Notes under the pieces: generated by a model
Seen by the model: the letters and a program-made list of their open reading frames with translations, nothing else
What the model was told of the DNA's origin: nothing
Database searches by the model: none
Position numbers and translations under genes: made by a program
Source: an uncultured Desulfobacteraceae bacterium
GTDB lineage: Bacteria; Desulfobacterota; Syntrophobacteria; BM002
Direction of reading: 5' to 3'
DNA length: 64,000 nucleotides
Assembly: GCA_964346905.1 (NCBI GenBank)
Contig: CAYFXH010000001.1
Location: 1,280-65,279, forward strand
Shown here: positions 1 to 64,000 of the stretch, one piece after another
Position numbering within the stretch: position 1 is the stretch's first letter
Layout of the letters: every line of letters begins with the position of its first letter

Positions 1-580
1 TCACCGGGTGGATAAATTCAGACCCAGGTGGCATAGTGACATCGAGGTACTGCGGCTCGATGACGATGTCCTGGACAGGCCCCCTGTTGCCGTCGACTTC
101 GCCACAGATGATCGTGATCTTTATGTCATTTTCTAGAGTAACCTCGGGAATTTGGTCGTTTCTCACGTCCCTATAGCGAGGATCCATCATCTTGTGGGAT
201 GCTGGGAGATTGGCCCAAAGTTGAAATCCCCACAGCAGGCCTTGTTCATCTCCCTTGGGCATTTCCTGGTGGATGATGCCGCTGCCTGCTGTCATCCATT
301 GCACCTCGCCAGAGTTGATGATGCCCCTGTTTCCCATGCTATCCCCGTGTTCCACTTCTCCATGAAGTACATAGGTGATGGTCTCGATCCCCCGATGCGG
401 ATGCCATGGAAAACCTTTTAGGTAGTGCTCAGGGTTGTCTGAGTGAAAGTCATCCAGAAGCAAGAACGGGTCGAATACTGGCACCTGACTGAATCCGAAT
501 GCCCGTTTGAGATGTACACCCGCTCCCTCTTTCGTGGGTTTGCTCTGAAGGACTTTGCGGATCTTTCTGGTTTCTTTCAT
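1..580 (-). CDS. Pirin-family cupin protein; 3' end of gene runs off window start
   Basis: Minus-strand reading frame from ATG at ~580 with GGAGGA RBS 6 nt upstream (586-594). Translation MKETRKIRK...GFPWHPHRGIETITYVLHGEVEHGDSMGNRG... carries the pirin His-x-His...Glu cupin signature. Absent from ORF track because it has no stop in window. Confidence 0.7.
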   Translation of the reverse strand, partial: MKETRKIRKVLQSKPTKEGAGVHLKRAFGFSQVPVFDPFLLLDDFHSDNPEHYLKGFPWHPHRGIETITYVLHGEVEHGDSMGNRGIINSGEVQWMTAGSGIIHQEMPKGDEQGLLWGFQLWANLPASHKMMDPRYRDVRNDQIPEVTLENDIKITIICGEVDGNRGPVQDIVIEPQYLDVTMPPGSEFIHPV

Positions 581-666
581 GGTAATACTCCTCCATAGCT
601 GTGGCGATGTCTGATTCTTGGTTTGGTTGAAGCGATGGGAAGTTGCCTCGTAGACGTCTTACTCTG

Positions 667-1119
667 CTAGCGATCTGCCTTGAGCCCGAGCTTTCGACAG
701 AGGCGAGCCAGTTCTTCCTGTTCGGATGCTCTGAGGGAACTCATCTCTCGCACTATGCTTTCAACGTGGCTTGGGAAAATCTCACTGATCCGCTTTTGTC
801 CCTTAGCCGTCAAATGAACCTTTGCGACCCGGCGGTCCTTGAGATCCCGCGTGCGCTTAACAAGCTTTTGCTTTTCAAGGTTGTCGATGACCATAGTCAT
901 ATTTCCACTACTTTTGAGAATCTTCTCCCCAAGATCACGCTGAGACAGGGGACCAAGGTGATACAGTGCTTCCAACACCGCAAACTGGCTCACCGTTAAT
1001 CTCCAACTGGCAAGGTGACGGTGGACGCGTGCAGTCACGGAGTTCGCCGCACGCATCAGCTTGATATAGGCGTCCAACGATCTGACCTCCTGCTTGCTGC
1101 CTTTGTATCGAGTCGCCAC
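667..1119 (-). CDS. MarR-family transcriptional regulator
   Basis: 150 aa; winged-helix region LTVSQFAVLEALYHLGPLSQRDLGEKILKSSGNMTMVIDNLEKQKLVKRTRDLKDRRVAKVHLTAKG typical of MarR. Confidence 0.8.
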   Translation of the reverse strand: MATRYKGSKQEVRSLDAYIKLMRAANSVTARVHRHLASWRLTVSQFAVLEALYHLGPLSQRDLGEKILKSSGNMTMVIDNLEKQKLVKRTRDLKDRRVAKVHLTAKGQKRISEIFPSHVESIVREMSSLRASEQEELARLCRKLGLKADR

Positions 1120-1141
1120 TTTTACCTCAACATTAAATAGT

Positions 1142-1159
1142 TTAATATTAAGTTAACTT
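1142..1159. promoter_or_regulatory. AT-rich perfect palindromes (TTAATATTAA / AAGTTAACTT) immediately upstream of the MarR start; candidate autoregulatory operator
   Basis: Seen directly in sequence 23-40 nt upstream of ATG 1119; MarR proteins bind palindromic operators overlapping their own promoters. Confidence 0.3.
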
Positions 1160-1415
1160 CGAGCTCACCGAAAGTCAAGGGTTTAGGTCAGATTTTCACT
1201 GGCAGAATGAACAGGTGGATTGCTCAGTAGTGATGATGACGAGACTTTGGTAGGAACATTGGGGATGGTGAAACGTACGTGCATTCCAGATGGCCACCGT
1301 GATAGTCATCTGGAATACCCTTGCCCCGCGACAGGAAACAGTCAGGGTGATGAGAAGAAACCAGATTGTGCTCAATCCAGCACGCACTCTAGCAGGCATA
1401 ACGGTAACAGGTGGG

Positions 1416-2426
1416 TCAGGCTTTCACGTCGTTCCGCGATCGTTCAGCGCGCTCCTTAAAACTCATGATTTTTTCTCTGGATTCAGGCTCCAACTTAATC
1501 ACTCTGTCAAAGTCATTGATTGCGCTGGAGTAATTTCCTAAATTTTGCTTTACTAGTGCACGTCTGAAGTAGGCATCGCTGTATTCTGAATGTATCTCAA
1601 TTGCTCTGTCAAAATCTTTTATCGCCCCGCGGTTATCTCCTAAATTTTCCTTTGCTATTCCTCGATTGCAATACGCCTCAACAAACTGCGAATTCAAATC
1701 AATTGCTTTGTTATAATCTTTTATCGCCTCAATAAAAATCATTTGCTTTGACTTTATATTCCCACGATTATTATACGCATTGGCATATTTCGGATTTATT
1801 TCAATTGCTTTATTATAGTCTTCGTTGGCTCCTTTTAGATCTTTAACTCTTTCTCTTGCCATTCCCCGGCTATTTAACACGTGAGCTAGAAGACAAACAA
1901 CCGGGTACTCTACAAAATATTGGTCCTCTAAATCACAGTCAAAGGCAAGCGGATCTGTGTTGTCAATATTGTATGTGGCTTCGTCTACCTTTAATCTGTT
2001 TAGAATATGACTGTCACTCACCACGATTGTGAGATTCAGACCTTCTCTTAGCCCTAAGACGGTATACAGGGCGGTCAGCCCAACACATGAACCAATCGTT
2101 TGATGTATGTCGGAGTTTAATTGGGCGTCGATCACATCTGTCAATAGGAAATTACTGTCGCATCTCTTCGGTTTGGTGTTCCAGAGATATTCAAAAAGTA
2201 ATTTGGCTCTGGTGGCGGCCATATGTTTTCTTAATACCGGCAGACTCAATGGACTTTTGACTGTTACGTTTTCAATAAATTCATTGTGAATCCGGTCCAG
2301 TTTTCGGCTGTACTCTGCAATCTCTCGTTCGGCTCTCAATCCTGAGAGTATGAGCAGACCTCTCTCCAGAGAAACACTCTTGCCTTCTTTGATGTCTTGA
2401 ATGAGTTGCGCTTCTAGATTGACCAT
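1416..2426 (-). CDS. Transglutaminase-like (Cys-His-Asp) N-terminal domain fused to C-terminal TPR repeats (SirB1/YchA-like architecture)
   Basis: C-terminal half has repeated A-x-x-x-Y-x-x-R-G / AI-x-D-x-x-x-AI TPR units. N-terminal half has GSCVG...DSHIL...NIDNTD spacing consistent with a transglutaminase-like triad. Confidence 0.5.
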   Translation of the reverse strand: MVNLEAQLIQDIKEGKSVSLERGLLILSGLRAEREIAEYSRKLDRIHNEFIENVTVKSPLSLPVLRKHMAATRAKLLFEYLWNTKPKRCDSNFLLTDVIDAQLNSDIHQTIGSCVGLTALYTVLGLREGLNLTIVVSDSHILNRLKVDEATYNIDNTDPLAFDCDLEDQYFVEYPVVCLLAHVLNSRGMARERVKDLKGANEDYNKAIEINPKYANAYNNRGNIKSKQMIFIEAIKDYNKAIDLNSQFVEAYCNRGIAKENLGDNRGAIKDFDRAIEIHSEYSDAYFRRALVKQNLGNYSSAINDFDRVIKLEPESREKIMSFKERAERSRNDVKA

Positions 2427-2956
2427 TTGTGCCGTGTTTAATTCTGATTCCTAGCAGTTAGGTACCGATTGACTTCACCTTGATTGTTTCAACCGTAGCA
2501 TACCATCGTTGCTGAGGTCAAAAGCATAACTCACATGTGTACATACCCGAATCGAGGAATTCAAGAATCCAGGAATTCAAACAATGAAGATTTTCAAAAT
2601 TACAGACTTTAATCCGCAATCAAAAAATCATGTAGGCACCAGCCAATGTGTAATTTCGAAAACGGTTATGTACTTTGCTCCGCAGGATAGCTACACGGCT
2701 CCTGGCTCCTCGAGAGAATGTGACGCAATCCGTCATCCCGGCCAAGTCAGCCTGCTCCGGACGCGAGCCGGGATCCAGACGACGTCTCCTCCGCGAACGC
2801 GGGGAACCAGACACCAAATGACGTCATTGTAGCTTATTGGATTCCGGATCTCGCCCCGCGAAGCGGTGCTCGTCCGGAATGACGGGTTCGGCCAATTGTG
2901 ACATAGTTCCAAGGGGAGAGGAGGTTTTTGTAGAGTTACTCACATAACCGTTTTTC

Positions 2957-3062
2957 GATATTCGAAATTCTCGAGCCTTGCACCTTGTACCTTGCGCCTT
3001 CTGCCCGCTGCCCTCTGCCTTCTGCTCCATGCTCTATGCCCCATGCCCCATGCTCCCTGCTA
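2957..3062. repeat. Phased degenerate heptanucleotide tandem array (ccttgca/ccttgta/ccttgcg/ccttctg/cccgctg/ccctctg/.../ccccatg x2)
   Basis: About 12 consecutive 7-nt units kept in phase, seen directly; non-coding region 2430-3275. Confidence 0.7.
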
Positions 3063-3275
3063 AATGTTGCGACACATCCCACACCCCGTAAGCCTCAGTG
3101 TTCTTGGTGGATACACACCCAAACTGGGTGAAACCATGAACCATTTACTTGTGTGAAATGATGTTTACTATTACTATTGCGTCTGGCGGGTTCGTACAGG
3201 ATAATATTTCAAAACGTTCAGCGTTCAATTTGAACCAAAGGCAATCACTGTCTTGCCTAGTCACGGAGATTCAGG

Positions 3276-3902
3276 ATGAAAAAATCCATGTTCTTTTCGA
3301 TGCTGCTTGCCATTTTTTTCTGTGGTCCTGCCCAAAGCTTGGCAGAAAAAGCTCCGCAAAAGATCGCCGGGTTCGTGCTTGGCGACCAAGTTGCCCTGTA
3401 CATTGACCTGATTCGCATGGAGACGACTATGCCGATTCGTGATCAGCAGTATCTTCGTATAGCACAGACGAAAGATCTCGACGGCTACAAGAGTGGCACC
3501 ATCGCATTTGCCAACTGCGCTGAGCCGGGGCGAATCGTCCGAATCAAACTAAAATACGCTTTTTCGGACAAAGAGTTTTACAACGAGCTCCTGGAGCGAT
3601 TTAAAAAAAACTTCGGGGAACCGGATGAGTGGCGTGGAGACCCTTTCCACGTGATTATAGCCTGGAAATGGGCTTTCAGAAATGAGGCCAACAACAAAAT
3701 CAGTCTCACCCTTCAGCATAGCAGGGATGAGGAATATAAGTGGGGCAACTCGGTGAAGTTGACCAACACAACGCTTGTGGAGAAAGAACGGCTCTGTTAC
3801 CAGCAGAAAAAACCTGGGAAATCCGATGAGCAGAAAAGCGGTTTTGGCGCCAAGAAGAAAAGCCTGACAGAAAAAGACTACCAGCGATTCGTTCCAGAAT
3901 AG
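3276..3902 (+). CDS. Hypothetical secreted protein (N-terminal signal peptide)
   Basis: 208 aa; MKKSMFFSMLLAIFFCGPAQSLA signal sequence; no recognisable domain by eye. Confidence 0.5.
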   Translation: MKKSMFFSMLLAIFFCGPAQSLAEKAPQKIAGFVLGDQVALYIDLIRMETTMPIRDQQYLRIAQTKDLDGYKSGTIAFANCAEPGRIVRIKLKYAFSDKEFYNELLERFKKNFGEPDEWRGDPFHVIIAWKWAFRNEANNKISLTLQHSRDEEYKWGNSVKLTNTTLVEKERLCYQQKKPGKSDEQKSGFGAKKKSLTEKDYQRFVPE

Positions 3903-3921
3903 ATTTCCACCATACAGCTGC

Positions 3922-3952
3922 AGGGTGGGCGATGCCCACCCTACGTTTTTCT
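3922..3952 (+). terminator. Rho-independent terminator-like hairpin (AGGGTGGGC-GAT-GCCCACCCT followed by ACGTTTTTCT)
   Basis: 9-bp GC-rich perfect stem, 3-nt loop, T-run; 20 nt after stop of 3276..3902. The same palindrome recurs at 8951-8967. Confidence 0.5.
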
Positions 3953-3960
3953 AAAACGGT

Positions 3961-4079
3961 TAAAATCTAAAATCCTCAATTCCCACATTCGCAGTTCGAA
4001 ATTCGAAATTCGAAATTACTTCCCTATGCCCCATGCTCTATGCCCTATGCCCTATGCCTGCTTTAGCCACCTTAGACAC
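3961..4079. repeat. Phased heptamer tandem array (taaaatc x2 ... tcgaaat x3 ... ctatgcc x4 ...), about 17 units
   Basis: Units stay in 7-nt register across 119 nt; same words (tcgaaat, ccctatg) recur at 5569-6050, 7086-7140 and 7741-7960. Confidence 0.7.
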
Positions 4080-4080
4080 C

Positions 4081-5499
4081 TCACATAAGTGCGCTGGCCG
4101 CTGCACGGGCTATTTCAAGAAGATAGCGTGGGAATACACCCACCACCACCATTACGGTTACCAGACCCCCCGTGAGCACCTTGGTGGGAATGGACAATTG
4201 AAGTCGAGGCAAACGTTCATCCGACTCTAACAGGTAGGCGGCCCTGACTATCAAAATGTAGTAATACAGGGAAATTACCACATTGACCATTGCGATGAGC
4301 ACTAACATGAAGTACCCCTTTTTCATGGCGGCGATAAAGACCAGAAATTTGGCGGTGAAGCCGATGGTCGGGGGAATGCCGGCCAGTCCGAACATTCCGA
4401 GCATCAGGGCCATGGCAAGCATGGGGGAGCGGCGGTGTAATCCTGCCAGTTGGGCAATCTGCAAGTCACTGCCGTCATATGCCACCTTCACCACCACCAG
4501 AAAGCAGGTAAACTTCATCACTAGATAGGCCACAGCATAAAAAATCGCACCGGCATAGCCGTTTTGATTCATGCTGAGAATCCCGATCAGAACGTAGCCG
4601 GCATGGGAAATGCTTGAGTACGCCAACAGCCGCTTCATGTCCTTCTGCACAATCGCCACCAAATTCCCCAAGGTCATTGAGGCTATTGAAAGCGTAACCA
4701 GCACGTGAGCCAGATAGGTGCTGCTACCTGTGCTCAGGGCTACCGTCCTCATAAGGATTGCCACCGCCGCAACCTTGGAGGCCGTGGCAATATAGGCGGT
4801 GACCTGATTGGCAGCCCCCTGGTATGCGTCCGGGGCCCAGAAATGAAATGGGAAGACGGCAAGCTTAAAGAAGAAGCCGCACAGAGTGAGGAGCAACCCG
4901 ATGATGGCTGCCGGCCTCCCAATTGCACCGGGAAGCACCTTGATAATTTCCGCCACATAGGTGGTGTGGATAACCCCGTAGAGTGAGGCAATGCCAAAAA
5001 GCATCACCGCCGAGGCAAAAGCTCCCACCAGGAAATACTTAATGCCCGACTCCACATGTACGCCGTAACCCCTCCTGAGAGGAACCAATATGTAGAGCGA
5101 ATAACTGGAGAGTTCCAGAGCGACGTAGATGGTCAGCAACTCAACGCTGCTTACCAGTAGCATCATCGCCAGGGTGCATGTGCTCAAAAGGAGGTAGAAT
5201 TCTGGGTGGTGCCGCTCCTCTATACCATTAAGCTCAGAGCAGATACAGATCACGAGAAACAGACCCATGGCCAGAATGACCTTGAAAACCTGAGAAAAGA
5301 GATCCACCCGATAGACCTTAAAAAAGAGCGTTCCTTCCAGCCTAACTGAGGCCAAACACACTGCCACACCCACAGAGGCCAGGAAGAGGGCGATGAAGTA
5401 ATCCCTCCTAGGATTGGGTCGCACCACCAAAGCCAGGCTAAAGAAAACCGCGATCATGAACAAGAAATATAATTCAGGTATGAAGAGAGACCAATTCAC
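4081..5499 (-). CDS. nuoN: NADH-quinone oxidoreductase subunit N
   Basis: 472 aa, 14 TM-like segments; FPFHFWAPDAYQGA, ATASKVAA, KRLLAYSSISHAGY motifs align to NuoN (E. coli FHLWTPDVYQGAP / KRLLGYSSISHLGY). Confidence 0.85.
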   Translation of the reverse strand: MNWSLFIPELYFLFMIAVFFSLALVVRPNPRRDYFIALFLASVGVAVCLASVRLEGTLFFKVYRVDLFSQVFKVILAMGLFLVICICSELNGIEERHHPEFYLLLSTCTLAMMLLVSSVELLTIYVALELSSYSLYILVPLRRGYGVHVESGIKYFLVGAFASAVMLFGIASLYGVIHTTYVAEIIKVLPGAIGRPAAIIGLLLTLCGFFFKLAVFPFHFWAPDAYQGAANQVTAYIATASKVAAVAILMRTVALSTGSSTYLAHVLVTLSIASMTLGNLVAIVQKDMKRLLAYSSISHAGYVLIGILSMNQNGYAGAIFYAVAYLVMKFTCFLVVVKVAYDGSDLQIAQLAGLHRRSPMLAMALMLGMFGLAGIPPTIGFTAKFLVFIAAMKKGYFMLVLIAMVNVVISLYYYILIVRAAYLLESDERLPRLQLSIPTKVLTGGLVTVMVVVGVFPRYLLEIARAAASALM

Positions 5500-5568
5500 G
5501 GCTTCAACCTATATTGATCCGGAATGTACTGAGCTTGATTACAGTTTCACTACACGTCTAATCTGGCA

Positions 5569-5625
5569 TTAAATTCGAAATACGAAGCACGAAACAAATC
5601 CGAAATACGAATGTTCAAATGCTCC
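5569..5625. repeat. Heptamer array (cgaaata/cgaagca/cgaaaca/aatccga/aatacga); left arm of inverted repeat flanking 4HB gene
   Basis: Reverse-complementary in composition to 5976-6050 (gatttcg/aatttcg units). Confidence 0.6.
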
Positions 5626-5630
5626 AAAGA

Positions 5631-5996
5631 CTACTGACTCTTCTGCAATATGGCACCGAAAATATTCATCAGTTCGGTAGCTTCAATGATCAAAGTGTCT
5701 CGATCTTTTTCCTGTTCTTGATCTTTATTAGTGTCGACCAACCTTAGCCAATACCGGCTTTCTTTGGCCTCTTTACGGCAGATCTTGATTCGCATAATGA
5801 AGTCTTTTTTGCTGAGAGACTCATTAGCTTCAATGTAGTTCGATCCAACAGAGCCAGATGCCTTAACCAATTGTTTTCCATCTTCGATATTTGTAATAGT
5901 CCTCGGTAGTCTCTTTACGAAGGCCCTGACTTCCCTGGCAAAAGCCAGGGTGCGGTCTTCAAAATCATACTGTTTTGAATTTCGAATTTTGGACAT
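5631..5996 (-). CDS. Four-helix-bundle protein (23S rRNA intervening-sequence protein family, TIGR02436-like)
   Basis: 121 aa; motif KASGSVGSNYIEANES plus KICRKEAKESRYWLRL helices typical of IVS-encoded 4HB proteins. Sits on the same strand as the nuo genes, between nuoK and nuoN, flanked by inverted heptamer arrays. Confidence 0.7.
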   Translation of the reverse strand: MSKIRNSKQYDFEDRTLAFAREVRAFVKRLPRTITNIEDGKQLVKASGSVGSNYIEANESLSKKDFIMRIKICRKEAKESRYWLRLVDTNKDQEQEKDRDTLIIEATELMNIFGAILQKSQ

Positions 5997-6050
5997 TAGA
6001 ATTTGTTTCGGATTTCGATATTCGGATTTCGGATTTATTCCGCCTCAGGG
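5976..6050. repeat. Heptamer array (tgaattt/cgaattt/.../gatttcg x3); right arm of inverted repeat flanking 4HB gene
   Basis: Seen directly; overlaps 4HB start codon region. Confidence 0.6.
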
Positions 6051-6101
6051 TGTCCGTGTCTCCTTTTTCCCTTTTTTTTCTCGTTGCGATCGCCAGTTCC
6101 T

Positions 6102-6407
6102 TTACCATTTCAAAATGTTATAAGTTTCCGGGTTCAATGAACCCGTCCGCCTGTAGGCATAGACAATTAACGCCAGTCCCACCGAGACTTCTGCTGCTGC
6201 GATCGCAAAGATGAAAAGCACGAAGACCTGTCCCTCCAGCTGTTGCCAGCGTAGCGCTGCAGCGACAAAGGCCAGTGCGGCTGCATTCAGCATGATTTCC
6301 ACACCAATGAGCATCATGATCAGGTTGCGGCGGGCCACTGCGCAAACCACCCCCATCGCAAAAAGTATCCCTGCTAAAACCAAAACATGGCTGTAAGGCA
6401 CAATCAT
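6102..6407 (-). CDS. nuoK: NADH-quinone oxidoreductase subunit K
   Basis: 101 aa, 3 TM; LIGVEIMLNAAALAFVA motif; 4-nt overlap with nuoJ. Confidence 0.9.
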   Translation of the reverse strand: MIVPYSHVLVLAGILFAMGVVCAVARRNLIMMLIGVEIMLNAAALAFVAAALRWQQLEGQVFVLFIFAIAAAEVSVGLALIVYAYRRTGSLNPETYNILKW

Positions 6408-6931
6408 GATTCATCCTCTTTACGGTCGCCGCTCTCCTGTACATAGGCTTTGCCCAGATACAGAGCGCCGATCAGGGCTATAAGCAGCAGGAATGAGATG
6501 ATCTCCACTGAAAGCCAGTATTTCTGGAAAAGAAATCGCCCGAACACCCTCGGCTTTGCCAGGGCTGTTTCCAGAATCGTCTGGCTGCCTGGGTCTGTAG
6601 TAACTACAAGAACTGTAACAGCAAGATAGACAATGCCTAAGATACCGGCTGGGAACCATTCTCGTAGTGACGGCCTACGCAGGGCCGACGGTTCCACCCG
6701 AAGCATCATGATGATAAAAAGAAACAGGACCATAACTGCCCCGGCATAGATAATAATTTCCAGTGCGGCCAGAAGCGGTGCCCCGAAAAGATAATAGAGC
6801 ATGGCGCTCCCGAAGAAGGAGATGATCAAATAGACCACCGCATGCACCAGATTTTGCCGGGTAATGGCTAGCCCGGTGGCAACCAAAATCACGCCGGCTA
6901 AGACATAAAAAATGGCAGCATAAATGGTCAT
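6404..6931 (-). CDS. nuoJ: NADH-quinone oxidoreductase subunit J
   Basis: 175 aa multi-TM protein directly upstream of nuoK in conserved order. Confidence 0.85.
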   Translation of the reverse strand: MTIYAAIFYVLAGVILVATGLAITRQNLVHAVVYLIISFFGSAMLYYLFGAPLLAALEIIIYAGAVMVLFLFIIMMLRVEPSALRRPSLREWFPAGILGIVYLAVTVLVVTTDPGSQTILETALAKPRVFGRFLFQKYWLSVEIISFLLLIALIGALYLGKAYVQESGDRKEDES

Positions 6932-6944
6932 TCTCTTACCTTAA

Positions 6945-7140
6945 TCAGTAGTCAGTAGTCAGTAGTCAGAGAGGCATAGGGCTCAAGGCTCAGGGCGCAA
7001 GGAAAAAATTTCGTCTTCTACTGCCTTTAGCCTTACGCCTTGTGCCGTGCGCCTTTCATCAATCTGCAATCTGCAATCTCAAATCTGAAATCCCCTAATT
7101 CCGAAATCCGCAATTACTTCCCTATGCATGCTGTCTCGAG
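6945..7140. repeat. Long composite heptamer array in nuoJ-nuoI spacer (cagtagt x3, gctcaag/gctcagg, tagcctt/acgcctt/gcgcctt, tctgcaa x2/tctcaaa/tctgaaa, ccgaaat)
   Basis: Seen directly; ~200 nt of non-coding DNA inside an otherwise tightly coupled operon. Confidence 0.7.
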
Positions 7141-7148
7141 TCTCCCTC

Positions 7149-7685
7149 TCACGGCAAATTGCTTTTTATGTTCACCGGTTTATCTTCTTTCACGTGTGCT
7201 CCTTTGCCGCCAACCTCGGTTACCACTCCAGCGTATTTATAGAAGTTGTACTCGTTATTTTTGCCGCCGTGATCCACCAGAAGATCTTCTTTTTCATAGA
7301 CGAGTTTCAAAATGTCGCGCTCACATGTCTCAAAATAGGGCGTTAGTTGGATCGCCAGGGTGGGACACGCCTCTTCGCAAAGTCCACAGTAGATGCAGCG
7401 GGCAAAGTTGATGCGAAACCAGCGGGCGTAGCGGCGGCCATCCTCCTGCTCTGCCGATTGCATGGAGATGCAACTTACCGGGCAAACGGCCGAGCACAGG
7501 TAGCAGGCGACACAGCGCTCACCACCATCGGGATCCCGCGTAAGGATGATTACTGCCCGTGACCGCTCCGGCAGAGGCCGCTTGTACTCTGGGTATTCCT
7601 CGGTAATGGGTTTGCGAAAGAGATGCTTAAATGTAGTAGCAAACCCACTAGCCAAGGCCTTTAATGCTTCCAAGGTCGCCTGCAC
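7149..7685 (-). CDS. nuoI: NADH-quinone oxidoreductase subunit I (2x[4Fe-4S] ferredoxin)
   Basis: 178 aa; CVACYLCSAVCP and CIYCGLCEEACP cluster motifs. Confidence 0.9.
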   Translation of the reverse strand: MQATLEALKALASGFATTFKHLFRKPITEEYPEYKRPLPERSRAVIILTRDPDGGERCVACYLCSAVCPVSCISMQSAEQEDGRRYARWFRINFARCIYCGLCEEACPTLAIQLTPYFETCERDILKLVYEKEDLLVDHGGKNNEYNFYKYAGVVTEVGGKGAHVKEDKPVNIKSNLP

Positions 7686-7740
7686 GAAAACCCCTCTAAA
7701 CTTTTGATTGCAGTCCTACTTCATAATCTGCGCTGTTAGG

Positions 7741-7960
7741 CCTTGCAAATTCGAATATCGAAATTCGAAATCCGAAACAATGTTCAAATTCTCAAAATTG
7801 GTCCTCCGGATCCCCCAGCATACGGGCGGGTCCCAGTTTCGAATGACCAAAACTTAATACAAAGGCTTTCATTCAGAGTTGTTTTGAATATTGGAGCATT
7901 TGAATTTCGAATTTGTTTGGAAATTCGTGCTTCGGATTTCGGATTTTTAGATCAAAAGAA
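7741..7960. repeat. Inverted pair of tcgaaat/ccgaaac heptamer arrays (7741-7800 and 7890-7950) in nuoI-nuoH spacer
   Basis: Arms are reverse complements in composition (attcgaa... vs ...ttcggat). ORF 7743..8042 inside it is judged spurious. Confidence 0.6.
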
Positions 7961-8930
7961 CTGCTCCCGTCACCATGATGTTCAGCAGGGCCAGGGGTAC
8001 CAGAACCTTCCAGCCCAGGTGCATGAGTTGATCATAGCGTAGTCGTGGCAAAGTCCCCCTCACCCAAATCATGAGGATGGCAACCACAAGGATTTTAATC
8101 AGGAACCACACCACTGGTGGCAGTATGGGCCCGCGCCATCCCCCCAAGAAAAAGACGGCCACTAGCGCCCCGAATACCTGCAGATTCACGTATTCTCCGA
8201 GGAAAAACAGGCCAAAGCGCATTCCGCTATATTCTGTGTGGTAACCGGCGCCCAGTTCATTTTCCGCCTCTGGAAGGTCGAAGGGAATACGCTTGGTCTC
8301 GGCCATGGCGCTGATAAGAAAGATGGCGAAAGAGACCGGCTGCACCAGAACGAAGGGATAGTCAGCCTGGGCGCGGACAATGTCCACCAGGCTGAAGGAA
8401 CGTGCCAGCATAACTATGGGAACCAAGGAAAGCCCCAAAGAGAGCTCGTAGCTGATCATTTGGGCGGCACCACGAATACCACCCAAAAGACTGTATTTTG
8501 AGTTTGAAGCCCAGCCTCCCAGGGCAACTCCGTACACACCCAGAGAAGCCAGAGCAAACACATAAAGCAATCCTACATTCAGATCCGTGATCACAAGAGG
8601 AATTGTCTTCCCGAGAACGGTTACACTGGCACCAAAGGGGACAACTGCAAAGATAAGCAGTGCCTCGGCAGCAACCACTGCCGGAGCCAAAAGGAAAAGA
8701 GCACGGTCTGCGGCCTCAGGAACCGTATCCTCTTTGGTCAACATCTTGACAGTGTCGGCAAGGGGTTGCAGCAAGCCAAACTTTCCAGCCCGATTCGGCC
8801 CGTAGCGAATTTGTAGCCGGCCAAGGAATTTTCTCTCCAGCAGCACCAGGTAGGCAGCCAGGAGAAGCAGTCCAACCAGAACCACCCCCAGTTTTACGAT
8901 GAGCAGGATGAATCCGATAAGCCAGGTCAT
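7947..8930 (-). CDS. nuoH: NADH-quinone oxidoreductase subunit H
   Basis: 327 aa, 8 TM; LLERKFLGRLQIRYGPNR and EAENELGAGYHTEYSGMRFGLFFLGEY motifs. Confidence 0.9.
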   Translation of the reverse strand: MTWLIGFILLIVKLGVVLVGLLLLAAYLVLLERKFLGRLQIRYGPNRAGKFGLLQPLADTVKMLTKEDTVPEAADRALFLLAPAVVAAEALLIFAVVPFGASVTVLGKTIPLVITDLNVGLLYVFALASLGVYGVALGGWASNSKYSLLGGIRGAAQMISYELSLGLSLVPIVMLARSFSLVDIVRAQADYPFVLVQPVSFAIFLISAMAETKRIPFDLPEAENELGAGYHTEYSGMRFGLFFLGEYVNLQVFGALVAVFFLGGWRGPILPPVVWFLIKILVVAILMIWVRGTLPRLRYDQLMHLGWKVLVPLALLNIMVTGAVLLI

Positions 8931-8950
8931 AGGATTCCGTTCTCATGGAT

Positions 8951-8967
8951 GGTGGGCATCGCCCACC
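8951..8967. repeat. GGTGGGCATCGCCCACC palindrome (second copy of the 3922-3942 hairpin)
   Basis: Exact reverse complement of the element at 3924-3940. Confidence 0.6.
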
Positions 8968-8984
8968 AAACGGTTATTTCATGA

Positions 8985-9172
8985 ATCCTGCAGGAGCAAC
9001 GTCCTCGTTGCGATCCCACAATCCACAAACTACACAATCGTTTATCGCCAGCAGCCTCCGGCCCGGCTTTCAGGCCGGAGGGAGGGGCCTTATCGCAAGC
9101 AGAGCTTGCTCTACAGGAGTTCTCATCACATGCATTGAGCAACGCTTTATGGCGGGCACAGAGGCCCGCCCT
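8985..9172. repeat. Hairpin-rich intercistronic element, copy 1 (nuoG-nuoH spacer)
   Basis: Shares blocks cctgCaggagcaAcgtCctcgttgcgatcc and tttaTggcgggcacagaggcccgccct with copy 2 at 11768-11912; internal hairpins ctccggcc...ggccggag, gcaagc-agag-cttgc, ggcgggc...gcccgcc. Confidence 0.6.
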
Positions 9173-9214
9173 ACCGGTCTCTCATTGAAGTATGGGTAAT
9201 TCATCTTGACCATT

Positions 9215-11725
9215 TTAAGCACGTATCTTCTCTATCTCCTCAAACCTTACGAACTTCGGCGACCTCTCGATCTTCTGCCACTCCAGGAGGTGATGCCGCG
9301 GCAAAACCATCACCCCGGGAGCCATATTTTCCACAGCACAGAGATTGACTTCCAGACTACCTCTATCCAGTTCGATCGAGACCGTATCTCCATGGGTCAG
9401 ACCCAATCCGGTGGCATCATCGATGTGCATGAAGAGACAGGGGCTCTTTTCCAACCGACCGAGGGGTGGTGAGTGAGCGGAGAGTTCTTCGGTGCCAAAG
9501 GTCCAGTCAGTCAGAAGGAGTTCCAGGCCATCACCAGGAGCATGGCTTTTTTTCATCTCCTTCAGCCAGTCCAGCGAGAAGCGGTGAATATCTTCCTTAC
9601 TTACCCGGAGCCGGACCCCGTCATCCGGGAGTTCATCGATTGGCGGGATATCTGCGAATGCGGGATTGGCCTCAGCTAGCCAACCCCACACGCTCGCACG
9701 CGTTGTTTCCTCACCAACCTCCAGCTCTCCATTGGCAAGCTGTGCGAGAACTTCCCAGGCAGCCCGCAACTCCCCACCTGGAATGACACTGCTGTAAACC
9801 CGCGGCGGATGGTTGCCGCCACTAATGCGAGCGAGAGGGATTCCACCCGGATATACCTTCACTGCTGCCTGAACCCTGCCTTCCTGGTTTATGAAAACCC
9901 CACCTGTCTCATAGAGAGTTGATACAGGTAGAAAGACATGCGCCTGGTGCGCAGTTAGAGAATCTCGATAATCCAAAACAACAAGCAAATCGAGCTTTTC
10001 AATAGCAAGGTCCAACCTTTGCCGATCCTGAAAATGGCCAAAAGGATCGCTTTCGGCCACGATCAACCCCTTAACCGTTCCTTGCTCGATATCCTCGAGT
10101 GTCTTCGAGAAGGAACTCGCTTCAGCTGAAAGCACTGACGAGCCGAAACCGTTTGCTCCGGGCATCAGGTAAAAAAGTCCTGCTGGCTTGTTCATTGCCC
10201 GCAAAAGTAAGGCGTGGTCAGCTGCCAAAGCTGGAGTGGTCTGGCGTACGACCTCAGTGCCGCATACAATTATTGGTCGCTGACTCTCTCGAAGTTCTTG
10301 TGCTAATATTGATACCTGCTCCCGAAGCGGAGGAGCAGCACGTTTCAGGGCCGGCATCGCCTCGTAAAAATCGACTGCGGCCGGTCCAAGTTCTTTCGCC
10401 GCTTCACGGTGGACAGCCTGTTTTATCAGTAAACTGCAGTAGAGGTTGACCTCAGCCAATCCCACTGGCATGTGTTCGAAATCAAAGGGCAAGGAGATCG
10501 GTCGAGGGTCGATGACAGCTATCGTGCCGCCGGCTCGTCGGGCCTGTCTCATTGCCAAGGCCAGCATGGGCGCCTCGTTGATGGGATCGGCTCCCACCAC
10601 AAGGATGAAATCAGCTCCTTCCAACTCCCGCAGAGAAACCGTTAAGTCCGGTTCCAGCCTTGAGGTTGCTATTTCCGCCTTTATCGCCAGGGATTGATCC
10701 ATAAAGTATGACGGACCGTTCCATCCTTTTGATTGACATAGCTGCTCGAGCATTGCCTGAGTTTCGAGAGTGCTGCGTCCTGAGCCCACGCAACCGATAG
10801 CCTCAGCTCCTTCCCTCTTGCTAATCTGTTCCAGCCTTTCATGGACGGTTCTGATAGCCTGGTGGTAAGTAACCTCCTCGCCTTCAACCAGTGACCGCCA
10901 TGGTCTCTTCTCGTCGCTTGCATAGGCGAAGCCGTAGCGGCCCCGATCACATATAAAGTAGCCGTTTACCGCCTCACTGTATCGTGCTTCCTGCCGCACT
11001 ACCTCCCGGTAACGAATACTTGCTATGGTATGACATCCTAAAGAGCAGTTGATACAGAGAGAAGGGCTACGCTCATAGTCCCACCGCCTACCGAAAAACC
11101 GAGATGGTTTATCGGTGTAAACACCAGTGGGGCAGATATCGGCCAGATTGCCGGCAAAGGGGCTTTTTAGGGTGCCATCTTTGTACCGGCCAAAATAGGT
11201 GCGGTCGCCTATCTGCATCACGCCCAGGTCGTCATACCCCGCAAATTCTTGATAGAACCGCGAACACCGGTAGCAGTGAATGCAGCGATTCATTTCATGC
11301 TGGAGCAACGGACCCAGGTACTGATCTTGGTAAGTCCGTTTCTTCCCCAGATATCTTCGGATACCGTGCCCCCCCGAAATCGTCATATCCTGCAATAGGC
11401 AGTGCCCCCCTTCATCGCAGACAGGACAATCATGCGGATGATGCAGCATGAGCCATTCGATTACGTATTTACGAAATTCCACCGATTCTTCGTCGGTGGT
11501 TGATACCACCATGCCGTTCTTAGCATCGATCATGCAGCTCATCTGCACGCCTTTAAACGGCCCTTCCACGAACTTCACGGCACAAACCCGGCAGGCCCCC
11601 ACAGACCCCAGTCCGGGATGATAGCAAAAGCGAGGAATCATAATGTCCAGCTGTTCCGCGGCCTCGATCACCTTTGTCCCTTCGGGGACCTCTATTTCTC
11701 GATCATCGATAATTATCTTAACCAT
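9215..11725 (-). CDS. nuoG: NADH-quinone oxidoreductase subunit G (75 kDa, 2Fe-2S/4Fe-4S, molybdopterin-like domain)
   Basis: 836 aa; N-terminus MVKIIIDDREIEVPEGTKVIEAAEQLDIMIPRFCYHPGLGSVGACRVCAV, CPVCDEGGHC and CIHCYRCSRF cluster motifs. Confidence 0.9.
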   Translation of the reverse strand: MVKIIIDDREIEVPEGTKVIEAAEQLDIMIPRFCYHPGLGSVGACRVCAVKFVEGPFKGVQMSCMIDAKNGMVVSTTDEESVEFRKYVIEWLMLHHPHDCPVCDEGGHCLLQDMTISGGHGIRRYLGKKRTYQDQYLGPLLQHEMNRCIHCYRCSRFYQEFAGYDDLGVMQIGDRTYFGRYKDGTLKSPFAGNLADICPTGVYTDKPSRFFGRRWDYERSPSLCINCSLGCHTIASIRYREVVRQEARYSEAVNGYFICDRGRYGFAYASDEKRPWRSLVEGEEVTYHQAIRTVHERLEQISKREGAEAIGCVGSGRSTLETQAMLEQLCQSKGWNGPSYFMDQSLAIKAEIATSRLEPDLTVSLRELEGADFILVVGADPINEAPMLALAMRQARRAGGTIAVIDPRPISLPFDFEHMPVGLAEVNLYCSLLIKQAVHREAAKELGPAAVDFYEAMPALKRAAPPLREQVSILAQELRESQRPIIVCGTEVVRQTTPALAADHALLLRAMNKPAGLFYLMPGANGFGSSVLSAEASSFSKTLEDIEQGTVKGLIVAESDPFGHFQDRQRLDLAIEKLDLLVVLDYRDSLTAHQAHVFLPVSTLYETGGVFINQEGRVQAAVKVYPGGIPLARISGGNHPPRVYSSVIPGGELRAAWEVLAQLANGELEVGEETTRASVWGWLAEANPAFADIPPIDELPDDGVRLRVSKEDIHRFSLDWLKEMKKSHAPGDGLELLLTDWTFGTEELSAHSPPLGRLEKSPCLFMHIDDATGLGLTHGDTVSIELDRGSLEVNLCAVENMAPGVMVLPRHHLLEWQKIERSPKFVRFEEIEKIRA

Positions 11726-11767
11726 TGGTCAATAAAAGGGGTCAGGCAGTTCGAGTTAATGCTCGTT

Positions 11768-11912
11768 GTCCTGTAGGAGCACCGTGCTCGTTGCGATCCA
11801 TTCGCATGTGTACCAATTCATCTATCAAATCGCGACCTGGAGGTCGCTCCTACAGACAATTTACCAATGATGGCTTTTAGGCGGGCACAGGAGGCTCCGC
11901 CCTATTGAGATT
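11768..11912. repeat. Hairpin-rich intercistronic element, copy 2 (nuoF-nuoG spacer)
   Basis: Blocks cctgTaggagcaCcgtGctcgttgcgatcc and tttaggcgggcacaggaggctccgccct; long-range complementarity ctgtaggagc ... gctcctacag. Confidence 0.6.
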
Positions 11913-11976
11913 ATCTACCTTTAGACGCATTAGGCACTTCAGCTCACTTTAGGCATGTCTAGCCTGACAGCTGACA

Positions 11977-13254
11977 TCACTTCCTAAAAGGACATCTCTT
12001 TTGACTAATGTGCTCCCTGACCTCATCTTCAAAGTAGGTAATGAGGCTCTCAACCGGTGATACGGCACCGGGGGCGAATGCACAGTAAGAACTCCAGAGA
12101 TGCTTGCTCATCTGCTGAAGCATTGGTATGAACTCCTCCCTGCCCTCACCTTCTTCCAAACGTCGGAGCAGATCCCGGATGTACGGCAGACCTTCCCGGC
12201 ACGGCGTACACCAACCGCAGGACTCTCGGGCAAAAAACTCGGTTAAGTTCAGGGTGGCGGCAACAAGACACGTCTTCTGGTCGAAGACCATGATTGCACC
12301 GGTACCGAGTCTATGTCCAACTGCGCGCATGGGATCAAAGTCCATTTCAATGTCGTAGAACTCCTTGGGCAGATAGCGGGTGGAAGCGCCGCCCGGCAGA
12401 CAGGCCTTATATTCGGAACCTTCTGGCATCCCGCCAGCATGGACTTCAATGATTTCACTCAGCTGCACTCCCATGGGTAGTTCTACGCAGCCCGGCTTAT
12501 TGACCCTGCCACTGATACAGAAAATCTTGGTACCCGCACCGGTTTCATTTATTGCCAGGCTTTTGTACCACTCAGAGCCGTTTCTGATGATATGCGGTAT
12601 GTTTGCGAGAGTTTCCACGTTCTGAAGTACGGTGGGCTTGTCCCAAAGCCCCTTTTCCGTAGGATAGGGAGGTGGTTGCTGCGGGTTCGGCCTCTTGCCC
12701 ATCAGGGCATTTAATTGAGCCGTGACCTCGCCGCAGATGTATCTACCTCCACTGCGGTGGACAACAATGTCCAGGCTATAGTCGTTTCCCAGGATGTTTT
12801 TTCCCAAAAAGCCTGCCTCTTTGGCAATCTTGATCTCCCTTTCGAGAATTCTTGCCGCGCTCTCGTATTCAGGTCGAATGAAAATAATGCCCTTCTCCGC
12901 CTTTGCCCCGTATCCATCGATGATCATGCCCTCAATAATCATGTGGGGGTCCGTATGGATCAAGACCCGATCTTTGAATGTTCCTGGCTCCATCTCATCG
13001 GCATTACACACGACGTATCTCGGATACGGCGCATCATCCGCTACCGTCATCAACTTCCTTCCGGCTGGAAAGGCGGCGCCACCCCTACCCAGCAGAATGG
13101 CATCCAAGAGTACCTGCTGCACGTCCTTGTAGGAGTAGTTGCGCATTACCTCAGTCAATGCCTGGTAACCGCCGCTCTGCTGATATTCCTCAAGCGTGGC
13201 AATTCGGTCCGGCTTGCGATTTTGAAAGAGAACTTGCGGATAGCTCGGGGCCAT
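11977..13254 (-). CDS. nuoF: NADH-quinone oxidoreductase subunit F (51 kDa, FMN/NADH-binding)
   Basis: 425 aa; GRGGAAFPAGRK (FMN site), ESCGWCTPCREG 4Fe-4S motif. Confidence 0.9.
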   Translation of the reverse strand: MAPSYPQVLFQNRKPDRIATLEEYQQSGGYQALTEVMRNYSYKDVQQVLLDAILLGRGGAAFPAGRKLMTVADDAPYPRYVVCNADEMEPGTFKDRVLIHTDPHMIIEGMIIDGYGAKAEKGIIFIRPEYESAARILEREIKIAKEAGFLGKNILGNDYSLDIVVHRSGGRYICGEVTAQLNALMGKRPNPQQPPPYPTEKGLWDKPTVLQNVETLANIPHIIRNGSEWYKSLAINETGAGTKIFCISGRVNKPGCVELPMGVQLSEIIEVHAGGMPEGSEYKACLPGGASTRYLPKEFYDIEMDFDPMRAVGHRLGTGAIMVFDQKTCLVAATLNLTEFFARESCGWCTPCREGLPYIRDLLRRLEEGEGREEFIPMLQQMSKHLWSSYCAFAPGAVSPVESLITYFEDEVREHISQKRCPFRK

Positions 13255-13296
13255 CTGTCCTCGCCTCTCGGTTCAGGGACGCATCACTATTCTAAG

Positions 13297-13378
13297 AGGT
13301 GCGATGTGGGATATGGGATGTGTACTGCCAGAAGACGGGCTTCGAAGAATCTCTATCTCACATCTCACATCCTCGCTC
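13297..13378. repeat. Hairpin element built from GATGTGR heptamers (gcgatgtgggatatgggatgtg ... atctcacatctcacatcctcgc)
   Basis: Inverted arms seen directly in the nuoE-nuoF spacer; same word family as 18155-18245. Confidence 0.6.
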
Positions 13379-13421
13379 CAGGACAGCCGCATATTGTGCT
13401 TCTTCATTATGATGTAACCAT

Positions 13422-13970
13422 CTAAGCCTGTGATTTGAGCTTGTCTAAGATCTCATCTAGTTTCTCGGGCGTAAGCGGTCCGTATACTTTCTTGTTGATT
13501 AACATAGCTGGTGCTCTATCGCAGTAGCCAATGCAGCACACCGGCAATAGGGTAAACAGTCCGTCTGCCGTGGTTTCCCCCATCTCTATCCCTAATTTCC
13601 GGCAGAGGTGCTCAATAATTGACTCATGTCCTTCCATCCAGCAGATGACACTGTCACAGATGTGGATAACGTATTTTCCAACCGGCTCTCTGTAGACGAA
13701 GGTGTAGAACGTAGCGAGTTCTTCCACCTCCAGGGGAGACATATTCAGGAGTGCGGCCACCTCCTCAACAGCCTCATCGCTCAGATAGCCGTAGTGGTCT
13801 TGGACAGCGAACATCACATCCACCACCAGCTCCCGGGGATGTTCGACGGTGGCTATGTGTTCTTCGAGGGAATTTTTCAACGGTTCAGGCAACATTGGAT
13901 GTCTAGACCCACATGAGCTCAATGGAGTGCTGGAGTAACAGTACTCCACTACTCCCGTTTTCCTGGCCAC
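13422..13970 (-). CDS. nuoE: NADH-quinone oxidoreductase subunit E (24 kDa, thioredoxin-like 2Fe-2S)
   Basis: 182 aa; CDSVIC...CCIGYCDRAP cysteine pattern; ORF-track start is GTG, true start uncertain. Confidence 0.85.
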   Translation of the reverse strand: MARKTGVVEYCYSSTPLSSCGSRHPMLPEPLKNSLEEHIATVEHPRELVVDVMFAVQDHYGYLSDEAVEEVAALLNMSPLEVEELATFYTFVYREPVGKYVIHICDSVICWMEGHESIIEHLCRKLGIEMGETTADGLFTLLPVCCIGYCDRAPAMLINKKVYGPLTPEKLDEILDKLKSQA

Positions 13971-14014
13971 CCCAGATTACCTAGATGCAACTGACCACGG
14001 ACAACGGACATTAT

Positions 14015-16405
14015 TTATCTATCTATATCCGGCAGAATATAGTCGATGGAACCTACGATGGCGATGAGGTCTGCAATGGTCTCATTCACAGCCATCAAGG
14101 GCATCACCTGCACATTGGCAAATCCGGGTGCACGTATCCTCGTGCGATAGGAGTAGCCGACTCCGTCACTCACCACGTAATAGCCCTGTTCCCCCCGGGG
14201 GATCTCACAGGAACTGTAAGCTTCACCTTTGGGGATTTTGGGTCCACGGGTTACGTTGATAAAATGATGAATTAGGCTCTCTATGTCTTTGAGCATGTCC
14301 CCGCGCTCAGGGATCACATAGCGGTAATCGTCCGTGACGTACCGACCAGCAGGCATCTGCTCTGCGGCCTGTTCAATAATCCTCAAACTCTGGCGCATTT
14401 CTTCCACCCGCAACAGATAACGGGCATAACAATCTCCTTCCGTGGCGGTGGGCACTTCAAACTCAAAGTTCTCGTAACCAGAATATGGAAAATTCTTTCG
14501 CAGATCCCACTCCAGACCGCAGGCACGCAAGTTTGGACCACTCACGCCCCAGTCAATGGAATCTTCCAAGGAGATGCGGCCGATGCCCTGGGTTCGGGCC
14601 TTAAAGATGGCGTTCTTGGTTATGAGTGTTTCGTACTCTTTGAGCCGCTCAGGGAATATTTTGACAAAGTAATCCACCGCTTCTTTCCAACCCTCCGGCA
14701 AGTCAGCGGCAACACCTCCCAACCGGAACCAGGACGGATGCAATCGTCCTCCGGTTATGAGTTCAATAATGTCGAGAATTATCTCCCGTTCGCGGAAGGT
14801 ATAGAAATTGGGGGTCATGGCTCCCACATCGTGGGCCATGGTGGCAAAAAAGACGAGGTGGTTGCTGAGCCGGAAAAACTCGCTGAGCATCACCCGAATA
14901 ACCTGAGCCCGATCAGGAACATTGATATCGGCAAGTGCTTCCACCGCCATTACGTATGGGAGATTATTGGCAGCCCCAGCCAGGTAATCCACTCGATCCG
15001 TGTATGGAATATATTGGTGCCAGGTTTGGCGTTCGCCGATTTTTTCCGCCGCCCGATGGTGGTAGCCGATGTCCATGTCAAGTTCGGTGATCTCTTCACC
15101 TTCAAGTGAGACAATAAAGCGCATCAGGCCGTGGGTACTGACGTGGTGAGGACCGATGTTTAATACCAGCTGGTGCTCCTTTCCATCTCTCCTAATATAG
15201 ATACCACCATCCAGGGGTTGGTGCTGCTGGGCATCGGCCAGGGTATAAGGCTCCATTTCCGTTGCACGGCCAGGATAGCTCTTTCTCAGGGGATGGCCCT
15301 CCCAGTCGTGCGGCATAAGAATGCGACCGAGATTCGGATGACCCTCAAACCGGATCCCAAACATGTCGTAGACTTCCCGTTCATACCAGCTTGCAGACGG
15401 CCAGATATCGGTGACACTTTTGGTAACCGGTTCCTCACCGTTTAGGGCAACCTTTACACGCAACCGGCAGGCGGGCTCGAATGAGAGCAGGTGATAGACC
15501 AGGGTGTAGTCCGAATAACCAGCTCGCTCCCTCCGGGCGGATTCATCAATTGCGGTGAGATCGTCCAAGCGTCGGTACCTGGGAGTCGCTTCTCCTTTGA
15601 GAAAACGCAGAACATCCTTAAACCGTTCGTGCGGTACCTGGAATGTGGGCATGTCCGAGGTCTGTGGCGTCTGCTGGATATCGTCCCCAAACCGCTCTTG
15701 CAAAACATTTGCGAGGCTCGTATCATCCTCACTCAATTCTATTCGCCGCGGCCGGGGTGTCCACATGAGATCGGAGCGGCTGTCCCAAAATTTCGGTGGA
15801 GCCACTGAAGTCCCTCTGATGGCAACACCTTGCATGCCCGGGCCACGCGGGTCTCGAGACTTTGTCTGGCCATCGACGAGAATGGGCGTCTGAGTGCCCT
15901 GGGTACCCCCTGGGAGGTGGAAAATGGCACGAGTCGGTCGTTCTTCCGAGACTATTTTTTCTTGCAAAAGCACAAGCCCTTGGAGTACAGCCTCAGGTCT
16001 GGGTGGGCAGCCAGGAATATAGACATCCACCGGCAATATCTGATCCACCCCCTGCACTACGCTATAGGCGTCATACATGCCACCACAGTTGGAGCACGAT
16101 CCCATAGAGATGACCCACTTGGGTTCCGCCATCTGCTCGTAAAGCCGCAAAACAACAGGGGCAATCTTCTTGAAAACAGTACCGGATATTATTAAGAGAT
16201 CCGCCTGCCGGGGTGAAGGCCGGAGCACCTCCGCCCCGAAGCGGGCCATGTCGTACCGGGCGGTAAAAGCGGTAGCCTCCTCCACGAAGCAGCAGGAAAG
16301 CCCAAAAAACATGGGCCAGAGACTGTACTTACGGGCCCAGTTTATCAGGAAATCGGCCCCCTGCAGCAACCGGTTGTTCAATGCTTTTTCGACGTTGGCC
16401 CCCAC
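14015..16405 (-). CDS. nuoBCD: Fused NADH-quinone oxidoreductase subunits B, C and D in one ORF
   Basis: 796 aa single ORF. Residues ~1-170 are NuoB ([14 protein letters not shown]...GCPPRPE), then a ~100-aa linker, then NuoC ([19 protein letters not shown]), then NuoD ([10 protein letters not shown]...[10 protein letters not shown]). Confidence 0.85.
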
Positions 16406-16788
16406 TCAAGTCCCCCCTTCTTCCAGATATACAGAAGACCAAGGAGCAGAACGATAATGAAGAACGATATTTGCAACCAGCCCGCCCAGCCGAGGCTATC
16501 GTAAGAAATGGCCCAGGAGAAAATGTAGGCCGCCTCCACATCAAAAATGAGAAAGAAGATGGCAACAAGGTAAAAAGGAACGGGGTAACGAAGACGAGCC
16601 GAGCCGGTAGGAATTACCCCGCTTTCATAAGGCCTGAGTTTCTCAGGATTGCTTTTCTTTTCCCCGAGCCAGGAAGCAAAAAAGAGGAGCACCACCACCA
16701 GACCTAGCACCATAAGACCGTAGATAGCCAAGCTAAAAAGACCCGGCTCCCAGGGCGAGAGTGTACCGACAGTTAGGATTGGTTGCAC
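16378..16788 (-). CDS. nuoA: NADH-quinone oxidoreductase subunit A
   Basis: 136 aa, 3 TM; PYESGV...[12 protein letters not shown] motifs; 28-nt overlap with nuoBCD start. Confidence 0.85.
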
Positions 16789-17383
16789 GCTTCCTCCGGG
16801 GTGTCACTCCGATAGTCTTTCCTGGTTGAATATGTGAGAACAATTGGTCAGAACTAGTGCTGATGCCTGGCGTATGCTCTATTCGGTTTTGCCAGCACAC
16901 ATGGACCCTAGAGAGTCCTGCCTGCAGAAACCAAAATGAAGTTCATGATAATTGAGAGACCAGGGGAGTGCAAGAATTTTTCTCTGCACAATCAGACAGA
17001 TGCGTGAGTCTCTTCATGTCTCAATTTCAAACCCTATAAGAACCGTTTCTTAGCTCGCAGTCAAGGACTACGTCTTGGAGCGCTATGTGCACGGCTTACA
17101 CCGCACGGCACAGGGTATCCGGCATAGATGTTGGCAGAAGATTGCCGTATGGTTTGAGCCCTGTACCATATGATTTATCCAATAGATATCTGCTTGAAAT
17201 TGTTGTTGATTGTGTTAGAATTATGCCTTATTCACAGACTGTGGTTGCCTAACTTCTGGAGCCCACTGCAGCACTGTGAAACATGCTGAAAACATTTGAA
17301 GGATGGTGAACGGGAAGAAGTTTAGCAACAACCTAAATCTCGATACTCCACAAATTCCTAAATTCATTTTGTAAAGGATACCC

Positions 17384-18154
17384 TTGCAACAGCAGATTCA
17401 GTTTGCAAATAACGTTGGCGAAAAGTTAGCGGGCACCTTCCATGTCCCTTCAGAGGATTCCCACTGTGGCATCATCCTGGGTCACTGTTTCACCTGCTCC
17501 AGACATACCAGAGTCCTGCGCGATATAAGTCACGGCCTCGTAGATGCGGGCTTCAACATACTGCGATTTGACTTTTCTGGAAACGGTCAGAGTGAAGGAA
17601 GTTTCTCTGAGTCCTTGTATTCCAAGCAGATCACCGAAATGAAGACCGCAGCCTCTTTTATGTCTGCTCAAGGAGTCTCATGGGTCGGACTGGCTGGTCA
17701 CAGCATGGGTGGTATGGTTGGCCTCCTAGCCGCATCACAGATGGATACCGTGAGGGCGGTTTGCACCCTTGCTGCGAAAGCATCTCCTCTGGAAATCGAT
17801 CATTTTCTCCATGAGAGTCAGCGTCAGGAATTACGGTCCACGGGCAGAGTCCACTTCATCAGCAGGGGCCGCAATTTAGAGCTTACGGAAGCGTTTTTCG
17901 TAGACGCAGCAAGATATAAACTTTCGGATATTATCTCCTCTTTGCCACAGCCCCTATTGATAGTGCACGGCGATCAGGATGAAATAATCTCTGTAGAGGA
18001 TGCCTATCGACTTCACCAATTCAAACCGGTGAATACCGACCTGGCCATTATTCCAGGTGCGGACCACATGTTCAGCCATGACGAGCATCGCCAAAAGGTT
18101 GTTGAACTGGTAGTGGAGTGGTTTAAGAGTCTGGCCATAAAAGACGGATTTTAG
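17384..18154 (+). CDS. Alpha/beta-fold hydrolase
   Basis: 256 aa; nucleophile elbow GHSMGG, catalytic His near C-terminus (GADHMF); TTG start with AAAGGA RBS. Confidence 0.7.
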   Translation: MQQQIQFANNVGEKLAGTFHVPSEDSHCGIILGHCFTCSRHTRVLRDISHGLVDAGFNILRFDFSGNGQSEGSFSESLYSKQITEMKTAASFMSAQGVSWVGLAGHSMGGMVGLLAASQMDTVRAVCTLAAKASPLEIDHFLHESQRQELRSTGRVHFISRGRNLELTEAFFVDAARYKLSDIISSLPQPLLIVHGDQDEIISVEDAYRLHQFKPVNTDLAIIPGADHMFSHDEHRQKVVELVVEWFKSLAIKDGF

Positions 18155-18268
18155 ATTGCTGATATGCGATGTGAGATGTGAGATGCAGAATATATAATCC
18201 AAGACCCTTCCTGAACACCCACATCGCATATCAGACATCCGACATTTGAATTTGTTTCGAACTTCGGT
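18155..18268. repeat. GATGTGA-heptamer hairpin element (ctgatatgcgatgtgagatgtgagatgcag ... cacccacatcgcatatcagacatccgacat) plus adjacent ttgaatttgtttcg unit
   Basis: Inverted arms with a TATATAAT-containing loop (18189-18196); seen directly. Confidence 0.6.
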
Positions 18269-18319
18269 CTCTTGTGGCCGATACGGAGATCGGCCCTACG
18301 AAAAGAAGGTGGACCAGTT

Positions 18320-21040
18320 ATGGCTTTGACCGGTGCTTGGAATGCCGATTTCATCGATGAACAATATCGGCTGTGGAAGTCTGATCCCAGCAAGGTTTCC
18401 CGAGATTGGCAGTTTTTCTTTGAAGGTTTTGAGTTGGCCTCTGCCAGAGAGGCCGAAGTGGTTCTGGTCCACGATGATGACCAGGTTTCACGCCAGTCGC
18501 GGGTTGAAGCGCTTGTATATCGCTATCGTGATCTCGGACACCTGCTGGCCTGTCTGGATCCGCTTACGGCCTGCCCCACCGATCACCCTTTCTTAAATCC
18601 GGCGGCTTTTAACCTCACGGACGACGATCTGGATCGAGAATTCTACACCCAGCTTTTCCCTGACAGAGACCTGGCTTCCCTGCGCGAGATTCTTGAAGCC
18701 CTGAAAGAAACGTACTGCCGCTCCCTCGGGGTTGAGTATATGCACCTGCAGGACCCCGCGGAGCGCCAGTGGCTGCAAGAGCGTATGGAACCAGGTCGTA
18801 ATCGACCGATTTTGACCAAAGAGCAAAGAGTACGAATTCTTGATAAGCTGTACCAGGCCTCCCTCTTCGAACAGTTTCTCCATAAGAAGTACCTGGGTCA
18901 AACACGCTTTTCCCTGGAGGGAGCTGAGGCCCTAATTCCCATGCTGGATTCTCTCTTGAACCATGTTGCTGCAGGAGACTGCAGAGAAATTATCCTGGGG
19001 ATGGCTCATCGCGGGCGTTTGAATGTGCAGGCAAATATACTCGAAAAATCATACGAGGAGATTTTCTGCGAGTTTGAGAGCAACTATGACCCGGATACCG
19101 TATTTGGTGCCGGGGATGTCAAATACCACAACGGCTTCCTGGCTGACGTCCAAGTGGCCAACAATCGCGAAATGAGACTTTTTCTGGTTAACAATCCGAG
19201 TCACCTAGAGTCGGTCAATCCCGTGGTAGAAGGATTCGCTCGAGCCCGGCAGGACATATTGAGTGAGGAGGACGGACGTAGGATGGTGCTGCCGCTTCTC
19301 ATCCACGGTGACGCCGCCTTCGCCGGTCAGGGCGTTGTCGCCGAAACCTTAAACATGTCTCAACTTGAAGGGTACAGCACTGGGGGCACTGTTCATATTA
19401 TCATCAACAACCAGATTGGTTATACCACTTTGCCCGAAGATGCTCGCTCTACCCGCTACTCCACCGATATAGCTAAGATGCTCATGGTACCCATCTTCCA
19501 TGTCCATGGGGAGAATCCGGAAAGCGTCATTCACGTTACAAAACTTGCCTGTGACTATCGCATGGAATTCGGCAAGGATGTGGTCATTGATCTGGTCTGT
19601 TACCGCCGCTATGGGCACAACGAGGGCGACGAACCTTATTTTACTCAACCCCAGATGTACCAACGTATCAGGGAGAGACCGCCACTATACAAGATTTACG
19701 GTGAACAACTACTCGCGGAAAAGACGGTAACCGATGATGAGGTTAAAAGCATCGAGGCTGGCATAAAGGAGCGTTTAGAAACTTCCTTTACGACTATGCG
19801 AGAAAAACAGTGCGTCCTTCCCACTGTCAAATATTATGAGAACTGGGAGGGAATTAATGGAGAATATGCTCATACATCCGTAAAGACGGCCGTTCCAAAA
19901 AAGCAGCTCCTTGCCCTCGGTGGGAAATTGAATACCGTCCCAAAGGACTTCTCTCTCCACCCGAAGCTAGTGGGCCTTCTCAAAAAAAGGCTGGAAACCA
20001 TAGAAAAAGGGGCAGAAATCGACTGGGCCAACGCTGAAACCCTTGCTTTTGGCTCTCTGCTTTTGGAAGGTTTTCCCATTCGACTCAGTGGTCAGGACAG
20101 CCGTCGGGGCACCTTCAGCCAAAGACACAGCTCTTTGGTGGACACCAAGACCGGTGATGTATTCGTAGCTCTCAATGCTTTAGGTGAAGGGCAGGCTCCC
20201 TTTTACGCCTATGACAGCCTACTCTCCGAAGCCGGCGTCGTCGGCTTTGAATACGGGTATTCTCTCGCCCAACCGAATGGGCTGATCATGTGGGAGGCAC
20301 AATTCGGTGACTTCGTCAATAACGCCCAGGCGGTAATCGATCTTTACATAACCAGCGGGCAGTCTAAATGGCAGCGCTTAAGCGGTCTGGTCTTACTGCT
20401 TCCGCACGGTTTCGAAGGAATGGGGCCGGAGCATTCGAGTGCTCGTCTGGAGCGCTTTCTGCAGCTGTGTGCTGAGGAAAACATTCAGGTTTGCAACCCT
20501 ACTACCCCAGCTCAGTACTTTCATCTGCTCAGACGCCAGGTGAAGCGAGATTTTCGCAAGCCTTTGGTGGTTATGACTCCCAAAAGCCTACTGCGCCACC
20601 CCCTTGCGGTTTCGCACCTCGTGGAAATGACCTCAGGCTCCTTTAAAGAAGTTCTCGATGATGGTAACAACAAGAAAACCTGCCGCCGCATCCTCTTTTG
20701 TAGTGGCAAGATTTATTACGAACTCTTTCAGAGGCGCCAGGATCTGAAAGCGTCTGACATTGGTATCGTGCGGCTGGAGCAACTGTATCCCTTCCCTGAA
20801 AAGCAACTGGGAGGGGTGATCGATACATACAGTAGGGCCAAAGAGTGGTATTGGGTCCAGGAAGAACCCGAGAATATGGGAGGATGGAGCTTCATCCGAC
20901 CACGGTTGGCATCGTTAGCTGAAAAGCACATCAACTATATTGGCAGAGAAGCGGCGGCTAGCCCGGCCACAGGTTTTCGCAGTATCTACAAGGTTCAACA
21001 ACAGGCCATTGTCGACGAGGCTATTGGTCCGGTCCCATAA
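18320..21040 (+). CDS. sucA: 2-oxoglutarate dehydrogenase E1 component
   Basis: ORF-track frame 18272..21040; preferred start is Met17 (MALTGAWNADFIDEQYRLW) with GAAGGTGG RBS 7 nt upstream. ThDP-dependent E1 fold throughout (e.g. GQGVVAETLN, RYGHNEGDEP). Confidence 0.9.
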   Translation: MALTGAWNADFIDEQYRLWKSDPSKVSRDWQFFFEGFELASAREAEVVLVHDDDQVSRQSRVEALVYRYRDLGHLLACLDPLTACPTDHPFLNPAAFNLTDDDLDREFYTQLFPDRDLASLREILEALKETYCRSLGVEYMHLQDPAERQWLQERMEPGRNRPILTKEQRVRILDKLYQASLFEQFLHKKYLGQTRFSLEGAEALIPMLDSLLNHVAAGDCREIILGMAHRGRLNVQANILEKSYEEIFCEFESNYDPDTVFGAGDVKYHNGFLADVQVANNREMRLFLVNNPSHLESVNPVVEGFARARQDILSEEDGRRMVLPLLIHGDAAFAGQGVVAETLNMSQLEGYSTGGTVHIIINNQIGYTTLPEDARSTRYSTDIAKMLMVPIFHVHGENPESVIHVTKLACDYRMEFGKDVVIDLVCYRRYGHNEGDEPYFTQPQMYQRIRERPPLYKIYGEQLLAEKTVTDDEVKSIEAGIKERLETSFTTMREKQCVLPTVKYYENWEGINGEYAHTSVKTAVPKKQLLALGGKLNTVPKDFSLHPKLVGLLKKRLETIEKGAEIDWANAETLAFGSLLLEGFPIRLSGQDSRRGTFSQRHSSLVDTKTGDVFVALNALGEGQAPFYAYDSLLSEAGVVGFEYGYSLAQPNGLIMWEAQFGDFVNNAQAVIDLYITSGQSKWQRLSGLVLLLPHGFEGMGPEHSSARLERFLQLCAEENIQVCNPTTPAQYFHLLRRQVKRDFRKPLVVMTPKSLLRHPLAVSHLVEMTSGSFKEVLDDGNNKKTCRRILFCSGKIYYELFQRRQDLKASDIGIVRLEQLYPFPEKQLGGVIDTYSRAKEWYWVQEEPENMGGWSFIRPRLASLAEKHINYIGREAAASPATGFRSIYKVQQQAIVDEAIGPVP

Positions 21041-21100
21041 TCGCAGAGCGCATGGCTTGATGAGACAAGATCGCTTTGACGCCCGGTAATGCGCGCGTGA

Positions 21101-21265
21101 TCAAATTCGAAGCTAGAATGTCGAAATCCGAAACAATTCTCAAATGTTCAAAATTCAAATGATCAAAACTAAGACACCAATTTCTCTAGTGCCAATTTCT
21201 AGCATTGGAGAATTCGGTTTTTGAATTTGTTTCGTGCTTCGTGCTTCGGATTTAGAATTTGGATT
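21101..21265. repeat. Inverted pair of cgaaatc/ttcaaat heptamer arrays between sucA and sucB
   Basis: Left arm attcgaagctagaatgtcgaaatccgaaacaattctcaaatgttcaaaattcaaatg; right arm ttcggtttttgaatttgtttcgtgcttcgtgcttcggatttagaatttgg. Confidence 0.6.
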
Positions 21266-21316
21266 ATTCATTGTTGGCGAGAGGTTTCTGAACAACCAAA
21301 TAACCTAGGAGCAACC

Positions 21317-22576
21317 ATGTTGTTAGACATTAAGGTCCCCAGTGTGGGAGAATCGGTGACGGAAGCAACCATAGCCCAGTGGTACAAGAAAGACGGTGAC
21401 CTGGTTCGCAAGGATGAACTCCTTTTCGTCCTTGAAACCGACAAAGTCACCCTCGAGATCGAGGCCGAAGCGGACGGAGTCTTAAAGATAACTGTACCGG
21501 AGGGCGAAACGGTGGCGATTGGAGCCATCGTTGGCACCATTGATGTCGAGGCTGTTCCTGAGGTGGTTGAAGAGGTTGCACCCCGCGAGGTGCCAAAACC
21601 ACCTCCAGCCGCTCCACCGCCGCCTGAACCACCAGCTGTTGAGCCAGCAAGGGAAATTCCGCAAATGGTATCCCTTGAACCAGTTCTGGCCCCCTCAGTG
21701 CGGAGACTCGTGGCCGAGAAAAACGTAGACGTTTCCCACATCACTGGCACTGGGCCTGCAGGCCGAATTACCAAAGGTGACGTACTTCTCTATCTAGAGC
21801 AAGCCGCGGTGGCAGCACTCCGCGAAGCTCCGGTCACACAGCCAGCCGTGGTTCAGGAGGTTATTCCTGCAATCGATGAGCAGATTACCCGGAAGCCCAT
21901 GAGCCAGATCAGACAGCGCATTGCTACCCGGTTGTTGGAAGCAAAACAGAACACGGCTATGCTCACCACCTTCAACGAAGTTGACATGAGCAGGGTCCAG
22001 GAAATCCGCGCGCATTACAAGGATGCCTTCCACAAAAAGTATGGGGTAAAGCTGGGTATCATGTCCTTTTTTATAAAGGCATGCGTCGAGGCCTTGATGG
22101 AATTTCCCGAGTTGAACGGCTCCATAGAGGGGAAGGATATCATCTACCACAACTACTACCACATAGGCGTGGCCATTGGCGCTGAACGGGGTCTGGTGGT
22201 GCCAGTTATTCGCCATGCCGACAAACGAAGCTTCGCCGAACTTGAACAGACCATCATAGATTATGTCAACAAGATTAGAGAAAATCGCCTTGAACTCGCT
22301 GACCTTGAAGGCGGCACCTTTACCATTACCAACGGTGGCGTATTCGGTTCCCTGTTGAGCACCCCAATTCTTAATATGCCTCAAAGTGGTATCTTGGGCA
22401 TGCATAAGATTGAGGATCGCCCCATGGTCGTGGATGGCAAAGTTGTCGTCCGGCCCATGATGTATGTGGCCTTGACCTACGATCATCGTATGGTGGATGG
22501 TCGGCAAGCAGTCACATTTTTGGTTCGGATCAAGGATTTCATCGAAGATCCAGACCGGATCATGATAGAGATCTAG
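21317..22576 (+). CDS. sucB: Dihydrolipoyllysine-residue succinyltransferase (E2) of the 2-oxoglutarate dehydrogenase complex
   Basis: Start Met33 of ORF 21221..22576 ([27 protein letters not shown] lipoyl domain); Pro/Ala-rich linker; catalytic [13 protein letters not shown] motif. Confidence 0.9.
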
Positions 22577-22681
22577 CCAGTCCGTTTAAAATGATCTATT
22601 TTATCTCTCACAGAGAACTCAGAGAACTCAAAAACACCAAAAGTTAGATGATCATGGATCGAAGGATCGCTTTGAAGCTCA

Positions 22682-22790
22682 GGGGAATCCTTGTGGAGGC
22701 GAAGATAAGCAAGCTTATTTTTGCCTCCACAAGGATTCCCCATCGGTCCTGATGTAAGCCATCGGGACCGTCCCGCGCCTAGGCGCGGGG
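22682..22790. terminator. Three consecutive hairpins after sucB (19-25 bp stem GGGGAATCCTTGTGGAGGC...GCCTCCACAAGGATTCCCC; tcggtcc...ggaccg; CCCGCGCCTAGGCGCGGGG)
   Basis: Perfect inverted repeats seen directly, 106-214 nt after sucB stop; no clear T-run, so may be RNA-processing/REP-type rather than intrinsic terminators. Confidence 0.4.
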
Positions 22791-22911
22791 CTTTCAAACG
22801 ACCCAACACATTTTCATAATATGTCTTTCTCTGAGTCCTCTGAGGGCTCGAGTGAGCCCGCAGAGCGGGAGAGCGGGCGAGAGACCTGAATTTCTAACAT
22901 AGGATCTGACC

Positions 22912-24339
22912 ATGGCAAAGAAAGAAACCTACGACCTCATTATTATCGGTTCTGGGCCCGGTGGATATGTGGCGGCGGTGCGGGCGGCGCAGCTCGATAT
23001 GAAGGTGGCCTGCCTCGAGAAAGAGCCTCGGCTCGGTGGGGTGTGTCTGAATGTCGGCTGTATTCCCAGCAAGGCACTCCTTGATTCCAGTGAGTACTTT
23101 CATCTTGCCAGGGATCACTTTTCAGACCATGGAATCAAGATCGGTAAAGTGAGTTTGGATCTGGCCGCCATGATGGCAAGAAAAGATCAGGTGGTTCAGG
23201 AGCTCACCGATAACGTGCGCAAGCTCTTGGAGGGAAATAACGTTGACATTATCCACGGCACCGGTCGGTTGGTGGGCGAGGATCAGGTTGAGGTGGTGAA
23301 AAAAGCGGGCTCCCGCCGTAAGAGCGATCGCCGGACCTTACAAGCGAAAGCCATTCTTCTAGCCACTGGAAGTGAACCCATATCGGTTCCCGGCCTCGAA
23401 TTTGACGGTGATCGCATTGTAAGTTCCACCGAAGCACTTACCTTTGACTCGGTCCCCAAGCACCTTGGCGTTGTGGGCGGCGGCTACATCGGCCTTGAGC
23501 TAGGATCAGTCTGGCTGCGCTTGGGAGCCAAGGTCACGGTAATTGAGATGCTACCGCAAATCGCCACGCTCTTGGATGGGCAGGTAGCCCGCGGTCTGGA
23601 ACGTATTCTTTCTAAACAAGGTTTGACTTTTCGGTTGCAGACCAAGGTTGCAGGGGCAAAGGTCGCTGGTAAAAAGGTTCAGGTGACTTTGGAAAGCGAT
23701 GGCAAAGAAGAGTCTATGAATTGTGACCGCTTGCTGGTTGCCGTGGGCCGCCGTCCTCTGACTCGCGGGCTCGGCTTGGAGGAGATAGGGGTTGAATTGG
23801 ACTCCAGGACTGGCCACGTGTTGGTGGATGAGAACTACCGAACCAACCTCCAGTCTGTGTATGCCATCGGTGATCTCATCCCTGGCCCAGCATTGGCTCA
23901 CACTGCCTCTGCCGAGGGAATCGCCGCAGTGGAAAGCATTGCCGGGCTTCCCGGAGAAGTAAACTACGATGCCATTCCCTCAATAATCTACACCTGGCCT
24001 GAGGTAGCTAGTGTGGGGCTCACCGAGGAACAGGTGAAAGAACGCAATATTCCCTATTGTATTGGTGCCTATCCATTTGCCGGCGCCGGGCGGGCGCGCT
24101 GCATGGGTGAAAAGGATGGATTTGTCAAGATAATCGCCCACGCCAAGACCGATCGAATCTTGGGCGTGCACATCCTCGGGCCACGCGCTTCGGATATGAT
24201 CGCAGAATGCGTTCTCGCAGTAGAATTCGGCGCCAGTTCCGAAGACATTTCTCGAACCGTCCACGGCCACCCAACTTTTGCCGAGGCACTACAGGAGGCG
24301 GCCTTGGCGGTGAGAAAGTGCTCCATCTATGCCTCATAA
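22912..24339 (+). CDS. lpdA: Dihydrolipoyl dehydrogenase (E3)
   Basis: 475 aa; FAD motif IIGSGPGGYVAA, redox-active disulfide GGVCLNVGCIPSK, C-terminal HAHPT. Confidence 0.9.
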   Translation: MAKKETYDLIIIGSGPGGYVAAVRAAQLDMKVACLEKEPRLGGVCLNVGCIPSKALLDSSEYFHLARDHFSDHGIKIGKVSLDLAAMMARKDQVVQELTDNVRKLLEGNNVDIIHGTGRLVGEDQVEVVKKAGSRRKSDRRTLQAKAILLATGSEPISVPGLEFDGDRIVSSTEALTFDSVPKHLGVVGGGYIGLELGSVWLRLGAKVTVIEMLPQIATLLDGQVARGLERILSKQGLTFRLQTKVAGAKVAGKKVQVTLESDGKEESMNCDRLLVAVGRRPLTRGLGLEEIGVELDSRTGHVLVDENYRTNLQSVYAIGDLIPGPALAHTASAEGIAAVESIAGLPGEVNYDAIPSIIYTWPEVASVGLTEEQVKERNIPYCIGAYPFAGAGRARCMGEKDGFVKIIAHAKTDRILGVHILGPRASDMIAECVLAVEFGASSEDISRTVHGHPTFAEALQEAALAVRKCSIYAS

Positions 24340-24473
24340 CGGTGCGGTCAATACCTCACCCACATTTTGCAGTACTGATTACAAGTGTGTCCAGCGGTTA
24401 TTCTCAACCGCTTTCCGTCCTAAACAACCTCATTACGTGTAAATGCGTATTGACTTTGACTGGACCGCTTACC

Positions 24474-24502
24474 TTGCGAAACCGCGGATGCATCACTATA
24501 TA
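24474..24502 (+). promoter_or_regulatory. Sigma70-like promoter candidate (TTGCGA - 17 nt - TATATA) upstream of the epimerase gene
   Basis: Hexamer match and spacing seen in sequence; 85 nt upstream of ATG 24587. Confidence 0.3.
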
Positions 24503-24586
24503 GTAAGCAACATAGCTAACGAAACTGGAGCTTGCAGTAATTCGTAATCCAGTTAGAGTGTTGAGAAGGACGGGGGAGAATTCAGG

Positions 24587-25576
24587 ATGGCTAACGATCC
24601 TGGCAAGATATTAGTAACAGGCGCTACTGGCTTTATCGGCTATGAAGTTGCAAAACAACTGTCTCAAAAAGGCTATAAGCCCAGACTAATGGTGAGAAGA
24701 CCGCTCCGCGGTTTCCTGTTGAAATCCCTGGATGCTGAGCTAATGCAGGGTGATCTAGGGCAACCCAAGAGTCTGGAACGTATGCTTAAGTCCGTTGATA
24801 TGGTGATTCATCTGGGCGCCCGGGCCACCTTCGAGCCTTACAAAGCACTGCGTCCTTCAATAGTTGAAGGATCAATTAATCTTATGCGCGCTGCGATAGA
24901 AGCGGGCGTAAGAACCTTTGTGTATGGAGGTAGTCTTCTGGTATATGGCGAGCAGGCAAAGCCGATCACCCAGCAAACGGCTGCGGCGCCAAATATTGAT
25001 TACGGTAGAGCTAAGCTGGAAGCAGAAACTATGTTGTTGAAAATGGCAGCAGATGCCGGTATCTGTTTCACTTCAATGCGTTTACCACACACTTACGGGG
25101 TGAACAGCCTCCTTTTTAATCAGATGCGGGGAGGAAAAATCGTATTTCCCGGAAAAGGAAACAATGTGTTTGCTCACCTTCACGTGGTCGATGCAGCTCG
25201 GGCATTAATCAAAGCCGCTGAGGATGGTAAGGCTGGTATATCAGTAATAGCGGATAATGCATCGTGCACTTGGAACGATCTTTTTGCCATCACCCAGCAT
25301 TATTACCCCAAGCTCCGTGTTATTAGAGTTCCCAAATGGATAGCCCTCTTTGTGACCACTATTCTGGATACGCTCTACCGCTTCACCCCCTATTGGAACA
25401 AATTTTCTCCAGGCGGAGTAAAAAGCTGGACTTCAAACTTACCGGTAGAACCAAATACTTTGCAGGATATTTTGGGGATGGAGCCGATGTACCCAACTAT
25501 TGAACAAGGTATACCCGCCGCCCTTGACGATTGTATCTCTTATTTTTGGCGTCATTCATTAGAAGACAATGATTAA
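24587..25576 (+). CDS. NAD-dependent epimerase/dehydratase (extended SDR) family protein
   Basis: 329 aa; N-terminal Rossmann motif ILVTGATGFIGYEV. Confidence 0.75.
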   Translation: MANDPGKILVTGATGFIGYEVAKQLSQKGYKPRLMVRRPLRGFLLKSLDAELMQGDLGQPKSLERMLKSVDMVIHLGARATFEPYKALRPSIVEGSINLMRAAIEAGVRTFVYGGSLLVYGEQAKPITQQTAAAPNIDYGRAKLEAETMLLKMAADAGICFTSMRLPHTYGVNSLLFNQMRGGKIVFPGKGNNVFAHLHVVDAARALIKAAEDGKAGISVIADNASCTWNDLFAITQHYYPKLRVIRVPKWIALFVTTILDTLYRFTPYWNKFSPGGVKSWTSNLPVEPNTLQDILGMEPMYPTIEQGIPAALDDCISYFWRHSLEDND

Positions 25577-25709
25577 TCGGCACGATAAACAAGCAGGAGC
25601 ACCACACTTTATTTCACGGGCCTTTCTTGGCTGGATGGCAGCCTTAGCGGAGACCAAACAATAATTTCCATCGGATCTTCAGTTCAATCAGGTCTGCGGA
25701 GGTAACCTC

Positions 25710-26165
25710 ATGTTCATTAGTGAAGAAATTGAGATCTCAGCACCAATTTCCATTGTTTGGGCTGTCTTTTCCAAAGTGGAAGAATGGGACGACTGGAACA
25801 GCGCCTGCCAAAGGTGCCATCTCATTTCAGGCGAGGAGATGGCGACGGGAGCGTGCTTTTCCTTTGTGGTTAGACCGTTTACCCTGCCAATTAAAGTCAA
25901 CTCGCAAATCATTAAGTGCGAACCTGGACAGGAGGTGGTCTGGAAGGGAGAACGTCTAGGGATTCACGCTGTGCATACATGGACTTTTAAAGAGGTGGAT
26001 GGTGCGGTTATTCTTGACAGCCATGAACAGTATAGCGGCCCCCTACTCTGGTTGGCGAGATTGATCCTGGTCCCCAGACGTCTTCACCATCTTACCCGAG
26101 AGCTTCTTGTTTCCATCAAGCAAGAGGCTGAGGCTCGTTACCAAGCCAAAAGGGCTCCTGACTAG
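25710..26165 (+). CDS. SRPBCC (polyketide cyclase/dehydrase-like) ligand-binding protein
   Basis: 151 aa; IEISAPISIVWAVFSKVEEWDDWN N-terminal signature of SRPBCC fold. Confidence 0.6.
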   Translation: MFISEEIEISAPISIVWAVFSKVEEWDDWNSACQRCHLISGEEMATGACFSFVVRPFTLPIKVNSQIIKCEPGQEVVWKGERLGIHAVHTWTFKEVDGAVILDSHEQYSGPLLWLARLILVPRRLHHLTRELLVSIKQEAEARYQAKRAPD

Positions 26166-26210
26166 GATTGTCAGGAGATCTTTTCGGCAGCCATCTTTTT
26201 CACCTACTTG

Positions 26211-27083
26211 CTAATAAACATCCAGTATTGAAGCATGTCTCAGCACTTCGTCCGTTGCATGCTTAAGATCAGACATGCACATCACGTTCTTGAGGGCAAT
26301 TGCAGCGTATCTCGAGAAGGAGTTCAGCAGCTTTAGATTATCCAGGGTAAACCGGTTCCCTTTTCGATTGCTTAAATTCAACACTCCAAAACAATTTCCC
26401 TGATATTTGAAGGGGACGCATATCAGAGACCCGATCTCTAACGAACCGACCTTGTAGCGCGAGTCTGTTAGGACATCATTGACGAGTTCGGCTTTACCGG
26501 TCCCTATGACATCGCCGGCAACTCCTTCACCAACTGCGAGGTCTAATCTCTTCTGTGCTTTCTCACCGAAGGCAGCCCTGATGTATAGTTGATCGTTCTC
26601 CTCTTCAACAAGCATGATCGAACCGTTTTCTGCAGTTACAACGTTTTCTTTGGCTTCTTCCAGGATAAAACTGCAAGTCTCTTCTAAATCCAGAGTGCCG
26701 CAAAGTATGTTCAGTTTTTTCTTCTTCAGCTCGGCAAAATCCTTACTAAGCCGTCTTATTGTGCCACTCATGGTTTCAATTACTTTTAGAACCACCGTCG
26801 GGTCCTTCCAGATTGTCGAAAACAGTTTCTTCTTGTCGATACTCAAAACCCTCGTATCACCCTCGGCCGTGGCGGATGCGGATCGCGGCAACTTGTCGAA
26901 CAGAGCCATTTCTCCAAATATATCTCCGCTTTGAAGCGTGACCATGGTGATATCTCCAGAAGAATAGTTTTTCGATATTCTTACCTTTCCCGACTGGATT
27001 ACATACATTACATCGCCCTTTTCACCCTCTCTAAAAATAATCTCACCATCGGAATACAGCCTGCCAAGTTCACCTTCTCTCAT
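26211..27083 (-). CDS. Cyclic-nucleotide-binding domain protein with C-terminal GAF domain
   Basis: Start taken at Met16 of ORF 26211..27128 (AAGGAGGTG RBS 7 nt upstream). cNMP motif GEIIFREGEKGDVMYVIQSGKVRI...GDIFGEMALFD...RSASATAEGD; C-terminal ~150 aa GAF-like (VGEGVAGDVIGTGKAELVNDV). Confidence 0.7.
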   Translation of the reverse strand: MREGELGRLYSDGEIIFREGEKGDVMYVIQSGKVRISKNYSSGDITMVTLQSGDIFGEMALFDKLPRSASATAEGDTRVLSIDKKKLFSTIWKDPTVVLKVIETMSGTIRRLSKDFAELKKKKLNILCGTLDLEETCSFILEEAKENVVTAENGSIMLVEEENDQLYIRAAFGEKAQKRLDLAVGEGVAGDVIGTGKAELVNDVLTDSRYKVGSLEIGSLICVPFKYQGNCFGVLNLSNRKGNRFTLDNLKLLNSFSRYAAIALKNVMCMSDLKHATDEVLRHASILDVY

Positions 27084-27088
27084 TCGCC

Positions 27089-28480
27089 TCACCTCCTTCT
27101 TATCAGTGTTCTCGCGAACGCCCTCCATAGATCAAACCGCATCGGCAAGCTAATAGCTGTTCCGAAAATATTCTTGAAGCGTTCGTTTCCCGTGAACATG
27201 TTCCACAAGACTGAACTCAATCTTTTGCGATCCTTAGGATCGCTCTGTTCTTCCCGAACAATTTGTAGCATCCATCTCGTAAGCAGTCCGTAATTCTTGT
27301 ACAGATCGGCAAGGAAATATAGGTAAGTCCCGAAATAGTTGTCCACAATAATGTTTTTGTAGACTGGATAGTAATGTTCCTGAAAGTCCTGCTTGCTCAC
27401 CCCGTGAAGAACCGCCGTGTTTGCTGCAGCTTTTCCCATGATGTAGGCGGCTCCAAGACCATCTTTAAAAAGGCGCGTCGACCCGGCATCACCACACATG
27501 ACCACCCTGTCCGTAAACGGTATTTTGGGGGCTTTGATATTCATCTTAGGCAGACAGCGACAACCAAACTTGTAGCTCACTGACTTCGGCAGGACTTCTT
27601 TCACCACCGGGTAGTCAAGAAAGTCTGTTATTGTATTGACATTCAAATCATGCCCCAGAATGCATAGGGTGAGATATGTGACTTTGGGAACTATGGCCGC
27701 GAATTTCAGATTCTTTATCGGCAGGAGAAAGATGTGAATGGAATTGCCAAAATGCTCAGTGATAATTTCTTCGTCGAAGCTCAATTCAGCAATAGCCGCC
27801 TTGATAGTCCGAGGCTCTTCATACCCGAATCCTATATCCTGAAAAATGCCCGACTTGCCACTGTTTACCCCCACGGCCCCGACAACAAGGTCAGCTTGCT
27901 CTTTCCTCCCGCCCTGGGAAAACAAAATCGGCTTGCCATTCTTGTATTCAATTCCTTGAATCTTGAGAGGGATGTGTGCTGCCCCCTCCTTTACAGCCTG
28001 ACCCAGAAGAAAATCATCGAAACTCTCCTTGTCTTCCCCGATAATACCCTTTGGTCCGCCTCCCCTATAAACTGCGGCTATGGTGTTTTCAAAAGATGGA
28101 GTAGCAATAGAAACGCTTCCCTTCGTGGTATGGAGTTGATAGGAATTAATACCCTTCCACACGACCGAATCCGGCAAGTTGATCCCCTCAACTGCAAGCG
28201 TCTGGACGAGCAGTTCGGATATTATGCCTGCGCATTTATTACAGCCCGCAGGGCCATCCTTGGTGAAGTTCTTGGGATCATAGATGGTAATATTGAGTTT
28301 CTTGTCGAGCATCTTGGCCAGTTTCAGGGCAAAGATACTGAAGAAGGACCCCGTCGGCCCGCCCCCTACAACAGCAATCCTCGAGCCGTCCTCCAGGGCA
28401 TAGGGACCACTTTCGGCTAGAGCCTGCTTGGCCACGTAAGCTGCAAAATCAGATTTTGAGTGATCCTGGCGCGATAACAT
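27089..28480 (-). CDS. FAD-dependent oxidoreductase (geranylgeranyl-reductase-like flavoprotein family)
   Basis: Dinucleotide-binding motif RIAVVGGGPTGSFFS near N-terminus; ORF track extends to 28555 (GTG), start uncertain. Confidence 0.55.
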   Translation of the reverse strand: MLSRQDHSKSDFAAYVAKQALAESGPYALEDGSRIAVVGGGPTGSFFSIFALKLAKMLDKKLNITIYDPKNFTKDGPAGCNKCAGIISELLVQTLAVEGINLPDSVVWKGINSYQLHTTKGSVSIATPSFENTIAAVYRGGGPKGIIGEDKESFDDFLLGQAVKEGAAHIPLKIQGIEYKNGKPILFSQGGRKEQADLVVGAVGVNSGKSGIFQDIGFGYEEPRTIKAAIAELSFDEEIITEHFGNSIHIFLLPIKNLKFAAIVPKVTYLTLCILGHDLNVNTITDFLDYPVVKEVLPKSVSYKFGCRCLPKMNIKAPKIPFTDRVVMCGDAGSTRLFKDGLGAAYIMGKAAANTAVLHGVSKQDFQEHYYPVYKNIIVDNYFGTYLYFLADLYKNYGLLTRWMLQIVREEQSDPKDRKRLSSVLWNMFTGNERFKNIFGTAISLPMRFDLWRAFARTLIRRR

Positions 28481-28749
28481 AAACTCGGTTAAAATACGAT
28501 GAAGACACAAAAATTTTATAATAGGATAGAAAACTCTCGGTTTGAAGTTTACCACAATGTGCCATGTCCGTCAAGCTAGATGCATGCCAGGAGTTACCCT
28601 GAAAGTAACCGGTTTATTGCAAGCTCGTCCCTAAATTTTTACAATAAAATTTGCCCATAAACAAAGAATATGATCGCGCGAAGAATTACTTTTCACAATT
28701 TTTTGCTGATATAGCTAGGATGCTTTTGAGCTTGAGTGGAGGTGTTCGA

Positions 28750-29160
28750 ATGAAAAGGCCTCAGGTGGGTGTGGGTATATTTGTCAAGAGAGCAGGAAAA
28801 ATTCTAGTGGGTGAGAGAAAAAGAGCTCTCGGCGCCGGTACCTGGGCTTTACCCGGAGGGCATCTGGAAGGTGGGGAGTCTTTTGAGGAATGCTGCAAAA
28901 GAGAAGTTTTGGAGGAGACAGGCCTCATTATAAAAAATCCTCGTCCCCTCATATTCACCAATGACGTTTTCGCTGATGAGGGCCTTCATTACGTTACGTT
29001 ATTTTTTACTGCTGATTACGAATCTGGGGAGTTAGTGGTTGGAGAACCACGCCAATCTGCGCAGTGGCGGTGGGTTTCGCTGCGCACTATCCCCCAGCCC
29101 ATTTTTCTACCACTTCGCAACGCCCTGGAAGAAATCGGCAAGCGGCAGCTATCAGTATAG
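28750..29160 (+). CDS. NUDIX hydrolase
   Basis: Start Met34 of ORF 28651..29160 (GGAGG RBS). Nudix box GGHLEGGESFEECCKREVLEETGL. Confidence 0.8.
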   Translation: MKRPQVGVGIFVKRAGKILVGERKRALGAGTWALPGGHLEGGESFEECCKREVLEETGLIIKNPRPLIFTNDVFADEGLHYVTLFFTADYESGELVVGEPRQSAQWRWVSLRTIPQPIFLPLRNALEEIGKRQLSV

Positions 29161-29261
29161 CGGGGTCAGGCCTTGTAATTGAATCACATCCCCAGGTTTA
29201 AAAGACAAGCTATTTTTGCTTATATAAAGGCGATATTATTTGAAATACAGGTGATCCACTG

Positions 29262-29723
29262 ATGACTCATAAACTCAAGACTTCAGTCACAGTACCTTTG
29301 GGAATTTCCGAGGCTTTTGGTTTCTTCGCCGATGCCTCAAACTTGGAGAGGATTACCCCACCGGAGCTGTGTTTTCGTATCCTAACACCTCAACCCCCTG
29401 AAGTCACCGAAGGTACAGAGATCGATTATCGATTGACTCTCTACGGCGTGCCGCTCAGCTGGCGGGCGCGGATAACCAACTGGAATCCCCCTCACCGATT
29501 TGTCGATGAGCAGATTCAGGGACCGTATAAGCTGTGGGTCCACATGCATCGCTTCTATGAGCAGAATGGGGCCACCGCAATTGTAGACGAGGTCTGGTAC
29601 CAGCTACCCCTTTGGCCACTTGGGGAGATAGCTTATCCACTTGTTGCCGCCCAGCTCAAAAGGATATTTCGTTTCAGGAGAAAAGCCATAGGGGACGCAC
29701 TTGCTGTAAGATTCAATCTCTAA
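29262..29723 (+). CDS. SRPBCC-family ligand-binding protein
   Basis: 153 aa; no catalytic motifs; fold assignment from overall pattern only. Confidence 0.45.
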   Translation: MTHKLKTSVTVPLGISEAFGFFADASNLERITPPELCFRILTPQPPEVTEGTEIDYRLTLYGVPLSWRARITNWNPPHRFVDEQIQGPYKLWVHMHRFYEQNGATAIVDEVWYQLPLWPLGEIAYPLVAAQLKRIFRFRRKAIGDALAVRFNL

Positions 29724-29799
29724 CAGGCATGTTGAGAGAGAAAATTGCTACAGACAAAGTGAAGCTCCCCGACCAGAAGTCGGGGCTTCTAAAGCAGGT

Positions 29800-29990
29800 A
29801 TGCTCTAAAGCTGTGTCGCTTCGCCAGTCAACGTCCATCCGGGAACCACTCTATGTCATCCTGAGCCCCTCGTCAGGCTCAGAGCCTGCCCTGAGCCTGA
29901 CGAAGGGATAAACTCAGCGAAGAATCTCTCAGGATCCAGCGACTATGAGATTCTTCGTCGTCCCGCCATCGGCGGGACTCCTCAGAATGA
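29800..29990. repeat. Cluster of nested inverted repeats (gtcatcctgag/ctcagaatgac; cgtcaggctcag/ctgagcctgacg; cgaagaatctc/gagattcttcg)
   Basis: Three palindromic pairs seen directly in non-coding DNA after 29262..29723; possible structured RNA or REP-type element. Confidence 0.4.
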
Positions 29991-30252
29991 CAATGAGCCG
30001 TTTTTAAATGCAGACTAGCTATTTGAATTCTATTTCGTCACATTCTTGCCCGCCTGAGAGTCGGAGCACTCTGCGACATTCTCGCAAACGGTAGGTGGAC
30101 TCGGTTTCAGGGAAGAGGAGAATTCAGGAGTCAGTAGCCAGAATCCAGCAGGAAAAATACGAAAACAAATGCTTTACCTACTGACTCCTAGCTCCTGACT
30201 ACTGTATTTACGGCTCACCTTAGCTGGCGGATCCGAGAAAGGCCGTTCTCAT

Positions 30253-30750
30253 ATGACCACCTCCGATGGACGCGGTTATCAGGGGGATGCAAGAACCAAG
30301 AGAGGGAGTTTTATCCTTATGCTTGTTTTGACAATGATATTAATGCAGTGCTCGACAGATCAAACCATGAAGATTGGAGTCACCAACGGAAAGCTTTCAC
30401 CCTGCCCCACGTCTCCCAACTGTGTCTCTTCACTGGACACTGGCGCATCGCGTTATGTGGAACCACTGCACTACGAGGGTACATCGGCAGAGGCAAGAGA
30501 AACGCTCATTTCGGTGATTAATTCAATGAAGCGTTCTGAAATTGTCACCGTCGAACCCAACTACATTCATGCGACCTTTACATCGTTGCTTTTTCGCTTC
30601 GTTGACGATGTGGAGTTTGCCTTCGATGATGAGAACAAGATCATCCATCTGAGATCTGCATCAAGGACGGGTTACTCTGATCTTGGGGTGAATCGGAGAA
30701 GGGTGGAGAAAATTCGCAGCAGCTTTATGAGCTCTCCAACGCTAAAATAG
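30253..30750 (+). CDS. DUF1499-family protein
   Basis: 165 aa; SPCPTSPNCVSS ... DDVEFAFDDENKIIHLRSASRTGYSDLGVNRRRVEKIR matches the DUF1499 conserved C-terminal block; true start probably an internal Met (signal-like MLVLTMILMQCS). Confidence 0.6.
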   Translation: MTTSDGRGYQGDARTKRGSFILMLVLTMILMQCSTDQTMKIGVTNGKLSPCPTSPNCVSSLDTGASRYVEPLHYEGTSAEARETLISVINSMKRSEIVTVEPNYIHATFTSLLFRFVDDVEFAFDDENKIIHLRSASRTGYSDLGVNRRRVEKIRSSFMSSPTLK

Positions 30751-30775
30751 CCGCACATGTGGGGAGTATATATAC

Positions 30776-31285
30776 TTAAAGCCAGGACAATATTCCTTGA
30801 ATATGTTTGCTTATTCCAATTGCCATGTAAACATACAGAAGGCAAAGTCTAACTTCTGTGTCTATCTCCTCCCCCTTAAAGAATCTCCATGATTCTATGA
30901 GTATATAGGAAAATCCTAGCAGTACTGCCAGTTGAAGGGCTTCTATTCCTTGAACCCGTATAAGGCCTTCTGGTATTCCGTATTCCTGCATCATAAAAGA
31001 AGTAAATAGATGGGATTCTTCATGAGGACCTCCTATATTTTTTAGGGTGAAGCCAGCGTCCAGGGCTGTAGAAGCCATATACGCCCCCAAAAATGAAATG
31101 TCGGTAATCTTCAGGTATTTCTTTAATTTACTTAGATATTTATTTCTAAACTCAAGATATGCTTTCTCTATTTTCGTATGCAAACGGAAGACCTTACGTC
31201 CAGACCGCAATAGTTCTGTCTGAAACGTAGTATAAATGGTGAATGGACTACCAGTAGGGAAAGTCATAGGGTTCTCGTGTGCCAA
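30776..31285 (-). CDS. Hypothetical protein with HExxH motif, in AT-rich segment
   Basis: 169 aa; GGPHEESHLF contains HEESH; local GC visibly lower than flanks. Confidence 0.4.
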   Translation of the reverse strand: MAHENPMTFPTGSPFTIYTTFQTELLRSGRKVFRLHTKIEKAYLEFRNKYLSKLKKYLKITDISFLGAYMASTALDAGFTLKNIGGPHEESHLFTSFMMQEYGIPEGLIRVQGIEALQLAVLLGFSYILIESWRFFKGEEIDTEVRLCLLYVYMAIGISKHIQGILSWL

Positions 31286-31556
31286 AAAATCCGGCTAGAA
31301 AGGAAATTGCAGAGGTAACCTTTTCTCTTAGACAAAAAACATACCAACTCCAGTGTTTATGAAAATTCCTAATCTTAACGATTATTTAGCTAAGACTACC
31401 AAGGGAATCGCAGCAAAAAGATTGGCAATAAAATCCATAGATTTGGAAAAATCATTCTACTAGTTAGCACTATGATGGCTTGAATGAAACGGGCGAAAAT
31501 CGACTTGCGGGTATACATAGGGGACGTTGTTTACAAAGGGCTTTTAATTCTCTTCT

Positions 31557-32024
31557 TCAAATTTCTTCCATCGCTTCGTATGCGCCCTTTAGCCTGTCTC
31601 GAAGTAAGAAGCAGAGTCTTTCCAAGATAGTAAATCCAAGCTCATTGTTATCAAGCATCATCTGTCTGAGGTCCGGACCCTTAATGACCAAGACTCTTGT
31701 TGGTTTTTGACAGACGGCCGAGGACATGAGGGTATGCTTTTCATTGAGAAGTGTGGACCAGCAGCCAAAAACCCTTCCTTTCCTGATCATTCCTATAAAG
31801 ACACTTCCCGTGCGCATGCCCAGATCCACAGATCTTTCCAAAAAGACATGGCCTTCAGCAACGAGATAGATCTGATCTCCCGAATCACCTTGACGAAAAA
31901 TGTGATCGCCGGTGGCATAGGCTTCCATCCGAGACAGATTTGTGATTTTCTCAATGTTATCTTTGTGAAACCCCTTGAAAAATTCACAGCTTTCTAAGAG
32001 ACGGATAATCTCTGAACGATCCAT
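31557..32024 (-). CDS. Stand-alone cyclic-nucleotide-binding domain protein
   Basis: 155 aa; FFKGFHKDNIEKI...GDHIFRQGDSGDQIYLVAEGHVFL...RTGSVFIGMI cNMP-binding fold without an output domain. Confidence 0.65.
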   Translation of the reverse strand: MDRSEIIRLLESCEFFKGFHKDNIEKITNLSRMEAYATGDHIFRQGDSGDQIYLVAEGHVFLERSVDLGMRTGSVFIGMIRKGRVFGCWSTLLNEKHTLMSSAVCQKPTRVLVIKGPDLRQMMLDNNELGFTILERLCFLLRDRLKGAYEAMEEI

Positions 32025-32527
32025 GAGCGATCCTTTCGATTTCTATGGGATGTATGCTGGAGCATATCGCGTATAAATGCTGGGTTTACTTGTGTTGTTT
32101 TGCTTCCCTTCTCACATCTTCATGTAAAAAGATAGACCTAACTCTCCCGGTGGGTGACACCTTTGCCTGTTTCAATATGTATTTCCCTTGCTGAGTCGGA
32201 TGCACGTCACCATGGAAGCTGCCCGCACAGAATGGACCGCAATTCATGGTCGCGTCGACTGATTATTGAGAGCAGTTCTTAGACCAGGATATACTCGATT
32301 CAAAAAGTCCGTCAATCCGAAAAACCACCACCTGAGTTTGCATCCAGAGGAGGAGGGGACCAGCGTAGGATACTCAACGCTCAAAAGACAATATTGGTAG
32401 ACGTTAGAATGGCAAAAAAGGTTTTGTATAAATCCTACTTGAATAGTGGGAAAATAGGGTTATGATAATAGCTGGGAATTTCAGGACCAAGACATTTCCC
32501 TCTAAAATGAATAGAGGAGGTTTTACC

Positions 32528-32656
32528 ATGGAAAAAGATGTGACCCTAAGCTGTCCCGATGGCTATGAATTGACCTGTATGAGGGACCGCAAGTCAGATA
32601 AGTGTTGCTACTGTTGCGTGAGCATAGTTTCACCCATACGGAAGTCCTCGACTTAG
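32528..32656 (+). CDS. Small Cys-rich peptide (42 aa: MEKDVTLSCPDGYELTCMRDRKSDKCCYCCVSIVSPIRKSST)
   Basis: Internal Met23 of ORF 32462..32656 preceded by AGAGGAGG RBS 7 nt upstream; 7 Cys including a CCYCC run. Confidence 0.35.
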   Translation: MEKDVTLSCPDGYELTCMRDRKSDKCCYCCVSIVSPIRKSST

Positions 32657-33131
32657 TTCCCTGCTCTCCAGCAATCACCTACAGGTCTTTCGGAATAAGT
32701 CCACAACCAACCAATCCATTCTAGGCGGAGTGTTTTACTCCGCCTAGAGCCAGCCCGTACTCCAAGAATAAGGTTATCAATTTGCGTTGACCTGAGGGAG
32801 CTCAGCAACATGTCGAATCGTTTGTACGGACAAGTGGCAAACGGCAAGAGGGATGCTAAGAATTGCATGTATGCAATCGGTTAGCCAATTTTAGCCTGGG
32901 CTACATTGTTGGCTAACGACGCTGCTCCCTTCACTGTTCTCGAAAAAACACTTGAAATCGGACGAGAAGCCGTGCACTAATTGTATTTATCCAGGAAAAT
33001 TGCCAAGCATGGCCGGCGGACTACTGGCTGTTCCTCCAGGGAGTGCTCTATTGTTAGTCCTGGTGGAGTGCAGGTGTTCGCAAATGGACCACGTGCATTG
33101 CCACAAGAGAGGCGCGAAAAGGAGGTCTACC

Positions 33132-33347
33132 ATGGCGATATCAGGAAAATATGGCAAAATAGACATTCCGAAAATAGGCGAAGAGGAACCGGTATTTATC
33201 TTGCGGGCCCAGGACAGGCTTGCTGATGGGATCATCGAAATATACAAAGTCATAACCTCTATGCACGGGTCTGGACTTGGTGAAGAGCTCGACAAGGAGA
33301 TAGATCGTTTCCGCAGCTGGAGCGGCCAGAAGAAGATGCCAGATTAA
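33132..33347 (+). CDS. Hypothetical small protein (71 aa)
   Basis: Internal Met of ORF 32952..33347 with AAGGAGG RBS 6 nt upstream; no recognisable domain. Confidence 0.35.
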   Translation: MAISGKYGKIDIPKIGEEEPVFILRAQDRLADGIIEIYKVITSMHGSGLGEELDKEIDRFRSWSGQKKMPD

Positions 33348-33524
33348 ACGAGATAGTCATACAATTCTCGGTTCTCAGAGGGAGAATTGCACAATTTCAA
33401 CATCTTCTCTGTTTTCCGTTCATGGATGAGATAGAGGTGAGAGCATCTAGTCTATATCCTCGATACGGTACGTATGTTTCGGTCCATTGTCGGAATTTTC
33501 TGCCCAGCAAGAAAGGAAAGCAAC

Positions 33525-33815
33525 ATGGTGTTTGAACGGTATTATCTAGACTTGTTTGAGATGCTTAATTCAGCCTGCAAAAAGATTGCGCGTGGTAACT
33601 ATGAAAAATCAGATGCCGATAAATTATTTGAACTTGCAAAAACGGGCAGATATCCGAGTCTCCTGGTAGAATTGGCCGAATCATTTGGAATGATGCTGGT
33701 CAAAGTTGAGGCCAGAGAATTTGAACGCTCGCAGATCATCGAAGAACTCGAAAAGGCCAAAGCCAAGCTTGAGGACTATTCACAGAAATTGGAAAAACAG
33801 ATTGAGGAGTGCTGA
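33525..33815 (+). CDS. Hypothetical coiled-coil protein (96 aa)
   Basis: Met18 of ORF 33474..33815; C-terminal EELEKAKAKLEDYSQKLEKQIEE heptad-like segment; no known domain. Confidence 0.3.
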   Translation: MVFERYYLDLFEMLNSACKKIARGNYEKSDADKLFELAKTGRYPSLLVELAESFGMMLVKVEAREFERSQIIEELEKAKAKLEDYSQKLEKQIEEC

Positions 33816-33885
33816 ATAAACAGAGACACGGTCACGCAACTATACGTTTTTAGGGGGAGAATTGCATGACCGTCCACCTTTTCCG

Positions 33886-34593
33886 CTACTTATCTGGCGG
33901 TCTGAGTTTCATCCCGAAAATCAACACCAACGCTATGCCAATTATACCGTAAAGCCCAATATTGCTTATTTCTTCCGGGCTGGGATATCGTTTGTTGGGA
34001 TAACGCCAGAGGACGATTCTGGGGTCTAATTCCACCGACTTTCTGTAATCTGCAAGGGCACGTTTGGTCTGGCCGAGCTTCCAGTAGACCTTGTACCTGG
34101 TTTTATAGGCGTCTGCCTTACTTCGCGGAATGCCTTTACGCTGGGTCGCTCGAGTAGCATCTCGGATGGCTTCCTGGTCCTTGCCCATCAGCCGATACGT
34201 TTCAGCTCTGTTGGCGTAAGCTTGGGCTTGCTCCGGTTCCATCTCGATGGCACGGCTGAAGTAATGAAGAGCCGGTTCATAGCTTCCCTTGTTTAGATAG
34301 CCCATTCCAACCATCCTGTAGGCCTCGGCTTTTGCAGGACCGATCTCAAGGTAGCTCAGAAAGTCTTGAATGACTTTTTCATAGTTCTCTTGAAAATAAT
34401 AAAGCCTTCCTCGTCTTTCGTAAGCCTCTGCCCAGCTGGGATTTAGCTCCAAAGCCTTGGTGAAATATTCGATCTTTTTGCGGGTGACGGAGCTCTCGAG
34501 TCCGAGGTTAAAATATGTCATGGCATCTTCGCTGTGGGCGGGGGTGGCACCCAGCAAAATAACTAACGCAAGGAATAGAAACCTTTTTCTCAT
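33886..34593 (-). CDS. TPR-repeat protein with signal peptide and C-terminal membrane anchor
   Basis: Start Met19 (AAGAGGA RBS). Signal MRKRFLFLALVILLGATPAHS, five TPR units (AEAYERRGRLYY, AEAYRMVGMGYL, AQAYANRAETY...), C-terminal hydrophobic helix. Confidence 0.65.
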   Translation of the reverse strand: MRKRFLFLALVILLGATPAHSEDAMTYFNLGLESSVTRKKIEYFTKALELNPSWAEAYERRGRLYYFQENYEKVIQDFLSYLEIGPAKAEAYRMVGMGYLNKGSYEPALHYFSRAIEMEPEQAQAYANRAETYRLMGKDQEAIRDATRATQRKGIPRSKADAYKTRYKVYWKLGQTKRALADYRKSVELDPRIVLWRYPNKRYPSPEEISNIGLYGIIGIALVLIFGMKLRPPDK

Positions 34594-34936
34594 TTTTTCC
34601 TCTTTCTTGCTACACTCGCTAACACCAACACGCAACAAAGGCACCATCTCACAACCATCCGCACCTCTATTACCGCTCTGGAGTTGTGGGCCATCTAAGG
34701 TTCATCGTATCTGCCTGATGAACAACCTGGACCCTGGTTAAACTAAACATCCAAAATGGGAAGCGCAAGTATCAGCTGCTTTTTTGCTACACGAAAGGAC
34801 AGACTGTTTGCAAGGGTGCATGCAATTGACTCCGGTGACCGAGCTGGTTACCATTCAGAGCTTAAATAGTCACATCTCCTGGTGACTACAAGAGAGCATT
34901 TGAAGGTCCGCTTAATCCGTTGCCAACTCGACGGGG

Positions 34937-35416
34937 ATGGATACACATCTATTCTTGCAAACTTTTCATTCTCGTAAACGCATGTCTGTGATGTTTGAAT
35001 GTATTCAGCTTATATCCGTTCTGTATCTTTGTGGATTAATATGGACGGTTCAGCTGGTGCACTATCCCAGCTTTCGCTACGTGAACGGTGGTGAATTCTC
35101 TCAGTTTCACGAACATCATTTTAAGAAAATCTCCATCGTTGTTATTCCGGCCATGATAACAGAGGCAGTTTCGGGTTCTTATCTTCTGTTTGCAAAACCC
35201 TCGTATGGCAATGCCTTACATTTCTTTCTATTCAGTATTTTGCTAATCATATGGCTCAGTACTTTTCTCATCCAAGTACCGCTTCACAGGAAATTGAAAG
35301 AAGGTAAGAATCTGGAGAAAATAAAGACCCTTGTAGCAACAAATTGGATTAGAACGTGTGGGTGGAGTTTGAGGTCGATAGTTCTCTCCGCATTGTACGT
35401 ATCAAGCGGTATATAA
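34937..35416 (+). CDS. Hypothetical integral membrane protein (4 predicted TM helices)
   Basis: 159 aa hydrophobic segments; no motif recognised. Confidence 0.4.
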   Translation: MDTHLFLQTFHSRKRMSVMFECIQLISVLYLCGLIWTVQLVHYPSFRYVNGGEFSQFHEHHFKKISIVVIPAMITEAVSGSYLLFAKPSYGNALHFFLFSILLIIWLSTFLIQVPLHRKLKEGKNLEKIKTLVATNWIRTCGWSLRSIVLSALYVSSGI

Positions 35417-35498
35417 CGAAATAGATCGGATAATTTTAAGACTGTAATAGATAACCACCAAGATATTTATTTGAATTGATTAGAAGAAAGGCAACAAA

Positions 35499-35927
35499 AT
35501 GAATGAAAAAACTGATATCATGAAAATATTTGATTACGACACGAATTTTCAAGCCATAATGAGGTATTTGCTGGAGAATGCAATGGAACACTCTTTCGAC
35601 GCGATTATGATAACAAAGGCAGAACCCGGCTACCCGGTTATTTATATCAACGATGCCTTTACCGTACTCACTGGCTACAGCGCCGAGGAGATAATCGGTA
35701 AGTCACCAGCTGTTTTGCAAGGGCCCAAGACGGATCGTGCTGTATTGGATCGACTGGAGCGAGAATTATCAGAGGGTCGGCTTTTCCACGGTGAAGCGAT
35801 TAATTATCGCAAAGATGGTTCTGAATTTGTGATGGAGTGGAAGATCGTCCCCATCAAAAACAAAAGAGAAGAAACCTCCCATTATCTTGCCATTCAACGA
35901 GACGTTACCAAGTTGAGAAATCATTAG
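35499..35927 (+). CDS. Stand-alone PAS domain protein, LOV-like but lacking the adduct-forming cysteine
   Basis: 142 aa; DAIMITKAEPGYPVIYINDAFTVLTGYSAEEIIGKSPAVLQGPKTD aligns to the LOV core (GKNCRFLQGPETD), with the Cys position occupied by Pro. Confidence 0.6.
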   Translation: MNEKTDIMKIFDYDTNFQAIMRYLLENAMEHSFDAIMITKAEPGYPVIYINDAFTVLTGYSAEEIIGKSPAVLQGPKTDRAVLDRLERELSEGRLFHGEAINYRKDGSEFVMEWKIVPIKNKREETSHYLAIQRDVTKLRNH

Positions 35928-35935
35928 GTAAATGC

Positions 35936-37042
35936 ATGGAAGACGAACTGAGACAAGTTTTAAGTTACTATGACCTGGGTGAACCCAGAAGCATTCAACG
36001 GGTCGAGTGTGGCTTTGTCAACGACAACTGGGTGCTTGAAACAACCCGTGGACAATACTTTTTGAAGCGCCGCCATACTGACTTGCGAAATCCAGAAGTT
36101 ATCTGCTTCCAGCATGACCTCATGCAGCATCTCAGGCAGGCGGAATTCCCGGCTCCAGCCATTCTGCCCACCATAAGCGGAGAAACTTTTTTGGTGCATG
36201 CTGGCGAGTTCTACGAGATTCAGGAGTATATCAACGGGGCACCATGCGAACACTTTTCTCCACCGCATATACACGTAGCCGCTCTGATGCTTGGCCACTA
36301 CCATGCTTGCGTTCGGGACTTCGTCCCCAGACCCCTGTGTGATTTTGGGGATCTCTACAGTCCTGCTATCCTCATAAACAACCTGACCAGACTATCGGAG
36401 GCTTGGGCCCTCCATCGGGACCCTACCCTGAGGCAAATTGTCCATCAGTTGGAGACCCAGGCGGAAGAACTAGCGGCTCTTTTCACCGAGCATGGAGAGC
36501 TCCCCCATCTGGTAATCCACGGTGACTATCACGCGGGCAACCTTCTGTTCCAAGGTGACCGTATCATTGGAGTGGTCGACTATGACAAGTCTTGCTACCA
36601 GCCTCGGGTTGTAGAGTTGGCCGAAGCCTTGATTTACTTTGCCTCGACCCGGCCAGGTCATCTAAAGCACCTGGTGTATCTCGGTTTTCTTGAGTGGGGT
36701 ACGTTCATGACATTCATGTACCATTATGGTTGTGGACTCAGCTCCTTTGCCAAGGAACCTGTCCAGTACGACCACCGTCCGGAGGCAGATCGGCCCAGCG
36801 ATCTAGCCTGTCAGGCTGGGGACGTTTTTCTCAAGGCAAACGAAGTGTACGCCCTGCCGGACTACATCCGTTGCATCTGGCTTTCGGTCTCGCTCCAACG
36901 GCTGTTGGAAAAAACCTCCCGCTCACCAGTAGCTCTGGAAGCCCTGCGAGAGGTACTGGCACTGGGGCAATGGGCCGCCACCAATAGGGAACGGATTATC
37001 CACTCCGCGCTAGAAAAAATATCTGACGTGGCAGAGCGTTAG
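35936..37042 (+). CDS. Phosphotransferase-family (APH/choline-kinase-like) protein
   Basis: Start Met34 of ORF 35837..37042, 8 nt after the PAS stop. Brenner motif VIHGDYHAGNLLF and DYD catalytic/metal motif. Confidence 0.7.
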   Translation: MEDELRQVLSYYDLGEPRSIQRVECGFVNDNWVLETTRGQYFLKRRHTDLRNPEVICFQHDLMQHLRQAEFPAPAILPTISGETFLVHAGEFYEIQEYINGAPCEHFSPPHIHVAALMLGHYHACVRDFVPRPLCDFGDLYSPAILINNLTRLSEAWALHRDPTLRQIVHQLETQAEELAALFTEHGELPHLVIHGDYHAGNLLFQGDRIIGVVDYDKSCYQPRVVELAEALIYFASTRPGHLKHLVYLGFLEWGTFMTFMYHYGCGLSSFAKEPVQYDHRPEADRPSDLACQAGDVFLKANEVYALPDYIRCIWLSVSLQRLLEKTSRSPVALEALREVLALGQWAATNRERIIHSALEKISDVAER

Positions 37043-37091
37043 ACAGGCAACGGTTAGGCTGCATCTGCCTGCACCTGTTCAAGGAGTAGCC

Positions 37092-37691
37092 ATGATAAAA
37101 GCTATCATTTTCGATTTCGGCCGGGTCATCTCGACCCAAAAGCCGCCATCCCTCTTCAGCGGCTATGAAAAGGATTTGGGACTCCCCCCCGGAACGCTCA
37201 ACCCTATTATGTTCGCTAGCCGGGCCTGGCAAGATACCTTGATTGGCCACAAGACCATTGAAGAGTTCTGGGACGAAATTGGGCCCAAGCTTGGACTGAA
37301 TACTCCCGAGGAAATTGAGGAGTTCCGCCGTCGGTACCGGGCTGATGAAGCGGTTAACGAGGGTGTGCTGAATCTACTCCATCGGCTGCACGGCCATTAC
37401 AAGCTGGCGGTACTCTCCAATGCACCGCCTGGCCTGGGCCAATGGCTGGGCGACTGGGGGATGCTCCATCTGTTCGATGTGCTGTTCTGCTCCGGAGACG
37501 AAGGCGTGGTAAAGCCAGAGCCGGCTGCTTTTACTATCACCCTAGAACGACTCGGCGTGGAGCCCAATGAAGCAGTGTTCATTGACGATACACTGGAACA
37601 CGTGGAGGCAGCCAGGACACTGGGGCTGCACGGAATACTGTTCACCACCGCAGAAGCTCTGGAGGCGGAATTAGATGGCTTACTTGCTTGA
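37092..37691 (+). CDS. HAD-superfamily hydrolase (subfamily IA)
   Basis: 199 aa; motif I IKAIIFDFGRV (DxD-type), SNAPP motif II, GDE...D motif IV region. Confidence 0.75.
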   Translation: MIKAIIFDFGRVISTQKPPSLFSGYEKDLGLPPGTLNPIMFASRAWQDTLIGHKTIEEFWDEIGPKLGLNTPEEIEEFRRRYRADEAVNEGVLNLLHRLHGHYKLAVLSNAPPGLGQWLGDWGMLHLFDVLFCSGDEGVVKPEPAAFTITLERLGVEPNEAVFIDDTLEHVEAARTLGLHGILFTTAEALEAELDGLLA

Positions 37692-37712
37692 AGACCAGAT
37701 GAGGGAGGAAAG

Positions 37713-38363
37713 ATGGCGACCGTTGTGAGCAATGACCACATTAAAATTGATCGGTTAGAATTGGGGCCGTTCGGCACTAATGGGTACATCTTAACCTGCC
37801 AAAAGACACAAGAGAGTGTGGTGATTGACGCCCCCGGCCAAGTCGACAGAGTCCTGGAAGCGCTGGAGGATACACACCCCCAATACATCCTAATTACTCA
37901 TGACCATTTTGATCATGTGGGTGGTCTTTCCCGGTTGAAATCAGCCTTGAACGTTCCCGTCGCTGCCCACCCTGCAGATGGTGACGGGCTTCCCCTACCT
38001 GCGGATATTCTCCTACATGACGGTGAGGTACTATCCTTTGGAGCCAGAGAGCTTACGGTGTTGCACACACCGGGCCACACTCTGGGAAGCATATGCTTGC
38101 TGACCGGGAATTACTTGATTGCGGGGGATACGTTATTTCCGGGAGGTCCGGGTAAAACCCAATCACCCGCAGACTTCCGGCAGATTATTGAATCCATAAC
38201 CCAGAAGATTTTCACATTGCCGGACAACACCCACGTGTATCCCGGACACGGGGAAGCAACAACGGTCAAGGAGGCAAAAAAACAGTACGAGGTTTTCTCA
38301 ACCCGACCGCACGATCCGGATCTTTGCGGGGATGTGGTTTGGGATAAATCGCAGAGCGCATAG
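37713..38363 (+). CDS. MBL-fold metallo-hydrolase
   Basis: 216 aa; ITHDHFDHVGG (HxHxDH) and downstream His/Asp ligands. Confidence 0.8.
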   Translation: MATVVSNDHIKIDRLELGPFGTNGYILTCQKTQESVVIDAPGQVDRVLEALEDTHPQYILITHDHFDHVGGLSRLKSALNVPVAAHPADGDGLPLPADILLHDGEVLSFGARELTVLHTPGHTLGSICLLTGNYLIAGDTLFPGGPGKTQSPADFRQIIESITQKIFTLPDNTHVYPGHGEATTVKEAKKQYEVFSTRPHDPDLCGDVVWDKSQSA

Positions 38364-38498
38364 CGCAGAGCGTATATTCAAAAACTGCAAAGTTATTTTA
38401 AATATCGCAAACAAATGCTAGTCGTTGAATTTACCAGAATGATTTTAGTCTAGCCGTTTTTCTAAACGCTATGCGCTTTGCGCTCTGCGCTATGCGAG
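38350..38498. repeat. Inverted heptamer repeat (cgcagagcgcatagcgcagagcg ... cgctatgcgctttgcgctctgcgctatgcg) bracketing the convergent gene ends
   Basis: Arms at 38350-38373 and 38467-38498 are near-perfect reverse complements; candidate bidirectional terminator/REP element. Confidence 0.5.
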
Positions 38499-38499
38499 C

Positions 38500-39195
38500 T
38501 TACCAACCTATTACCACTCGGTGAAAACCTTCCGCCAGTTCAAAATCCTCCCCTTCAGCCATCTCCCTGCACCGCTCTCTCAGCCAATCTTCAGGGTCCG
38601 GATTGGGGAATCCCTGTACCTGGCTCTGGTGGCAACGTAGGGCCGCAATTTTAAGATCAAAGGTATCGGTGATGTCCGAGCGATAGTTAATGTCTTCCGC
38701 CGCCCAGAATAAGATCTCATCTACATTGTGAGGCTCCAAACCTTCCTCTAACAAATCAGGGTAGGCAAGATGATCCCGAGAGTACGGGAAAACTGCATCG
38801 AGAGTAACCTGCCCGGCAATGCGATGGTCGCGATGCCAGAGGTAACGACGGTAGGGATCCGAGGTCACCACGATCCTGGGCTGGTACATGCGTATAAAGC
38901 GAACGATCTGCTTACGAAATTCCGGCGTGTCTTCCAACTCCTGATCCGGGTATCCCAGGAATATTACTTCTCGGACCCCAAGGATCTTGGCCGCAGCCTG
39001 TTGCTCCTTTTTTCTGATTTCGGCCAATTGTTCAGGTTTGAGGCTCCGGTCGCTGGTTCCCTTGTCGCCATTGGTGCAGACAACGTAGACAACCTGCTTT
39101 CCTTCTCTGGTCCAGCGCGCTACTGTTCCTGCCACCCCGAATTCGGCGTCATCCGGATGAGCTGTTACCACCAGTACGTCCGTTGCTTTCGTCAC
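38500..39195 (-). CDS. PIG-L/LmbE-family N-acetylglucosaminyl deacetylase (MshB/BshB-like)
   Basis: Start chosen at GTG (Val71 of ORF 38500..39405) with AGGAGG RBS 6 nt upstream, giving 232 aa; signature VLVVTAHPDDAEFGVAGT and downstream His/Asp. Confidence 0.75.
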   Translation of the reverse strand: MTKATDVLVVTAHPDDAEFGVAGTVARWTREGKQVVYVVCTNGDKGTSDRSLKPEQLAEIRKKEQQAAAKILGVREVIFLGYPDQELEDTPEFRKQIVRFIRMYQPRIVVTSDPYRRYLWHRDHRIAGQVTLDAVFPYSRDHLAYPDLLEEGLEPHNVDEILFWAAEDINYRSDITDTFDLKIAALRCHQSQVQGFPNPDPEDWLRERCREMAEGEDFELAEGFHRVVIGW

Positions 39196-39250
39196 AACGA
39201 ACCTCCTAAAAAGTCGAGACTCGAGTAGTTCAATGAAATACCGAATGATG

Positions 39251-40459
39251 TTACCTGAGTATGGCTGTGTATTCTTCCAGCATAGCGGACGCCACATTTG
39301 CCCAGCTAAATTGGAGGACCGACGCGCGAATTGCTTCAGCGGATAGTCCGTTGGAGTTCGAGATAAAAGCTTCGATACCGTTTGCCAGTAAACGGGGAGA
39401 ACCATTGGTCACCAGATGTCCTGTCTCACCTTGGCGGAGGATGCTCTCCATAGCCCCCACCTTCGTTGCCACCACCGGTGTGCCAGAGGCGAGCGATTCC
39501 AAGGCCACCAGCCCAAAGCTCTCGTAGTAAGAGGGCACAACCAAGACATCTGCGGCATTGTAGTACGGCGGCAGGTTATCCTGTTCGATCCTTCCCACAA
39601 AGGTCACGGAATCCTGAATACCCAACTTCCAGGATAATCTTTGGAGGTTTTGCGACTCCGGTGTATGATGGCCATCGCCACCGACAATTACCAGTCGAAG
39701 CCTTTGATGATTCAGAAGGCGGGCCACGGCCTCAAGCAATCGGTCTATTCCCTTCAATGGCGCAAATCTGCCCACGAACAACACAATCGACTCATCCTCC
39801 GCAAAACCCAACTGCTCTCGCGCCCTCGCTTTGTCCCATGGGCGGAAAAGATCCAGGTTGACACCACACGGTACAACGCCAATTGTCGCAGAGGACGCCC
39901 CATAGTGTTGCATTAGATGGTCTCTTTCTCTGTGGGTGGCGACGAGAATGCGGTTACAATTATGTGCCAAATGCTGTTCGGTGGCTGTACGCAGTTCGGG
40001 TTCTTTCTCCGCACCAACTGTACTGTTCTTTACCGCGCCAACAGTATGGAACATGAAAAGATGAGGGACTTCCCAGCGTTCATGGGCCCATTTCCCCACC
40101 CGACCGGAGAGCCAGTAGTTACTATGTACAAGGTCATAGTCCAACGACTCGTATGTTCTAAATCTTTCCAGCTCCCGGAAAAAATCAGGCAGATAGGGAT
40201 AAAGTGCCAATTTGTTCATATCACCGTTGTTCCCGGCTTTTAGATGAATGAGTCGGACGTTCTCACATAGTTCAACTCTCTGAGTATCAGCTGCATTACT
40301 GAGACGCGTATAAATGTCGACCAAATGGCCGCGGTTTCCCAGCTCCCGGGCAAGCTCACGGACATAGACACTCATGCCTCCGGTGTCTTTTGTCCCTAAT
40401 TCTCCTAGCGGACTTGAATGAACGCTCAACATTGCAATTCTTAACTGTTCTGCTTCCAC
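39251..40459 (-). CDS. GT4 glycosyltransferase of the MshA/BshA (N-acetylglucosaminyl-transferase) family
   Basis: 402 aa; IAMLSVHSSPLGELGTKDTGGMSVYV, DLVHSNYWLSG, HTVGAVKNS, PSYYESFGLVALESLASGTPVVA align block-for-block with Corynebacterium MshA (from memory). Confidence 0.75.
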   Translation of the reverse strand: MEAEQLRIAMLSVHSSPLGELGTKDTGGMSVYVRELARELGNRGHLVDIYTRLSNAADTQRVELCENVRLIHLKAGNNGDMNKLALYPYLPDFFRELERFRTYESLDYDLVHSNYWLSGRVGKWAHERWEVPHLFMFHTVGAVKNSTVGAEKEPELRTATEQHLAHNCNRILVATHRERDHLMQHYGASSATIGVVPCGVNLDLFRPWDKARAREQLGFAEDESIVLFVGRFAPLKGIDRLLEAVARLLNHQRLRLVIVGGDGHHTPESQNLQRLSWKLGIQDSVTFVGRIEQDNLPPYYNAADVLVVPSYYESFGLVALESLASGTPVVATKVGAMESILRQGETGHLVTNGSPRLLANGIEAFISNSNGLSAEAIRASVLQFSWANVASAMLEEYTAILR

Positions 40460-40503
40460 GTGCGCTACCTCTCGATTCAGTGCTTGTTTACCGTTCAGAT
40501 TGT

Positions 40504-41481
40504 TCAGAGTTTAATCTGGCATCTATACAAGGTAACAGGTTTACCTCCCAACCGATGTTTGTAATCCTCTGCGCCTTTGAGAAAATCGTACCTCTCTTTT
40601 CCTCTCTGAATGCTTTCTTGAATGGTGAATACCTTACTGAGCAGACCCACGTTCAGCGAACTGAATCTGCCGTCATACCCATTGTTGTAAAGATATATCG
40701 TCGAATTATAATCAAAACACATCACCGCGGCTGCAGGTGTCCCGTCAAGTTCGAGGATAAACAGTTGCAATAGCTTGAGCGTTGCCATTGTCTCGGCCAG
40801 TGACCGAAAAAAAGAAGCCATCTGACTAGTCATAAAAGCTGCCTTATCGGCTCGACTCAATCCAAACAGCGCCAAAAAGGTGTCCATTTCCTCCAGGACT
40901 TCTCTTACATCCTCCACAACCCGATATCTGATGTCTGCAGCCTCATCTAATCTCCTGAGTTTTCGTCTCACTTCGTGCCGCTGTTTTCCGGTCAACATGT
41001 GCAAGAATTCATCCCAGCTTGCCGGCAACTCTAACTCCAGGGTAACATCCTCGGGATCGCAAAAAACCTCGCACTCCAGCGCTTTGGCCACGTTGACAAA
41101 ATCGGTGAGCACTTTAGAGTCGGCACGTACGGAGTTCAGATCCAGGTGAGTGATACCCTGCTCCCTTAAATGATTGATGAGAATCTCAGAAAACTCCCCT
41201 ACCCTCCCAGGGGTGACGATGAAATCTTGGTAATCGCAAACATCAGGATCGCCCATGAAGCGGGCCTCTCTTCCTTCCAGCAAAAACGGCGCGATACCGA
41301 TCACTTCTTCCCCGTCTTTCACCGCGTAGAGGGAGGGAGCCAATTCAGCACTGAATACGTTCCACCATACCTCCAGCCAGCCGGGCAAAACAAAGAGACA
41401 ATCCCACTCCAGGACATATCCCGGATCTAGCCAGTAAGAGGCGAGATTTTCAAAGGTCTCTTCAGTTACGGTATATGCCAT
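40504..41481 (-). CDS. FemAB/CelD-like tandem-GNAT acyltransferase (Acetyltransf_6-like)
   Basis: Start Met27 of ORF 40504..41559 (GAAGGTGA RBS). ~326 aa with two GNAT-like halves; architecture typical of aminoacyl-tRNA-dependent transferases (FemX/FemAB) and CelD; no precise motif verified. Confidence 0.5.
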   Translation of the reverse strand: MAYTVTEETFENLASYWLDPGYVLEWDCLFVLPGWLEVWWNVFSAELAPSLYAVKDGEEVIGIAPFLLEGREARFMGDPDVCDYQDFIVTPGRVGEFSEILINHLREQGITHLDLNSVRADSKVLTDFVNVAKALECEVFCDPEDVTLELELPASWDEFLHMLTGKQRHEVRRKLRRLDEAADIRYRVVEDVREVLEEMDTFLALFGLSRADKAAFMTSQMASFFRSLAETMATLKLLQLFILELDGTPAAAVMCFDYNSTIYLYNNGYDGRFSSLNVGLLSKVFTIQESIQRGKERYDFLKGAEDYKHRLGGKPVTLYRCQIKL

Positions 41482-41574
41482 GGTCACCTTCGGAGTATTG
41501 GTACTGTAACGATTGCGGATTGCGGAATTTGGTGATTTCCCTGCTTTGCAATCCTTCATGCTGAAATCTGTAAT

Positions 41575-42006
41575 CTACAAGCTGACCTTGCCGCCGCTTC
41601 TAAAATCTCCACCACCCGTACCAAGTCTTCCAAGGGAGCTGCTATTGGCTCTCCCGTCAACAAATGATCGGCTAGGTTCCGATGAAAAAGATAATGCTCT
41701 CGTTTGGGCAATGCCAGTTTTTGGGTGATAAGTAGTACCTACTGGGATCGCATCATGGGAATGCCAGTAGCCACAGGGGTGCGCAAAACTGCCCACGAAG
41801 GTCTCCATGTAAAAGAGGTCGCCAATCAGCCCATGAGCGAGTGCTTGTTTAATCGCCAAGTAGTCCACGTCCCACCGCCGGTTTTGGTGGCAGCTCAGAT
41901 GCACCCGCTGTTTTTTGGCCATCTCCACCATGGCGGCTGTTTCCTTTTGGCTCAATGCCAGGGGCTTTTCACAGACCACATGCTTCCCTGCTGCCATCAT
42001 TTGCAA
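41575..42006 (-). pseudogene. Gfo/Idh/MocA-family oxidoreductase remnant (N-terminal Rossmann region and C-terminal domain missing)
   Basis: ORF begins at AAGKHVVCEKPLAL, the motif that normally lies ~90 aa into Gfo/Idh/MocA proteins. Only 75 nt separate it from the upstream gene. C-terminal 40 aa are low-complexity, suggesting frameshift. Confidence 0.5.
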
Positions 42007-42080
42007 AGATAAGTTTGCATGGGAGTTCGGTGGGGTGGCTAATCATTTTCCTTTAACCCTCACAGTTCCTGGTTTCTTGC

Positions 42081-43334
42081 CTATGACTTCAGTCGCCACT
42101 GCGCGCCATCTCCAGTATCCTCAACTATTATGTCTGCTCGCTGGAGGCTGTCGCGGATGACGTCGGCTTCTTGCCATTGTTTCTTTTGTCGGAACTCCTG
42201 GCGCAACTTGAGTAGCTCTTCCACGAGAGGGGCAAGACAATCAGCCCTATTTTTTGGAGAAGCCTCAAGTCTCATTCCTAAAATGACTATCAAATCTCGA
42301 AAAATTTCTTTAGCTTGGGAAATGAATTCCTCGTTTTCATGATCCTGCTTGGCTCTCCAGATAACCCGATCAAGCTCCAAAAGAGCGTTGGTGGCTTCTT
42401 TCGGTTCGTCTTTTTCGAGGCCGAGCCGAAAGGTGTTTTCGATTGCATGAATGGTATCCCAGAAGGACTCTGCATCAACATCAGAGGTAGGTTTGAAAAT
42501 CGCTTGCTTTGGGGTTGTCGGTTTCCACTCCTTACCCATCTCTCCTCCACGGAGAACATCAAGAGAAAAACGGTCACCCTTTTCAAAGACCAACTCAGCT
42601 CCCCGACAACGTAGGGTCGCAGTGCCGAGTCCCTTAATGAGAGCTTCTTCTTTTTCAAAATCAATGAGGCAGGCCGTATGTTCATCCAAGCCAAAAATGG
42701 ATACATCCTTGGGCAAGAGGGACTCGAGCTTGCGAAAGCGCGATTCACCCATGAAACAGAAACGGGTGTCGTGAGTCCCACCTTCAGCGTTGTTCCAATG
42801 GGGAATCACCACCAGATTGAAGCCGAAGTGGTGGAGTATATTCATCCCCTCCACCCAATGCAGGTCTTCGCCCACCTTGTAAATCTCATAGACTGGGAGA
42901 GTGAAGCGTCCCAGGGTCAGGGCGGCAGCACTGGCAGCCACTAGGCAACCGCCGGATTCGATCTGCTTTATCAAGATTTCAGGTACGGGTGTTTGCTGCC
43001 ACTGGCGAAGGGCATACGTCGGACTTCCTGGGCCAATCAGAATAAAGTCGGCCTCCCGCAGCGTATGAAAGGCCTGCTCGGCTTCGTATGGTGTGATCCT
43101 CTCGTTTGACTGAAACGAGGCTGTTGACATGGGTTGTTGAACATGGATACGAAAATAATCCAAGGCTCTCTTGGATATCTGATCAACATTAAGCTGAAAG
43201 CCAGCCGGCGTATCGAGAAATACGGCTCGGGGATCTTGAGCAAATCCCGCCAGTAACTCCTTGTGAACTTCAACCATGGTTGCAGTGAGTTCACCTGAGC
43301 CCATGAGGGCGATAATTCCTTTCCTTGATGACAC
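42081..43334 (-). CDS. Fusion protein: peptidase S51/cyanophycinase-like (class I GATase-like) N-terminal domain + C-terminal tRNA-anticodon-binding region of cysteinyl-tRNA synthetase
   Basis: 417 aa. N-terminal IALMGSGE...FLDTPAGF...ILIGPGSPTYALR...GGCLVAASAAALTLG resembles the S51 fold. C-terminal ...LRQEFRQKKQWQEADVIRDSLQRADIIVEDTGDGAQWRLKS aligns with E. coli CysRS C-terminus ...[39 protein letters not shown] (from memory). No HIGH or KMSKS motifs present. Confidence 0.6.
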   Translation of the reverse strand: MSSRKGIIALMGSGELTATMVEVHKELLAGFAQDPRAVFLDTPAGFQLNVDQISKRALDYFRIHVQQPMSTASFQSNERITPYEAEQAFHTLREADFILIGPGSPTYALRQWQQTPVPEILIKQIESGGCLVAASAAALTLGRFTLPVYEIYKVGEDLHWVEGMNILHHFGFNLVVIPHWNNAEGGTHDTRFCFMGESRFRKLESLLPKDVSIFGLDEHTACLIDFEKEEALIKGLGTATLRCRGAELVFEKGDRFSLDVLRGGEMGKEWKPTTPKQAIFKPTSDVDAESFWDTIHAIENTFRLGLEKDEPKEATNALLELDRVIWRAKQDHENEEFISQAKEIFRDLIVILGMRLEASPKNRADCLAPLVEELLKLRQEFRQKKQWQEADVIRDSLQRADIIVEDTGDGAQWRLKS

Positions 43335-43749
43335 GCCGAACTTCTTTCCAGTGAGCCACAGAGGCCACTGATCATTGGATTGAGTTCAGAGACTGCTGAG
43401 CTACCGTCTCCATTGATAATCAAAACCGACACCCAACTGGATAAGATAAGCCACTTTTGTTAACTAGTAAAGGTCACACCATGTTCTTTGCTGAAGAGAG
43501 AGCTTCACTTTGCGCATTGGACGGGATGCTTCCATGTTTAGTAGTCTCTGCCAAGATCTATCCCAGACGGCAATCGCTGGGGGTACAGAGGACGTCTTGA
43601 TCACACACGAAGAGCTCGGCAGGTAAGATGAGACCCGTGCAACGTGTTTCCGGTTGGCACACCCCTTGCTTCTGTATATGTATTGCAATCTGTGGCAACC
43701 AGTAGTCTGCACCATTCACTGGTCTACTTTGGTGAAGCGAGAACGAGAA

Positions 43750-43980
43750 ATGACGTACATTTGCATAAAATGTAGAAAAACCTGGGTCAGTGGAACTCAT
43801 ACTGATCAGTATTCCGGGGGATTGTGCCAAGCGTGCACTACGGAGTACATTAGAGAGAGGCAAAAAAGCCACGGGTTTCATGATTGCTTCAAACGGGCAG
43901 TTGAAGTCTGTTCAAGAGACGAATGCAGTTACTGGCTCTTGTGCAACAGAGATCTTATGGAGAAGAGGGGATGTGCGTGA
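43750..43980 (+). CDS. Small Cys-rich (9 Cys / 76 aa) putative zinc-ribbon protein
   Basis: Internal Met of ORF 43654..43980; CIKC...CQAC...HDC...C...DEC pattern; weak RBS, so uncertain. Confidence 0.25.
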   Translation: MTYICIKCRKTWVSGTHTDQYSGGLCQACTTEYIRERQKSHGFHDCFKRAVEVCSRDECSYWLLCNRDLMEKRGCA

Positions 43981-44107
43981 ACCTGTGACTTTCTACTCAA
44001 CCTCTAAATCGGTCTCTTGGTACCGGTAACGTTAAGGGGCAAAACATACGGCAAGAGGGACAGCCATGAAGGTATACCTGATCAATGGTATATGTTCATG
44101 ACCGTCC

Positions 44108-45208
44108 CTACTTCGAGGCCAGCATGTAACCTTTCCGGGCCATGTGGCTGGTTAGCAGACCGTCTAGACCGTTGTAAAACACCAGGAGAATGAGGGCAAC
44201 GATAAGACTCTCCTGCTCTCCGCTCAAAAACGCCAATATCACCACCGCCCAAATCACCATCGAGCCCAATAATTCCAGACTGCCTAACAACGTGTGACCG
44301 AGATACATGTCTCTCAATCCGGGCAATAACAAAGATCTCAAAAAAGCTGTCTTTGGGTTTTTAAACTCTGCCTGGCATTTTGGGCATGCAAGCAAGTTTT
44401 TCGCAAGCGGCACGTAACAGGAGGGACAGAGGTCTTCAACCGCAGCTTCCGCTGTCTTTGCGGCCTTGAAAAGACGCTGCCTTTCCCGAACAAATTGTTG
44501 AAAATCTTTCGCCATGTACCGCTTCATCCCGGTAAAGATACGACGTTTGCCTTTCTGCCGGTGGAGTACGAGACTCGTGCCGAACAGACCCGTCCCAACT
44601 TTGCTGATGGTCTCATAGGGTATCTGGAAAAAGTAGTGGGTCGGCTTTGAAATTTTTTGATTTACATTGATGAACAGGAGTCTCTGACTGGTGCCCACCA
44701 CTGCATAGTGATTGTACAGCGTCGTCAAGTAGCCGTTTCCAAAAATAATCTCTGATGGGTAATAGGCCGTTGCTTTACCAATTCGCATGGCTTGCTCATC
44801 GCTTAGTAGCATTTTATCCAGCGTTCCATGCACCGCCTTAAGAATTTTGACCTTAAACGTGTTTCTTCTGGTCTTATAGGCTCCTTTTTTACTGGGGGTA
44901 ATCATTCCATCAAGCTTCAGTTTTTCAGAGGTCAGATTCTGCAACTCCGGGTATTCAGTGATGAGAGTTAATTCAGACTCAGACCGATCTCTTTCCTGGG
45001 GAATTTGGTAGTTTGCATCATTGGACGGAGGTGTTACAGCAGCAAAGTCGGACACCATCTGGGCATCCAGAATCATGTCTTGCTCCCCATGCGGCTCAAC
45101 GAGAAATTTTCCTCCACATCTTTTGCAACTGGCTTGAACGGGCTTTTCCGGGATTTTGTCGCTTGCAACCTTGTACTGAGTGTTACAGATGGGACAAACA
45201 ATCTGCAT
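44108..45208 (-). CDS. Membrane protein with N-terminal MJ0042-type zinc ribbon, central bacterial PH-like domain, second CxxC...CxxC pair and C-terminal TM helices
   Basis: MQIVCPICNTQYKV...CKRCGGKF; later CPSCYVPLAKNLLACPKCQAEF; hydrophobic C-terminus. Confidence 0.5.
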   Translation of the reverse strand: MQIVCPICNTQYKVASDKIPEKPVQASCKRCGGKFLVEPHGEQDMILDAQMVSDFAAVTPPSNDANYQIPQERDRSESELTLITEYPELQNLTSEKLKLDGMITPSKKGAYKTRRNTFKVKILKAVHGTLDKMLLSDEQAMRIGKATAYYPSEIIFGNGYLTTLYNHYAVVGTSQRLLFINVNQKISKPTHYFFQIPYETISKVGTGLFGTSLVLHRQKGKRRIFTGMKRYMAKDFQQFVRERQRLFKAAKTAEAAVEDLCPSCYVPLAKNLLACPKCQAEFKNPKTAFLRSLLLPGLRDMYLGHTLLGSLELLGSMVIWAVVILAFLSGEQESLIVALILLVFYNGLDGLLTSHMARKGYMLASK

Positions 45209-45478
45209 GGCGCCCCCCTTGGGTTTGAATTGTTATGAATCTCTTCTGTTCCTGGTTGCCAGGGCTACTAGGTGAGTTGGCCCATGACCCCGTGGTAATG
45301 CAAACCGCATGCCGACCTCCCTCAATGCATGATCTTTTGGATGGTCCGAAGACCTAGAAGTCCATGGCTTTACCAGGCAGGATGCACCAGCTATTCCCCC
45401 CTCTACGATGACCTGGTTTGCAAATGTGCTGGTCTGCTTTATTATTAAAGATACTCGAGAAGACAGGTACAATTGACA

Positions 45479-46522
45479 ATGTCGAAATTTCCTCTCGTAA
45501 TAGCTTTTTTAGCCGCGGTTTTGTTTGGCGGAGCAACACCCGCAAGTAAGGTATTGTTGCGGGCTTTGCCAACATTTCAGCTTGCAGGGCTCCTCTACCT
45601 CGGCGCTGCCCTCGGCGTCCTACCCCTGATCGCCCATGAGGGGACGTTTTCGTGGCCTTGGAGTCTTGACCGCAAAACCGGTCTCCGACTTGTTGGAGCA
45701 ATCAGCTTTGGGGGTGTGGTGGGCCCGGTGTTCTTACTTTTCGGCCTGCGGCTCGCCTCGGCTGCTTCGGTATCTTTGTGGCTCAATTTGGAACTCATTG
45801 CCACTGTACTTCTCGGCTATCTCGTTTTTCGCGACCAGCTAACCGCATACGGATGGGTTGCCGCCATAGGAACGCTTGCAGCAGCGACGCTATTGTCCGC
45901 ATCCGAGGGATTGGCCGGGGTGAAGGCTGGTCTGCTCGTCACCCTGGCCTGTTTTTGCTGGGGCTTGGATAATCACCTCACCGCCCTGATCACCGGTATC
46001 ACTCCGGCACAGACCACCTTTTGGAAGGGCTTGGTTGCGGGTATGGTGAACCTCGCCATTGGAACAAGATTGGACCCCTACACTGCGACAATCTCTTTGA
46101 CAGCCGCGGCCATCGCCGTCGGTATTCTTTCCTATGGAATAAGTATCGTGCTCTATATCACTTCGGCACAAAAGCTGGGTGCCACGAGAAGTCAAATCAT
46201 TTTTTCCAGTTCGCCATTTTTGGGGGTCATCCTGGCTGCAATTTTCCTGAGAGAAACCATTTCTGTGGCTCAAATAGTGGCCTCACTGGTTATCATTACT
46301 TCCCTTGCGTTTCTGTTCTTCGAGCAACATGCGCACGTGCATCATCATGACGCCACGGCACACGAGCATTGGCATCGCCATGACGACGGCCATCACGACC
46401 ACGTATTCCCAGGAATGCCTCGGGCTATATATCACAGTCACTGGCACGAGCATAAAGCCATGACCCATAAGCATGCTCACCGGCCCGATCCATATCACCG
46501 GCATAAACACGGGGAAGACTAA
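45479..46522 (+). CDS. EamA/DMT-superfamily transporter with His-rich C-terminal tail
   Basis: 10 TM-like segments, then HAHVHHHDATAHEHWHRHDDGHHDH...HSHWHEHKAMTHKHAHRPDPYHRHKHGED; ORF-track frame begins at TTG 45473. Confidence 0.65.
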   Translation: MSKFPLVIAFLAAVLFGGATPASKVLLRALPTFQLAGLLYLGAALGVLPLIAHEGTFSWPWSLDRKTGLRLVGAISFGGVVGPVFLLFGLRLASAASVSLWLNLELIATVLLGYLVFRDQLTAYGWVAAIGTLAAATLLSASEGLAGVKAGLLVTLACFCWGLDNHLTALITGITPAQTTFWKGLVAGMVNLAIGTRLDPYTATISLTAAAIAVGILSYGISIVLYITSAQKLGATRSQIIFSSSPFLGVILAAIFLRETISVAQIVASLVIITSLAFLFFEQHAHVHHHDATAHEHWHRHDDGHHDHVFPGMPRAIYHSHWHEHKAMTHKHAHRPDPYHRHKHGED

Positions 46523-46540
46523 CGAAGGCAAACAGCAGGG

Positions 46541-46576
46541 TTCAGATTGCAGATTTTAGATTGCAGATTTTAGATC
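46541..46576. repeat. Tandem 14-mer (cagattttagattg x2) 3 direction of the DMT gene / far upstream of the ECF operon
   Basis: Seen directly. Confidence 0.5.
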
Positions 46577-46698
46577 TAGGAACTAAGACCAAGAGTGTGC
46601 CAGTGATAATCACATGTGTGTTTTCAAAAAGGACATGTTGAACGTGCATCGAAAAAAACCACCTCCTAGATATTCACAATCTCAAATCTCAAATGGTC

Positions 46699-46728
46699 TT
46701 GACACCGTGTAGAATGTCGGTAATAATT
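46699..46728 (+). promoter_or_regulatory. Sigma70-like promoter candidate (TTGACA - 17 nt - AATAAT) followed by ~200-nt hairpin-rich leader before the ECF transporter operon
   Basis: Perfect -35 hexamer and A/T-rich -10 seen in sequence; leader contains gggctgaagccc and other hairpins. Confidence 0.3.
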
Positions 46729-46921
46729 TTTCAAAGCGTGGGCTGAAGCCCATATTGTTATCAGAGAAGATATCAGCACTATTGGGCCACGAAGGCTTAT
46801 CTGAACTCAGGAGAGTTAGAAGAGGATAAGCTGATGTGGCTTTTTTGTTGGGCCTGCAGCCCAGGGCGATCGGGTATTCCCCCCTTGGTAAAAGGCCAAC
46901 CGCTTCCAGCATGACGGACAA

Positions 46922-47698
46922 ATGTGGCAGACAGAGATGAAGAAGATGGTTGGGTTGCTTGTGACGGTACTGTGGCTGGTCTTTTTTGCTCACCAGACGG
47001 CAACCGCTCACTTCGGTATGATCATTCCTTCAGATGAGATGGTTATGAGGGGGGAAAGCCCGAATGTCGCCGTGCAGCTCATGTTCTGGCACCCCTTCGA
47101 AGGTCAGGGAATGGAACTGGCGAAGCCCGCACAATTTGGCGTGGTGGCAAACGGCAGCAAGCAGGACTTGTTACATACGCTCAGTTCTAGAAAGATCAAA
47201 GAACATACCACCTGGCAGACTACCTATCGAATCAGGCGGCCCGGACTTTATATTTTTTACATGGAGCCGCAGCCTTACTTGGAGGCTGCGGAAAATTCTT
47301 ACATCATTCATTACACCAAGACCGTAGTTGCAGCTTATGGTAAGGACGAAGGCTGGGATGAACCCATCGGCCTGAAAACCGAAATCGTCCCCCTAAGCAG
47401 ACCTTTTGGCCTTTACGTGACCAATGTGTTTCAAGGGGTGGTTATGCGCAATGGGAAACCCGTGGCCGGTGTCGAGGTGGAAGTCGAGTACTTCAATGTG
47501 ACTGGTACGTATTCCGCCCCTACGGACTACATGGTGACCCAGACCACTAGGACCGACCCGAACGGGGTTTTTACTTACGCGGTCCCCAAGGCTGGCTGGT
47601 GGGGTTTCGCCGCCATCACCACTGATGATCACCAAATCAACGGTAAAGATGTGGAAATTGGCGCTGTGCTATGGGTCAAGTTCCATCTGATGCAATAG
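46922..47698 (+). CDS. DUF4198-family periplasmic component of Ni/Co ECF transporter (NikK-like)
   Basis: 258 aa, signal peptide, adjacent and upstream of cbiM in same orientation; start may be Met6. Confidence 0.55.
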
Positions 47699-47707
47699 GA
47701 AAGAGCC

Positions 47708-48322
47708 ATGCATATTTCTGAAGGAATACTGTCAGCACCCGTGCTGATTACCGGTGCAGCCCTCACAGCTGCCGGTGTTGCCGTGGGGCTAAGGAAGATG
47801 GACAATGAGAATATTCCCCGGGTTGCCGTCTTGACCTCGGCGTTTTTCGTCGCTTCACTGATACGTGTACCTCTGGGCCCTTCCGCTGTGCATCTGGTTT
47901 TAAACGGCCTTCTCGGGTTGGTACTTGGCTGGGCCGCATTTCCGGCTATTCTTGTGGGCGTGGCGCTCCAAGCCCTCCTTTTTCAGTTTGGCGGGTTGAC
48001 TACTCTGGGTATAAATACCTTCATCATGGCCATGCCCGCTATCCTCTGCTATTACTTCTTCGCCAGAACCATTATCCAGAAACAATCAGGGGTGGCCATG
48101 GCCCTTGCCTTTGCCAGCGGCTTTGTTGCAATCTTTCTGAGTGCTCTCCTGTTGGCCCTATCTCTAAGATTTACGGGAGAATCGTTTCTCGAGGCAGCCA
48201 AGCTTCTCGTGGTAGCACACCTTCCCGTGATGGTTCTCGAGGGTGCTGTTGCCGCCTTCTGTTTGGCGTTCCTCATGAAGGTCAAACCAGATCTCCTGGG
48301 AGCACCTCATGCCACCGGGTAG
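47708..48322 (+). CDS. cbiM: ECF transporter substrate-specific component CbiM/NikM
   Basis: N-terminal MHISEGIL (hallmark MHIxEG), 5-6 TM helices. Confidence 0.85.
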   Translation: MHISEGILSAPVLITGAALTAAGVAVGLRKMDNENIPRVAVLTSAFFVASLIRVPLGPSAVHLVLNGLLGLVLGWAAFPAILVGVALQALLFQFGGLTTLGINTFIMAMPAILCYYFFARTIIQKQSGVAMALAFASGFVAIFLSALLLALSLRFTGESFLEAAKLLVVAHLPVMVLEGAVAAFCLAFLMKVKPDLLGAPHATG

Positions 48323-48971
48323 GAAACGGAGTCTTTTTCAGAAGGCGGCCATTGCCAGCTTCGTTGGAATCTTGCTCGCCTCGACGCTGATGGCCACCAG
48401 TCTCCTGGCCCACAAGGTGAACGTGTTTGCCTGGGTTGAGGGTGACATAATCTTCGTGGAGGGCTATTTCCCCGGTGGCAAAAACGCGCAGAATTCACTG
48501 GTGGAAGTATTCAACCAGGCTGGAGCCAAACTTTTGGAAGGAAGAACCAACGAAAAGGGCGAGTTCTCCTTCAAGACTCCAGAAAAGACCGATCTTAAGA
48601 TCGTGCTCAGCGCCGGGATGGAGCACAGGAACGACTTCACTGTGTTTGCCAGCGACTTTGCAGAAACAGCGCCATCGCCGGCCGCACCCTTCCGAGAACT
48701 CCAGGAGAGCGAGACACTCTCCGGTGAGGTTGATGAGGACATGCGGCGGCTGGAAGCACTAATCAACCGAACGTTGGACCGCAAGCTTACCCCGGTAATC
48801 AAACTCATCCGCGACTCCAGGAGAGAGGGCCCGACTTTTTCTGAGATCGTTGGAGGTATTGGTTATATTTTCGGACTCGTTGGGGTGGCGCTTTATTTTA
48901 GTAATAGAAAAAAGAAAGAAGGCGGTCAGCGGTCAGCGGTCAGCGGTCAGCAAGATACGGACGGGCAGTAA
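48309..48971 (+). CDS. CbiN/NikL-like accessory membrane protein with periplasmic beta-sandwich-like domain
   Basis: N-terminal TM, HKVNVFAWVEGDIIFVEGYF...EKGEFSFKTPEKTDLKIVL, C-terminal TM; position between cbiM and cbiQ. Confidence 0.45.
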   Translation: MPPGRKRSLFQKAAIASFVGILLASTLMATSLLAHKVNVFAWVEGDIIFVEGYFPGGKNAQNSLVEVFNQAGAKLLEGRTNEKGEFSFKTPEKTDLKIVLSAGMEHRNDFTVFASDFAETAPSPAAPFRELQESETLSGEVDEDMRRLEALINRTLDRKLTPVIKLIRDSRREGPTFSEIVGGIGYIFGLVGVALYFSNRKKKEGGQRSAVSGQQDTDGQ

Positions 48972-49052
48972 TCATTTCCAAGTGCTGCTGTACGAATTAT
49001 CACCTGTTGCGTTTTGATTCTTGCTTATAGCTGACGGCTGATAGCTGATAGC
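48923..49052. repeat. (cggtcag)x4 tandem at the 3 end of 48309..48971 and imperfect inverted copy gctgacggctgatagctgatagc 60 nt downstream
   Basis: Seen directly; encodes GGQRSAVSGQQ tail; arms could pair as a 3 hairpin. Confidence 0.5.
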
Positions 49053-49061
49053 TCAAAAGAA

Positions 49062-49820
49062 ATGCACATAGATAACTTCGCCAGCGGAGATTCCCTTCTC
49101 CATCGTCTCGATCCCCGAGTGAAAATAGTCGTCGCTACGCTGTTTTCTGTGGTGGTTGCCCTCGCAGATAACTACCTTTGCCTGGTGACAGCTGTTGGCG
49201 TAGCTGTCACTTTGCTGCTTGTGGCCCGGCTCTCTTGGAAACAGGTCGCTCTCCGTTTGCTCGCGGTAAACACCTTTATTTTCTTCCTTTGGCTTTTTTT
49301 GCCTTTCACCTACGGAGGTGAAGAACTCTTCAGTATCGGTCCCTTGCACGCTACACGTGAAGGGATTGGTTACGCCCTGCTCATCACGGTAAAGTCGAAT
49401 ACCATTGTGCTCGGACTGATCGCGCTGCTCGCCACCAGTCCCATTATCACCCTTGGCCACGCTATGAGCCATCTTCATGTTCCCGACAAATTGATTCATC
49501 TTTTCTTCTTTACCATCCGGTATCTCCAGGTACTCCATTTGGAGTACGAGCGGTTGCGTGATGCCATGAGGATTCGCGGATTCAAACCTCGCTCCAACCT
49601 GCACACCTACAAAAGCCTAGCTTATCTCATTGGCATGCTCTTGACCAAGAGCTTTGATCGGGCTGAACGCATTAGAAAAGCAATGCTCTGTCGAGGATTT
49701 CACGGAAAATATTATCTCATTAGTCATTTTAAGCTGAAGAGAGGCGACATGGCCATGTTTGTCTTCATGATGCTGATCATAAGTGGGATGGTGGCGTTGC
49801 AATGGCTAACCCCGAAGTAA
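49062..49820 (+). CDS. cbiQ: ECF transporter transmembrane (T) component CbiQ
   Basis: 252 aa multi-TM; conserved ARG-containing C-terminal loop (AMRIRGF...RIRKAMLCRGF). Confidence 0.8.
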   Translation: MHIDNFASGDSLLHRLDPRVKIVVATLFSVVVALADNYLCLVTAVGVAVTLLLVARLSWKQVALRLLAVNTFIFFLWLFLPFTYGGEELFSIGPLHATREGIGYALLITVKSNTIVLGLIALLATSPIITLGHAMSHLHVPDKLIHLFFFTIRYLQVLHLEYERLRDAMRIRGFKPRSNLHTYKSLAYLIGMLLTKSFDRAERIRKAMLCRGFHGKYYLISHFKLKRGDMAMFVFMMLIISGMVALQWLTPK

Positions 49821-50482
49821 TCATAAACGTGAACCGGATCTCCTTTGCGTACCATGGGAACCAAGCCAAACGGCCGGTTCTGGATGATCTCAATTTCCAG
49901 CTAATCCGCGGGGAACGGGTGGGTTTGATCGGCGCCAATGGCAGTGGTAAGACCACGCTTTTTCACCTGATCATGGGGCTCCTGCCACCGACCCGGGGAG
50001 ATATTGAGGTGTTCGGCGAGAAGCGAAGACAGGAAAAAGATTTCAAAGAAGTCAGAGAGAGGATCGGTCTGCTCTTTCAGGATGCCGATGATCAACTTTT
50101 CTGCCCCACGGTGGCCGAAGACGTGGCCTTCGGTCCGCTGAACCTGGGAAAGACCCAAGAGGAAGCAGGAGCTATCACTCAGGATATCCTAACGAGGCTC
50201 GGGCTGGAAGGTTTTCAGAAGCGTTTAACCTATAAGCTTTCAGGAGGGGAGAAACGGCTGGTTGCTTTGGCCACTGTCCTGGCCATGCAACCAGAAGTTC
50301 TCATCCTTGATGAACCCAGTACCGGCCTCGATGAAGATACGATGAAACTACTCGTCCATATACTCAACAACTCTGACCTTACCTACCTCATCGCCTCCCA
50401 CAATACCGATTTTCTGACACAGACCACTGATGTTATCTACCGGCTGGCAAATGGGAAGATAACCAGAACAACTGAGAGCTAA
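49802..50482 (+). CDS. cbiO: ECF transporter ATP-binding (A) component CbiO
   Basis: Walker A GANGSGKTT, signature LSGGEKRL, Walker B ILILDEP. Confidence 0.85.
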   Translation: MANPEVIINVNRISFAYHGNQAKRPVLDDLNFQLIRGERVGLIGANGSGKTTLFHLIMGLLPPTRGDIEVFGEKRRQEKDFKEVRERIGLLFQDADDQLFCPTVAEDVAFGPLNLGKTQEEAGAITQDILTRLGLEGFQKRLTYKLSGGEKRLVALATVLAMQPEVLILDEPSTGLDEDTMKLLVHILNNSDLTYLIASHNTDFLTQTTDVIYRLANGKITRTTES

Positions 50483-50504
50483 TCCTTCGAGACAACAAGA
50501 TGAA

Positions 50505-51089
50505 TCAGTGTCCAGGAGCCTTGCCCAGCAGGGTCTCAAGTTCCTTCTTTTGAGCCTCGAGCTTGGTTTTCAGGGCCCGGGCCTCACTGGCGGTCGCCTC
50601 CATCTCCTTGAAAATCTGCTCCACCTGCTTGTCCGCCGAGTCGTGCTCGCCGGCCAACGGACTGTATGCCATCCGGGCGTTCTCGATAAACCCCTTAACG
50701 TTCTTTTCGAGATCGCCGGCGGTGTCTTCGGTGCGGTGGAGATTTTCGCGCACTAGATGATTGAAGATGTTCTTGAATGCTTTTTCAAGACCCGCTTGGT
50801 CTTGGCGATTAACGGCATCCTCCAGAGGCTTATACAGGTCCATATTGTCGTGGTGGCTCAGGTCGCGGATGGGCTTGGCGATGTCTTTCAGCTCCTCGCC
50901 CAGATGATGCCAGTCAAGCTTGCCCTCTTCTAAATGGTGCTGGAGTTCTTTATAGGTGGCTACAACCTTATTCACCGTCTTCCGTTCTTTGTGATAGGCC
51001 TGGGCGGGTTGTCCCCAGACTGCGAGGCAGAGCGCAAAGACGAGGCCTAGTACTGCCAGCCTTTCCAGTGTAGTAAACTGTTTGCTCAT
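50505..51089 (-). CDS. Hypothetical secreted alpha-helical protein
   Basis: Signal peptide ending AQA; His/Asp/Glu-rich helical repeats; no known domain recognised. Confidence 0.45.
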   Translation of the reverse strand: MSKQFTTLERLAVLGLVFALCLAVWGQPAQAYHKERKTVNKVVATYKELQHHLEEGKLDWHHLGEELKDIAKPIRDLSHHDNMDLYKPLEDAVNRQDQAGLEKAFKNIFNHLVRENLHRTEDTAGDLEKNVKGFIENARMAYSPLAGEHDSADKQVEQIFKEMEATASEARALKTKLEAQKKELETLLGKAPGH

Positions 51090-51651
51090 GGTTTACATCT
51101 CCTCTCGTTGATAAGAGATTCTCTCGTGTAAGCGGTCTTCTCGTGGACCTAGAACTGTTAAATGTTCTTAGTTGAACCGCAACATCTAGAAACTGACCTA
51201 ACCTCTCAAAAAGTATTTTTCTTATAAGGCTACCGCACTTGGATGTCAAGCGGAGCCCTTCTTGCCGTTGGTCAAACGTTCATTCATTTTGGGTGTACTT
51301 TCACCGTGCATCCAAGGGTTGAAGGGGAGAATTATCACAGGACTTTCCTCAAAAATTCAGGTACTGAACAAGACGAACTGGCCTTTTGTGGTGTTTCTTC
51401 TGAGTGACCTGCCCTGTTGAATAGGGTTCCCTTCGGGAAATTCAACAGGGCTGACGGCAGGTCTGAGCCACTTCTTTAGCGAAACCATACTCTGTCAGAA
51501 GAATTGACCTTACTCCAACCATTGTTTATGGTTAGGAACTATCCGGTTGCGAATTCCCTCATTCTTGATGGCTAGCATAACTGCTTGTGTCCAAATTCGC
51601 GCCATATCACTGAAATAGATATCATAAGCAGGGCATCAGGAGATCAGAGCC

Positions 51652-52284
51652 ATGACCCGCCGGACCGTCTGGCTGATTCTTTTTTCTCTTTTTGTTTTTT
51701 TCCTGTGTAGCGGATTTAATCATTTATCCGTACATCCCCTCACCGTTGAGCCAGAAGGTAAAGAGCTACTCAGTGGGGAACCCTTTATCTACAGAATCGA
51801 ACCTGAAACACGAGGCGGCGAGGCCTACAAGCTCGTTTATATTGTGCCTGTCCCCATTGAGGTTTTCTGGAGGTTTAAGACGGATTTTCATGGCGATTTC
51901 CTCGAGACCAACAAGTACGTCAAAGAGCAGAAAGTCATCCGAGAACAACAAAATGTGGTCATCGTTGAGAACAGGTTGTCACATAAACCTGAGACAAGAT
52001 TTAGATGGCGAAATACCCTTCACCCGCAGAAATTCCGTCTGGATTTTGTCCTGGAAAACCCTGAACAGTGCGGCCAAAAATTTCACTACGGCCACATCCA
52101 GCTTGAAGCATCTGGATCTTACACCAAAGTCTCCCATGCGGCGTACTTTGATTTTCTTGGGGCTTCCCTGTGGGCCAACTATCCCTGGCAGGGCGGCATG
52201 TACGTTTTTTTGGACTACATTGCCCGGTGGGAACAAGAGATCATTGTTCAGCTGAAAGATGACTACAAAGAGAAAGAACCATAA
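51652..52284 (+). CDS. Hypothetical secreted protein
   Basis: 210 aa with N-terminal hydrophobic signal; no motif recognised. Confidence 0.45.
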   Translation: MTRRTVWLILFSLFVFFLCSGFNHLSVHPLTVEPEGKELLSGEPFIYRIEPETRGGEAYKLVYIVPVPIEVFWRFKTDFHGDFLETNKYVKEQKVIREQQNVVIVENRLSHKPETRFRWRNTLHPQKFRLDFVLENPEQCGQKFHYGHIQLEASGSYTKVSHAAYFDFLGASLWANYPWQGGMYVFLDYIARWEQEIIVQLKDDYKEKEP

Positions 52285-52625
52285 AGAAACGTTCACTCGA
52301 CGAATATGGAGGTCCCCATGCTTCCCGGCCAACGGCAACCACTTGGCGGAGCTGGCACGGCTAGAACTCTCATCGCAGGTGGGAAGAAGGGCTACGACAG
52401 ATCAGCACCTGCAGGTAAGGTCCCTCATTCAACTCTTCACCTCTTTGAGTAGCTGGATCCCTTCACTTTTGCAGTACCATTGGAGAATTACAACGACCTA
52501 CACTGGCCGGTTGCACCTGCCGCTGATATAGTTGGGCTGAAAGCAACACCAGTGGAAAATCTCCGGTCTGGTTATCCATTACTTCCAAAGGAGCTTCCAG
52601 CAGGGAGGAAAAATGGTGGAAAAAG

Positions 52626-53369
52626 ATGAAAACGCACGGTGCAGTCAGAGGGAAAGTATTCTTGCAACATATTTCGAGTTCTGAGATGCTCAGCGCTCGT
52701 TTGGCCCGCTGGTCTTTCATTCATTCCGTATTGATGGTCCTGGCTACGACCATCTCCCTGGCTGCTGACTCGGTTCACATATTGCTCTTGATTGGTGCTC
52801 TTTCCTTCTGTTTTTTGGTATTCATGGCTCGACCCTTCTGGACCGGGGCAGGTCTCTTCGGGCCAGCCAATAGGGTGACGGCTGTTCGTCTGGCTGGGGT
52901 ACTGGCTCTCCCTTTTCTCAACAACCCCGTCTTCGTTGCCGGATTCGGTCTCGCCCTGCTGTTGCTAGACGGACTGGATGGCTGGCTGGCTCGGCGGCAT
53001 GATCAGGCTTCCGAATTTGGCGAGTATTTCGACAAGGAAACAGACGCTTTCTTTTTGCTGGTCTTGTGCGTCCTTGCCGTTTTCCGCCACCGGTTGGGGT
53101 ATTGGATCTTGATAGCAGGTCTGCTTCGATACGCATTCATACTTATGCTCCACTGCTTCAAATCCACCCTCGTCAAAGAGCGAAAATCCTCGCGAGCCCG
53201 AATTATGTATGGTTTGGTGATGCTAGCGATGCTCGCTGTTTTCCTGCCGTATGCCACCTTCTCCAGACTCCTCGTGGTCGCAGCGACAATGGGATTAATC
53301 CTGTCGTTCGTTTTAGACTTTTTCTTCGCGTTTTCAGGTAGACTACCCTTGCGGAAAAACGGCTCTTGA
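52626..53369 (+). CDS. CDP-alcohol phosphatidyltransferase family protein
   Basis: DGLDGWLARRHDQASEFGEYFDKETDAFF matches the D-G-x2-A-R-x8-G-x3-D-x3-D motif; start probably Met21. Confidence 0.75.
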   Translation: MKTHGAVRGKVFLQHISSSEMLSARLARWSFIHSVLMVLATTISLAADSVHILLLIGALSFCFLVFMARPFWTGAGLFGPANRVTAVRLAGVLALPFLNNPVFVAGFGLALLLLDGLDGWLARRHDQASEFGEYFDKETDAFFLLVLCVLAVFRHRLGYWILIAGLLRYAFILMLHCFKSTLVKERKSSRARIMYGLVMLAMLAVFLPYATFSRLLVVAATMGLILSFVLDFFFAFSGRLPLRKNGS

Positions 53370-54250
53370 ACAAGCGACACCAGTCCAGATTGCACCGTTG
53401 GCATACTCCCACCGAACCTCGAAGAAAAATTTCCCCTCACCCGGTTATGGAGCACACCGCTGGAGTCGTTTCTGTGCTTGAGCGATTTCGCAGATTGAAA
53501 ACCAAAGAGGTCTTCACCTCCGGCGACATCAAAAGGTTTTTTGATGCGTGTGCCCCTACGTATGCGCAGGAGCACGGCGATGTCCAGCGCTTGCTGCACT
53601 ATCGGACCGCTCTCATCAAGGAGGTTGTCCGCCCGGAAAACAACCACGTCGTTTTGGACGTTGGCTGCGGTATTGGTCATCATCTCTTGGCACTGGCCAA
53701 AGACATTGGTCATGGCATTGGCATTGATTTTTCAGAAAAGATGATTGCCCTGGCAAAACGACTCACCCATGATTCGCCTTGGCGAGGGAGGCTAACCTTT
53801 CATCTGGACGACGCAGAAGAATTGTCAACCATACCCGACGCTTCCATCGATATCATTATCTGCATCGGCGCCCTGGAGCATATGCCCAGGAAGCATGCTG
53901 TCCTGTCAAGTGGCTATCGAGTTCTCAAACCGGGTGGCCGCTTTCTTTGTCTAACTCCCAACGGGGAGAATCTTTGGTACCGTTTCCTTGCACCACTTCT
54001 GAGGGTAGACACCAAGCATCTTTCCACCGATACATTTCTGACAGGCCGGGATATGGAGCAACTCCTGGCTGGCTCAGGATACGATCAAATCTCATTTGAA
54101 TATTGGACCTTTATCCCAAAAGGAGACATCCATTGGATGGTGAGCGCTACCCTGCAGGTGCTGGATACGGTAGGCACGCTTCTCCACATGGGCAGCCTCA
54201 GGGGAGGGCTTTTCATTACCGGCCGCAAACCCCGGGGCAAAGATTGGTGA
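53366..54250 (+). CDS. Class I SAM-dependent methyltransferase
   Basis: Motif I VLDVGCGIGHH; start uncertain (TTG 53366 or Met28 at 53447). Confidence 0.7.
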   Translation: MNKRHQSRLHRWHTPTEPRRKISPHPVMEHTAGVVSVLERFRRLKTKEVFTSGDIKRFFDACAPTYAQEHGDVQRLLHYRTALIKEVVRPENNHVVLDVGCGIGHHLLALAKDIGHGIGIDFSEKMIALAKRLTHDSPWRGRLTFHLDDAEELSTIPDASIDIIICIGALEHMPRKHAVLSSGYRVLKPGGRFLCLTPNGENLWYRFLAPLLRVDTKHLSTDTFLTGRDMEQLLAGSGYDQISFEYWTFIPKGDIHWMVSATLQVLDTVGTLLHMGSLRGGLFITGRKPRGKDW

Positions 54251-54290
54251 GATCGTTTGGGTGAGTTTCTCGGCGCATGCCCCTCTATAG

Positions 54291-55202
54291 TTACGGTCGC
54301 CCGAGCACATCTAACTGATGGGCGATATAAAAAAGCCGCCCTTCTTCAATGTGGCGGTGGCGTGTTGTCAGCCATTGTTCCAGTTGGTGGACCTCAAGCT
54401 CGGGACACCCCCTCAGTCCATCCTCCATGAGGTGCAAGATATGGTGCAGGAAATATGCTTCATCTGCTGGATAGGGGGGATAGACCACCCAGTCCGAACT
54501 GTGGGCGGCCAGGATTGCGGTCCCCTGCAGCCAGAGGGTTTCAAGCAGAATTCGCCCCGTCTGGCTATGTCCCGCAGGCCGCCCCTGGAGCACCCGCTCG
54601 TTCATGCACCGGTGGTAGCAAGCCTCCACTCTGGCATCAAAATCTGGATCCACAGTTGGCCGCAAAATGGTGCCGCCGTCGAAAACCAGGGTGAAGTAGA
54701 AGAGTCCTCCTGCATGCAGACAGGAGAGGAGGGTGGGCAGGGTGGTATCCAGATCTACCAGGTCCATGAAGGCGTGTGCAATGAGGAGATCCCAGGACCT
54801 CCCCGGCTGCTTTGCCAGGTGGAAGATATCCGTGGCGATGAATTCCAGTGAGATCTCTTGCCTGTCCCCTGCTAGGATGAGTCGGTCCTGTTGTGCTCGC
54901 TTTGCCTGCCAGCCGCGGGACTCGGCCCAGATTGGCAAGCGCACGGCTGCCCTGGCCAAGAGAGAAGAGTCTACGTCCACGGCTGTGTAGTTTAAATCAC
55001 GATGGAGGCCCCATTCCACCAACCGTTCTACCATGGTCCCAACTCCTGCGCCCACCTCCAGCACCTGGAGGGGTTGGTTGGGGGAAAAACTCTTCAATTC
55101 CTCGAGAAGTCGCTCCCAGCACCGTCGGCTCAGGGCGCGGTCATCCACAGTGCGCTTGGCCTCCAGATAGCGGCTGAAACTATAGTGTTCGGGTTGTGCC
55201 AT
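54291..55202 (-). CDS. Class I SAM-dependent methyltransferase
   Basis: Motif I VLEVGAGVGTM; last gene of the minus-strand operon 60401->54291. Confidence 0.7.
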   Translation of the reverse strand: MAQPEHYSFSRYLEAKRTVDDRALSRRCWERLLEELKSFSPNQPLQVLEVGAGVGTMVERLVEWGLHRDLNYTAVDVDSSLLARAAVRLPIWAESRGWQAKRAQQDRLILAGDRQEISLEFIATDIFHLAKQPGRSWDLLIAHAFMDLVDLDTTLPTLLSCLHAGGLFYFTLVFDGGTILRPTVDPDFDARVEACYHRCMNERVLQGRPAGHSQTGRILLETLWLQGTAILAAHSSDWVVYPPYPADEAYFLHHILHLMEDGLRGCPELEVHQLEQWLTTRHRHIEEGRLFYIAHQLDVLGRP

Positions 55203-55204
55203 GT

Positions 55205-56299
55205 TCAGTGGCTGCTGCTGGAAATGGCTTCCACAAGAAAATCACGGATTGTGGAAGCTGTTTGCTCCCAGCTGGGAAATGTGTCAAAACGTCGTCGTGC
55301 TACAAGGCTCAAGCGGAGCAGTTCGTCCCGATTGTTGAGCAATCGCTGCAACAGGTGGACGAGTCCGCTCAGGTCTCCCGGCTCGAAGAGATAACCGTTC
55401 TCGCCGTGGCTGACAATCTCTTCTGCTCCACCGCGGCGGCATGCCAGGGAAGGAAGCCCGTAGGCCATTCCCTCCAGGTAGACGATACCGAAGCCTTCGT
55501 AGGAGAAAGGCATGGCAATGACGTCGCTCTCCTTGAGAAGATGCGTTAGCTCACCGTCAGTGAGTGATCCCAGTAGCCGCACCTTCCCATCAACACCCAG
55601 GGTTGTGATTCGTTGCCGAACCGTAGCTACGTAACCCACGTCTACCTCCAAGCTGCCAACCACAGACAACTGCCAGGACTCGTGCCGGAGCGAAGCCAGG
55701 GCCGTGAGCAGATCGTCCAACCCCTTTCGAGAGATCACATTACCCACAAAGGCGAGGTTTAAGGGTCTGTCCCGCCGGACGCGATGGACGATCTCCCCCT
55801 TCTCCATAGCCGGTTCCAGACGATTCCCGCCAGGGTGAGCAACGACCCCGAACCGGGGACCACCGCACAATTCCTCCACCGAGCGACGGGTAGCCTTGCT
55901 GTTGAAGACAAATCCATCCACCGAGGTGAGATAGGAGCTTTCCACAGCCTGGTAGAGGATCCGGGCTGGAAAAGACCACTGCTCCCGGCAACGGAGGTGG
56001 TGGACGATGGAAACCACGGGGTAGGACACCCGGGGACGTAGTCTTCTGTTAAGCAGGAACAGAGAGGGGTGATTCAGCTCATCCTGGAGAAGCACGTCCA
56101 GCTGGGCCCGGGCCAAACGTTTCAGCCACTGGGCAGAGAGATTGTGCGTCAAATGTCTGGCATAAGAGTGTAAGGGCATGGAGAAGACTTCTACGTCGTC
56201 CCCACGTTTCCTGAGGTGCTCCACCAGCTTCCGATCGTAGAGATACCCTCCGCTCACGGACTGCAGAGATCCATAAATTACGATGCCAACTCGCATCAA
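55205..56299 (-). CDS. GT4-family glycosyltransferase
   Basis: 364 aa; C-terminal EGFGIVYLEGMAYGLPSLACRRGGAEEIV...NGYLFEPGD (E-x7-E GT-B motif). Confidence 0.75.
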   Translation of the reverse strand: MMRVGIVIYGSLQSVSGGYLYDRKLVEHLRKRGDDVEVFSMPLHSYARHLTHNLSAQWLKRLARAQLDVLLQDELNHPSLFLLNRRLRPRVSYPVVSIVHHLRCREQWSFPARILYQAVESSYLTSVDGFVFNSKATRRSVEELCGGPRFGVVAHPGGNRLEPAMEKGEIVHRVRRDRPLNLAFVGNVISRKGLDDLLTALASLRHESWQLSVVGSLEVDVGYVATVRQRITTLGVDGKVRLLGSLTDGELTHLLKESDVIAMPFSYEGFGIVYLEGMAYGLPSLACRRGGAEEIVSHGENGYLFEPGDLSGLVHLLQRLLNNRDELLRLSLVARRRFDTFPSWEQTASTIRDFLVEAISSSSH

Positions 56300-56673
56300 A
56301 ACGTCTCGGTATAACTAGCCCAGGCGATTCCGCTTTCCCAAACTCTTACTCTGATGCTGCTCAGGTGGTTTGAGTTCAAACGCTCCAGCAGAGTGTGGCA
56401 CCAGATACGGGAGAAGTGCTCGATGCTGGGATTAAGGCCAGCAAATTCCGGCTGATCATTGAGGGTCTTGCCGGCAAAATAGGCAACCAGATCTTCCATG
56501 GCCTCTTCGATGAGGGAGATATCAACAAGGTAGCCGAACTTGTCCAGGGTCGCTCCTGAGAGCAGCACCTCCACCGTGTAGTGGTGGCTGTGAGGCAGGT
56601 TCTCCTCGCCCCAGTCTCCCCCCACCAGGTAATGGCTCGCCTCGAACTCGCGTCTCACCGCTACCTCATACAT
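56296..56673 (-). CDS. 6-pyruvoyl-tetrahydropterin synthase-like (PTPS/QueD-fold) protein
   Basis: 125 aa; EFEASHYL ... PHSHHYTVEV zinc-binding His pattern of the PTPS fold; lacks the QueD Cys. Confidence 0.55.
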   Translation of the reverse strand: MYEVAVRREFEASHYLVGGDWGEENLPHSHHYTVEVLLSGATLDKFGYLVDISLIEEAMEDLVAYFAGKTLNDQPEFAGLNPSIEHFSRIWCHTLLERLNSNHLSSIRVRVWESGIAWASYTETF

Positions 56674-56783
56674 TCCATCTCCTCCGCGTTACTCATTGTG
56701 GCGTGGTACAGAATGGGGACTCTTGCAGTAATTTCCAACGGACAATGACTGCGAGCCCACACTGTTGCGTCTACACCACCATG

Positions 56784-57809
56784 CTAGCTGTCATAGGTGA
56801 GTATTACCTGAAGATCTTGGGACGGATCCTGGTGCAGAAGGTTGTATGCCTCGTCGGCTCGCTCCAAGGGAAAACGGCGGGTAATAAATCGAGTGGGGCC
56901 AATTTCCTGCAGCCACCGCCAGGCCACCTCCAGACGGCGAGGTTTGCTCCAGCGGCCCGTGAGCTCTGGGGCCACGGTACTCACCTGACTGCTGATCACC
57001 CTCACTCGGTTCCGGTGAAATGTACCCCCAAGGTCTACCGCGGCGCGCTGCTTCCCATACCAAGACCCCAGCACAATGCGCGCCCCAAAGCCGCAGGCCC
57101 CAAGGGCCATATCCAGTGCAGCCGGATTGCCACTCAGCTCGTAGACCAGATCCGCCCCACCCTTTGTTTCCAGTGCATCGGTCAGCCGAGCAAGGGTATC
57201 CGGGCCAGCTGGATCAAAACTCTCCGCCGCCCCCAGTTCGACGGAGATCTCCCGACGGCGGGGATAACCGTCCAGGGTAAGGAGACAATCCAGGGGAAAA
57301 CGAGATAACAGAGCCGTGCTGAGAAGTCCTACGATCCCCTGGCCGAGCACAACTACCGCCTCGCCGATCATCGGGCGGCCGTCCATAACCAGATTCACCG
57401 CAGTCTCCACGTTTGGCAGGAAGACCGCCTCCTCATCGCTTACTCCCTCAGGCAGGGGAAAAAGCTCATGGGTATAGGCAACAAAATGACTCTGGTGGGG
57501 TTGGAAAGAAAAGACCAGACGACCCAACCAGGAACCATCAACCTGCGGGCCTACATTGTACACCCGCCCAACTGAACTGTACCCGTATTTCAGGGGAAAG
57601 GTAAGGTTGCTCCCGGACAGAGCTGGTATGTACGGGTCACCGGCCATGTGCTCGGGAGCCTGACCGCGGTAAATCAACAACTCGCTGCCGGCGCTGATGC
57701 CGGAGATTAGCGTCTCCACCCCCACCTGCCCCGGCTCTGGTTCTGAAATTTTTTCTTCGCGCACCTCCACTCGCCCGGGTGCCAGGAAATAGAGGGCCCG
57801 ACGGATCAT
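56784..57809 (-). CDS. Zinc-binding/MDR-family dehydrogenase
   Basis: Start Met10 of ORF-track ORF (GGGGGAG RBS, ATGA overlap with upstream stop); GQGIVGLL NAD(P)-binding motif. Confidence 0.65.
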   Translation of the reverse strand: MIRRALYFLAPGRVEVREEKISEPEPGQVGVETLISGISAGSELLIYRGQAPEHMAGDPYIPALSGSNLTFPLKYGYSSVGRVYNVGPQVDGSWLGRLVFSFQPHQSHFVAYTHELFPLPEGVSDEEAVFLPNVETAVNLVMDGRPMIGEAVVVLGQGIVGLLSTALLSRFPLDCLLTLDGYPRRREISVELGAAESFDPAGPDTLARLTDALETKGGADLVYELSGNPAALDMALGACGFGARIVLGSWYGKQRAAVDLGGTFHRNRVRVISSQVSTVAPELTGRWSKPRRLEVAWRWLQEIGPTRFITRRFPLERADEAYNLLHQDPSQDLQVILTYDS

Positions 57810-58549
57810 TGCTCCCCCCAGAAAGGCTGGCCCCACACGATGAGGTCCTGCCCAAATGCAGCGTAGCGCACCTTGGATAACCGAGGCAAAAGGGCAGGCT
57901 CACGGCTCAGGCGGGAGAAGGCACGCACCCCGCCGACTATCAGGGGGGCAATGGTGATGATCACTTGGTCCACAAGGCGAGCCGTGATGAAGCTCGTCAA
58001 CACCCGGCCGCCGCCCTCAACCATGAGGCTGTTGATACCCATCTGCCCAAGTTTGTTTAACAACGGCTCTAGGGTAACCCACCCTCGCTCGTTTTTCGGA
58101 AAACGAAAGATCTGGGCTCCTTTGGTCTCCAGCTTCTGTTGCCGCGAGTCCTTGGCCTCCCGGCTGGTGGCGATCCAAACTCGTCTGCTGTTCTGGTTCA
58201 GCAGTTTACTGCTGAGAGGTGTACGTAGCTTGCTGTCAAGCACTACCGGCTGTGGATTCTCACCAGGGACGAGTCGCACGGTAAGCGCGGGGTTATCCGC
58301 CAATACAGTGCGGATGCCCACCAGAATGGAGTCGTGGAAAGCTCGAAGCTGATGGGTAAATATCATGGATTCCTGGCCACTGAGAGGTAGAGGGCTCATG
58401 GGATTACAGGCGATGGAGCCATCCACACTCTGAGCGTAAGAGAGGGTACAGAAGGGACGTCCTTGGCGGTATCGGTGCTCAGCCGCTCGCTCCAGCCTAG
58501 CCTTGATATCACTCAAAAAGGTTTCAGACCTCTCCACTGACATGGGCAA
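57806..58549 (-). CDS. RibD C-terminal domain / dihydrofolate-reductase-like reductase
   Basis: 247 aa; TLSYAQSVDGSIA N-terminal signature and EGGGRVLTSF near the C-terminus typical of RibD-C/YwjB family. Confidence 0.65.
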   Translation of the reverse strand: MPMSVERSETFLSDIKARLERAAEHRYRQGRPFCTLSYAQSVDGSIACNPMSPLPLSGQESMIFTHQLRAFHDSILVGIRTVLADNPALTVRLVPGENPQPVVLDSKLRTPLSSKLLNQNSRRVWIATSREAKDSRQQKLETKGAQIFRFPKNERGWVTLEPLLNKLGQMGINSLMVEGGGRVLTSFITARLVDQVIITIAPLIVGGVRAFSRLSREPALLPRLSKVRYAAFGQDLIVWGQPFWGEQ

Positions 58550-58700
58550 AACCCCGGGGTCAACCTGGCGGTTTGCTGCCAGGCGTGATCAGCCGTGATT
58601 CTTCGAATACCTGATATTTTCCCTTGCCAGATCGATTCCATGAGAGCGATTGCTGGCGACAACACTTCATTAATTCAGAAAAACAACCACAGTGTCAAGT

Positions 58701-60401
58701 TTATTTGAGGCTCGAAGGGACCGAGACACCGGCCACATCCTTTGCCGCTTCTTTTCTGGGTGGTGTGCTGAAGTCTTCAAGGAAAGCATAGAGGAAGGTT
58801 TCCATGCCCAGGTGCGGCGGCGGCTGCTTTGGAATCAGTCCGGGCGTAAAGCCGCGTGCCGCGAAAGGCTTCAGCAAATCTCGGTTCCGGCTGATGACAT
58901 GAATAGGTACTGACCAAGGCCGGTTTTCGCCCGTAATTTGGACGTTAGGCTGATGGTCGCCCAGGATGATGATGAGACCGTCTTCTTGGATGTACTGTTC
59001 AAGATAACCTCCGAGAACTTGAAACTCGTAGTTGATGGAGGCCATAAAAGCCTCGCCGGCATTACTCAGGTCAGGCCAGACAATGGGATAGGTGATGGTT
59101 TCCTTCTCGTGGTAAATGGCGCCGTCACCTATCTGCGACCAGTCCTCCAGGTAGGGTGGTTGCAGGTGAAACGGTGCGTGGCTGGTTATCAGCACGTATT
59201 CGATAAACAACGGTTGGCTATGGTTTCGAATTTCATGGCGATGGATGTAGTCAAGCACGTACTGATCGGGCATGGGTGACCAGCCGTAACGCGGTCCTTT
59301 ATAATCGAAATTCCAGGCGTAGTATTTTTTCTTGTAGCCAAAGAAGGAGCCCTCAGGCCAGGGCCAGGTGGTACCAGGCATGGCCGAAATGGTTCTGTAG
59401 CCAGCCTCATTGAAGTAGAGGGCAATGGTCTTGAAATTTGAGGTTACCAGCAGATTGTATAGCAGTTGGCTATCCAGATTCACTCCGCTGGCAAGGGTGG
59501 CGTGCGCTAACCAGGAAGATCCACCATACGTTGGCGAGGTCAGGAAATTAGAGTAAACCGCGAAACCCTTGGCCCCCAGGCTCTTTTCCAACTCTTCAAA
59601 ACCGGTTGCAATCATAGAAAAATGGTTGGAATCAGCAAATACTGTGTATCCGTATGATTCAACGAAAATCAGGTGGACATTTGCCCCGTGGAGCCTGTCC
59701 AGGGAAGCCGGGGTGTCCTTGGCTTTGGCCGCAGCTACCCTCAGCGCCTCCAGGTACTCCGTCCTATAACCCTGAACGTGCAAGATGAAGTCCACCTCTT
59801 CAACAACTCGGTGAAAGAAACCCTTGGCAAATATGGTTACCCGATCATTTGGACGATTGTGGAACAGGGAAAGTGATGCGAGCACAGCGACGAGTCCAAG
59901 AAAAATGTACCGCTGGCTTGCAAGTCTAAAATAGCAATGGACTGTCTTAAGAGACCGCCAAATACCCCAACTTGCCGCTGCCAAAATGGTTATGGCCAGA
60001 CCACCATAAGCAATCACCGCTTCAAGCGAGAGGGTGTGGTAAAGAAGATGCACCAGGTCAGGCACATACCGCGAGTCTATATATACATTGAAAGTACGAT
60101 TGAAATACATCGGCACGAGCACGTCACCCGTGCGAAAAAACCGAAAGAAGAGCAAGAGTACCGTGAGAGCGAGGTACACCGCGCGATGAAACTCCATGCC
60201 CAACCCCACTGCTATGCACAGGGCCGAGAGAAGCACAGCGATTTCCGGCGAAGGAAGTAACGGAGCCAAAAGATTCGGCTCTTTGGCAGGAAAGTTCAGA
60301 TTGAGTAAAGCATTGAGGAATGCCCAGGCGAGCACAAAACCCATGGTAGGCTTCAGCATCTGAGCGTAAGCTCTGACGCCATCAGGCAAAGGAGACTGCA
60401 T
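58701..60401 (-). CDS. Membrane-anchored alkaline-phosphatase-superfamily enzyme (LtaS/sulfatase-like phospho-transferase/hydrolase)
   Basis: 566 aa; ~5 N-terminal TM helices then soluble domain with HLIFVESYGYT metal-site-like segment; assignment by architecture. Confidence 0.5.
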   Translation of the reverse strand: MQSPLPDGVRAYAQMLKPTMGFVLAWAFLNALLNLNFPAKEPNLLAPLLPSPEIAVLLSALCIAVGLGMEFHRAVYLALTVLLLFFRFFRTGDVLVPMYFNRTFNVYIDSRYVPDLVHLLYHTLSLEAVIAYGGLAITILAAASWGIWRSLKTVHCYFRLASQRYIFLGLVAVLASLSLFHNRPNDRVTIFAKGFFHRVVEEVDFILHVQGYRTEYLEALRVAAAKAKDTPASLDRLHGANVHLIFVESYGYTVFADSNHFSMIATGFEELEKSLGAKGFAVYSNFLTSPTYGGSSWLAHATLASGVNLDSQLLYNLLVTSNFKTIALYFNEAGYRTISAMPGTTWPWPEGSFFGYKKKYYAWNFDYKGPRYGWSPMPDQYVLDYIHRHEIRNHSQPLFIEYVLITSHAPFHLQPPYLEDWSQIGDGAIYHEKETITYPIVWPDLSNAGEAFMASINYEFQVLGGYLEQYIQEDGLIIILGDHQPNVQITGENRPWSVPIHVISRNRDLLKPFAARGFTPGLIPKQPPPHLGMETFLYAFLEDFSTPPRKEAAKDVAGVSVPSSLK

Positions 60402-61041
60402 CTGTAGCTCCTCGGCAAAGCACTTCTAAGCTCCGGATAGAGACGGTGATGGAGATCTTAGGCATAGATTGTATCCTGGGGTGGCGGGGTTGGCTAAGGT
60501 CACATTCTGGCTCCATACGTGATAGTTAACCTCGCGGGTATCTTCTGAAACAGCAAACCTTGAAACATTCCTGCCACCTGCTGGTCTAAACCTAATCATT
60601 ATCATTGTTAAGCAGTATTTGCTTGATGTGCAATACCCTAGAGGGCATACGTTTCTTGGCCTAGCCAATGCTACCGGCCTCGTTTAGGAATGATGGTTAC
60701 CATCACCTTTACCCTGATCCTTGTGTTTTTAGAACGCTGGCAGCGGTCTTTATCGGAGCAAGGTAATGGCATGAAGTCTGTCTTTCCTGCTTGACATCCT
60801 CATTCCAGCTTTGCTATTCTTACCATTCTTTCAAAACTATCCTAATCATTCTAATTGTTTACAATTTAGTCGACCTCAAGATTAACTTAACTGCCCAACA
60901 ACGTGAGAGACATTTGTCTTTGTCGCGGGTGAGCATCTTGCCTTTCGGGGCAACATTGGATATTTTTATATGCCTTTCTATTTTATGGACCTATGATGTT
61001 CACTCCCATTCTAGTAATCAATACAGGGAGTATCTTATAAA

Positions 61042-63981
61042 GTGGACCGGAGAACCTTCCTGAAGATTGCCGGTGTAGGAAGTCTTTCGTTTGCCGCCAG
61101 CTGTACCTCTCAGCCTGCCAGAACCCTGTATTCTTTTGTCCAGGCGCCGGATGACATGGTAATCGGCCAGCCGACCTGGTACGCCTCCACCTGCAGAGAG
61201 TGTCCGGCCGGCTGTGGAGTCTTGGCCAAAAACAGAGAGGGTAGGATCATCAAGGTTGAAGGTAATCCCCTTCACCCCATCAACCGGGGGACACTGTGCA
61301 TACGGGGTCAGGCCGCCCTCCAAGGTATATACAACCCGGACAGGATCAAGACACCTCTGTTGAGGGAGGGCGACGTCTACCGTCCATTAACCTATCCGGA
61401 GGCGGAAGCCCTTCTTACCACCAAGGCTAATACTGCAGCGAAAAATGGTCGGGATAGGGTTCGAATGCTTACAGAGGTTGTGGGTAAGAGCCTCATAGGC
61501 CTCATGAAGGAATCTTCGGCTAAGTGGCATTCTAAAGAACCTCTGGTTTTTGAGCCCTTTGGTTATGAGTCTTTAAAGACAGCAAATGAGAAAGTATTTG
61601 GGCTTGATGTGTTACCTTCCTACAGGATGGAACAGGCCGACCTCTTGATCTCTTTCGGGGCGGACTTCTTGGAAACCTGGCTCTCCCCGGTGGAATACGG
61701 TTGGAAATTCAAAGAGATGCACGCGCTCAAAGGGCAAAATAAGGGTCTCTTCTTCCATATCAGCCCCTACATGTCCATGACCGGCGCAAATGCAGATCTC
61801 TGGCTCTCTTGCAATCCTGACACCGAATATGCTGTCGCCCTGGGCCTCTTACGGGAAAGTGTGCGGAGTGGCAAAGGCAGGGCTCTTCCCAAAAAAATTC
61901 GGGATGCTATTGAGAGAGTCGCCTCCCCCTACACCAGTGATAAAGTCGCGGAGCTATCAGGGCTGTCAGCTGAACACTTCCATAAGCTTGCCACCCACCT
62001 CAAGAGTGCACAGAAACCTCTCATCCTCGGTACCACCACCGGTGCAACCGGAACTCATACCTTACAGGCCAACATAGCTGCCAACCTCTTAAACCTGGTT
62101 TTCGATCCTGCTTTGACTCTTTTTGACTTCATCAATAGACACCGGGTGGAAGAGGCGGCGAGAAGATCAGAGGTTCTCGACTTCTTCAGCCAGCTGGAAA
62201 CTGATTCGGTGGAACTCCTGCTTCTCAACAACGTGAACCCATCCTTTGCCCTGCCTCCAGAAAGCAAAGTTAGGGAGTCCCTGAAAAGGGATTCTCTCTT
62301 TGTTGTGAGTTTTAGCAATTTCATTGATGAAACCACCGAACTGGCTGATCTCATTCTGCCGGTACAGCTCCCTCTGGAAACCTGGGACGAATATAGTGGA
62401 AAAACCGGATTCGTCTCCACCATACAACCCACCATGGGAAGTCTGACCGGAGCACCGAACCTTGGGGACGTCCTGCTTCGCGCTTCTTTCGGTGAAAAGC
62501 GGCCTTACAAGAATTTCCAGGCCTACCTGTTTGCTCAACTCACGTTCAGCCGTGTCATCCGGGAGAAGCAAGATTGGCTCCAGGCCTTGCAGAACGGGGG
62601 AAATTTTAAAGTTAGTTCTAAGAAGCGCTCAACCCCAGTGACTTTATCAGATAGATTTGAGTCCGGTTTTACCGCTCCTTACCCTCCCAGGGCGACCGAA
62701 CTCGTTCTGTTTGCCGCCCCTTCTATTCGCTTCTTTGACGGCAGGGGGGCAAACAAATCCTGGCTTTGTGAGATTCCCGACCCATTAACCAAGATTACCT
62801 GGCAGACCCCGGTGCTGGTGCACCCTGAAACCCTCGCCACTAGAGGTTTGCGCCAGGGGGACATTGTCAAGATCCAATCCAGGTGGGGCGAACTGGAGGC
62901 ACCTGTCTATGAAACAGCAGGGGTGAGGTCTGGTGTTGCAGTCATGCCAATCGGCCAGGGCCATACCGGTTACGGGCGTTATGCCAGCGACACCGGACTC
63001 AACCCTATTACCATCCTCCCGCCAGAATTGGAACCGGATTCTGGCGCCCCCTATTTTACGACGGGACCCATCGCCCTCGAAAAAACGGGTCGGTCCATGA
63101 AGCTGGCCCACACAGACGGTAGCCGAATCCAACACGGGAGAAAGATTGCCCTATCAGTTAGTTTGAACGAGCTTGGCCAAGAGCAACCGCACAAACGGCA
63201 GGGGCTGGGCATGTGGGAGTTTCCCTTCACCCTACCGCTACCTGAGGGCTATGACCGTAGAAGGGATATTTATCCTCCTCATGATCACAAGGATTATCGC
63301 TGGGCTATGGTGGTTGATATGGACAGGTGCATCGGTTGCGCAGCCTGCGCCGCCGCCTGTTATGCGGAAAACAACGTGGGCGTGGTGGGAGTGAAGAGGG
63401 TGCTTGAAGGTAGGGAAATGGCATGGCTTCAGATCCAACGTTACGAGGATGAAGCTAATCCCGAAAAAATCACTTTCCTCCCCATGCTCTGCCAGCACTG
63501 TGACAACGCCCCGTGCGAATCGGTTTGCCCGGTCTATGCTCCTTATCATACCCAGGAGGGCTTGAACGCCCAGATTTACAACCGCTGCGTGGGAACTCGC
63601 TTTTGCTCCCAGGACTGTACCTACAAGGTGCGACGCTTCAACTGGTTTGACTATGAATGGCCCAAGCCCCTTGACTTGCAACTGAACCCGGATGTTACCG
63701 TGCGCAGCAAGGGGGTTATGGAAAAGTGCTCCTTCTGTCACCAGCGGATCAAGGATGCCAATGATAAGGCCAAAAACGAGGGAAGAAAGATTCTGGACGG
63801 CGAGGTTCAACCCGCCTGCTTGCAGACCTGCCCCACCGGGGTGTTCACCTTCGGCAATCTGATGGATAAAGAGAGCAAGGTCTGGAAAAAAGTCCACGAC
63901 CAGCGAGCTTACCAGGTAATGGGATACCTGAACACCAAACCTGCAGTGATCTACCTGAAGAAAGTTGTCCAGGAGATATGA
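61042..63981 (+). CDS. Tat-exported molybdopterin-oxidoreductase-like domain fused to a 4Fe-4S (NrfC/PsrB-type) domain; ActB-like subunit of an alternative-complex-III-type or related quinone-interacting complex
   Basis: 979 aa; twin-arginine signal RRTFLKIAGVGSL; N-terminal CRECPAGCGV cluster; C-terminal CIGCAACAAAC, CQHCDNAPCESVCP, CSFCHQRIK ferredoxin motifs; GTG start. Confidence 0.6.
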   Translation: MDRRTFLKIAGVGSLSFAASCTSQPARTLYSFVQAPDDMVIGQPTWYASTCRECPAGCGVLAKNREGRIIKVEGNPLHPINRGTLCIRGQAALQGIYNPDRIKTPLLREGDVYRPLTYPEAEALLTTKANTAAKNGRDRVRMLTEVVGKSLIGLMKESSAKWHSKEPLVFEPFGYESLKTANEKVFGLDVLPSYRMEQADLLISFGADFLETWLSPVEYGWKFKEMHALKGQNKGLFFHISPYMSMTGANADLWLSCNPDTEYAVALGLLRESVRSGKGRALPKKIRDAIERVASPYTSDKVAELSGLSAEHFHKLATHLKSAQKPLILGTTTGATGTHTLQANIAANLLNLVFDPALTLFDFINRHRVEEAARRSEVLDFFSQLETDSVELLLLNNVNPSFALPPESKVRESLKRDSLFVVSFSNFIDETTELADLILPVQLPLETWDEYSGKTGFVSTIQPTMGSLTGAPNLGDVLLRASFGEKRPYKNFQAYLFAQLTFSRVIREKQDWLQALQNGGNFKVSSKKRSTPVTLSDRFESGFTAPYPPRATELVLFAAPSIRFFDGRGANKSWLCEIPDPLTKITWQTPVLVHPETLATRGLRQGDIVKIQSRWGELEAPVYETAGVRSGVAVMPIGQGHTGYGRYASDTGLNPITILPPELEPDSGAPYFTTGPIALEKTGRSMKLAHTDGSRIQHGRKIALSVSLNELGQEQPHKRQGLGMWEFPFTLPLPEGYDRRRDIYPPHDHKDYRWAMVVDMDRCIGCAACAAACYAENNVGVVGVKRVLEGREMAWLQIQRYEDEANPEKITFLPMLCQHCDNAPCESVCPVYAPYHTQEGLNAQIYNRCVGTRFCSQDCTYKVRRFNWFDYEWPKPLDLQLNPDVTVRSKGVMEKCSFCHQRIKDANDKAKNEGRKILDGEVQPACLQTCPTGVFTFGNLMDKESKVWKKVHDQRAYQVMGYLNTKPAVIYLKKVVQEI

Positions 63982-64000
63982 GCGAGACGCCTGAACTGAC

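What the first reader, a model, noticed from the sequence alone, without database searches (positions are those of the whole stretch)
2957..7140. Pervasive phased heptanucleotide tandem arrays (STRR-like) in intergenic DNA
At least ten intergenic regions contain runs of 7-nt units kept in register. Examples are 2957-3062, 3961-4079, 5569-5625, 5976-6050, 6945-7140, 7741-7960, 21101-21265, 46541-46576 and 48923-49052. They draw on a limited word set (tcgaaat, ccctatg, cagtagt, gcgcctt, gatgtga, gcgcaga, cggtcag, tctcaaa). This resembles cyanobacterial STRR elements. The gene content (NuoEFG, OGDH) indicates a non-cyanobacterial genome.
Basis: seen in the sequence. Interest (0 to 1): 0.6.

Follow-up and report, generated by a model that had tools for sequence, protein, structure and literature searches.

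The report
Heptamer-repeat hairpin cassettes in operon spacers
The 7-base repeat runs are real, and most are the paired, mirror-image arms of small hairpin-forming inserts between genes, one of which carries a small four-helix-bundle gene that we find bracketed by such repeats across many bacterial phyla and in phage contigs.

Summary
Observation confirmed. The window holds 17 period-7 tracts against about 0.3 expected by chance. 85% of tract bases lie in the 16% of DNA that is non-coding. Single registers run for 12-16 units.

The source is a Desulfobacterota genome, not a cyanobacterium, so "STRR-like outside cyanobacteria" is right. It is not new in kind: heptamer arrays are published for Geobacter, Beggiatoaceae, Bacteroidetes and Xanthomonas.

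The arrays are mostly not free-standing. They occur as inverted pairs whose RNA is predicted to fold into long stems of 6 bp plus one mismatch. One pair (5569-6042) encloses a gene for a PF05635 "23S rRNA intervening-sequence protein" (IVP, Avd-like), inserted between nuoK and nuoN.

This array-ORF-array cassette recurs in other operons and other phyla:
- 58 of 75 metagenomic IVP genes have a flanking period-7 tract, against 5.6% of background windows.
- 18 of 27 IVP genes on viral contigs do too.
- So do nearly all of the 10 plasmid-borne genes inspected (cyanobacteria, Bacteroidota, Chloroflexota).

The arms are conserved while synonymous sites are saturated, and both arms change word together between families.

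Best model, inferred and not shown: these are co-transcribed IVS-like elements processed as dsRNA, as RNase III does for the Coxiella rRNA IVS. The origin of the 7-nt period is unresolved.

The parts
2945..3062 (+). Unpaired array upstream of ORF 3276-3902. It starts with a short CGAAAT-type piece (TTCGATATTCGAAATTC), followed by 12 in-register units drifting from CCTTGCA to CTCCCTG.
   Evidence: The RNA fold shows no structure (z=+0.6).
3983..4065 (-). Unpaired array of 11 in-register units (TTCGAAA x3.5, then CCCTATG x5). It lies in the convergent spacer 3' of the nuoN-like gene.
   Evidence: The fold gives z=0.1.
5569..5625 (-). 3' (right) arm of IVP cassette A: TTTGAACATTCGTATTTCGGATTTGTTTCGTGCTTCGTATTTCGAATTT, read on the transcribed strand.
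   Evidence: Inverted repeats I2 and I12. Alignments A1 and A3. Pairs with the left arm in the fold.
5631..5996 (-). IVP gene of 121 aa, a four-helix-bundle protein (PF05635 / TIGR02436), homologous to PDB 2RLD. It is co-oriented with the nuo operon, between nuoK and the nuoN-like gene.
   Evidence: Pfam E=7e-12. TIGR02436 E=7e-19. PDB 2RLD E=5.5e-41 with a family profile. dN/dS=0.04 against the L083 copy.
5997..6042 (-). 5' (left) arm of cassette A: AAATCCGAAATCCGAATATCGAAATCCGAAACAAATTCTA, ending at the IVP ATG.
   Evidence: 35 of 36 nt identical to L083 and 100% identical to L196, while synonymous sites of the ORF are saturated.
6936..7055 (-). Two features in the nuoI|nuoJ spacer. CTACTGA x3.5 lies 14 nt upstream of the nuoJ start. 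Next to it is an imperfect hairpin of GGCNNAR units against GCCTTNN units.
   Evidence: The fold has a stem with period-7 mismatches (z=-1.5).
7055..7140 (-). AATCTGC-type units continuing in one register into GAAATCC and ATTACTT-CCCTATG units. This is the rest of the nuoI|nuoJ spacer.
7741..7955 (+). Element B. It has CGAAAT-type arms homologous to those of cassette A, in the opposite orientation, and no IVP ORF. It sits in the nuoH|nuoI spacer.
   Evidence: Inverted repeat I8. Alignments A2 and A3. The arms pair in the fold.
13285..13385 (-). Hairpin with GATGTGA-type arms in the nuoE|nuoF spacer.
   Evidence: The fold gives z=-1.0.
13988..14010 (-). Short array, CAACGGA x3.3, in the nuoBCD|nuoE spacer.
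18154..18270 (+). Hairpin (GATGTGA against CACATCG arms) between the hydrolase gene and sucA. It is followed by a solitary CGAAAT-type right arm (TTTGAATTTGTTTCGAACTTCGG).
   Evidence: Inverted repeat I7. Fold z=-5.4. AAACAAAT motif hit at 18250.
21100..21265 (+). Element C, a CGAAAT-type cassette without the IVP ORF, in the sucA|sucB spacer. It keeps the leader and ATG region and the 3' end of the cassette.
   Evidence: Alignments A2 and A3. Fold z=-2.0.
30119..30215 (+). Hairpin with CAGGAGT/CAGTAGC-type arms. Its loop carries the cassette leader motif AAACAAATG.
   Evidence: Fold z=-2.9. Motif hit.
38344..38501 (+). Hairpin between convergent genes (CGCAGAG/CGCATAG arms against CGCTATG/CGCTCTG arms). 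Its loop carries AAACAAATG.
   Evidence: Inverted repeat I3, 89% complementary. Fold z=-5.1. Motif hit.
46535..46694 (+). AGATTGC/AGATTTT array (a 14-nt double unit) with a short inverted partner, AATCTCA x2.4, about 100 nt downstream.
   Evidence: The fold is not significant (z=+0.8).
48912..49059 (+). Hairpin with GCGGTCA x4.3 against GCTGATA x4.4, between the nikL-like gene and cbiQ. The left arm forms the last codons of the nikL-like ORF.
   Evidence: The fold has a 6 bp + 1 mismatch stem (z=-4.95). Translation.

Best explanation
The arrays belong to the STRR / long-simple-sequence-repeat class of heptamer-phased intergenic DNA. In this genome most of them are the two arms of small inverted-repeat elements lodged in transcribed spacers.

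The complete form is a promoterless cassette: heptamer array (about 4 units), then ATG, a 120-aa IVP gene and its stop codon, then the inverted heptamer array. It is inserted in sense orientation inside an operon, here between nuoK and the nuoN-like gene. Elements B and C, and probably the other hairpins, are copies without the ORF.

Shown here:
- The architecture.
- Its spread across phyla and onto viral contigs.
- Insertion of arrays and ORF together as one unit.
- Conservation of the arms beyond synonymous saturation.
- Concerted change of both arms between families.
- Indel polymorphism within the arms.

Inferred:
- The element is transcribed with the host operon.
- The arms pair into a 25-40 bp imperfect dsRNA stem.
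- That stem is processed by RNase III, as demonstrated for the homologous IVP-containing intervening sequence of Coxiella 23S rRNA, where cleavage falls at the first heptamer. Processing would segment the polycistronic mRNA and release or regulate the IVP message.
- Arrays grow, shrink and drift by replication slippage.

Why the unit is 7 nt, and what IVP does, remain open.
For: Inverted pairing:
- Inverted pairs are found by the repeat finder.
- RNA folds give stems with mismatches every 7 nt: z=-5.4, -5.1, -4.95 and -2.9, and the ends of cassette A pair over about 40 bp.

The cassette recurs elsewhere:
- The same cassette, with the same arms, sits in an ABC-transporter operon, next to a methylmalonyl-CoA mutase gene, in a ParA/AAA operon and in the orthologous nuo locus of a related organism.
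- Of 75 metagenomic IVP genes, 58 have a period-7 tract within 200 nt, against 47 of 835 background windows (Fisher p about 1e-27 to 1e-34). Other periods give 0-8 hits.
- The two flanks are inverted complements in 55 of 75 loci, against 20 of 75 for direct similarity.
- Nearly all of the 10 plasmid-borne IVP genes inspected have such flanks, as do 18 of 27 on viral contigs.

Position and orientation:
- IVP is co-oriented with both neighbours in 42 of 54 loci and never antisense to both. Median gaps are 60-68 nt.
- In the window, 13 of 35 co-directional or convergent spacers carry tracts, against 0 of 9 divergent ones.

Constraint on the arms:
- IVP dN/dS is 0.04 with pS=0.715 (saturated), yet the left arm is 35 of 36 nt identical.
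- Arm-arm duplex energy averages -40 kcal/mol within a family and -23 between families.

Insertion as a unit:
- In Chitinophagales, relatives without the cassette have a 5-15 nt nuoF|nuoG spacer with no array.

RNase III precedent:
- Coxiella IVS, PMC4990558.
Against: - There are no transcript or cleavage data for this organism, so RNase III processing is argued by analogy only.
- Three arrays (2945-3062, 3983-4065, 46535-46585) have no convincing partner and fold no better than shuffles.
- Several stems have weak z-scores (-0.75 to -1.5).
- Within the CGAAAT family, the variable position of the unit is not compensated between arms. Pairing is therefore imperfect and could be a by-product of inverted duplication.
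- No target-site duplication, transposase or reverse transcriptase was found, so how copies spread is unknown.
- The orthologous nuoI|nuoJ spacer of L196 has the same length but is unalignable. Many arrays may therefore be fast-turnover DNA with no function.
Confidence: 0.6

Rival explanations
1. The arrays are neutral microsatellite-like by-products. Replication slippage happens to favour 7-nt units (the idea attributed to Mrazek 2007), so they accumulate in non-coding DNA without function and without any link to a mobile element.
For: - Unit-number or indel polymorphism occurs between strains carrying an identical IVP: L196 vs L197 and L190 vs L191.
- The orthologous nuoI|nuoJ spacer has turned over completely.
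- Words drift gradually along an array.
- There are 152 different canonical words among 330 arrays.
Against: - Slippage alone does not explain matched inverted arrays 50-400 nt apart.
- It does not explain the 20-28-fold enrichment next to one gene family.
- It does not explain arm conservation beyond saturated synonymous sites.
- It does not explain the non-geometric length distribution, with a mode near 4 units.
- It does not explain arrays arriving together with the ORF at an otherwise 5-15 nt spacer.
Confidence: 0.12
2. The arrays are multivalent binding sites for a protein on single-stranded RNA or DNA, with one unit per subunit. Candidates are the pentameric IVP itself or a cold-shock-domain protein with a footprint of about 7 nt. 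They would act as translational or transcriptional regulators of the adjacent gene.
For: - Typical array size is 3.5-4.5 units.
- S23p/IVP of Xanthomonas is reported to be a homopentamer (cited in PMC4990558).
- CTACTGA x3.5 lies 14 nt upstream of the nuoJ start, as with TAACTGA in Beggiatoaceae (PMC4679880).
- Deleting heptamers changes reporter output in Nostoc, with an unidentified partner postulated (bioRxiv 10.1101/2022.06.06.494920).
- CspB binds heptamer repeats (cited in PMC4679880).
Against: - The window alone has 16 distinct words, so a binder would have to read the period rather than the sequence.
- No binding data exist.
- Most arrays here are predicted to be double-stranded with their partner, not single-stranded.
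Confidence: 0.15
3. These are DNA-level mobile elements, like MITEs or REPINs. The arms would be terminal inverted repeats, or hairpins recognised on single-stranded DNA by a trans-acting enzyme encoded elsewhere, such as a Y1 or RAYT transposase. RNA structure would be irrelevant.
For: - Near-identical arms occur in unrelated genomic contexts.
- ORF-less derivatives B and C lie beside a full copy.
- Copies occur on plasmids and viral contigs.
- Many homologues sit on contigs of only 0.5-1 kb, as expected of multi-copy repeats that break assemblies.
- One copy has an IS200/IS605 Y1 transposase inserted in its arm (L186).
Against: - No target-site duplication is visible at the cassette borders.
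- No transposase lies in the window or next to the cassettes, apart from the single L186 case.
- The strong sense-orientation bias within operons (42 of 54, with no case antisense to both neighbours) is not expected for a simple cut-and-paste MITE. Selection against antisense insertions could nevertheless produce it.
Confidence: 0.13

Closest known systems
Cyanobacterial STRR sequences (short tandemly repeated repetitive heptanucleotides; Mazel et al. 1990, from my own knowledge) and Nostoc heptamer repeats (PMC4692102; bioRxiv 10.1101/2022.06.06.494920)
   Same: Tandem 7-nt units, intergenic, dispersed, often inside operons, several word families per genome, sometimes in inverted pairs. Heptamer arrays on Nostoc, Aulosira, Anabaena and Planktothrix plasmids bracket IVP genes exactly as here.
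   Different: The host is Desulfobacterota. The canonical words (CCCCAGT, TTGGTCA, CAACAGT, GGGGAYT, TTTTGAA) do not occur in tandem here. Arrays here are short (3-6 units per word), not tens of copies.
IVP/S23p-containing intervening sequence (IVS) of 23S rRNA in Coxiella and Leptospira (PMC4990558)
   Same: An ORF of the same protein family (PF05635), in sense orientation within a host transcript, bounded by inverted repeats that form a stem. Tandem heptamers (GACAGAT x2-3, strain-variable) lie just upstream of the ORF. In Coxiella, RNase III cuts the stem at the first heptamer.
   Different: The element here lies in mRNA operon spacers (nuo, suc, ABC transporters, cas operons), not in rRNA helices. 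Excision is not demonstrated. Here the protein is under strong purifying selection (dN/dS 0.04), whereas the Coxiella ORF is reported to be decaying.
Geobacter metallireducens multicopy heptanucleotide elements: GGACCGG x4 at 49 loci, and MTYCTGA x5 at 16 sites drawn as strand-switching loops (PMC2700814)
   Same: A related phylum-level lineage (former Deltaproteobacteria). Four or five tandem heptamers, multicopy, and apparently inverted in arrangement for the second class. The NNNCTGA word class is also present here.
   Different: Different words. The elements were interpreted as regulator binding sites or regulatory RNAs. The passages I read draw no link to IVP genes.
TAACTGA direct repeats of marine Beggiatoaceae, some Cyanobacteria and Bacteroidetes (PMC4679880)
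   Same: Heptamer direct repeats of 2-6 copies, intergenic, often a few nucleotides upstream of start codons. Here CTACTGA x3.5 lies 14 nt upstream of nuoJ. The patchy phylogenetic distribution overlaps the taxa in which IVP genes turned up on plasmids.
   Different: A single dominant word, almost always in direct and not inverted arrangement. No hairpin or ORF association is described.
REP/BIME-REPIN elements and Correia/NEMIS elements (my own knowledge; REPINs in PMC3116915)
   Same: Short dispersed intergenic palindromic elements, co-transcribed within operons. They affect mRNA processing or stability, and Correia elements are RNase III targets.
   Different: Those elements are not built from phased heptamers. 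They have a defined consensus per genome and depend on RAYT or IS-type transposases. None carries an IVP gene.
Avd accessory protein of diversity-generating retroelements (PMC10053308)
   Same: IVP belongs to the same four-helix-bundle family as Avd.
   Different: No reverse transcriptase or template/variable repeat pair was seen in the window, or among the called genes next to the cassettes whose neighbours I listed. The ORF stands alone between heptamer arrays.

Membership tests
Cyanobacterial STRR | Tandem repeats with a 7-nt unit | tested here: met
   TRF and the lag-7 scan give 17 tracts against 0.3 expected.
Cyanobacterial STRR | Located in non-coding, often intra-operon, DNA and dispersed in many copies | tested here: met
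   28-fold enrichment in non-coding DNA. 12-13 of 44 spacers carry a tract, including several gaps of the nuo operon. Only 64 kb could be examined.
Cyanobacterial STRR | Canonical unit sequences STRR1 CCCCAGT, STRR2 TTGGTCA, STRR3 CAACAGT | tested here: not met
   No tandem copy of any of the three.
Cyanobacterial STRR | Host is a (heterocystous) cyanobacterium | tested here: not met
   Closest NuoH relatives are Desulfobacterales and Syntrophobacteraceae MAGs at 80-83% identity. NuoEFG and OGDH are present.
IVP-containing intervening sequence (IVS) | ORF of the S23p / PF05635 family | tested here: met
   PF05635 E=7e-12, TIGR02436 E=7e-19, PDB 2RLD E=5.5e-41 with a family profile.
IVP-containing intervening sequence (IVS) | Bounded by complementary termini that form a stem enclosing the ORF | tested here: met
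   The predicted fold of 5560-6050 pairs the two arms over about 40 bp. 55 of 75 homologous loci have inverted flanks.
IVP-containing intervening sequence (IVS) | Inserted in a 23S rRNA helix | tested here: not met
   It lies between nuoK and the nuoN-like gene. There is no rRNA in the window (Rfam gave 0 hits).
IVP-containing intervening sequence (IVS) | Excised from the transcript by RNase III | not testable with these tools
   Needs RNA end mapping or an in vitro cleavage assay. The precedent is PMC4990558 only.
MITE / REPIN-type mobile element | Terminal inverted repeats | tested here: met
MITE / REPIN-type mobile element | Target-site duplication and a cognate transposase (IS or RAYT) | tested here: not met
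   No duplication is visible at the borders of cassettes in five contexts. No transposase is in the window. A Y1 transposase occurs only as a secondary insertion in L186. The rest of the genome could not be searched.
Diversity-generating retroelement | Avd together with a reverse transcriptase and a template/variable repeat pair | tested here: not met
   Neighbours of IVP are nuo, ABC-transporter, cas and other host genes. No reverse transcriptase appears among the called genes of the loci I listed. PADLOC gave 0 hits.
Beggiatoaceae-type TAACTGA repeats | Direct repeats of TAACTGA immediately upstream of start codons | tested here: not met
   No TAACTGA tandem. The related CTACTGA x3.5 lies 14 nt upstream of nuoJ.

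The most novel reading that the evidence does not exclude
Stand-alone IVP (Avd-like, PF05635) genes bracketed by inverted tandem heptamers form one widespread class of promoterless, sense-inserted 'intervening-sequence cassettes'. They live in operon spacers, plasmids and phages across Desulfobacterota, Cyanobacteria, Bacteroidota and Chloroflexota.

On this reading the 23S rRNA IVS is just the best-known special case. Many orphan heptamer arrays, including cyanobacterial STRRs, would be arms or relics of such cassettes. IVP would be the long-missing factor that binds, protects or propagates heptamer arrays, possibly together with a host reverse transcriptase in the way Avd acts in DGRs. That could also explain a fixed 7-nt stutter.

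The statistical association and the cassette architecture are shown here. The roles proposed for IVP and for a reverse transcriptase are conjecture.
Probability: 0.3. Interest if true: 0.8.

Novelty: new variant of a known kind. Interest (0 to 1): 0.6.

Why it matters
Heptamer repeats (STRRs) have been used for fingerprinting cyanobacteria since 1990, and heptamers are reported as the over-represented long simple repeat in many bacteria. No origin or function has been established, and one recent study explicitly postulates an unidentified binding partner.

Thousands of "four helix bundle protein" genes (PF05635) are likewise annotated without a role outside DGRs. Tying the two together gives both problems a concrete handle. 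The candidate unit is defined as array-ORF-array. A biochemical partner to test is available in IVP. A processing enzyme to test is available in RNase III. Cultured carriers exist, including Nostoc and Geobacter.

The link also matters in practice. These cassettes sit inside essential operons (complex I, 2-oxoglutarate dehydrogenase, cas operons). They break metagenome assemblies. In one case here the array forms the last codons of a neighbouring reading frame.

Tried and rejected
- Rfam at gathering threshold over the whole window gave 0 families, and ARAGORN found 0 tRNAs. The arrays match no known RNA family.
- PADLOC gave no defence-system match for IVP.
- The consensus scan of 2800-8100 found no minus-strand terminator inside the nuo spacers, and one plus-strand promoter-like site at 5975-6002, antisense to the operon. 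This is only weak support for read-through.
- No published canonical heptamer word is tandem in the window.
- I tried to measure strain polymorphism of the arrays with L081 and L082, which are the same organism at 99.9-100% identity. Those records are N-masked exactly over the arrays, so they were uninformative.
- The exact NuoH protein is not on record in the contig index. The organism was placed by relatives instead.
- I looked for IVP remnants in the other 80 nuoH loci with an iterated HMM. Only 3 IVP genes were found: the window, L070 and L079.
- The idea that the absence of nuoL and nuoM next to the cassette is an assembly collapse was rejected. The same nuoK-IVP-nuoN order occurs in a related organism with 87% IVP identity.
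- I considered a formal covariation test on the stems of the CGAAAT family. Unit indels make the alignment ambiguous, so I compared arm-arm duplex energies across families instead.
- Elhai et al. 2008 and Mrazek et al. 2007 are not held in the library. What I say about them rests on citations in other papers or on my own knowledge.

Full report
**1.

A lag-7 identity scan (21-nt window, at least 70% identity) gives 17 tracts and 858 nt, against 0.3 tracts in shuffles. Periods 3-6, 8-13 and 15 give 0-3 tracts each, and period 14, the double period, gives 10. A stricter scan gives 5 tracts against 0 in dinucleotide-preserving shuffles.

85% of tract bases fall in the 16% of the window that is non-coding, a 28-fold enrichment. 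12-13 of the 44 spacers of at least 40 nt carry a tract. Reading the sequence in sevens confirms long single registers across changes of word: 12 units at 2976-3062, 11 at 3983-4065 and about 16 at 7022-7135.

**2. Gene context and organism.**

The region 4081-16788 is a minus-strand complex I operon: nuoA, a fused nuoBCD, nuoE, F, G, H, I, J, K and one antiporter-like subunit. Arrays occupy most of the larger spacers of this operon.

Arrays also occupy several other spacers:
- the spacer upstream of sucA, and the sucA|sucB spacer;
- a cbiM / nikL-like / cbiQ operon;
- two convergent spacers.

None of the 9 divergent (promoter-only) spacers has a tract, against 13 of 35 co-directional or convergent ones (p=0.04).

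The closest NuoH relatives, at 80-83% identity, are Desulfobacterales and Syntrophobacteraceae MAGs. The genome is therefore not cyanobacterial.

**3. Anatomy: mostly inverted pairs, one of them enclosing a gene.**

The repeat finder and direct reading show that most arrays come as two arms of complementary words, 20-400 nt apart. As RNA, these fold into long stems in which 6 paired bases alternate with one mismatch:
- 18150-18250: z=-5.4
- 38344-38493: z=-5.1
- 48915-49058: z=-4.95
- 30115-30220: z=-2.9

Other stems are weaker. Three arrays (2945-3062, 3983-4065, 46535-46585) have no convincing partner.

The pair 5569-5625 / 5997-6042 encloses ORF 5631-5996. This ORF is a PF05635 "23S rRNA intervening sequence protein", also called TIGR02436 four-helix-bundle protein. 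It is homologous to PDB 2RLD and belongs to the family that includes the DGR protein Avd (PMC10053308). The ends of this 490-nt element pair over about 40 bp.

Elements B (7741-7955) and C (21100-21265) have homologous arms but no IVP ORF, and B is inverted relative to A. The 8-mer AAACAAAT, which sits between the left arm and the IVP start codon, occurs 8 times against 2.8 expected. Seven of those lie inside elements, including the loops of two hairpins built from unrelated words. This suggests that at least some ORF-less hairpins derive from cassettes.

**4. The cassette is a dispersed, conserved unit.**

The IVP has more than 8000 homologues. Many are 75-87% identical and sit on contigs of 0.5-1 kb, as expected of repeats that break assemblies.

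Copies with the same arms (left AAATCCGAAATCCGAATATCGAAATYCGAAACAAAT; right TTTGAACATT...ATTTGTTTCG...) occur in four other contexts:
- between an ABC ATPase gene and its permease;
- after a methylmalonyl-CoA mutase gene;
- between a ParA-like gene and an AAA gene;
- at the orthologous nuoK|nuoN site of a related organism.

Between the window copy and L083 the protein is under strong purifying selection (dN/dS=0.04). Synonymous sites are saturated (pS=0.715), yet the left arm is 35 of 36 nt identical. In the orthologue L196 the left arm is 100% identical, while the neighbouring nuoI|nuoJ spacer has the same length but is unalignable and built from other heptamers. Strains with an identical IVP differ by indels of roughly 30 nt in the right arm.

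**5. The association of IVP with inverted heptamers is general.**

I scanned metagenome contigs with a profile of 12 diverse IVPs and recovered 80 loci at 36-61% identity.

| Region scanned | Windows with a period-7 tract |
|---|---|
| 200 nt upstream of the ORF | 43 of 77 |
| 200 nt downstream of the ORF | 49 of 78 |
| Either side | 58 of 75 |
| Both sides | 30 of 75 |
| Background windows in the same contigs | 47 of 835 (5.6%) |
| nuoH loci from 80 genomes chosen without regard to IVP | 74 of 4976 (1.5%) |

Periods 5, 6, 8 and 9 give 0-8 hits in the same flanks. Fisher p is about 1e-27 for upstream and 1e-34 for downstream flanks against background, and 2e-11 for IVP-contig background against the nuoH loci.

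The two flanks are inverted complements (z>3) in 55 of 75 loci, against 20 of 75 for direct similarity.

A tblastn search of 72,556 plasmids finds IVP in only 18 records. Fourteen are cyanobacterial (Nostoc, Planktothrix, Aulosira, Dolichospermum, Anabaena, Pseudanabaena), 2 are Bacteroidota and 2 are Chlorohelix. Nearly all of the ten inspected are bracketed by inverted heptamers. Examples are AATTCAA/TTTTGAA, AATTCGC/GCGAATT, ATGAAGG/TTCATAA and AATCCCC+AATCGTA. They lie inside operons, for instance cas2|cas1, csx2|cas1, drmD|MmeI and RND adaptor|permease.

On viral contigs, 18 of 27 IVP genes have such flanks. One is perfect: (AATTCGT)x4-ATG...TAA-(TTACGAA)x4.

IVP is co-oriented with both neighbours in 42 of 54 cases and never antisense to both. 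Median gaps are 60-68 nt.

There are 152 distinct canonical words among 330 arrays, so the period is conserved and the sequence is not. Array length has a mode near 4 units, and few arrays exceed 5.5 units. The arms of one family pair with each other at an average of -40 kcal/mol, and with arms of other families at -23. Both arms therefore change word together.

An empty-site comparison shows that arrays and ORF arrive together. Two Chitinophagales genomes have array-IVP-array (465 nt) between nuoF and nuoG. Four relatives have a 5-15 nt spacer with no array. One of the two copies carries an in-frame stop.

**6. Mechanism.**

Shown here: the architecture, the insertion as a unit, the sense orientation in transcribed spacers, the constraint on the arms, the concerted change of arms, and slippage-type polymorphism.

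From the literature: the homologous IVP-containing IVS of Coxiella 23S rRNA is bounded by a 28-bp stem. It carries strain-variable tandem heptamers (GACAGAT) just upstream of the ORF, and RNase III excises it in vitro with the 5' cut at the first heptamer (PMC4990558).

Inference: the elements here are co-transcribed with their operons, fold into imperfect dsRNA stems and are processed in the same way, with slippage generating and reshaping the arrays. I put this at about 0.6.

Rivals are neutral slippage products, multivalent protein-binding sites (IVP pentamer or a cold-shock-domain protein), and DNA-level MITE-like elements. Each explains part of the data. None explains the matched inverted arms together with the IVP association and the arm conservation. 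The reason for a 7-nt unit is unresolved.

**7. Comparison with what is known, and novelty.**

Heptamer arrays outside cyanobacteria are documented in:
- Geobacter metallireducens: GGACCGG x4 at 49 loci, and MTYCTGA x5 at 16 sites drawn as strand-switching loops (PMC2700814);
- Beggiatoaceae and Bacteroidetes: TAACTGA (PMC4679880);
- Xanthomonas and Nostoc (PMC4692102).

A regulatory effect with an unknown partner is reported in Nostoc (bioRxiv 10.1101/2022.06.06.494920).

I could not find any general description of IVP genes bracketed by inverted heptamers and inserted in mRNA operons, plasmids and phages. Searches of the open literature returned only the single Coxiella rRNA case. I therefore rate the whole as a new variant of a known kind. 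The membership tests show it fails the word and host criteria for STRR proper, and the rRNA-location criterion for an IVS.

Noticed in passing
window 4081-6407; L196 1098-3366: The complex I operon goes from nuoK directly to a single 472-aa antiporter-like subunit. nuoL and nuoM are absent, whereas relatives have about 3.5 kb holding them at this place. The IVP cassette sits exactly at this junction. The same order occurs in a related organism, so it is not an assembly artefact.
   Followed up: partly
window 14015-16405: nuoB, nuoC and nuoD are fused into one 796-aa ORF. Several relatives (L001, L005, L008, L014, L016, L017) show no nuoE, nuoF or nuoG match between nuoBCD and nuoH.
   Followed up: no
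window 48870-48971: The GCGGTCA array forms the last codons of the nikL-like ORF (...GGQRSAVSGQQDTDGQ*), beyond the end of the family model at residue 201 of 220. The array may have extended or replaced the C-terminus.
   Followed up: partly
L093 1117-2873; L097 1027-3118; L099 1-3333: In Nostoc, Anabaena and Pseudanabaena plasmids, the IVP cassette sits between cas2 and cas1, or between csx2 and cas1. In the first two cases it is antisense to the cas genes, an exception to the usual sense orientation.
   Followed up: no
L186 434-846: An IS200/IS605-type Y1 transposase gene is inserted right after the first 19 nt of the right arm of an IVP cassette. This suggests the arms can be targets for hairpin-seeking insertion sequences.
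   Followed up: no
window 7800-7840; L183 about 1910-1960: A small GC-rich piece (GGGACCCRCCC...GGA.TCC) is nested inside CGAAAT-type arms, both in element B of the window and in the right arm of the L183 cassette. It may be a second tiny dispersed repeat that inserts into heptamer arrays.
   Followed up: no
L017 12605-12773; L008 10490-10586; L016 10717-10834: Syntrophobacteraceae relatives carry a GGAGCRA array, then a loop, then a CTCAGTC array just after nuoK. Unit numbers differ between genomes. In L017, three tandem copies of the whole right half are present.
   Followed up: no
L081, L082 (GCA_012974945.1, GCA_011774045.1): These public MAG contigs are 99.9-100% identical to the window. 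A source labels the identical IVP 'Gammaproteobacteria bacterium', which disagrees with the Desulfobacterota affinity of the nuo genes. The stored copies are N-masked over several stretches, including some arrays.
   Followed up: partly
window 3276-3902: A 208-aa ORF with a signal-peptide-like N-terminus and no Pfam or NCBIfam match is flanked on both sides by CCCTATG-type arrays in direct, not inverted, orientation.
   Followed up: no

Follow-up and report, generated by a model that had tools for sequence, protein, structure and literature searches.

Several arrangements of complex I are known that depart from the canonical 14-subunit NDH-1 (nuoA-N) of E. coli, T. thermophilus and P. denitrificans. 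Anaerobes such as Desulfitobacterium carry 11-subunit complex I-like enzymes encoded by nuoABCDHIJKLMN without EFG (PMC11238625), and the NDH-1 of cyanobacteria uses different sets of antiporter-like subunits that are separately encoded (PMC3144371). A complex I subcomplex from yeast (Yarrowia) minus ND4 and ND5, the homologues of NuoM and NuoL, is catalytically active and retains about half of its pumping capacity (PMC3160329). In Desulfococcus multivorans a fused NuoBCD protein has been detected (PMC5109826).

We analysed a 64-kb stretch of DNA (the window) from an uncultured Desulfobacterota bacterium labelled Syntrophobacterales. Its minus strand carries, at 4081-16788, a complex I operon in the order nuoA, fused nuoBCD, E, F, G, H, I, J, K, a four-helix-bundle (4HB) ORF and nuoN; the open reading frames and their NCBIfam and Pfam assignments confirm the preliminary description on this point. 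The predicted products comprise an NADH-oxidising module (E, F, G), a quinone module (fused BCD together with I) and a proximal membrane module (H, A, J, K, N); the distal proton-pumping module (NuoM, NuoL) is not encoded.

The first gene, nuoA (16378-16788, 136 aa), matches the NCBIfam NuoA models under their curated cut-offs (best E 1.3e-23), and its product is 59–73% identical to NuoA of related operons. It overlaps the start of nuoBCD (14015-16405) by 28 nt. The latter encodes a single 796-aa fusion protein scoring 1422.6 bits against NCBIfam PRK13292 'subunit B/C/D' (cut-off 1156), with the Pfam domains PF01058 (Oxidored_q6), PF00329 (Complex1_30kDa) and PF00346 (Complex1_49kDa) in that order and with B, C and D parts at approximately residues 9–157, 229–383 and 409–796. 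All related 14- and 12-gene operons share this fusion, which is an already known lineage trait with its own NCBIfam equivalog and is not specific to this locus. The maximal nuoE ORF (13422-13970, 182 aa; NF005722, 208 bits, cut-off 141) most likely starts at Met26, at position 13895, as alignment with relatives suggests; the resulting 157-aa protein would match theirs in length, and the BCD-E spacer would then be ∼119 nt instead of 44.

The remaining genes preceding the 4HB ORF are similarly recognisable. NuoF (11977-13254, 425 aa) matches TIGR01959 over its full length at 487 bits, under the cut-off of 558, and its orthologues in relatives have Complex1_51K, SLBB and NADH_4Fe-4S domains; NuoG (9215-11725, 836 aa; TIGR01973, 517.8 bits, cut-off 470) has Fer2_4, NADH-G_4Fe-4S_3, Fer4_Nqo3 and Molybdopterin domains. 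NuoH (7947-8930, 327 aa; NF004741, 354.8 bits, cut-off 305) and NuoI (7149-7685, 178 aa; NF004536, 267.7 bits, cut-off 212) are followed by NuoJ (6404-6931, 175 aa), which matches NuoJ models under their cut-offs (E 4.7e-31) and has Oxidored_q3 orthologues in relatives. A 4-nt overlap joins nuoJ to nuoK (6102-6407, 101 aa; NF004319, 101.9 bits, cut-off 101; NF004320, 100.2 bits, cut-off 57), whose product is 92–97% identical to that of its closest relatives.

The last gene, nuoN (4081-5499, 472 aa), scores 359.7 bits against TIGR01770 (cut-off 332.6) and far lower against the NuoM model. Nearly the whole of its product can be aligned with the NuoN/Nqo14/ND2 chains of solved complex I structures, and none of the four hallmark charged residues is missing: the TM5 Glu (ALELSS), TM7 Lys (FFKLAVFPFH), TM8 Lys (ASKVAA) and TM12 Lys (GFTAKF). 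It is the only antiporter-like gene that tblastn with a relative's bona fide NuoL', NuoM' and NuoN' detected in the 64-kb window. The absence of nuoL and nuoM between nuoK and nuoN, which had been noted from the sequence at the outset, is thus upheld: neither gene is present in frame at the locus, and it extends to the whole window.

Where nuoL and nuoM would stand there is a K-N spacer of 602 nt (5500-6101, minus strand) that contains no N runs and no remnants of either gene. In it a 121-aa ORF (5631-5996, minus strand) of the four-helix-bundle/23S rRNA-IVS family (TIGR02436, 68.1 bits, cut-off 24; PF05635, 46 bits, cut-off 33.8) forms a cassette between inverted heptamer arrays at 6003-6042 and 5571-5620. 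This ORF is cargo of the spacer and not a complex I subunit. The proposal that its insertion had displaced nuoL and nuoM is not supported by comparison of the K-N junction across relatives, as K is followed directly by N, without L or M, in six other lineages of its Desulfobacterota clade (L002/L007, L004, L005, L006, L084/L085 and L086). The corresponding spacers are empty in L002 (330 nt) and L084 (139 nt), hold a glyoxalase-fold ORF in L004 and L006 and an IS200-like transposase in L005; the 4HB ORF is absent from all five of these, and L086 has a family member that is just 38% identical. No nuoL or nuoM remnants were present in the five relatives' spacers examined. Since K-N adjacency is common to lineages with empty spacers or other cargo, the loss of L and M is older than, and independent of, the 4HB insert.

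Most of the other junctions are also rich in repeats. The preliminary description gave 170–290 nt of repeat DNA for the junctions from nuoE to nuoJ, and these measure 167–284 nt with a repeat content far above chance; AAATYCGAAATYCGAA, for example, occurs 20 times with at most two mismatches, against 0.17 expected. Heptamer arrays are numerous, and tandem heptamers were found by TRF only in intergenic DNA, including the BCD-E spacer (13988-14010). The E-F spacer (13255-13421, 167 nt) has a (GTGAGAT)n array at 13355-13371. GTAG-type hairpins occur in the F-G and G-H spacers: the former (11726-11976, 251 nt) has GGGCGGAGCCTCCTGTGCCCGCC, a REP-like hairpin at about 11881-11905, together with the inverted pair CTGTAGGAGC...GCGAT (11771-11797 and 11829-11855), and the latter (8931-9214, 284 nt) has four, GTAGGGCGGGCCTCTGTGCCCGCC (∼9144-9174), CTGTAGAGCAAGCTCTGCTTGCGAT, GGATCGCAACGAGGACGTTGCTCCTGCAGG (8986-9016) and GGTGGGCGATGCCCACC (8951-8967). 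The H-I spacer (7686-7946, 261 nt) consists of inverted AAATYCG-heptamer arrays (7747-7797 and 7899-7946) around ∼100 nt; its ends are the same two that bracket the 4HB ORF, so that it looks like an ORF-less, MITE-like copy. Heptamer arrays run through nearly all of the I-J spacer (6932-7148, 217 nt), with (GACTACT)3.6 at 6945-6969, (AGATTGC)4.7 at 7060-7092 and others at 6980-7002 and 7097-7127. K and the 4HB ORF are separated by 105 nt, and the 4HB ORF and nuoN by 131 nt. On the 3' side of nuoN (3903-4080) lie arrays at 3987-4017 (ATTCGAA) and 4022-4058 (CCCTATG) and a hairpin, AGGGTGGGCGATGCCCACCCT (3922-3942), which on the plus strand looks like the terminator of a convergent 208-aa ORF. 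Long spacers are not peculiar to the complex I operon, as gaps between same-strand genes elsewhere in the window are as long as 529 nt, and those of sucA-sucB-lpd are 180 and 335 nt; repeat-rich spacers with heptamer arrays and REP-like hairpins are a lineage trait. The 4HB ORF and the repeats represent lineage-wide 'junk or mobile' intergenic DNA that colonised the operon and forms no part of the enzyme.

The arrangement without L and M is old and functional. NuoN proteins of the six K-N lineages are 84–89% identical, and dN/dS is 0.01–0.14 for every gene tested (F, G, H, I, J, K and N), with dS above 1 in most pairs and 0.62 at its lowest, which indicates that the operon is maintained and not decaying. 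That misassembly or a recent deletion removed L and M from a non-functional locus is therefore very improbable. The same locus in GCA_012974945.1 has frameshifts throughout, and MAG 'chromosomes' of this clade contain gaps; against this, K-N adjacency recurs in independent NCBI, JGI and ENA assemblies, the window's K-N spacer is free of N runs and every ORF is intact; these assemblies and the dN/dS values effectively refute artefact or decay already.

In relatives with the L/M-less operon, the one place where L and M are seen is a second operon for complex I. The preliminary description had suggested seeking them elsewhere in the genome, and in two genomes, CP070735 bin40 (L006 and L010) and FCS_Desulfobacterota_29 (L005 and L027), the L/M-less operon is accompanied by an 11-subunit-type operon, A'-B'-C'-D'-H'-I'-J'-K'-L'-M'-N'; that L' and M' would lie there beside a near-copy of nuoN had not been foreseen. 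L', M' and N' score above the NCBIfam cut-offs for NuoL, NuoM and NuoN. The 11-type operons of the lineage also end with a NuoF-C-terminal 4Fe-4S gene, and a further NCBI NuoM' entry (P0128), the one lead towards a second operon in the source organism, is 94.7% identical to that of FCS_Desulfobacterota_29. No second operon was found for the MAG of L004. The closest relative of the window's NuoN is N' of the second operon (79–81% identity, or about 80%), whereas H', I', J', K' and A' are just 27–47% identical to their counterparts; the N/N' sister grouping has an NJ bootstrap of only 37%, and the duplication may have run in either direction. L', M' and N' are 60–67%, 75–82% and 57–69% identical to L, M and N of canonical operons. 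As these identities are high while the other subunits diverge, the LMN module of this lineage is evidently compatible with two very different heads.

Two readings stand out: a single pump module shared by two enzymes, or a naturally occurring 'half pump'. We give about even chances to the former, in which the locus encodes a functional NADH:quinone oxidoreductase except for its distal pump module and a second operon supplies that module in trans. The second operon would also be present elsewhere in the source genome, and its NuoM' and NuoL' would assemble onto the complex and complete it, so that two different heads of complex I would share one distal module. Each of these heads would retain a NuoN of its own, this being the docking subunit, with a proximal half that touches the head-specific A, J and K and a distal half that touches the shared M. 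This reading is favoured by K-N conservation, purifying selection, co-occurrence of L'M'N' in two genomes, the N/N' identity and the conservation of NuoN, and cyanobacterial NDH-1 provides a precedent for supply in trans. It seems improbable that nuoL and nuoM were instead relocated to a third locus as a dedicated pair of 14-type orthologues. Bacteria often have split nuo clusters, for example at loci L052-L056, L060 and L063 of related Syntrophobacteraceae, where nuoEFG is unlinked from A-BCD-H...N, and our NuoM' search took in the best 120 cluster representatives, at identities of at least 82%. Among these, however, the only NuoM on a contig as long as the closed genome CP070735 (3,224,000 bp) is the 11-type NuoM', and the affinity of NuoN to N' fits sharing better.

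The other principal alternative, possible though rather doubtful, is a natural truncated complex I with NuoN as its sole antiporter-like subunit beside the H/A/J/K channel. Such an enzyme would pump about half the usual protons per NADH, which would suit an anaerobe's small potential gap between NADH and menaquinone and leave the reaction easy to reverse. Although it lacks L and M, the operon is conserved as a self-contained unit on which purifying selection acts. The activity of the yeast subcomplex means that a trans-supplied module is not strictly required, which counts against sharing. E. coli complex I without NuoL also reportedly continues electron transfer at a reduced H+/e- stoichiometry. 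CP070692 bin617 shows no L or M beside nuoN', albeit with a 100-N scaffold gap before nuoN' that hides any adjacent L'/M'. On the other side, the genomes that can be checked encode a compatible L'M', and sister clades (NuoH ∼80% identical), whose quinone chemistry is presumably no different, retain K-L-M-N. The NuoN branch has only three fixed changes, all conservative, against 12 on the NuoN' branch, and the segment-wise conservation of NuoN, at 0.90 for TM9-13, equals the value (0.90) for an equally deep clade with canonical K-L-M-N. This weakly suggests a NuoN with no trace of partner loss, its distal, M-facing half neither remodelled nor relaxed, although a hydrophobic intramembrane surface may stay conserved without a partner, which weakens the argument.

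Like canonical NDH-1, the operon has the full set of N-, Q- and proximal P-module genes in canonical order, recognised by curated models and including a nuoN whose product has the catalytic Glu and Lys residues and aligns to NuoN/Nqo14 structures; the differences are the missing nuoL and nuoM, in the operon and the 64 kb around it, the fusion of B, C and D, and junctions of 105–284 nt where a few nt are usual. From the fused NuoBCD of other Desulfobacterota (PRK13292) there is no notable difference, the same three domains being fused and scoring above the equivalog cut-off. The subunit deficit of the truncated complexes, Yarrowia without ND4/ND5 and E. coli without NuoL, equals the coding deficit of this operon, but those are laboratory mutants or fragile subcomplexes, whereas here the deficit is natural, clade-wide, under selection and perhaps restored in trans. 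The relatives' second operon is of the same type as the 11-subunit enzymes of anaerobes and is the sole source of L and M seen, while the window operon has a 14-type head with EFG. The repeats resemble REP elements with RAYT in being intergenic, GTAG-headed imperfect palindromes of several families, and the K-N spacer of L005 has an IS200-like Y1 transposase between inverted copies, although the 64-kb window has no RAYT gene; the tandem heptamers are restricted to intergenic DNA like the STRR heptamer repeats of cyanobacteria. Unlike both, the heptamer arrays here occur in inverted pairs able to bracket the 4HB ORF, an arrangement for which we found no description in the literature searched. 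Under the reading we prefer, a functional parallel would be the NDH-1 of cyanobacteria and chloroplasts, in which exchangeable, separately encoded NdhD/NdhF (the M/L homologues) join a common core with NdhB (N), so that the core and its distal antiporter module are encoded apart and come together in trans (PMC3144371). The enzyme here has NuoEFG and is phylogenetically unrelated to the cyanobacterial system. In cyanobacteria one head is served by several M/L pairs, whereas here a single M/L pair would be shared by two different heads, each having a separate N.

Eleven open reading frames lie in series on the minus strand at 4081–16788, and curated family models assign them to nuoA, nuoBCD, nuoE through nuoK, a four-helix-bundle (4HB) ORF, and nuoN. 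All three members of the N-module are present: NuoE (NF005722, 208 bits; cut-off 141) and NuoG (TIGR01973, 518 bits; cut-off 470) score above their cut-offs, and NuoF matches TIGR01959 over its full length at 487 bits, below the cut-off of 558. The Q-module is represented by NuoI (NF004536, 267.7 bits; cut-off 212) and by a single 796-aa polypeptide with domains in the order B, C, D, which scores 1422.6 bits against the PRK13292 equivalog (cut-off 1156). The proximal membrane subunits are also complete; NuoH, NuoK and NuoN exceed their curated cut-offs, and the matches of NuoA and NuoJ are significant but fall below theirs. NuoN scores 359.7 bits against TIGR01770 (cut-off 332.6), can be aligned along almost the whole of its length with the NuoN/Nqo14/ND2 chains of solved complex I, and retains the glutamate of TM5 and the lysines of TM7, TM8 and TM12. 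Alignment with relatives moves the start of nuoE to Met26, so that the BCD-E spacer is ∼119 nt. The 121-aa 4HB ORF (5631–5996) is a member of the 23S rRNA-IVS family (TIGR02436, 68.1 bits, cut-off 24; PF05635, 46 bits, cut-off 33.8). The NuoBCD fusion is already known, as an NCBIfam equivalog exists, and a NuoBCD protein has been observed in Desulfococcus multivorans (PMC5109826).

The distal subunits of a 14-subunit complex I are missing, with nuoL and nuoM found neither within the operon nor elsewhere in the 64 kb window. Searching the window by tblastn with the genuine NuoL, NuoM and NuoN of a relative recovered nuoN and no other antiporter-like gene. Family models and tblastn therefore confirm both the gene order with its fused nuoBCD and the lack of nuoL/nuoM at this locus, as the preliminary description had proposed.

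Several other genes in the window merit a brief mention. An ORF ending near the window edge (61042–63981) encodes a 979-aa fusion protein whose molybdopterin-like part (QrcB-like, 238 bits) and 4Fe-4S part (QrcC-like, 220 bits) score below the NCBIfam cut-offs; the predicted protein resembles ActB of alternative complex III or the Qrc-type quinone reductases. An MshA-like GT4 glycosyltransferase is encoded at 39251–40459 (TIGR03449, 367 bits, below the cut-off of 462), and only the last ∼100 residues of a nearby 417-aa ORF at 42081–43334 are similar to cysteine-tRNA ligase.

We mapped the Nuo proteins of the window onto 80 related loci and three further contexts. A second copy of the locus, from the same organism and 99.3–100% identical, is present in GCA_012974945.1 (JABAOD010014046.1). 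It contains many indels, and its nuoF, nuoG and nuoN are split into fragments; this fragmentation reflects a low-quality assembly and not real pseudogenes. The closest other genomes are MAGs labeled Syntrophobacterales, Desulfobacterota or Deltaproteobacteria, and among named relatives Desulforhabdus sp. TSK and Syntrophobacter sp. SbD1, a peat-soil MAG, come nearest, with 59–64% NuoN identity. Four operon types were found among the mapped loci. Type (i), ...BCD-E-F-G-H-I-J-K-N, lacks L and M and is shared by the window and six other lineages (CP070692 bin617, JASFEM01 Bin_34, FCS_Desulfobacterota_29, CP070735 bin40, JGI contigs L084 and L085, and ENA contig L086), whose NuoN and NuoH are 84–89% and 91–92% identical to those of the window. 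Sister clades carry the canonical type (ii), ...E-F-G-H-I-J-K-L-M-N (NuoH 77–84% and NuoN 63–71% identical), and the Syntrophobacteraceae have a 12-gene type (iii), A-BCD-H-I-J-K-L-M-N. Type (iv) is an 11-subunit operon, A'-B'-C'-D'-H'-I'-J'-K'-L'-M'-N', followed by a small gene with only the 4Fe-4S domain of NuoF. One Syntrophobacteraceae MAG, Prado125 (JALOPI01), has two complete A-BCD-H-I-J-K-L-M-N operons (loci L072 and L073), with NuoN 60% and 58% identical to that of the window.

This distribution indicates that the missing L and M are a trait of the clade and not an accident of one locus. Decay or an assembly artefact is a highly improbable explanation: an artefact is ruled out by the independent assemblies from NCBI, JGI and ENA samples, and decay is at odds with pairwise Nei-Gojobori dN/dS values of 0.01–0.14 for F, G, H, I, J, K and N between the window and its type (i) relatives. 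For the same gene pairs dS ranges from ∼0.6 to >2, and purifying selection has therefore kept the L/M-less arrangement while synonymous sites diverged to saturation.

The DNA between nuoK and nuoN, where nuoL and nuoM would normally be, is 139–826 nt long in type (i) operons, and no remnants of either gene were detected in five of these spacers by sensitive tblastn (nothing better than E ∼0.04). The cargo varies by lineage. The spacers of L084 and of another type (i) locus, L002, are empty, and those of L004 (5828–6232) and bin40 (L006) hold a glyoxalase-fold ORF. In FCS_Desulfobacterota_29 (locus L005) an IS200-like Y1 transposase gene (1799–2266; PF01797, 32.9 bits, cut-off 23) lies between inverted GTAG hairpins, where the inverted repeat on its two sides is 26 nt long with 92% identity. 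The ENA contig L086 has a different 4HB ORF in this position (9480–9866), 38% identical to that of the window, and another between nuoG and nuoH (6504–6776). The suggestion that insertion of the 4HB element displaced L and M does not survive this comparison, because the K-N junctions of the relatives hold different cargo or nothing; the spacer is better read as the product of an old deletion that has been colonized repeatedly.

The other junctions of the operon are similarly loose. Those from nuoE to nuoJ, previously put at 170–290 nt of repeat DNA, measure 167 (E-F), 251 (F-G), 284 (G-H), 261 (H-I) and 217 nt (I-J) and do contain heptamer arrays and REP-type palindromes; K-4HB and 4HB-N are 105 and 131 nt, and the genes overlap at A/BCD and J/K. 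The spacer elements are of two kinds, tandem heptamers and GTAG-headed imperfect palindromes. The heptamers, among them (GACTACT)n, (AGATTGC)n, (GCATAGG)n and (AAATYCG)n, are intergenic and occur window-wide. The AAATYCG family has 20 matches against 0.17 expected, with 17 located in 3992–7946 and three in the sucA-sucB spacer. The REP-type hairpins GTAGGGCGGG...CCCGCC and CTGTAGGAGC...GCGAT lie in the F-G and G-H spacers, with a related copy 3' of nuoN; they have the 5' GTAG and the intergenic, multi-copy distribution of REP palindromes, albeit with a small copy number in 64 kb, and no gene for a cognate Y1 (IS200-like) transposase between inverted REPs was found in the window. HIP1 (GCGATCGC) was considered as a cyanobacterial signature and rejected, its three matches against 0.94 expected not being significant.

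Inverted AAATYCG arrays flank the 4HB ORF at 5571–5620 and 6003–6042. Both ends recur without an ORF in the H-I spacer (7747–7797 and 7899–7946), and one end is present in the K-N spacer of L002 (∼9860–9935). These AAATYCG-ended elements look like a MITE-like family that can carry a 4HB gene. Spacer lengths differ among relatives. Within the window, same-strand gaps have a median of 92 nt and reach 529 nt, and the sucA-sucB-lpd (2-oxoglutarate dehydrogenase) cluster at 18272–24339 has one gap of 180 nt, which carries the AAATYCG family, and one of 335 nt. Other operons in the window are equally loose, and thus repeat filling is a genome habit of the lineage and not a property of complex I. Scanning the operon (minus) strand for terminators gave a sole intergenic site, a weak match in the I-J spacer; promoter-like sites showed no enrichment, and neither Rfam families nor tRNAs were detected in the window. 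It is possible that the repeats act in mRNA processing or stability.

Two genomes, bin40 (loci L006 and L010) and FCS_Desulfobacterota_29 (L005 and L027), carry a type (i) and a type (iv) operon together. In both, the type (iv) operon encodes NuoL' (TIGR01974, 510 bits; cut-off 407.5) and NuoM' (TIGR01972, 426 bits; cut-off 263.8) with NuoN' alongside. These two relatives encode L and M at a separate locus, and there they are seen only in the second operon; that a dedicated L-M pair has instead been relocated elsewhere in the genome seems to us improbable. NuoN' is 79–81% identical to NuoN of the window, whereas A', D', H', I', J' and K' are just 27–47% identical to their counterparts. L', M' and N' share 60–67%, 75–82% and 57–69% identity with canonical L, M and N. 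Evidently, in this lineage one kind of L-M-N module goes with two complex I heads that differ greatly.

The solitary nuoN' of CP070692 bin617 (L003/L008) was considered as a genome without L and M and rejected. A 100-N scaffold gap (L003 9899–9998; CP070692.1, ∼2.53 Mb), in a record titled 'chromosome', sits directly in front of its start codon, and it is followed by the usual 4Fe-4S gene that closes every 11-type operon. The lone nuoN' is what the gap leaves visible of a type (iv) operon and no evidence for the absence of L and M. That no NuoM of bin617 was among the matches listed in a NuoM' search carries no weight, since NuoM' of bin63 (L014), 93.7% identical and certainly present, was missing from them as well.

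This closing gene, conserved at 246–257 aa in all 11-subunit-type operons of the lineage (in bin40 at L010:11472–12212), is also found 3' of nuoN' in loci L003, L009–L019, L027, L047, L078, L083 and L087. The C-terminal half of its product is the NuoF 4Fe-4S domain (PF10589), and the FMN/NADH-binding part is absent. The electron donor of the 11-subunit complex I is a long-standing open question, and this protein is a candidate for the role of its electron-input partner.

N is most similar to N' and vice versa, and their history was examined with distance-based trees. A first neighbor-joining (NJ) tree suggested capture of the window nuoN from an 11-type operon. Once an outgroup and bootstrapping were added, the N and N' clades received 97% and 85% support and their sister node 37%; the group enclosing both, at 77%, includes one canonical N and the distant N' sequences of the 11-type as well. 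Just 25 fixed differences separate N from N'. Three changes, all conservative, fall on the N branch and twelve on the N' branch, which points to N' as the more derived of the two. With dS >2 between N and N', recent gene conversion can be excluded. We regard them as old paralogues, for which donation between the operons may have run in either direction.

In complex I the membrane-arm subunits follow the order H, A/J/K, N, M, L, and each antiporter-like subunit has its TM4–8 half toward the quinone side and its TM9–13 half toward the next subunit. From this order NuoN is thus the sole antiporter-like subunit touching head-specific partners, and M and L touch only N or each other. Each head would then hold on to an N of its own, and one M/L pair could serve both; with the paralogous NuoN as adaptors, two different heads might time-share one NuoM/NuoL module. 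Conservation of NuoN TM9–13 in the clade is 0.90, equal to the 0.90 of a canonical K-L-M-N clade of equal depth, and is consistent with continued contact of NuoN with M. Together with the logic of one N per head, this favors completion of the window complex in trans by M' and L' of the second operon, an arrangement to which we give about an even chance.

The main alternative is that the complex is naturally truncated and its membrane arm ends at NuoN. The clade would then run a half-length complex I, fully NADH-oxidizing and selected for a very long time, with synonymous sites near or at saturation. Transfer of electrons from NADH to menaquinone yields just ∼47 kJ per 2 e- from standard potentials, which makes such an enzyme plausible. 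Likewise, a yeast complex I subcomplex without ND4/ND5, the homologues of M and L, remains active with about half of the pumping (PMC3160329). We consider this truncation plausible, albeit less likely than completion in trans.

The share of the distal antiporter-like subunits in the 4 H+/2 e- stoichiometry is still debated, and to our knowledge the only probes of their contribution until now were laboratory deletions and fragile subcomplexes. In this Desulfobacterota clade nature has supplied a test case, with a complete NADH-oxidizing operon lacking nuoL/nuoM under purifying selection and a nearly identical L-M-N module in a second operon. If the distal module is indeed shared, the pump module would be a free-standing exchangeable unit in bacteria, with NuoN as the adaptor; if it is not, evolution would have produced a working half-pump, and a half-length enzyme would provide anaerobes with an NADH:menaquinone coupling site of lower stoichiometry that is readily reversed. 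The literature searched contained no description of a conserved NADH-type nuo operon that naturally lacks nuoL/nuoM, nor of two nuo operons in Desulfobacterota or of pairing with the near-identical L-M-N module of a second operon. A published census scored genomes short of any of the 14 nuo genes as without complex I (PMC4453560), and automated pipelines with this rule would score such organisms, or this operon, in the same way.

Among known systems, the repeats of the window are similar to REP/RAYT systems, and its tandem heptamers to the heptamer repeats of cyanobacteria. For the operon itself the closest functional analogy is cyanobacterial NDH-1, in which antiporter-like subunits are encoded separately (PMC3144371); the likeness would be in how the enzyme works, with M/L homologues at loci apart from the core, as seen in the relatives.

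Follow-up and report, generated by a model that had tools for sequence, protein, structure and literature searches.

Background

Among the described systems closest to the locus reported here are the ORF-bearing intervening sequences (IVSs) of 23S rRNA genes. The IVSs of Coxiella, Leptospira, and Salmonella have complementary borders and are excised by RNase III (PMC4990558). The Coxiella IVS is 428-444 nt long and carries an S23p ORF with a poor Shine-Dalgarno motif, and the ORFs of Leptospira IVSs likewise encode S23p orthologues (PMC4990558). Heptamer repeats near start codons are known from Beggiatoaceae (PMC4679880) and Nostoc (bioRxiv 10.1101/2022.06.06.494920), where they have been proposed as regulatory, with their partner still unidentified. 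In DGRs, the Avd protein forms part of a ribonucleoprotein complex with the reverse transcriptase (8ub7).

A four-helix-bundle gene in the nuo operon

We analyzed a 64,000-nt stretch of DNA (the window) from an uncultured Desulfobacteraceae bacterium. The spacer between nuoK and nuoN (5500-6101, 602 nt) contains a four-helix-bundle (4HB) ORF on the strand of both genes, flanked by heptamer arrays that we call arms. The features, in the order in which the minus strand is read, are:

6102-6407, minus strand: nuoK, the upstream host gene, with its stop 65 nt ahead of the 5' arm
5571-6036, minus strand: the whole cassette, about 466 nt (5' arm, 4HB ORF, and 3' arm), delimited upstream by the drop in identity in alignment A1
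5997-6036, minus strand: 5' arm, 40 nt, four to five CGAAATN-type heptamers, ending CGAAACAAATTCTA, then ATG
5631-5996, minus strand: 4HB ORF, 121 aa, identified by PF05635 and TIGR02436 profile matches
5960-5996, minus strand: first ~12 codons of the ORF, within the stem of the consensus structure (consensus duplex and pair counts)
5571-5630, minus strand: 3' arm, about 60 nt, a TTTGAACATT box and, after it, ATTTCG-type heptamers with complementarity to the 5' arm
4081-5499, minus strand: nuoN, the downstream host gene, with its GTG start 71 nt past the 3' arm

The initial annotation had proposed a TIGR02436-like ORF of 121 aa on the nuo strand, and profile searches bear this out, with 68.1 bits against TIGR02436 (cut-off 24) and 46 bits against PF05635 (cut-off 33.8). 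The product also matched PDB 2rld (BT_0352) with an E value of 9e-10. Its AF2 model (pLDDT 89.1) has four helices, at residues 9-29, 34-59, 63-86, and 93-120, and shows the single-domain, up-down four-helix bundle of about 110-125 residues that is typical of the family. Foldseek searches with the model returned 2rld and 2gsc as the best matches and also matched DGR Avd. PADLOC and PHROGs gave no match for the protein, and viral contigs yielded no relative. When all the loci under study were searched with jackhmmer, the window contained no other 4HB gene, and among 80 nuo loci the only additional ones were two in a single locus (L053). Neither nuoL nor nuoM lies between nuoK and nuoN; this adjacency is a clade-wide trait, whether or not the cassette is present.

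Complementary arms and the predicted stem

On the minus strand, the sequence upstream of the ORF reads AAATCCGAAATCCGAATATCGAAATCCGAAACAAATTCTA, with ATG immediately after it (5997-6036), and the downstream flank reads ...TTTGAACATTCGTATTTCGGATTTGTTTCGTGCTTCGTATTTCGAATTT (5571-5630). TRF identified a period-7 array at 5571-5611, the tandem 7-base organization of STRR-type repeats. It had been suggested that the arrays on the two sides of the ORF are reverse complementary and could form a long stem. A repeat search agrees with the former, revealing inverted pairs of 31 nt (81%) and 25 nt (80%) between the flanks. The stem itself emerged from folding: the minimum free energy (MFE) structure of 5540-6060 pairs both arms, at -137.3 kcal/mol versus -120.7 +/- 5.9 for shuffles (z -2.8; 0 of 100 shuffles equally good). 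In this structure the long-range stem comprises an 18-bp helix and three 5-bp helices, pairing 6008-6043 with 5589-5627, and the 4HB ATG is unpaired. The consensus structure also includes early codons, which pair as ATGACCAAA with TTTGGTCAT and TTCAAAACA with TGTTTTGAA. Overall, folding predicts an interrupted stem of 33-70 bp, made up of the arms plus some 30 nt at the start of the ORF, with the remaining ORF as the loop.

The 4HB gene has the highest flank-to-flank complementarity of the 24 genes in the window (score 14, versus <=10 for the others; median 7). In a set of 76 related elements, the mean energy of the arm duplex is -41 kcal/mol, versus -20.6 +/- 6.0 kcal/mol when the 3' flanks are shuffled. 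By repeat search, folds, and duplex energies alike, the insert has the complementary borders of an IVS, which form an extended stem around it.

Conservation of the cassette

The 4HB protein has more than 8000 close homologues, nearly all 121 aa long. Homologues with 69-100% amino acid identity were sampled, and nearly all of them have matching arms that directly adjoin ATG and stop. An alignment of 71 elements (A1) defines the upstream border: identity is 0.78 over the 40 nt before ATG and 0.27 over the next 20 nt upstream, and AAATYCGAA is the 5' end of the cassette in nearly all copies. Pairwise identity is 0.78 in the 5' arm and 0.72 in the 3' arm; third codon positions reach 0.47, and the host flank 0.27. 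Conservation of the arms nearly equals that of first codon positions, and the host flanks are not conserved. Within the ORF, third codon positions are 0.64 identical in the first ~12 codons and 0.455 identical elsewhere. The dN/dS of 0.04-0.13 indicates that the ORF is under strong purifying selection, and on this ground we count it as functional. Proteins that are 75% identical may be accompanied by unrelated heptamer units, which speaks against a protein that strictly recognizes the sequence of the arms.

Pairing in RNA or DNA, and expression signals

Tests of the stem across the family gave mixed results. Applied to the 71 whole elements, RNAalifold returned only a 5-bp local helix and not the long-range stem, which was recovered by individual folds and by the consensus duplex. 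In the consensus register, 76.7% of cells pair, versus 26-55% when the partner is slid. With the register fixed, 36 pairs have changes on both sides, against 30.2 +/- 1.8 in shuffles; neither the covariation score nor the percentage of paired cells exceeded shuffles. Cognate and non-cognate arms pair equally well (-41.1 versus -41.1 kcal/mol), so there is no support for element-specific co-evolution, outliers such as L186 and L121 apart. In L186, CG is replaced by TA throughout both arms, and the best partner of its 3' arm is its own 5' arm. We found no excess of G-U over A-C (312 versus 272), and the duplex energy differs marginally between sense and antisense (-41.1 versus -39.6 kcal/mol, p 0.07). 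These two measures do not distinguish a role in RNA from one in DNA, and the stem could act in DNA.

A simple scan detected no sigma-70-like promoter on the nuo strand from 3800 to 8100, and no terminator-like sites were found on that strand in the cassette and its two spacers. There is no Shine-Dalgarno motif ahead of the 4HB ATG. An Rfam scan gave no credible match (the one hit, to a miRNA model elsewhere, had an E value of 0.11 and was far below the gathering score).

Genomic contexts, orientation, and mobility

The 85 sampled copies of the cassette occupy about 45 unrelated operon contexts, defined as clusters of neighbour proteins. This definition replaced an 11-mer test of differing context, which we dropped because it was too strict and split diverged orthologous sites. 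Examples are nuoK/nuoN, ABC ATPase/MacB permease, a site after methylmalonyl-CoA mutase, and a site within an EPS operon. The cassette is co-oriented with the upstream gene in 34/34 contexts and with the downstream gene in 32/35; counted by copy, the values are 55/55 and 50/54. Two cyanobacterial 4HB copies, between cas2 and cas1, are antisense. By a heuristic estimate, the cassette begins a median of 32 nt past the upstream stop and ends 26 nt ahead of the next start. As in IVSs, the cassette would be transcribed in sense with its host, judging from its orientation and from the lack of a promoter-like site on the nuo strand.

Like MITEs, the cassette has terminal inverted repeats and dispersed copies (three and a remnant in the 64 kb, and about 45 contexts elsewhere). 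No target-site duplication, target motif, or clean empty site was evident at the 70 listed 5' junctions, and no transposase is encoded by or linked to the cassette. The closest pair of ORFs in unrelated contexts shares 87% nucleotide identity, giving no signal of recent transposition, and several sites are vertically inherited. For example, a related lineage keeps the cassette at nuoK/nuoN, with 87% amino acid identity at dS 0.44-0.97. Recent movement is therefore without support. One apparent case of a single protein at two sites (P0067, in L097 and L100) was rejected: the upstream flanks are identical, and L100 differs only downstream, where a truncated 3' arm is followed by a Y1_Tnp gene, an IS insertion or assembly join rather than a second site.

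ORF-less miniatures and other heptamer arrays

The arms had been described as a feature of the nuoK/nuoN spacer. They are present there, but they are not private to it, as we identified ORF-less relatives elsewhere in the window:

7747-7946, minus strand: ORF-less miniature in the nuoH/nuoI spacer, sense to nuo (BLAST against the arms; fold z -2.1)
21102-21260, plus strand: ORF-less miniature in the sucA/sucB spacer, sense to suc (BLAST against the arms; fold z -2.3)
18235-18266, plus strand: 3'-arm-like remnant (CATTTGAATTTGTTTCGAACTTCGG) just upstream of sucA (BLAST against the arms)

The miniature at 7747-7946 has the 5' arm of the cassette, the ATG, about 30 nt (74% column identity in alignment A3), and the 3' arm, with a GC-rich mini-hairpin nested in its loop. 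A further miniature occupies the nuoK/nuoN spacer of a relative (L003). The content of this spacer varies among close relatives: some have an ORF-less hairpin or another 4HB, others a glyoxalase-like or RAYT-like ORF, and others arrays alone. Period-7 arrays fill most intergenic spacers of any length in the nuo operon, and in related loci 208 arrays have period 7, versus 42 with period 6 and 64 with period 8. REP-like GC-rich palindromes in these spacers are a separate repeat class. Metagenome contigs often break at copies of the cassette.

Comparison with known systems

The initial annotation had likened the gene to those of 23S rRNA IVSs, and the likeness holds at several levels. Shared with ORF-bearing 23S IVSs are the PF05635/TIGR02436 family, the size (about 466 nt, versus 428-444 nt in Coxiella), the complementary borders that form a stem, the placement of the ORF in the loop, the sense orientation, and a Shine-Dalgarno motif that is poor or, here, absent (PMC4990558). 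The 23S IVSs are transcribed from the host promoter and cut out of the precursor RNA by RNase III, without religation, and by analogy the same may apply to the cassette. IVSs are located in helices of rRNA genes (23S helix 9, 25, or 45, or 16S), whereas the cassette is located in an operon spacer; an Rfam scan of 3500-8500 gave no match to an rRNA family. Also unlike 23S IVSs, the cassette has arms made of 7-base repeat arrays and is accompanied by ORF-less miniatures in the same genome. Its ORF is under strong purifying selection, whereas the Coxiella IVS ORF is decaying.

Like the arms, the STRR of Nostoc (TTTTGAA/TTCAAAA) and the TAACTGA repeats of Beggiatoaceae are intergenic 7-base arrays, often near start codons. 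However, those are direct arrays with no linked gene, whereas the cassette consists of two complementary arrays around a conserved ORF. The papers on these repeats that we searched do not mention 4HB genes, and we found no literature tying 4HB genes to flanking heptamer arrays, in a search whose coverage excluded most subscription journals. With MITEs and with REP/BIME and RAYT systems, the cassette shares multi-copy intergenic palindromic DNA in which full-length copies occur beside internally deleted ones. It differs from MITEs and REP/BIME in the lack of an encoded transposase or visible target-site duplication, in its strict sense orientation, and in arms that overlap the start of the ORF. 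The 4HB product and DGR Avd have a homologous four-helix-bundle fold (Foldseek TM about 0.7 to 8ub7/4dwl; PMC10053308), but sequence identity is only about 14%. Unlike a DGR, the cassette has nuoK and nuoN as neighbours, with neither a reverse transcriptase nor a template/variable repeat pair noted next to it. 2gsc, 2rld, and Avd are homopentameric toroids; the 4HB product was modelled here as a monomer.

A probable guest cassette in operon mRNA

We consider it fairly probable that the nuoK/nuoN feature is a resident copy of a self-contained guest cassette, an rRNA-IVS-type hairpin in mRNA spacers, rather than an adaptation of complex I. The occurrence of the same cassette, in sense, inside many operons points to an IVS-like guest element and not to control specific to complex I. 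Such an element would reside, in sense, in short spacers that separate co-directional genes. Having neither a promoter-like site nor a Shine-Dalgarno motif, it is most likely transcribed within the host operon mRNA. In the operon transcript, the stem would form from the arms and the initial ~30 nt of the ORF, and the loop from the rest of the ORF. The ORF-bearing 23S rRNA IVSs encode proteins of the same family, and by analogy with them the stem in the nuo mRNA is probably cut by host RNase III. The cut would remove the insert from the operon mRNA, leave nuoA-K and nuoN on separate fragments, and either set the 4HB message free or destroy it. The split in the nuo transcript would then be a side effect of the way the element is tolerated, rather than a regulatory adaptation of complex I. 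The cassette would also give rise to the ORF-less miniatures, in which only the arms and first codons are retained. As for the 4HB protein, the presence of Avd in a ribonucleoprotein reverse-transcriptase complex leads us to guess that it may bind structured nucleic acid of its own element.

The initial annotation had read the stem as a device through which nuoN is expressed separately from nuoA-K. Such a complex I regulatory device, kept because RNase III cleavage uncouples the two parts of the operon, fits a stem that is real by folding and the retention of the cassette at nuoK/nuoN in the related lineage. We nevertheless regard it as very unlikely: the same cassette, with its arms, is hosted by about 45 unrelated operons, relatives with the same nuoK-nuoN order have varied spacer contents, and hairpins of the same family also occur at nuoH/nuoI and sucA/sucB. 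A chance origin, by accidental complementarity of AT-rich repeats, is hardly credible. The arms are of low complexity and can pair in several registers, and this genome is rich in heptamer arrays. Nevertheless, the same arms recur in more than 70 independent copies whose flanks are unrelated, the control genes have no complementary flanks, and the fold beats all shuffles.

The arms could instead act in DNA, as terminal inverted repeats or single-stranded hairpins of a mobile element moved by a transposase in trans (e.g., Y1/RAYT), with the 4HB gene as cargo or accessory and the RNA hairpin incidental. The sharp termini (AAATYCG...CGRATTT), the multiple copies and MITE-like ORF-less miniatures, the lack of sense/antisense asymmetry in pairing, and the RAYT/Y1 genes and REP-like palindromes that share its spacers (L007, L100) all accord with this. 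We judge it rather unlikely, given arms that adjoin the ATG and extend into coding sequence, no target-site duplication, and no linked transposase. Moreover, a hairpin forms in either orientation, yet the cassette is in sense in every one of the 34 contexts, which points to a need for transcription of the 4HB ORF. A further alternative, and one we find unlikely, makes pairing secondary: the heptamers would be multimeric sites bound by the 4HB protein, which is probably pentameric, or by another factor, and would govern how the messages of the 4HB gene and the downstream gene are translated or how stable they are. It would explain why the arms are conserved in sequence and not in pairing alone, and why the 3' arm ends so close (median 26 nt) to the next start codon. 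The regulatory heptamers proposed near start codons in Beggiatoaceae (PMC4679880) and Nostoc (bioRxiv 10.1101/2022.06.06.494920), and the place of Avd, the nearest characterised structural relative, in a ribonucleoprotein complex (8ub7) are also in line with it. However, unrelated heptamer units accompany 75%-identical 4HB proteins, a single 4HB gene stands in the window beside many heptamer arrays of other sequence, and the feature common to all subfamilies is inverted complementarity.

Distant 4HB genes and a possible wider class

We also considered 14 distant 4HB genes (25-43% identity) from plasmids of Nostocales, Planktothrix, Gloeocapsa, Pseudanabaena, Chlorohelix, and Bacteroidota, representing Cyanobacteria, Chloroflexota, and Bacteroidota. 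All but two (12/14) are enclosed by inverted heptamer arrays that differ in sequence from those of the cassette. In two cyanobacterial cases the flanks are exactly ATTCAAA/TTTTGAA arrays.

A broader version of the guest-cassette reading is one that we regard as possible but doubtful. TIGR02436 genes and their arms may constitute a large unrecognised class of autonomous hairpin cassettes that colonise transcribed spacers in several phyla (rRNA helices, operon spacers, and defence and CRISPR-cas loci) and are removed by RNase III. Their deleted descendants would be a major source of STRR-type repeats in Cyanobacteria, Desulfobacterota, and others, and the 4HB pentamer would be the repeats' missing partner. 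If true, this would join three features without an accepted explanation: the 23S IVS ORFs, the 7-base repeats, and the stand-alone 4HB genes, thousands of which, homologous to Avd, are scattered in bacterial genomes, often in defence/cas operons. Among the landing sites of this general cassette, which would include mRNAs, the rRNA IVS would be just the most familiar. Insertions in nuo, suc, ABC-transporter, and cas operons would be expected to give processed, segmented transcripts. For annotation and assembly, 4HB genes would be guests in operons rather than members, and metagenome contigs would be broken by them.

Cultivable hosts for testing the idea include Nostoc punctiforme PCC 73102 (gene NPUN_RS35560, on pNPUN02) and Anabaena cylindrica PCC 7122 (gene ANACY_RS28330). 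In a 50-kb control region of N. punctiforme (47 CDS), complementary flanks were found at the 4HB gene only (score 31, versus <=10 for the others), and two of the four period-7 arrays are the arms of this gene.

A hairpin cassette between nuoK and nuoN

The complex I operon of the window (4081-16788, minus strand) has the order nuoA, fused nuoBCD, nuoE, F, G, H, I, J, K and N, with a four-helix-bundle (4HB) gene between the last two:

16378-16788, minus, nuoA
14015-16405, minus, fused nuoBCD (796 aa)
13422-13970, minus, nuoE
11977-13254, minus, nuoF
9215-11725, minus, nuoG
7947-8930, minus, nuoH
7149-7685, minus, nuoI
6404-6931, minus, nuoJ
6102-6407, minus, nuoK
5631-5996, minus, 4HB ORF (121 aa), between nuoK and nuoN
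4081-5499, minus, nuoN

The feature between nuoK and nuoN is one copy of a hairpin cassette, self-contained and resident at this site. The ORF is flanked by two mutually complementary arrays of heptamers, the arms. On the coding strand, the 40 nt preceding the ATG constitute the 5' arm (AAATCCGAAATCCGAATATCGAAATCCGAAACAAATTCTA), and the 3' arm (TTTGAACATTCGTATTTCGGATTTGTTTCGTGCTTCGTATTTCGAATTT) lies inside the 60 nt past the stop codon. The arms are joined in the minimum-free-energy fold of 5540-6060 (z -2.8, no shuffle as good) by a long-range stem of 6008-6043 with 5589-5627, comprising an 18-bp helix and three 5-bp helices. The initial annotation was right in describing a 4HB ORF with complementary heptamer flanks, and the pairing that it proposed is predicted by this fold.

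The 4HB ORF scores above the curated cut-offs of PF05635 (23S rRNA intervening sequence [IVS] protein) and TIGR02436 (four helix bundle protein). The protein matches PDB 2rld (E 9e-10), and its AF2 model is a four-helix bundle (pLDDT 89) with 2rld, 2gsc, and then the DGR protein Avd as closest folds. An identical protein is present in two NCBI metagenome assemblies. The dN/dS of 0.04-0.13 indicates purifying selection. The cassette design matches that of ORF-bearing 23S rRNA IVSs, except that the host here is an mRNA spacer. The best-studied of these, the Coxiella IVS, is 428-444 nt long, has complementary borders and an S23p (IVS protein) ORF with a poor Shine-Dalgarno sequence, and is excised by RNase III (PMC4990558).

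Copies in other operons

The 4HB protein has >8000 close database relatives, the best 120 of which are 74-100% identical, nearly all 121 aa long, and mostly on short contigs. Contexts of relatives were recovered via exact look-up, and 80 further loci came from a metagenome scan. A relative with 87% identity occupies the same nuoK-nuoN site; others lie between an ABC ATPase and a MacB-type permease, following methylmalonyl-CoA mutase, or within an EPS operon. Clustering of neighbor proteins gives ~45 distinct genomic contexts.

In nearly all copies, the same 5' arm directly precedes the ATG and the same 3' arm follows the stop; element borders are sharp (5' end AAATYCGAA...). Aligned over 71 elements, the codon positions show pairwise identities of 0.80 (first), 0.87 (second), and 0.47 (third), and the arms 0.78 (5') and 0.72 (3'), against 0.27 over the 20 nt upstream of the 5' arm. 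Constraint on the arm sequences is comparable to that on first codon positions.

The gene upstream points the same way as the 4HB gene in 34/34 contexts (55/55 copies), and the one downstream does so in 32/35 (50/54 copies). By a heuristic estimate, the median gap is 32 nt between the upstream stop and the cassette and 26 nt between the cassette and the following start codon, and in many copies the Shine-Dalgarno sequence of the downstream gene directly follows the 3' arm. A palindromic stem would form whichever way the element lay, so its strict sense orientation carries information: it implies that read-through from the host promoter into the ORF matters. This fits the nuoK-nuoN copy, where we found no promoter-like site on the nuo strand, no Shine-Dalgarno motif in the 5' arm, and no terminator-like site on the nuo strand inside the cassette or its two spacers.

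We infer that the cassette is mobile because it occurs in so many contexts and is present in some relatives but absent from others; recent movement was not detected, and several sites show vertical inheritance. Same-site copies from different samples differ by whole heptamer units in their arms (loci L093/L095, L083/L090, and L105/L106), consistent with slippage-type changes in copy number. In another copy (L100, 434-900) the 3' arm is shortened after CATTTGAACA and an IS200/IS605-type Y1_Tnp gene follows, reflecting either an IS that inserted in the arm or a join made during assembly.

Pairing and possible modes of action

The arm duplex has a mean energy of -41 kcal/mol over 76 elements, versus -20.6 +/- 6.0 with shuffled 3' flanks. 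In the consensus register, the stem of 69 pairs extends over the ATG and the opening ~10 codons, and 76.7% of cells pair, versus 26-55% with a slid partner. The arms are conserved, repetitive, and able to pair in multiple registers, which weakens formal covariation testing, and pairing is no stronger between cognate arms than between non-cognate ones from the family. Clear compensatory cases exist. In L186, for example, TA stands in place of CG in all units of both arms, and the 3' arm scores -36.3 with its own 5' arm versus a mean of -15.7 with others.

G-U shows no excess over A-C (312 versus 272) and sense and antisense arm duplexes are nearly equal in stability, so RNA and DNA action of the stem are indistinguishable from sequence. 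Less likely explanations are a DNA-level transposon with a trans-acting enzyme and protein-binding arrays that control translation; a preprint on the heptamer repeats of Nostoc describes their interacting partner as still unidentified (bioRxiv 10.1101/2022.06.06.494920). On the preferred reading, the cassette acts as rRNA IVSs do: it would be co-transcribed with its host operon and, by analogy, the stem would probably be cleaved by RNase III; any role of the 4HB protein is likewise presumptive. Cleavage, if it occurs, would leave nuoA-K and nuoN on separate RNA fragments. The initial annotation proposed such a split, with nuoN expressed apart from nuoA-K. Given ~45 genomic contexts, it would be a generic consequence of the element and not an adaptation of complex I.

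None of the protein family, rRNA IVSs, or heptamer repeats is new by itself. The literature searched, which included little older work, yielded no paper joining 4HB genes to flanking heptamer arrays and no description of IVS-like cassettes in operon spacers; an earlier description is possible.

Distant 4HB genes

Distant 4HB genes (25-43% identity; tblastn, plasmids) occur in Nostocales, Planktothrix, Gloeocapsa, Pseudanabaena, Candidatus Chlorohelix, and two Bacteroidota. Inverted heptamer arrays with entirely different units flank 12 of the 14 inspected, including ATTCAAA/TTTTGAA, AATTCGC/GCGAATT, GTCGGAG/CTCCGAC, CGTAAAT/ATTTACG, TTTTAGA/TCTAAAA, AGTAAAA/TTTTACT, and ATGAAGG/CATAATT. The exceptions are both Bacteroidota copies (Bernardetia and Chondrinema), where repeats are direct or not clearly inverted. 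In a control region (50 kb of N. punctiforme pNPUN02, 47 CDS), complementary flanks are found at the 4HB gene alone (score 31 versus <=10 for the others, median 7), and two of just four period-7 arrays are its arms. Closely related 4HB proteins usually share a repeat unit, although unrelated units can occur at 75% identity. What stays constant among 4HB cassettes is the 7-base period and the inverted complementarity; the sequence itself varies.

These genes likewise lie between co-oriented genes, apart from two antisense copies between cas2 and cas1 (L191 and L199). Their neighbors are DISARM drmD and MmeI (L202), DUF1156 and Swt1-HEPN (L203/L204), a helicase and an N6-methylase (in L194/L198 a helicase is upstream), an RND adaptor and a permease, and csx2 and cas1 (L195). 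On cyanobacterial and Chloroflexota plasmids, the cassettes are strikingly often inside CRISPR-cas and other defense operons.

The nuoK-nuoN spacer in relatives

The closest of the NuoK matches, which come from Desulfobacterota ('Deltaproteobacteria') MAGs, is 97% identical. In the close clade (NuoK >=92% identical), nuoN directly follows nuoK in every locus extending far enough, whereas more distant Desulfobacterota have the order K-L-M-N. No nuoL or nuoM is present in the window operon, and tblastn of the 64-kb window and close-clade loci found no NuoL/M-like paralogue. The close-clade spacer is hypervariable (212 to 823 nt) and is a hotspot for different small ORFs:

L003, ORF-less hairpin of the same arm family
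L006 (5690-6323) and L048 (6304-7126), glyoxalase-like ORF
L007 (1696-2353), RAYT-like ORF flanked by REP-like palindromes
L008 and L009, arrays only
L053, different 4HB gene (38% identical, in-frame stop, possibly disrupted) flanked by inverted GTCTAAA/TTTAGGC arrays

The synteny comparison proposed initially thus finds K-N order kept with varied contents, including spacers without the cassette, so the absence of L and M and the long spacer are clade traits independent of it. L053 (6304-6896 and 8379-8669) has a second 4HB gene after nuoN. GCCTAAA/TTTAGGC arms are common to L007 and L053, with different loop contents.

Miniatures and other repeats in the window

The heptamer arms are not peculiar to the nuoK-nuoN spacer; the arm family recurs in two ORF-less hairpins:

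7747-7946, sense to operon, nuoH-nuoI spacer
21102-21260, sense to operon, sucA-sucB spacer

Both keep the 5' arm, the ATG, ~30 nt of coding start, and the 3' arm, and so resemble 4HB elements with an internal deletion. A remnant of an arm lies immediately upstream of sucA.

Period-7 arrays of various sequences fill most nuo intergenic spacers of any length, and in 80 related loci 7 is the commonest tandem-repeat period, above every other. Arrays in the window (2976-3061, 3987-4058, 6945-7092, 13355-13371, 13988-14010, 18168-18185, 38350-38496, 46543-46694, and 48922-49053) have diverse units (CCCTATG, TCAGTAG, CAATCTG, GCGGTCA, and others), and several form hairpins with a complementary array of their own spacer (e.g., nuoI-nuoJ, GGCGCAC.../...CCTTGCG). 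Downstream of nuoN on the opposite strand, a 208-aa ORF without a Pfam match (3276-3902, plus) is bracketed by CCCTATG-type arrays (3023-3053 and 4033-4058) that are direct, not inverted.

A second repeat class (8931-9214, 11726-11976, 3903-3950, and 6070-6095) consists of GC-rich REP-like palindromes (TAGGGCGGGC..GCCCGCC) and a CTGTAGGAGC...GATCGCAACGAG...GCTCCTACAGG unit; it recurs in the nuoF-nuoG and nuoG-nuoH spacers and after nuoN. A fragment between nuoK and the 5' arm contains a HIP1-like GCGATCGC (6086-6093). Small GC-rich hairpins (e.g., GGGACCCGCCC...GGGGGATCC) are nested in heptamer arms or the cassette loop, at ~7795-7840 in the window and in L097, L117, L120, L122, L126, L140, and L184, which suggests that heptamer arrays are the target of a third inserted element of very small size.
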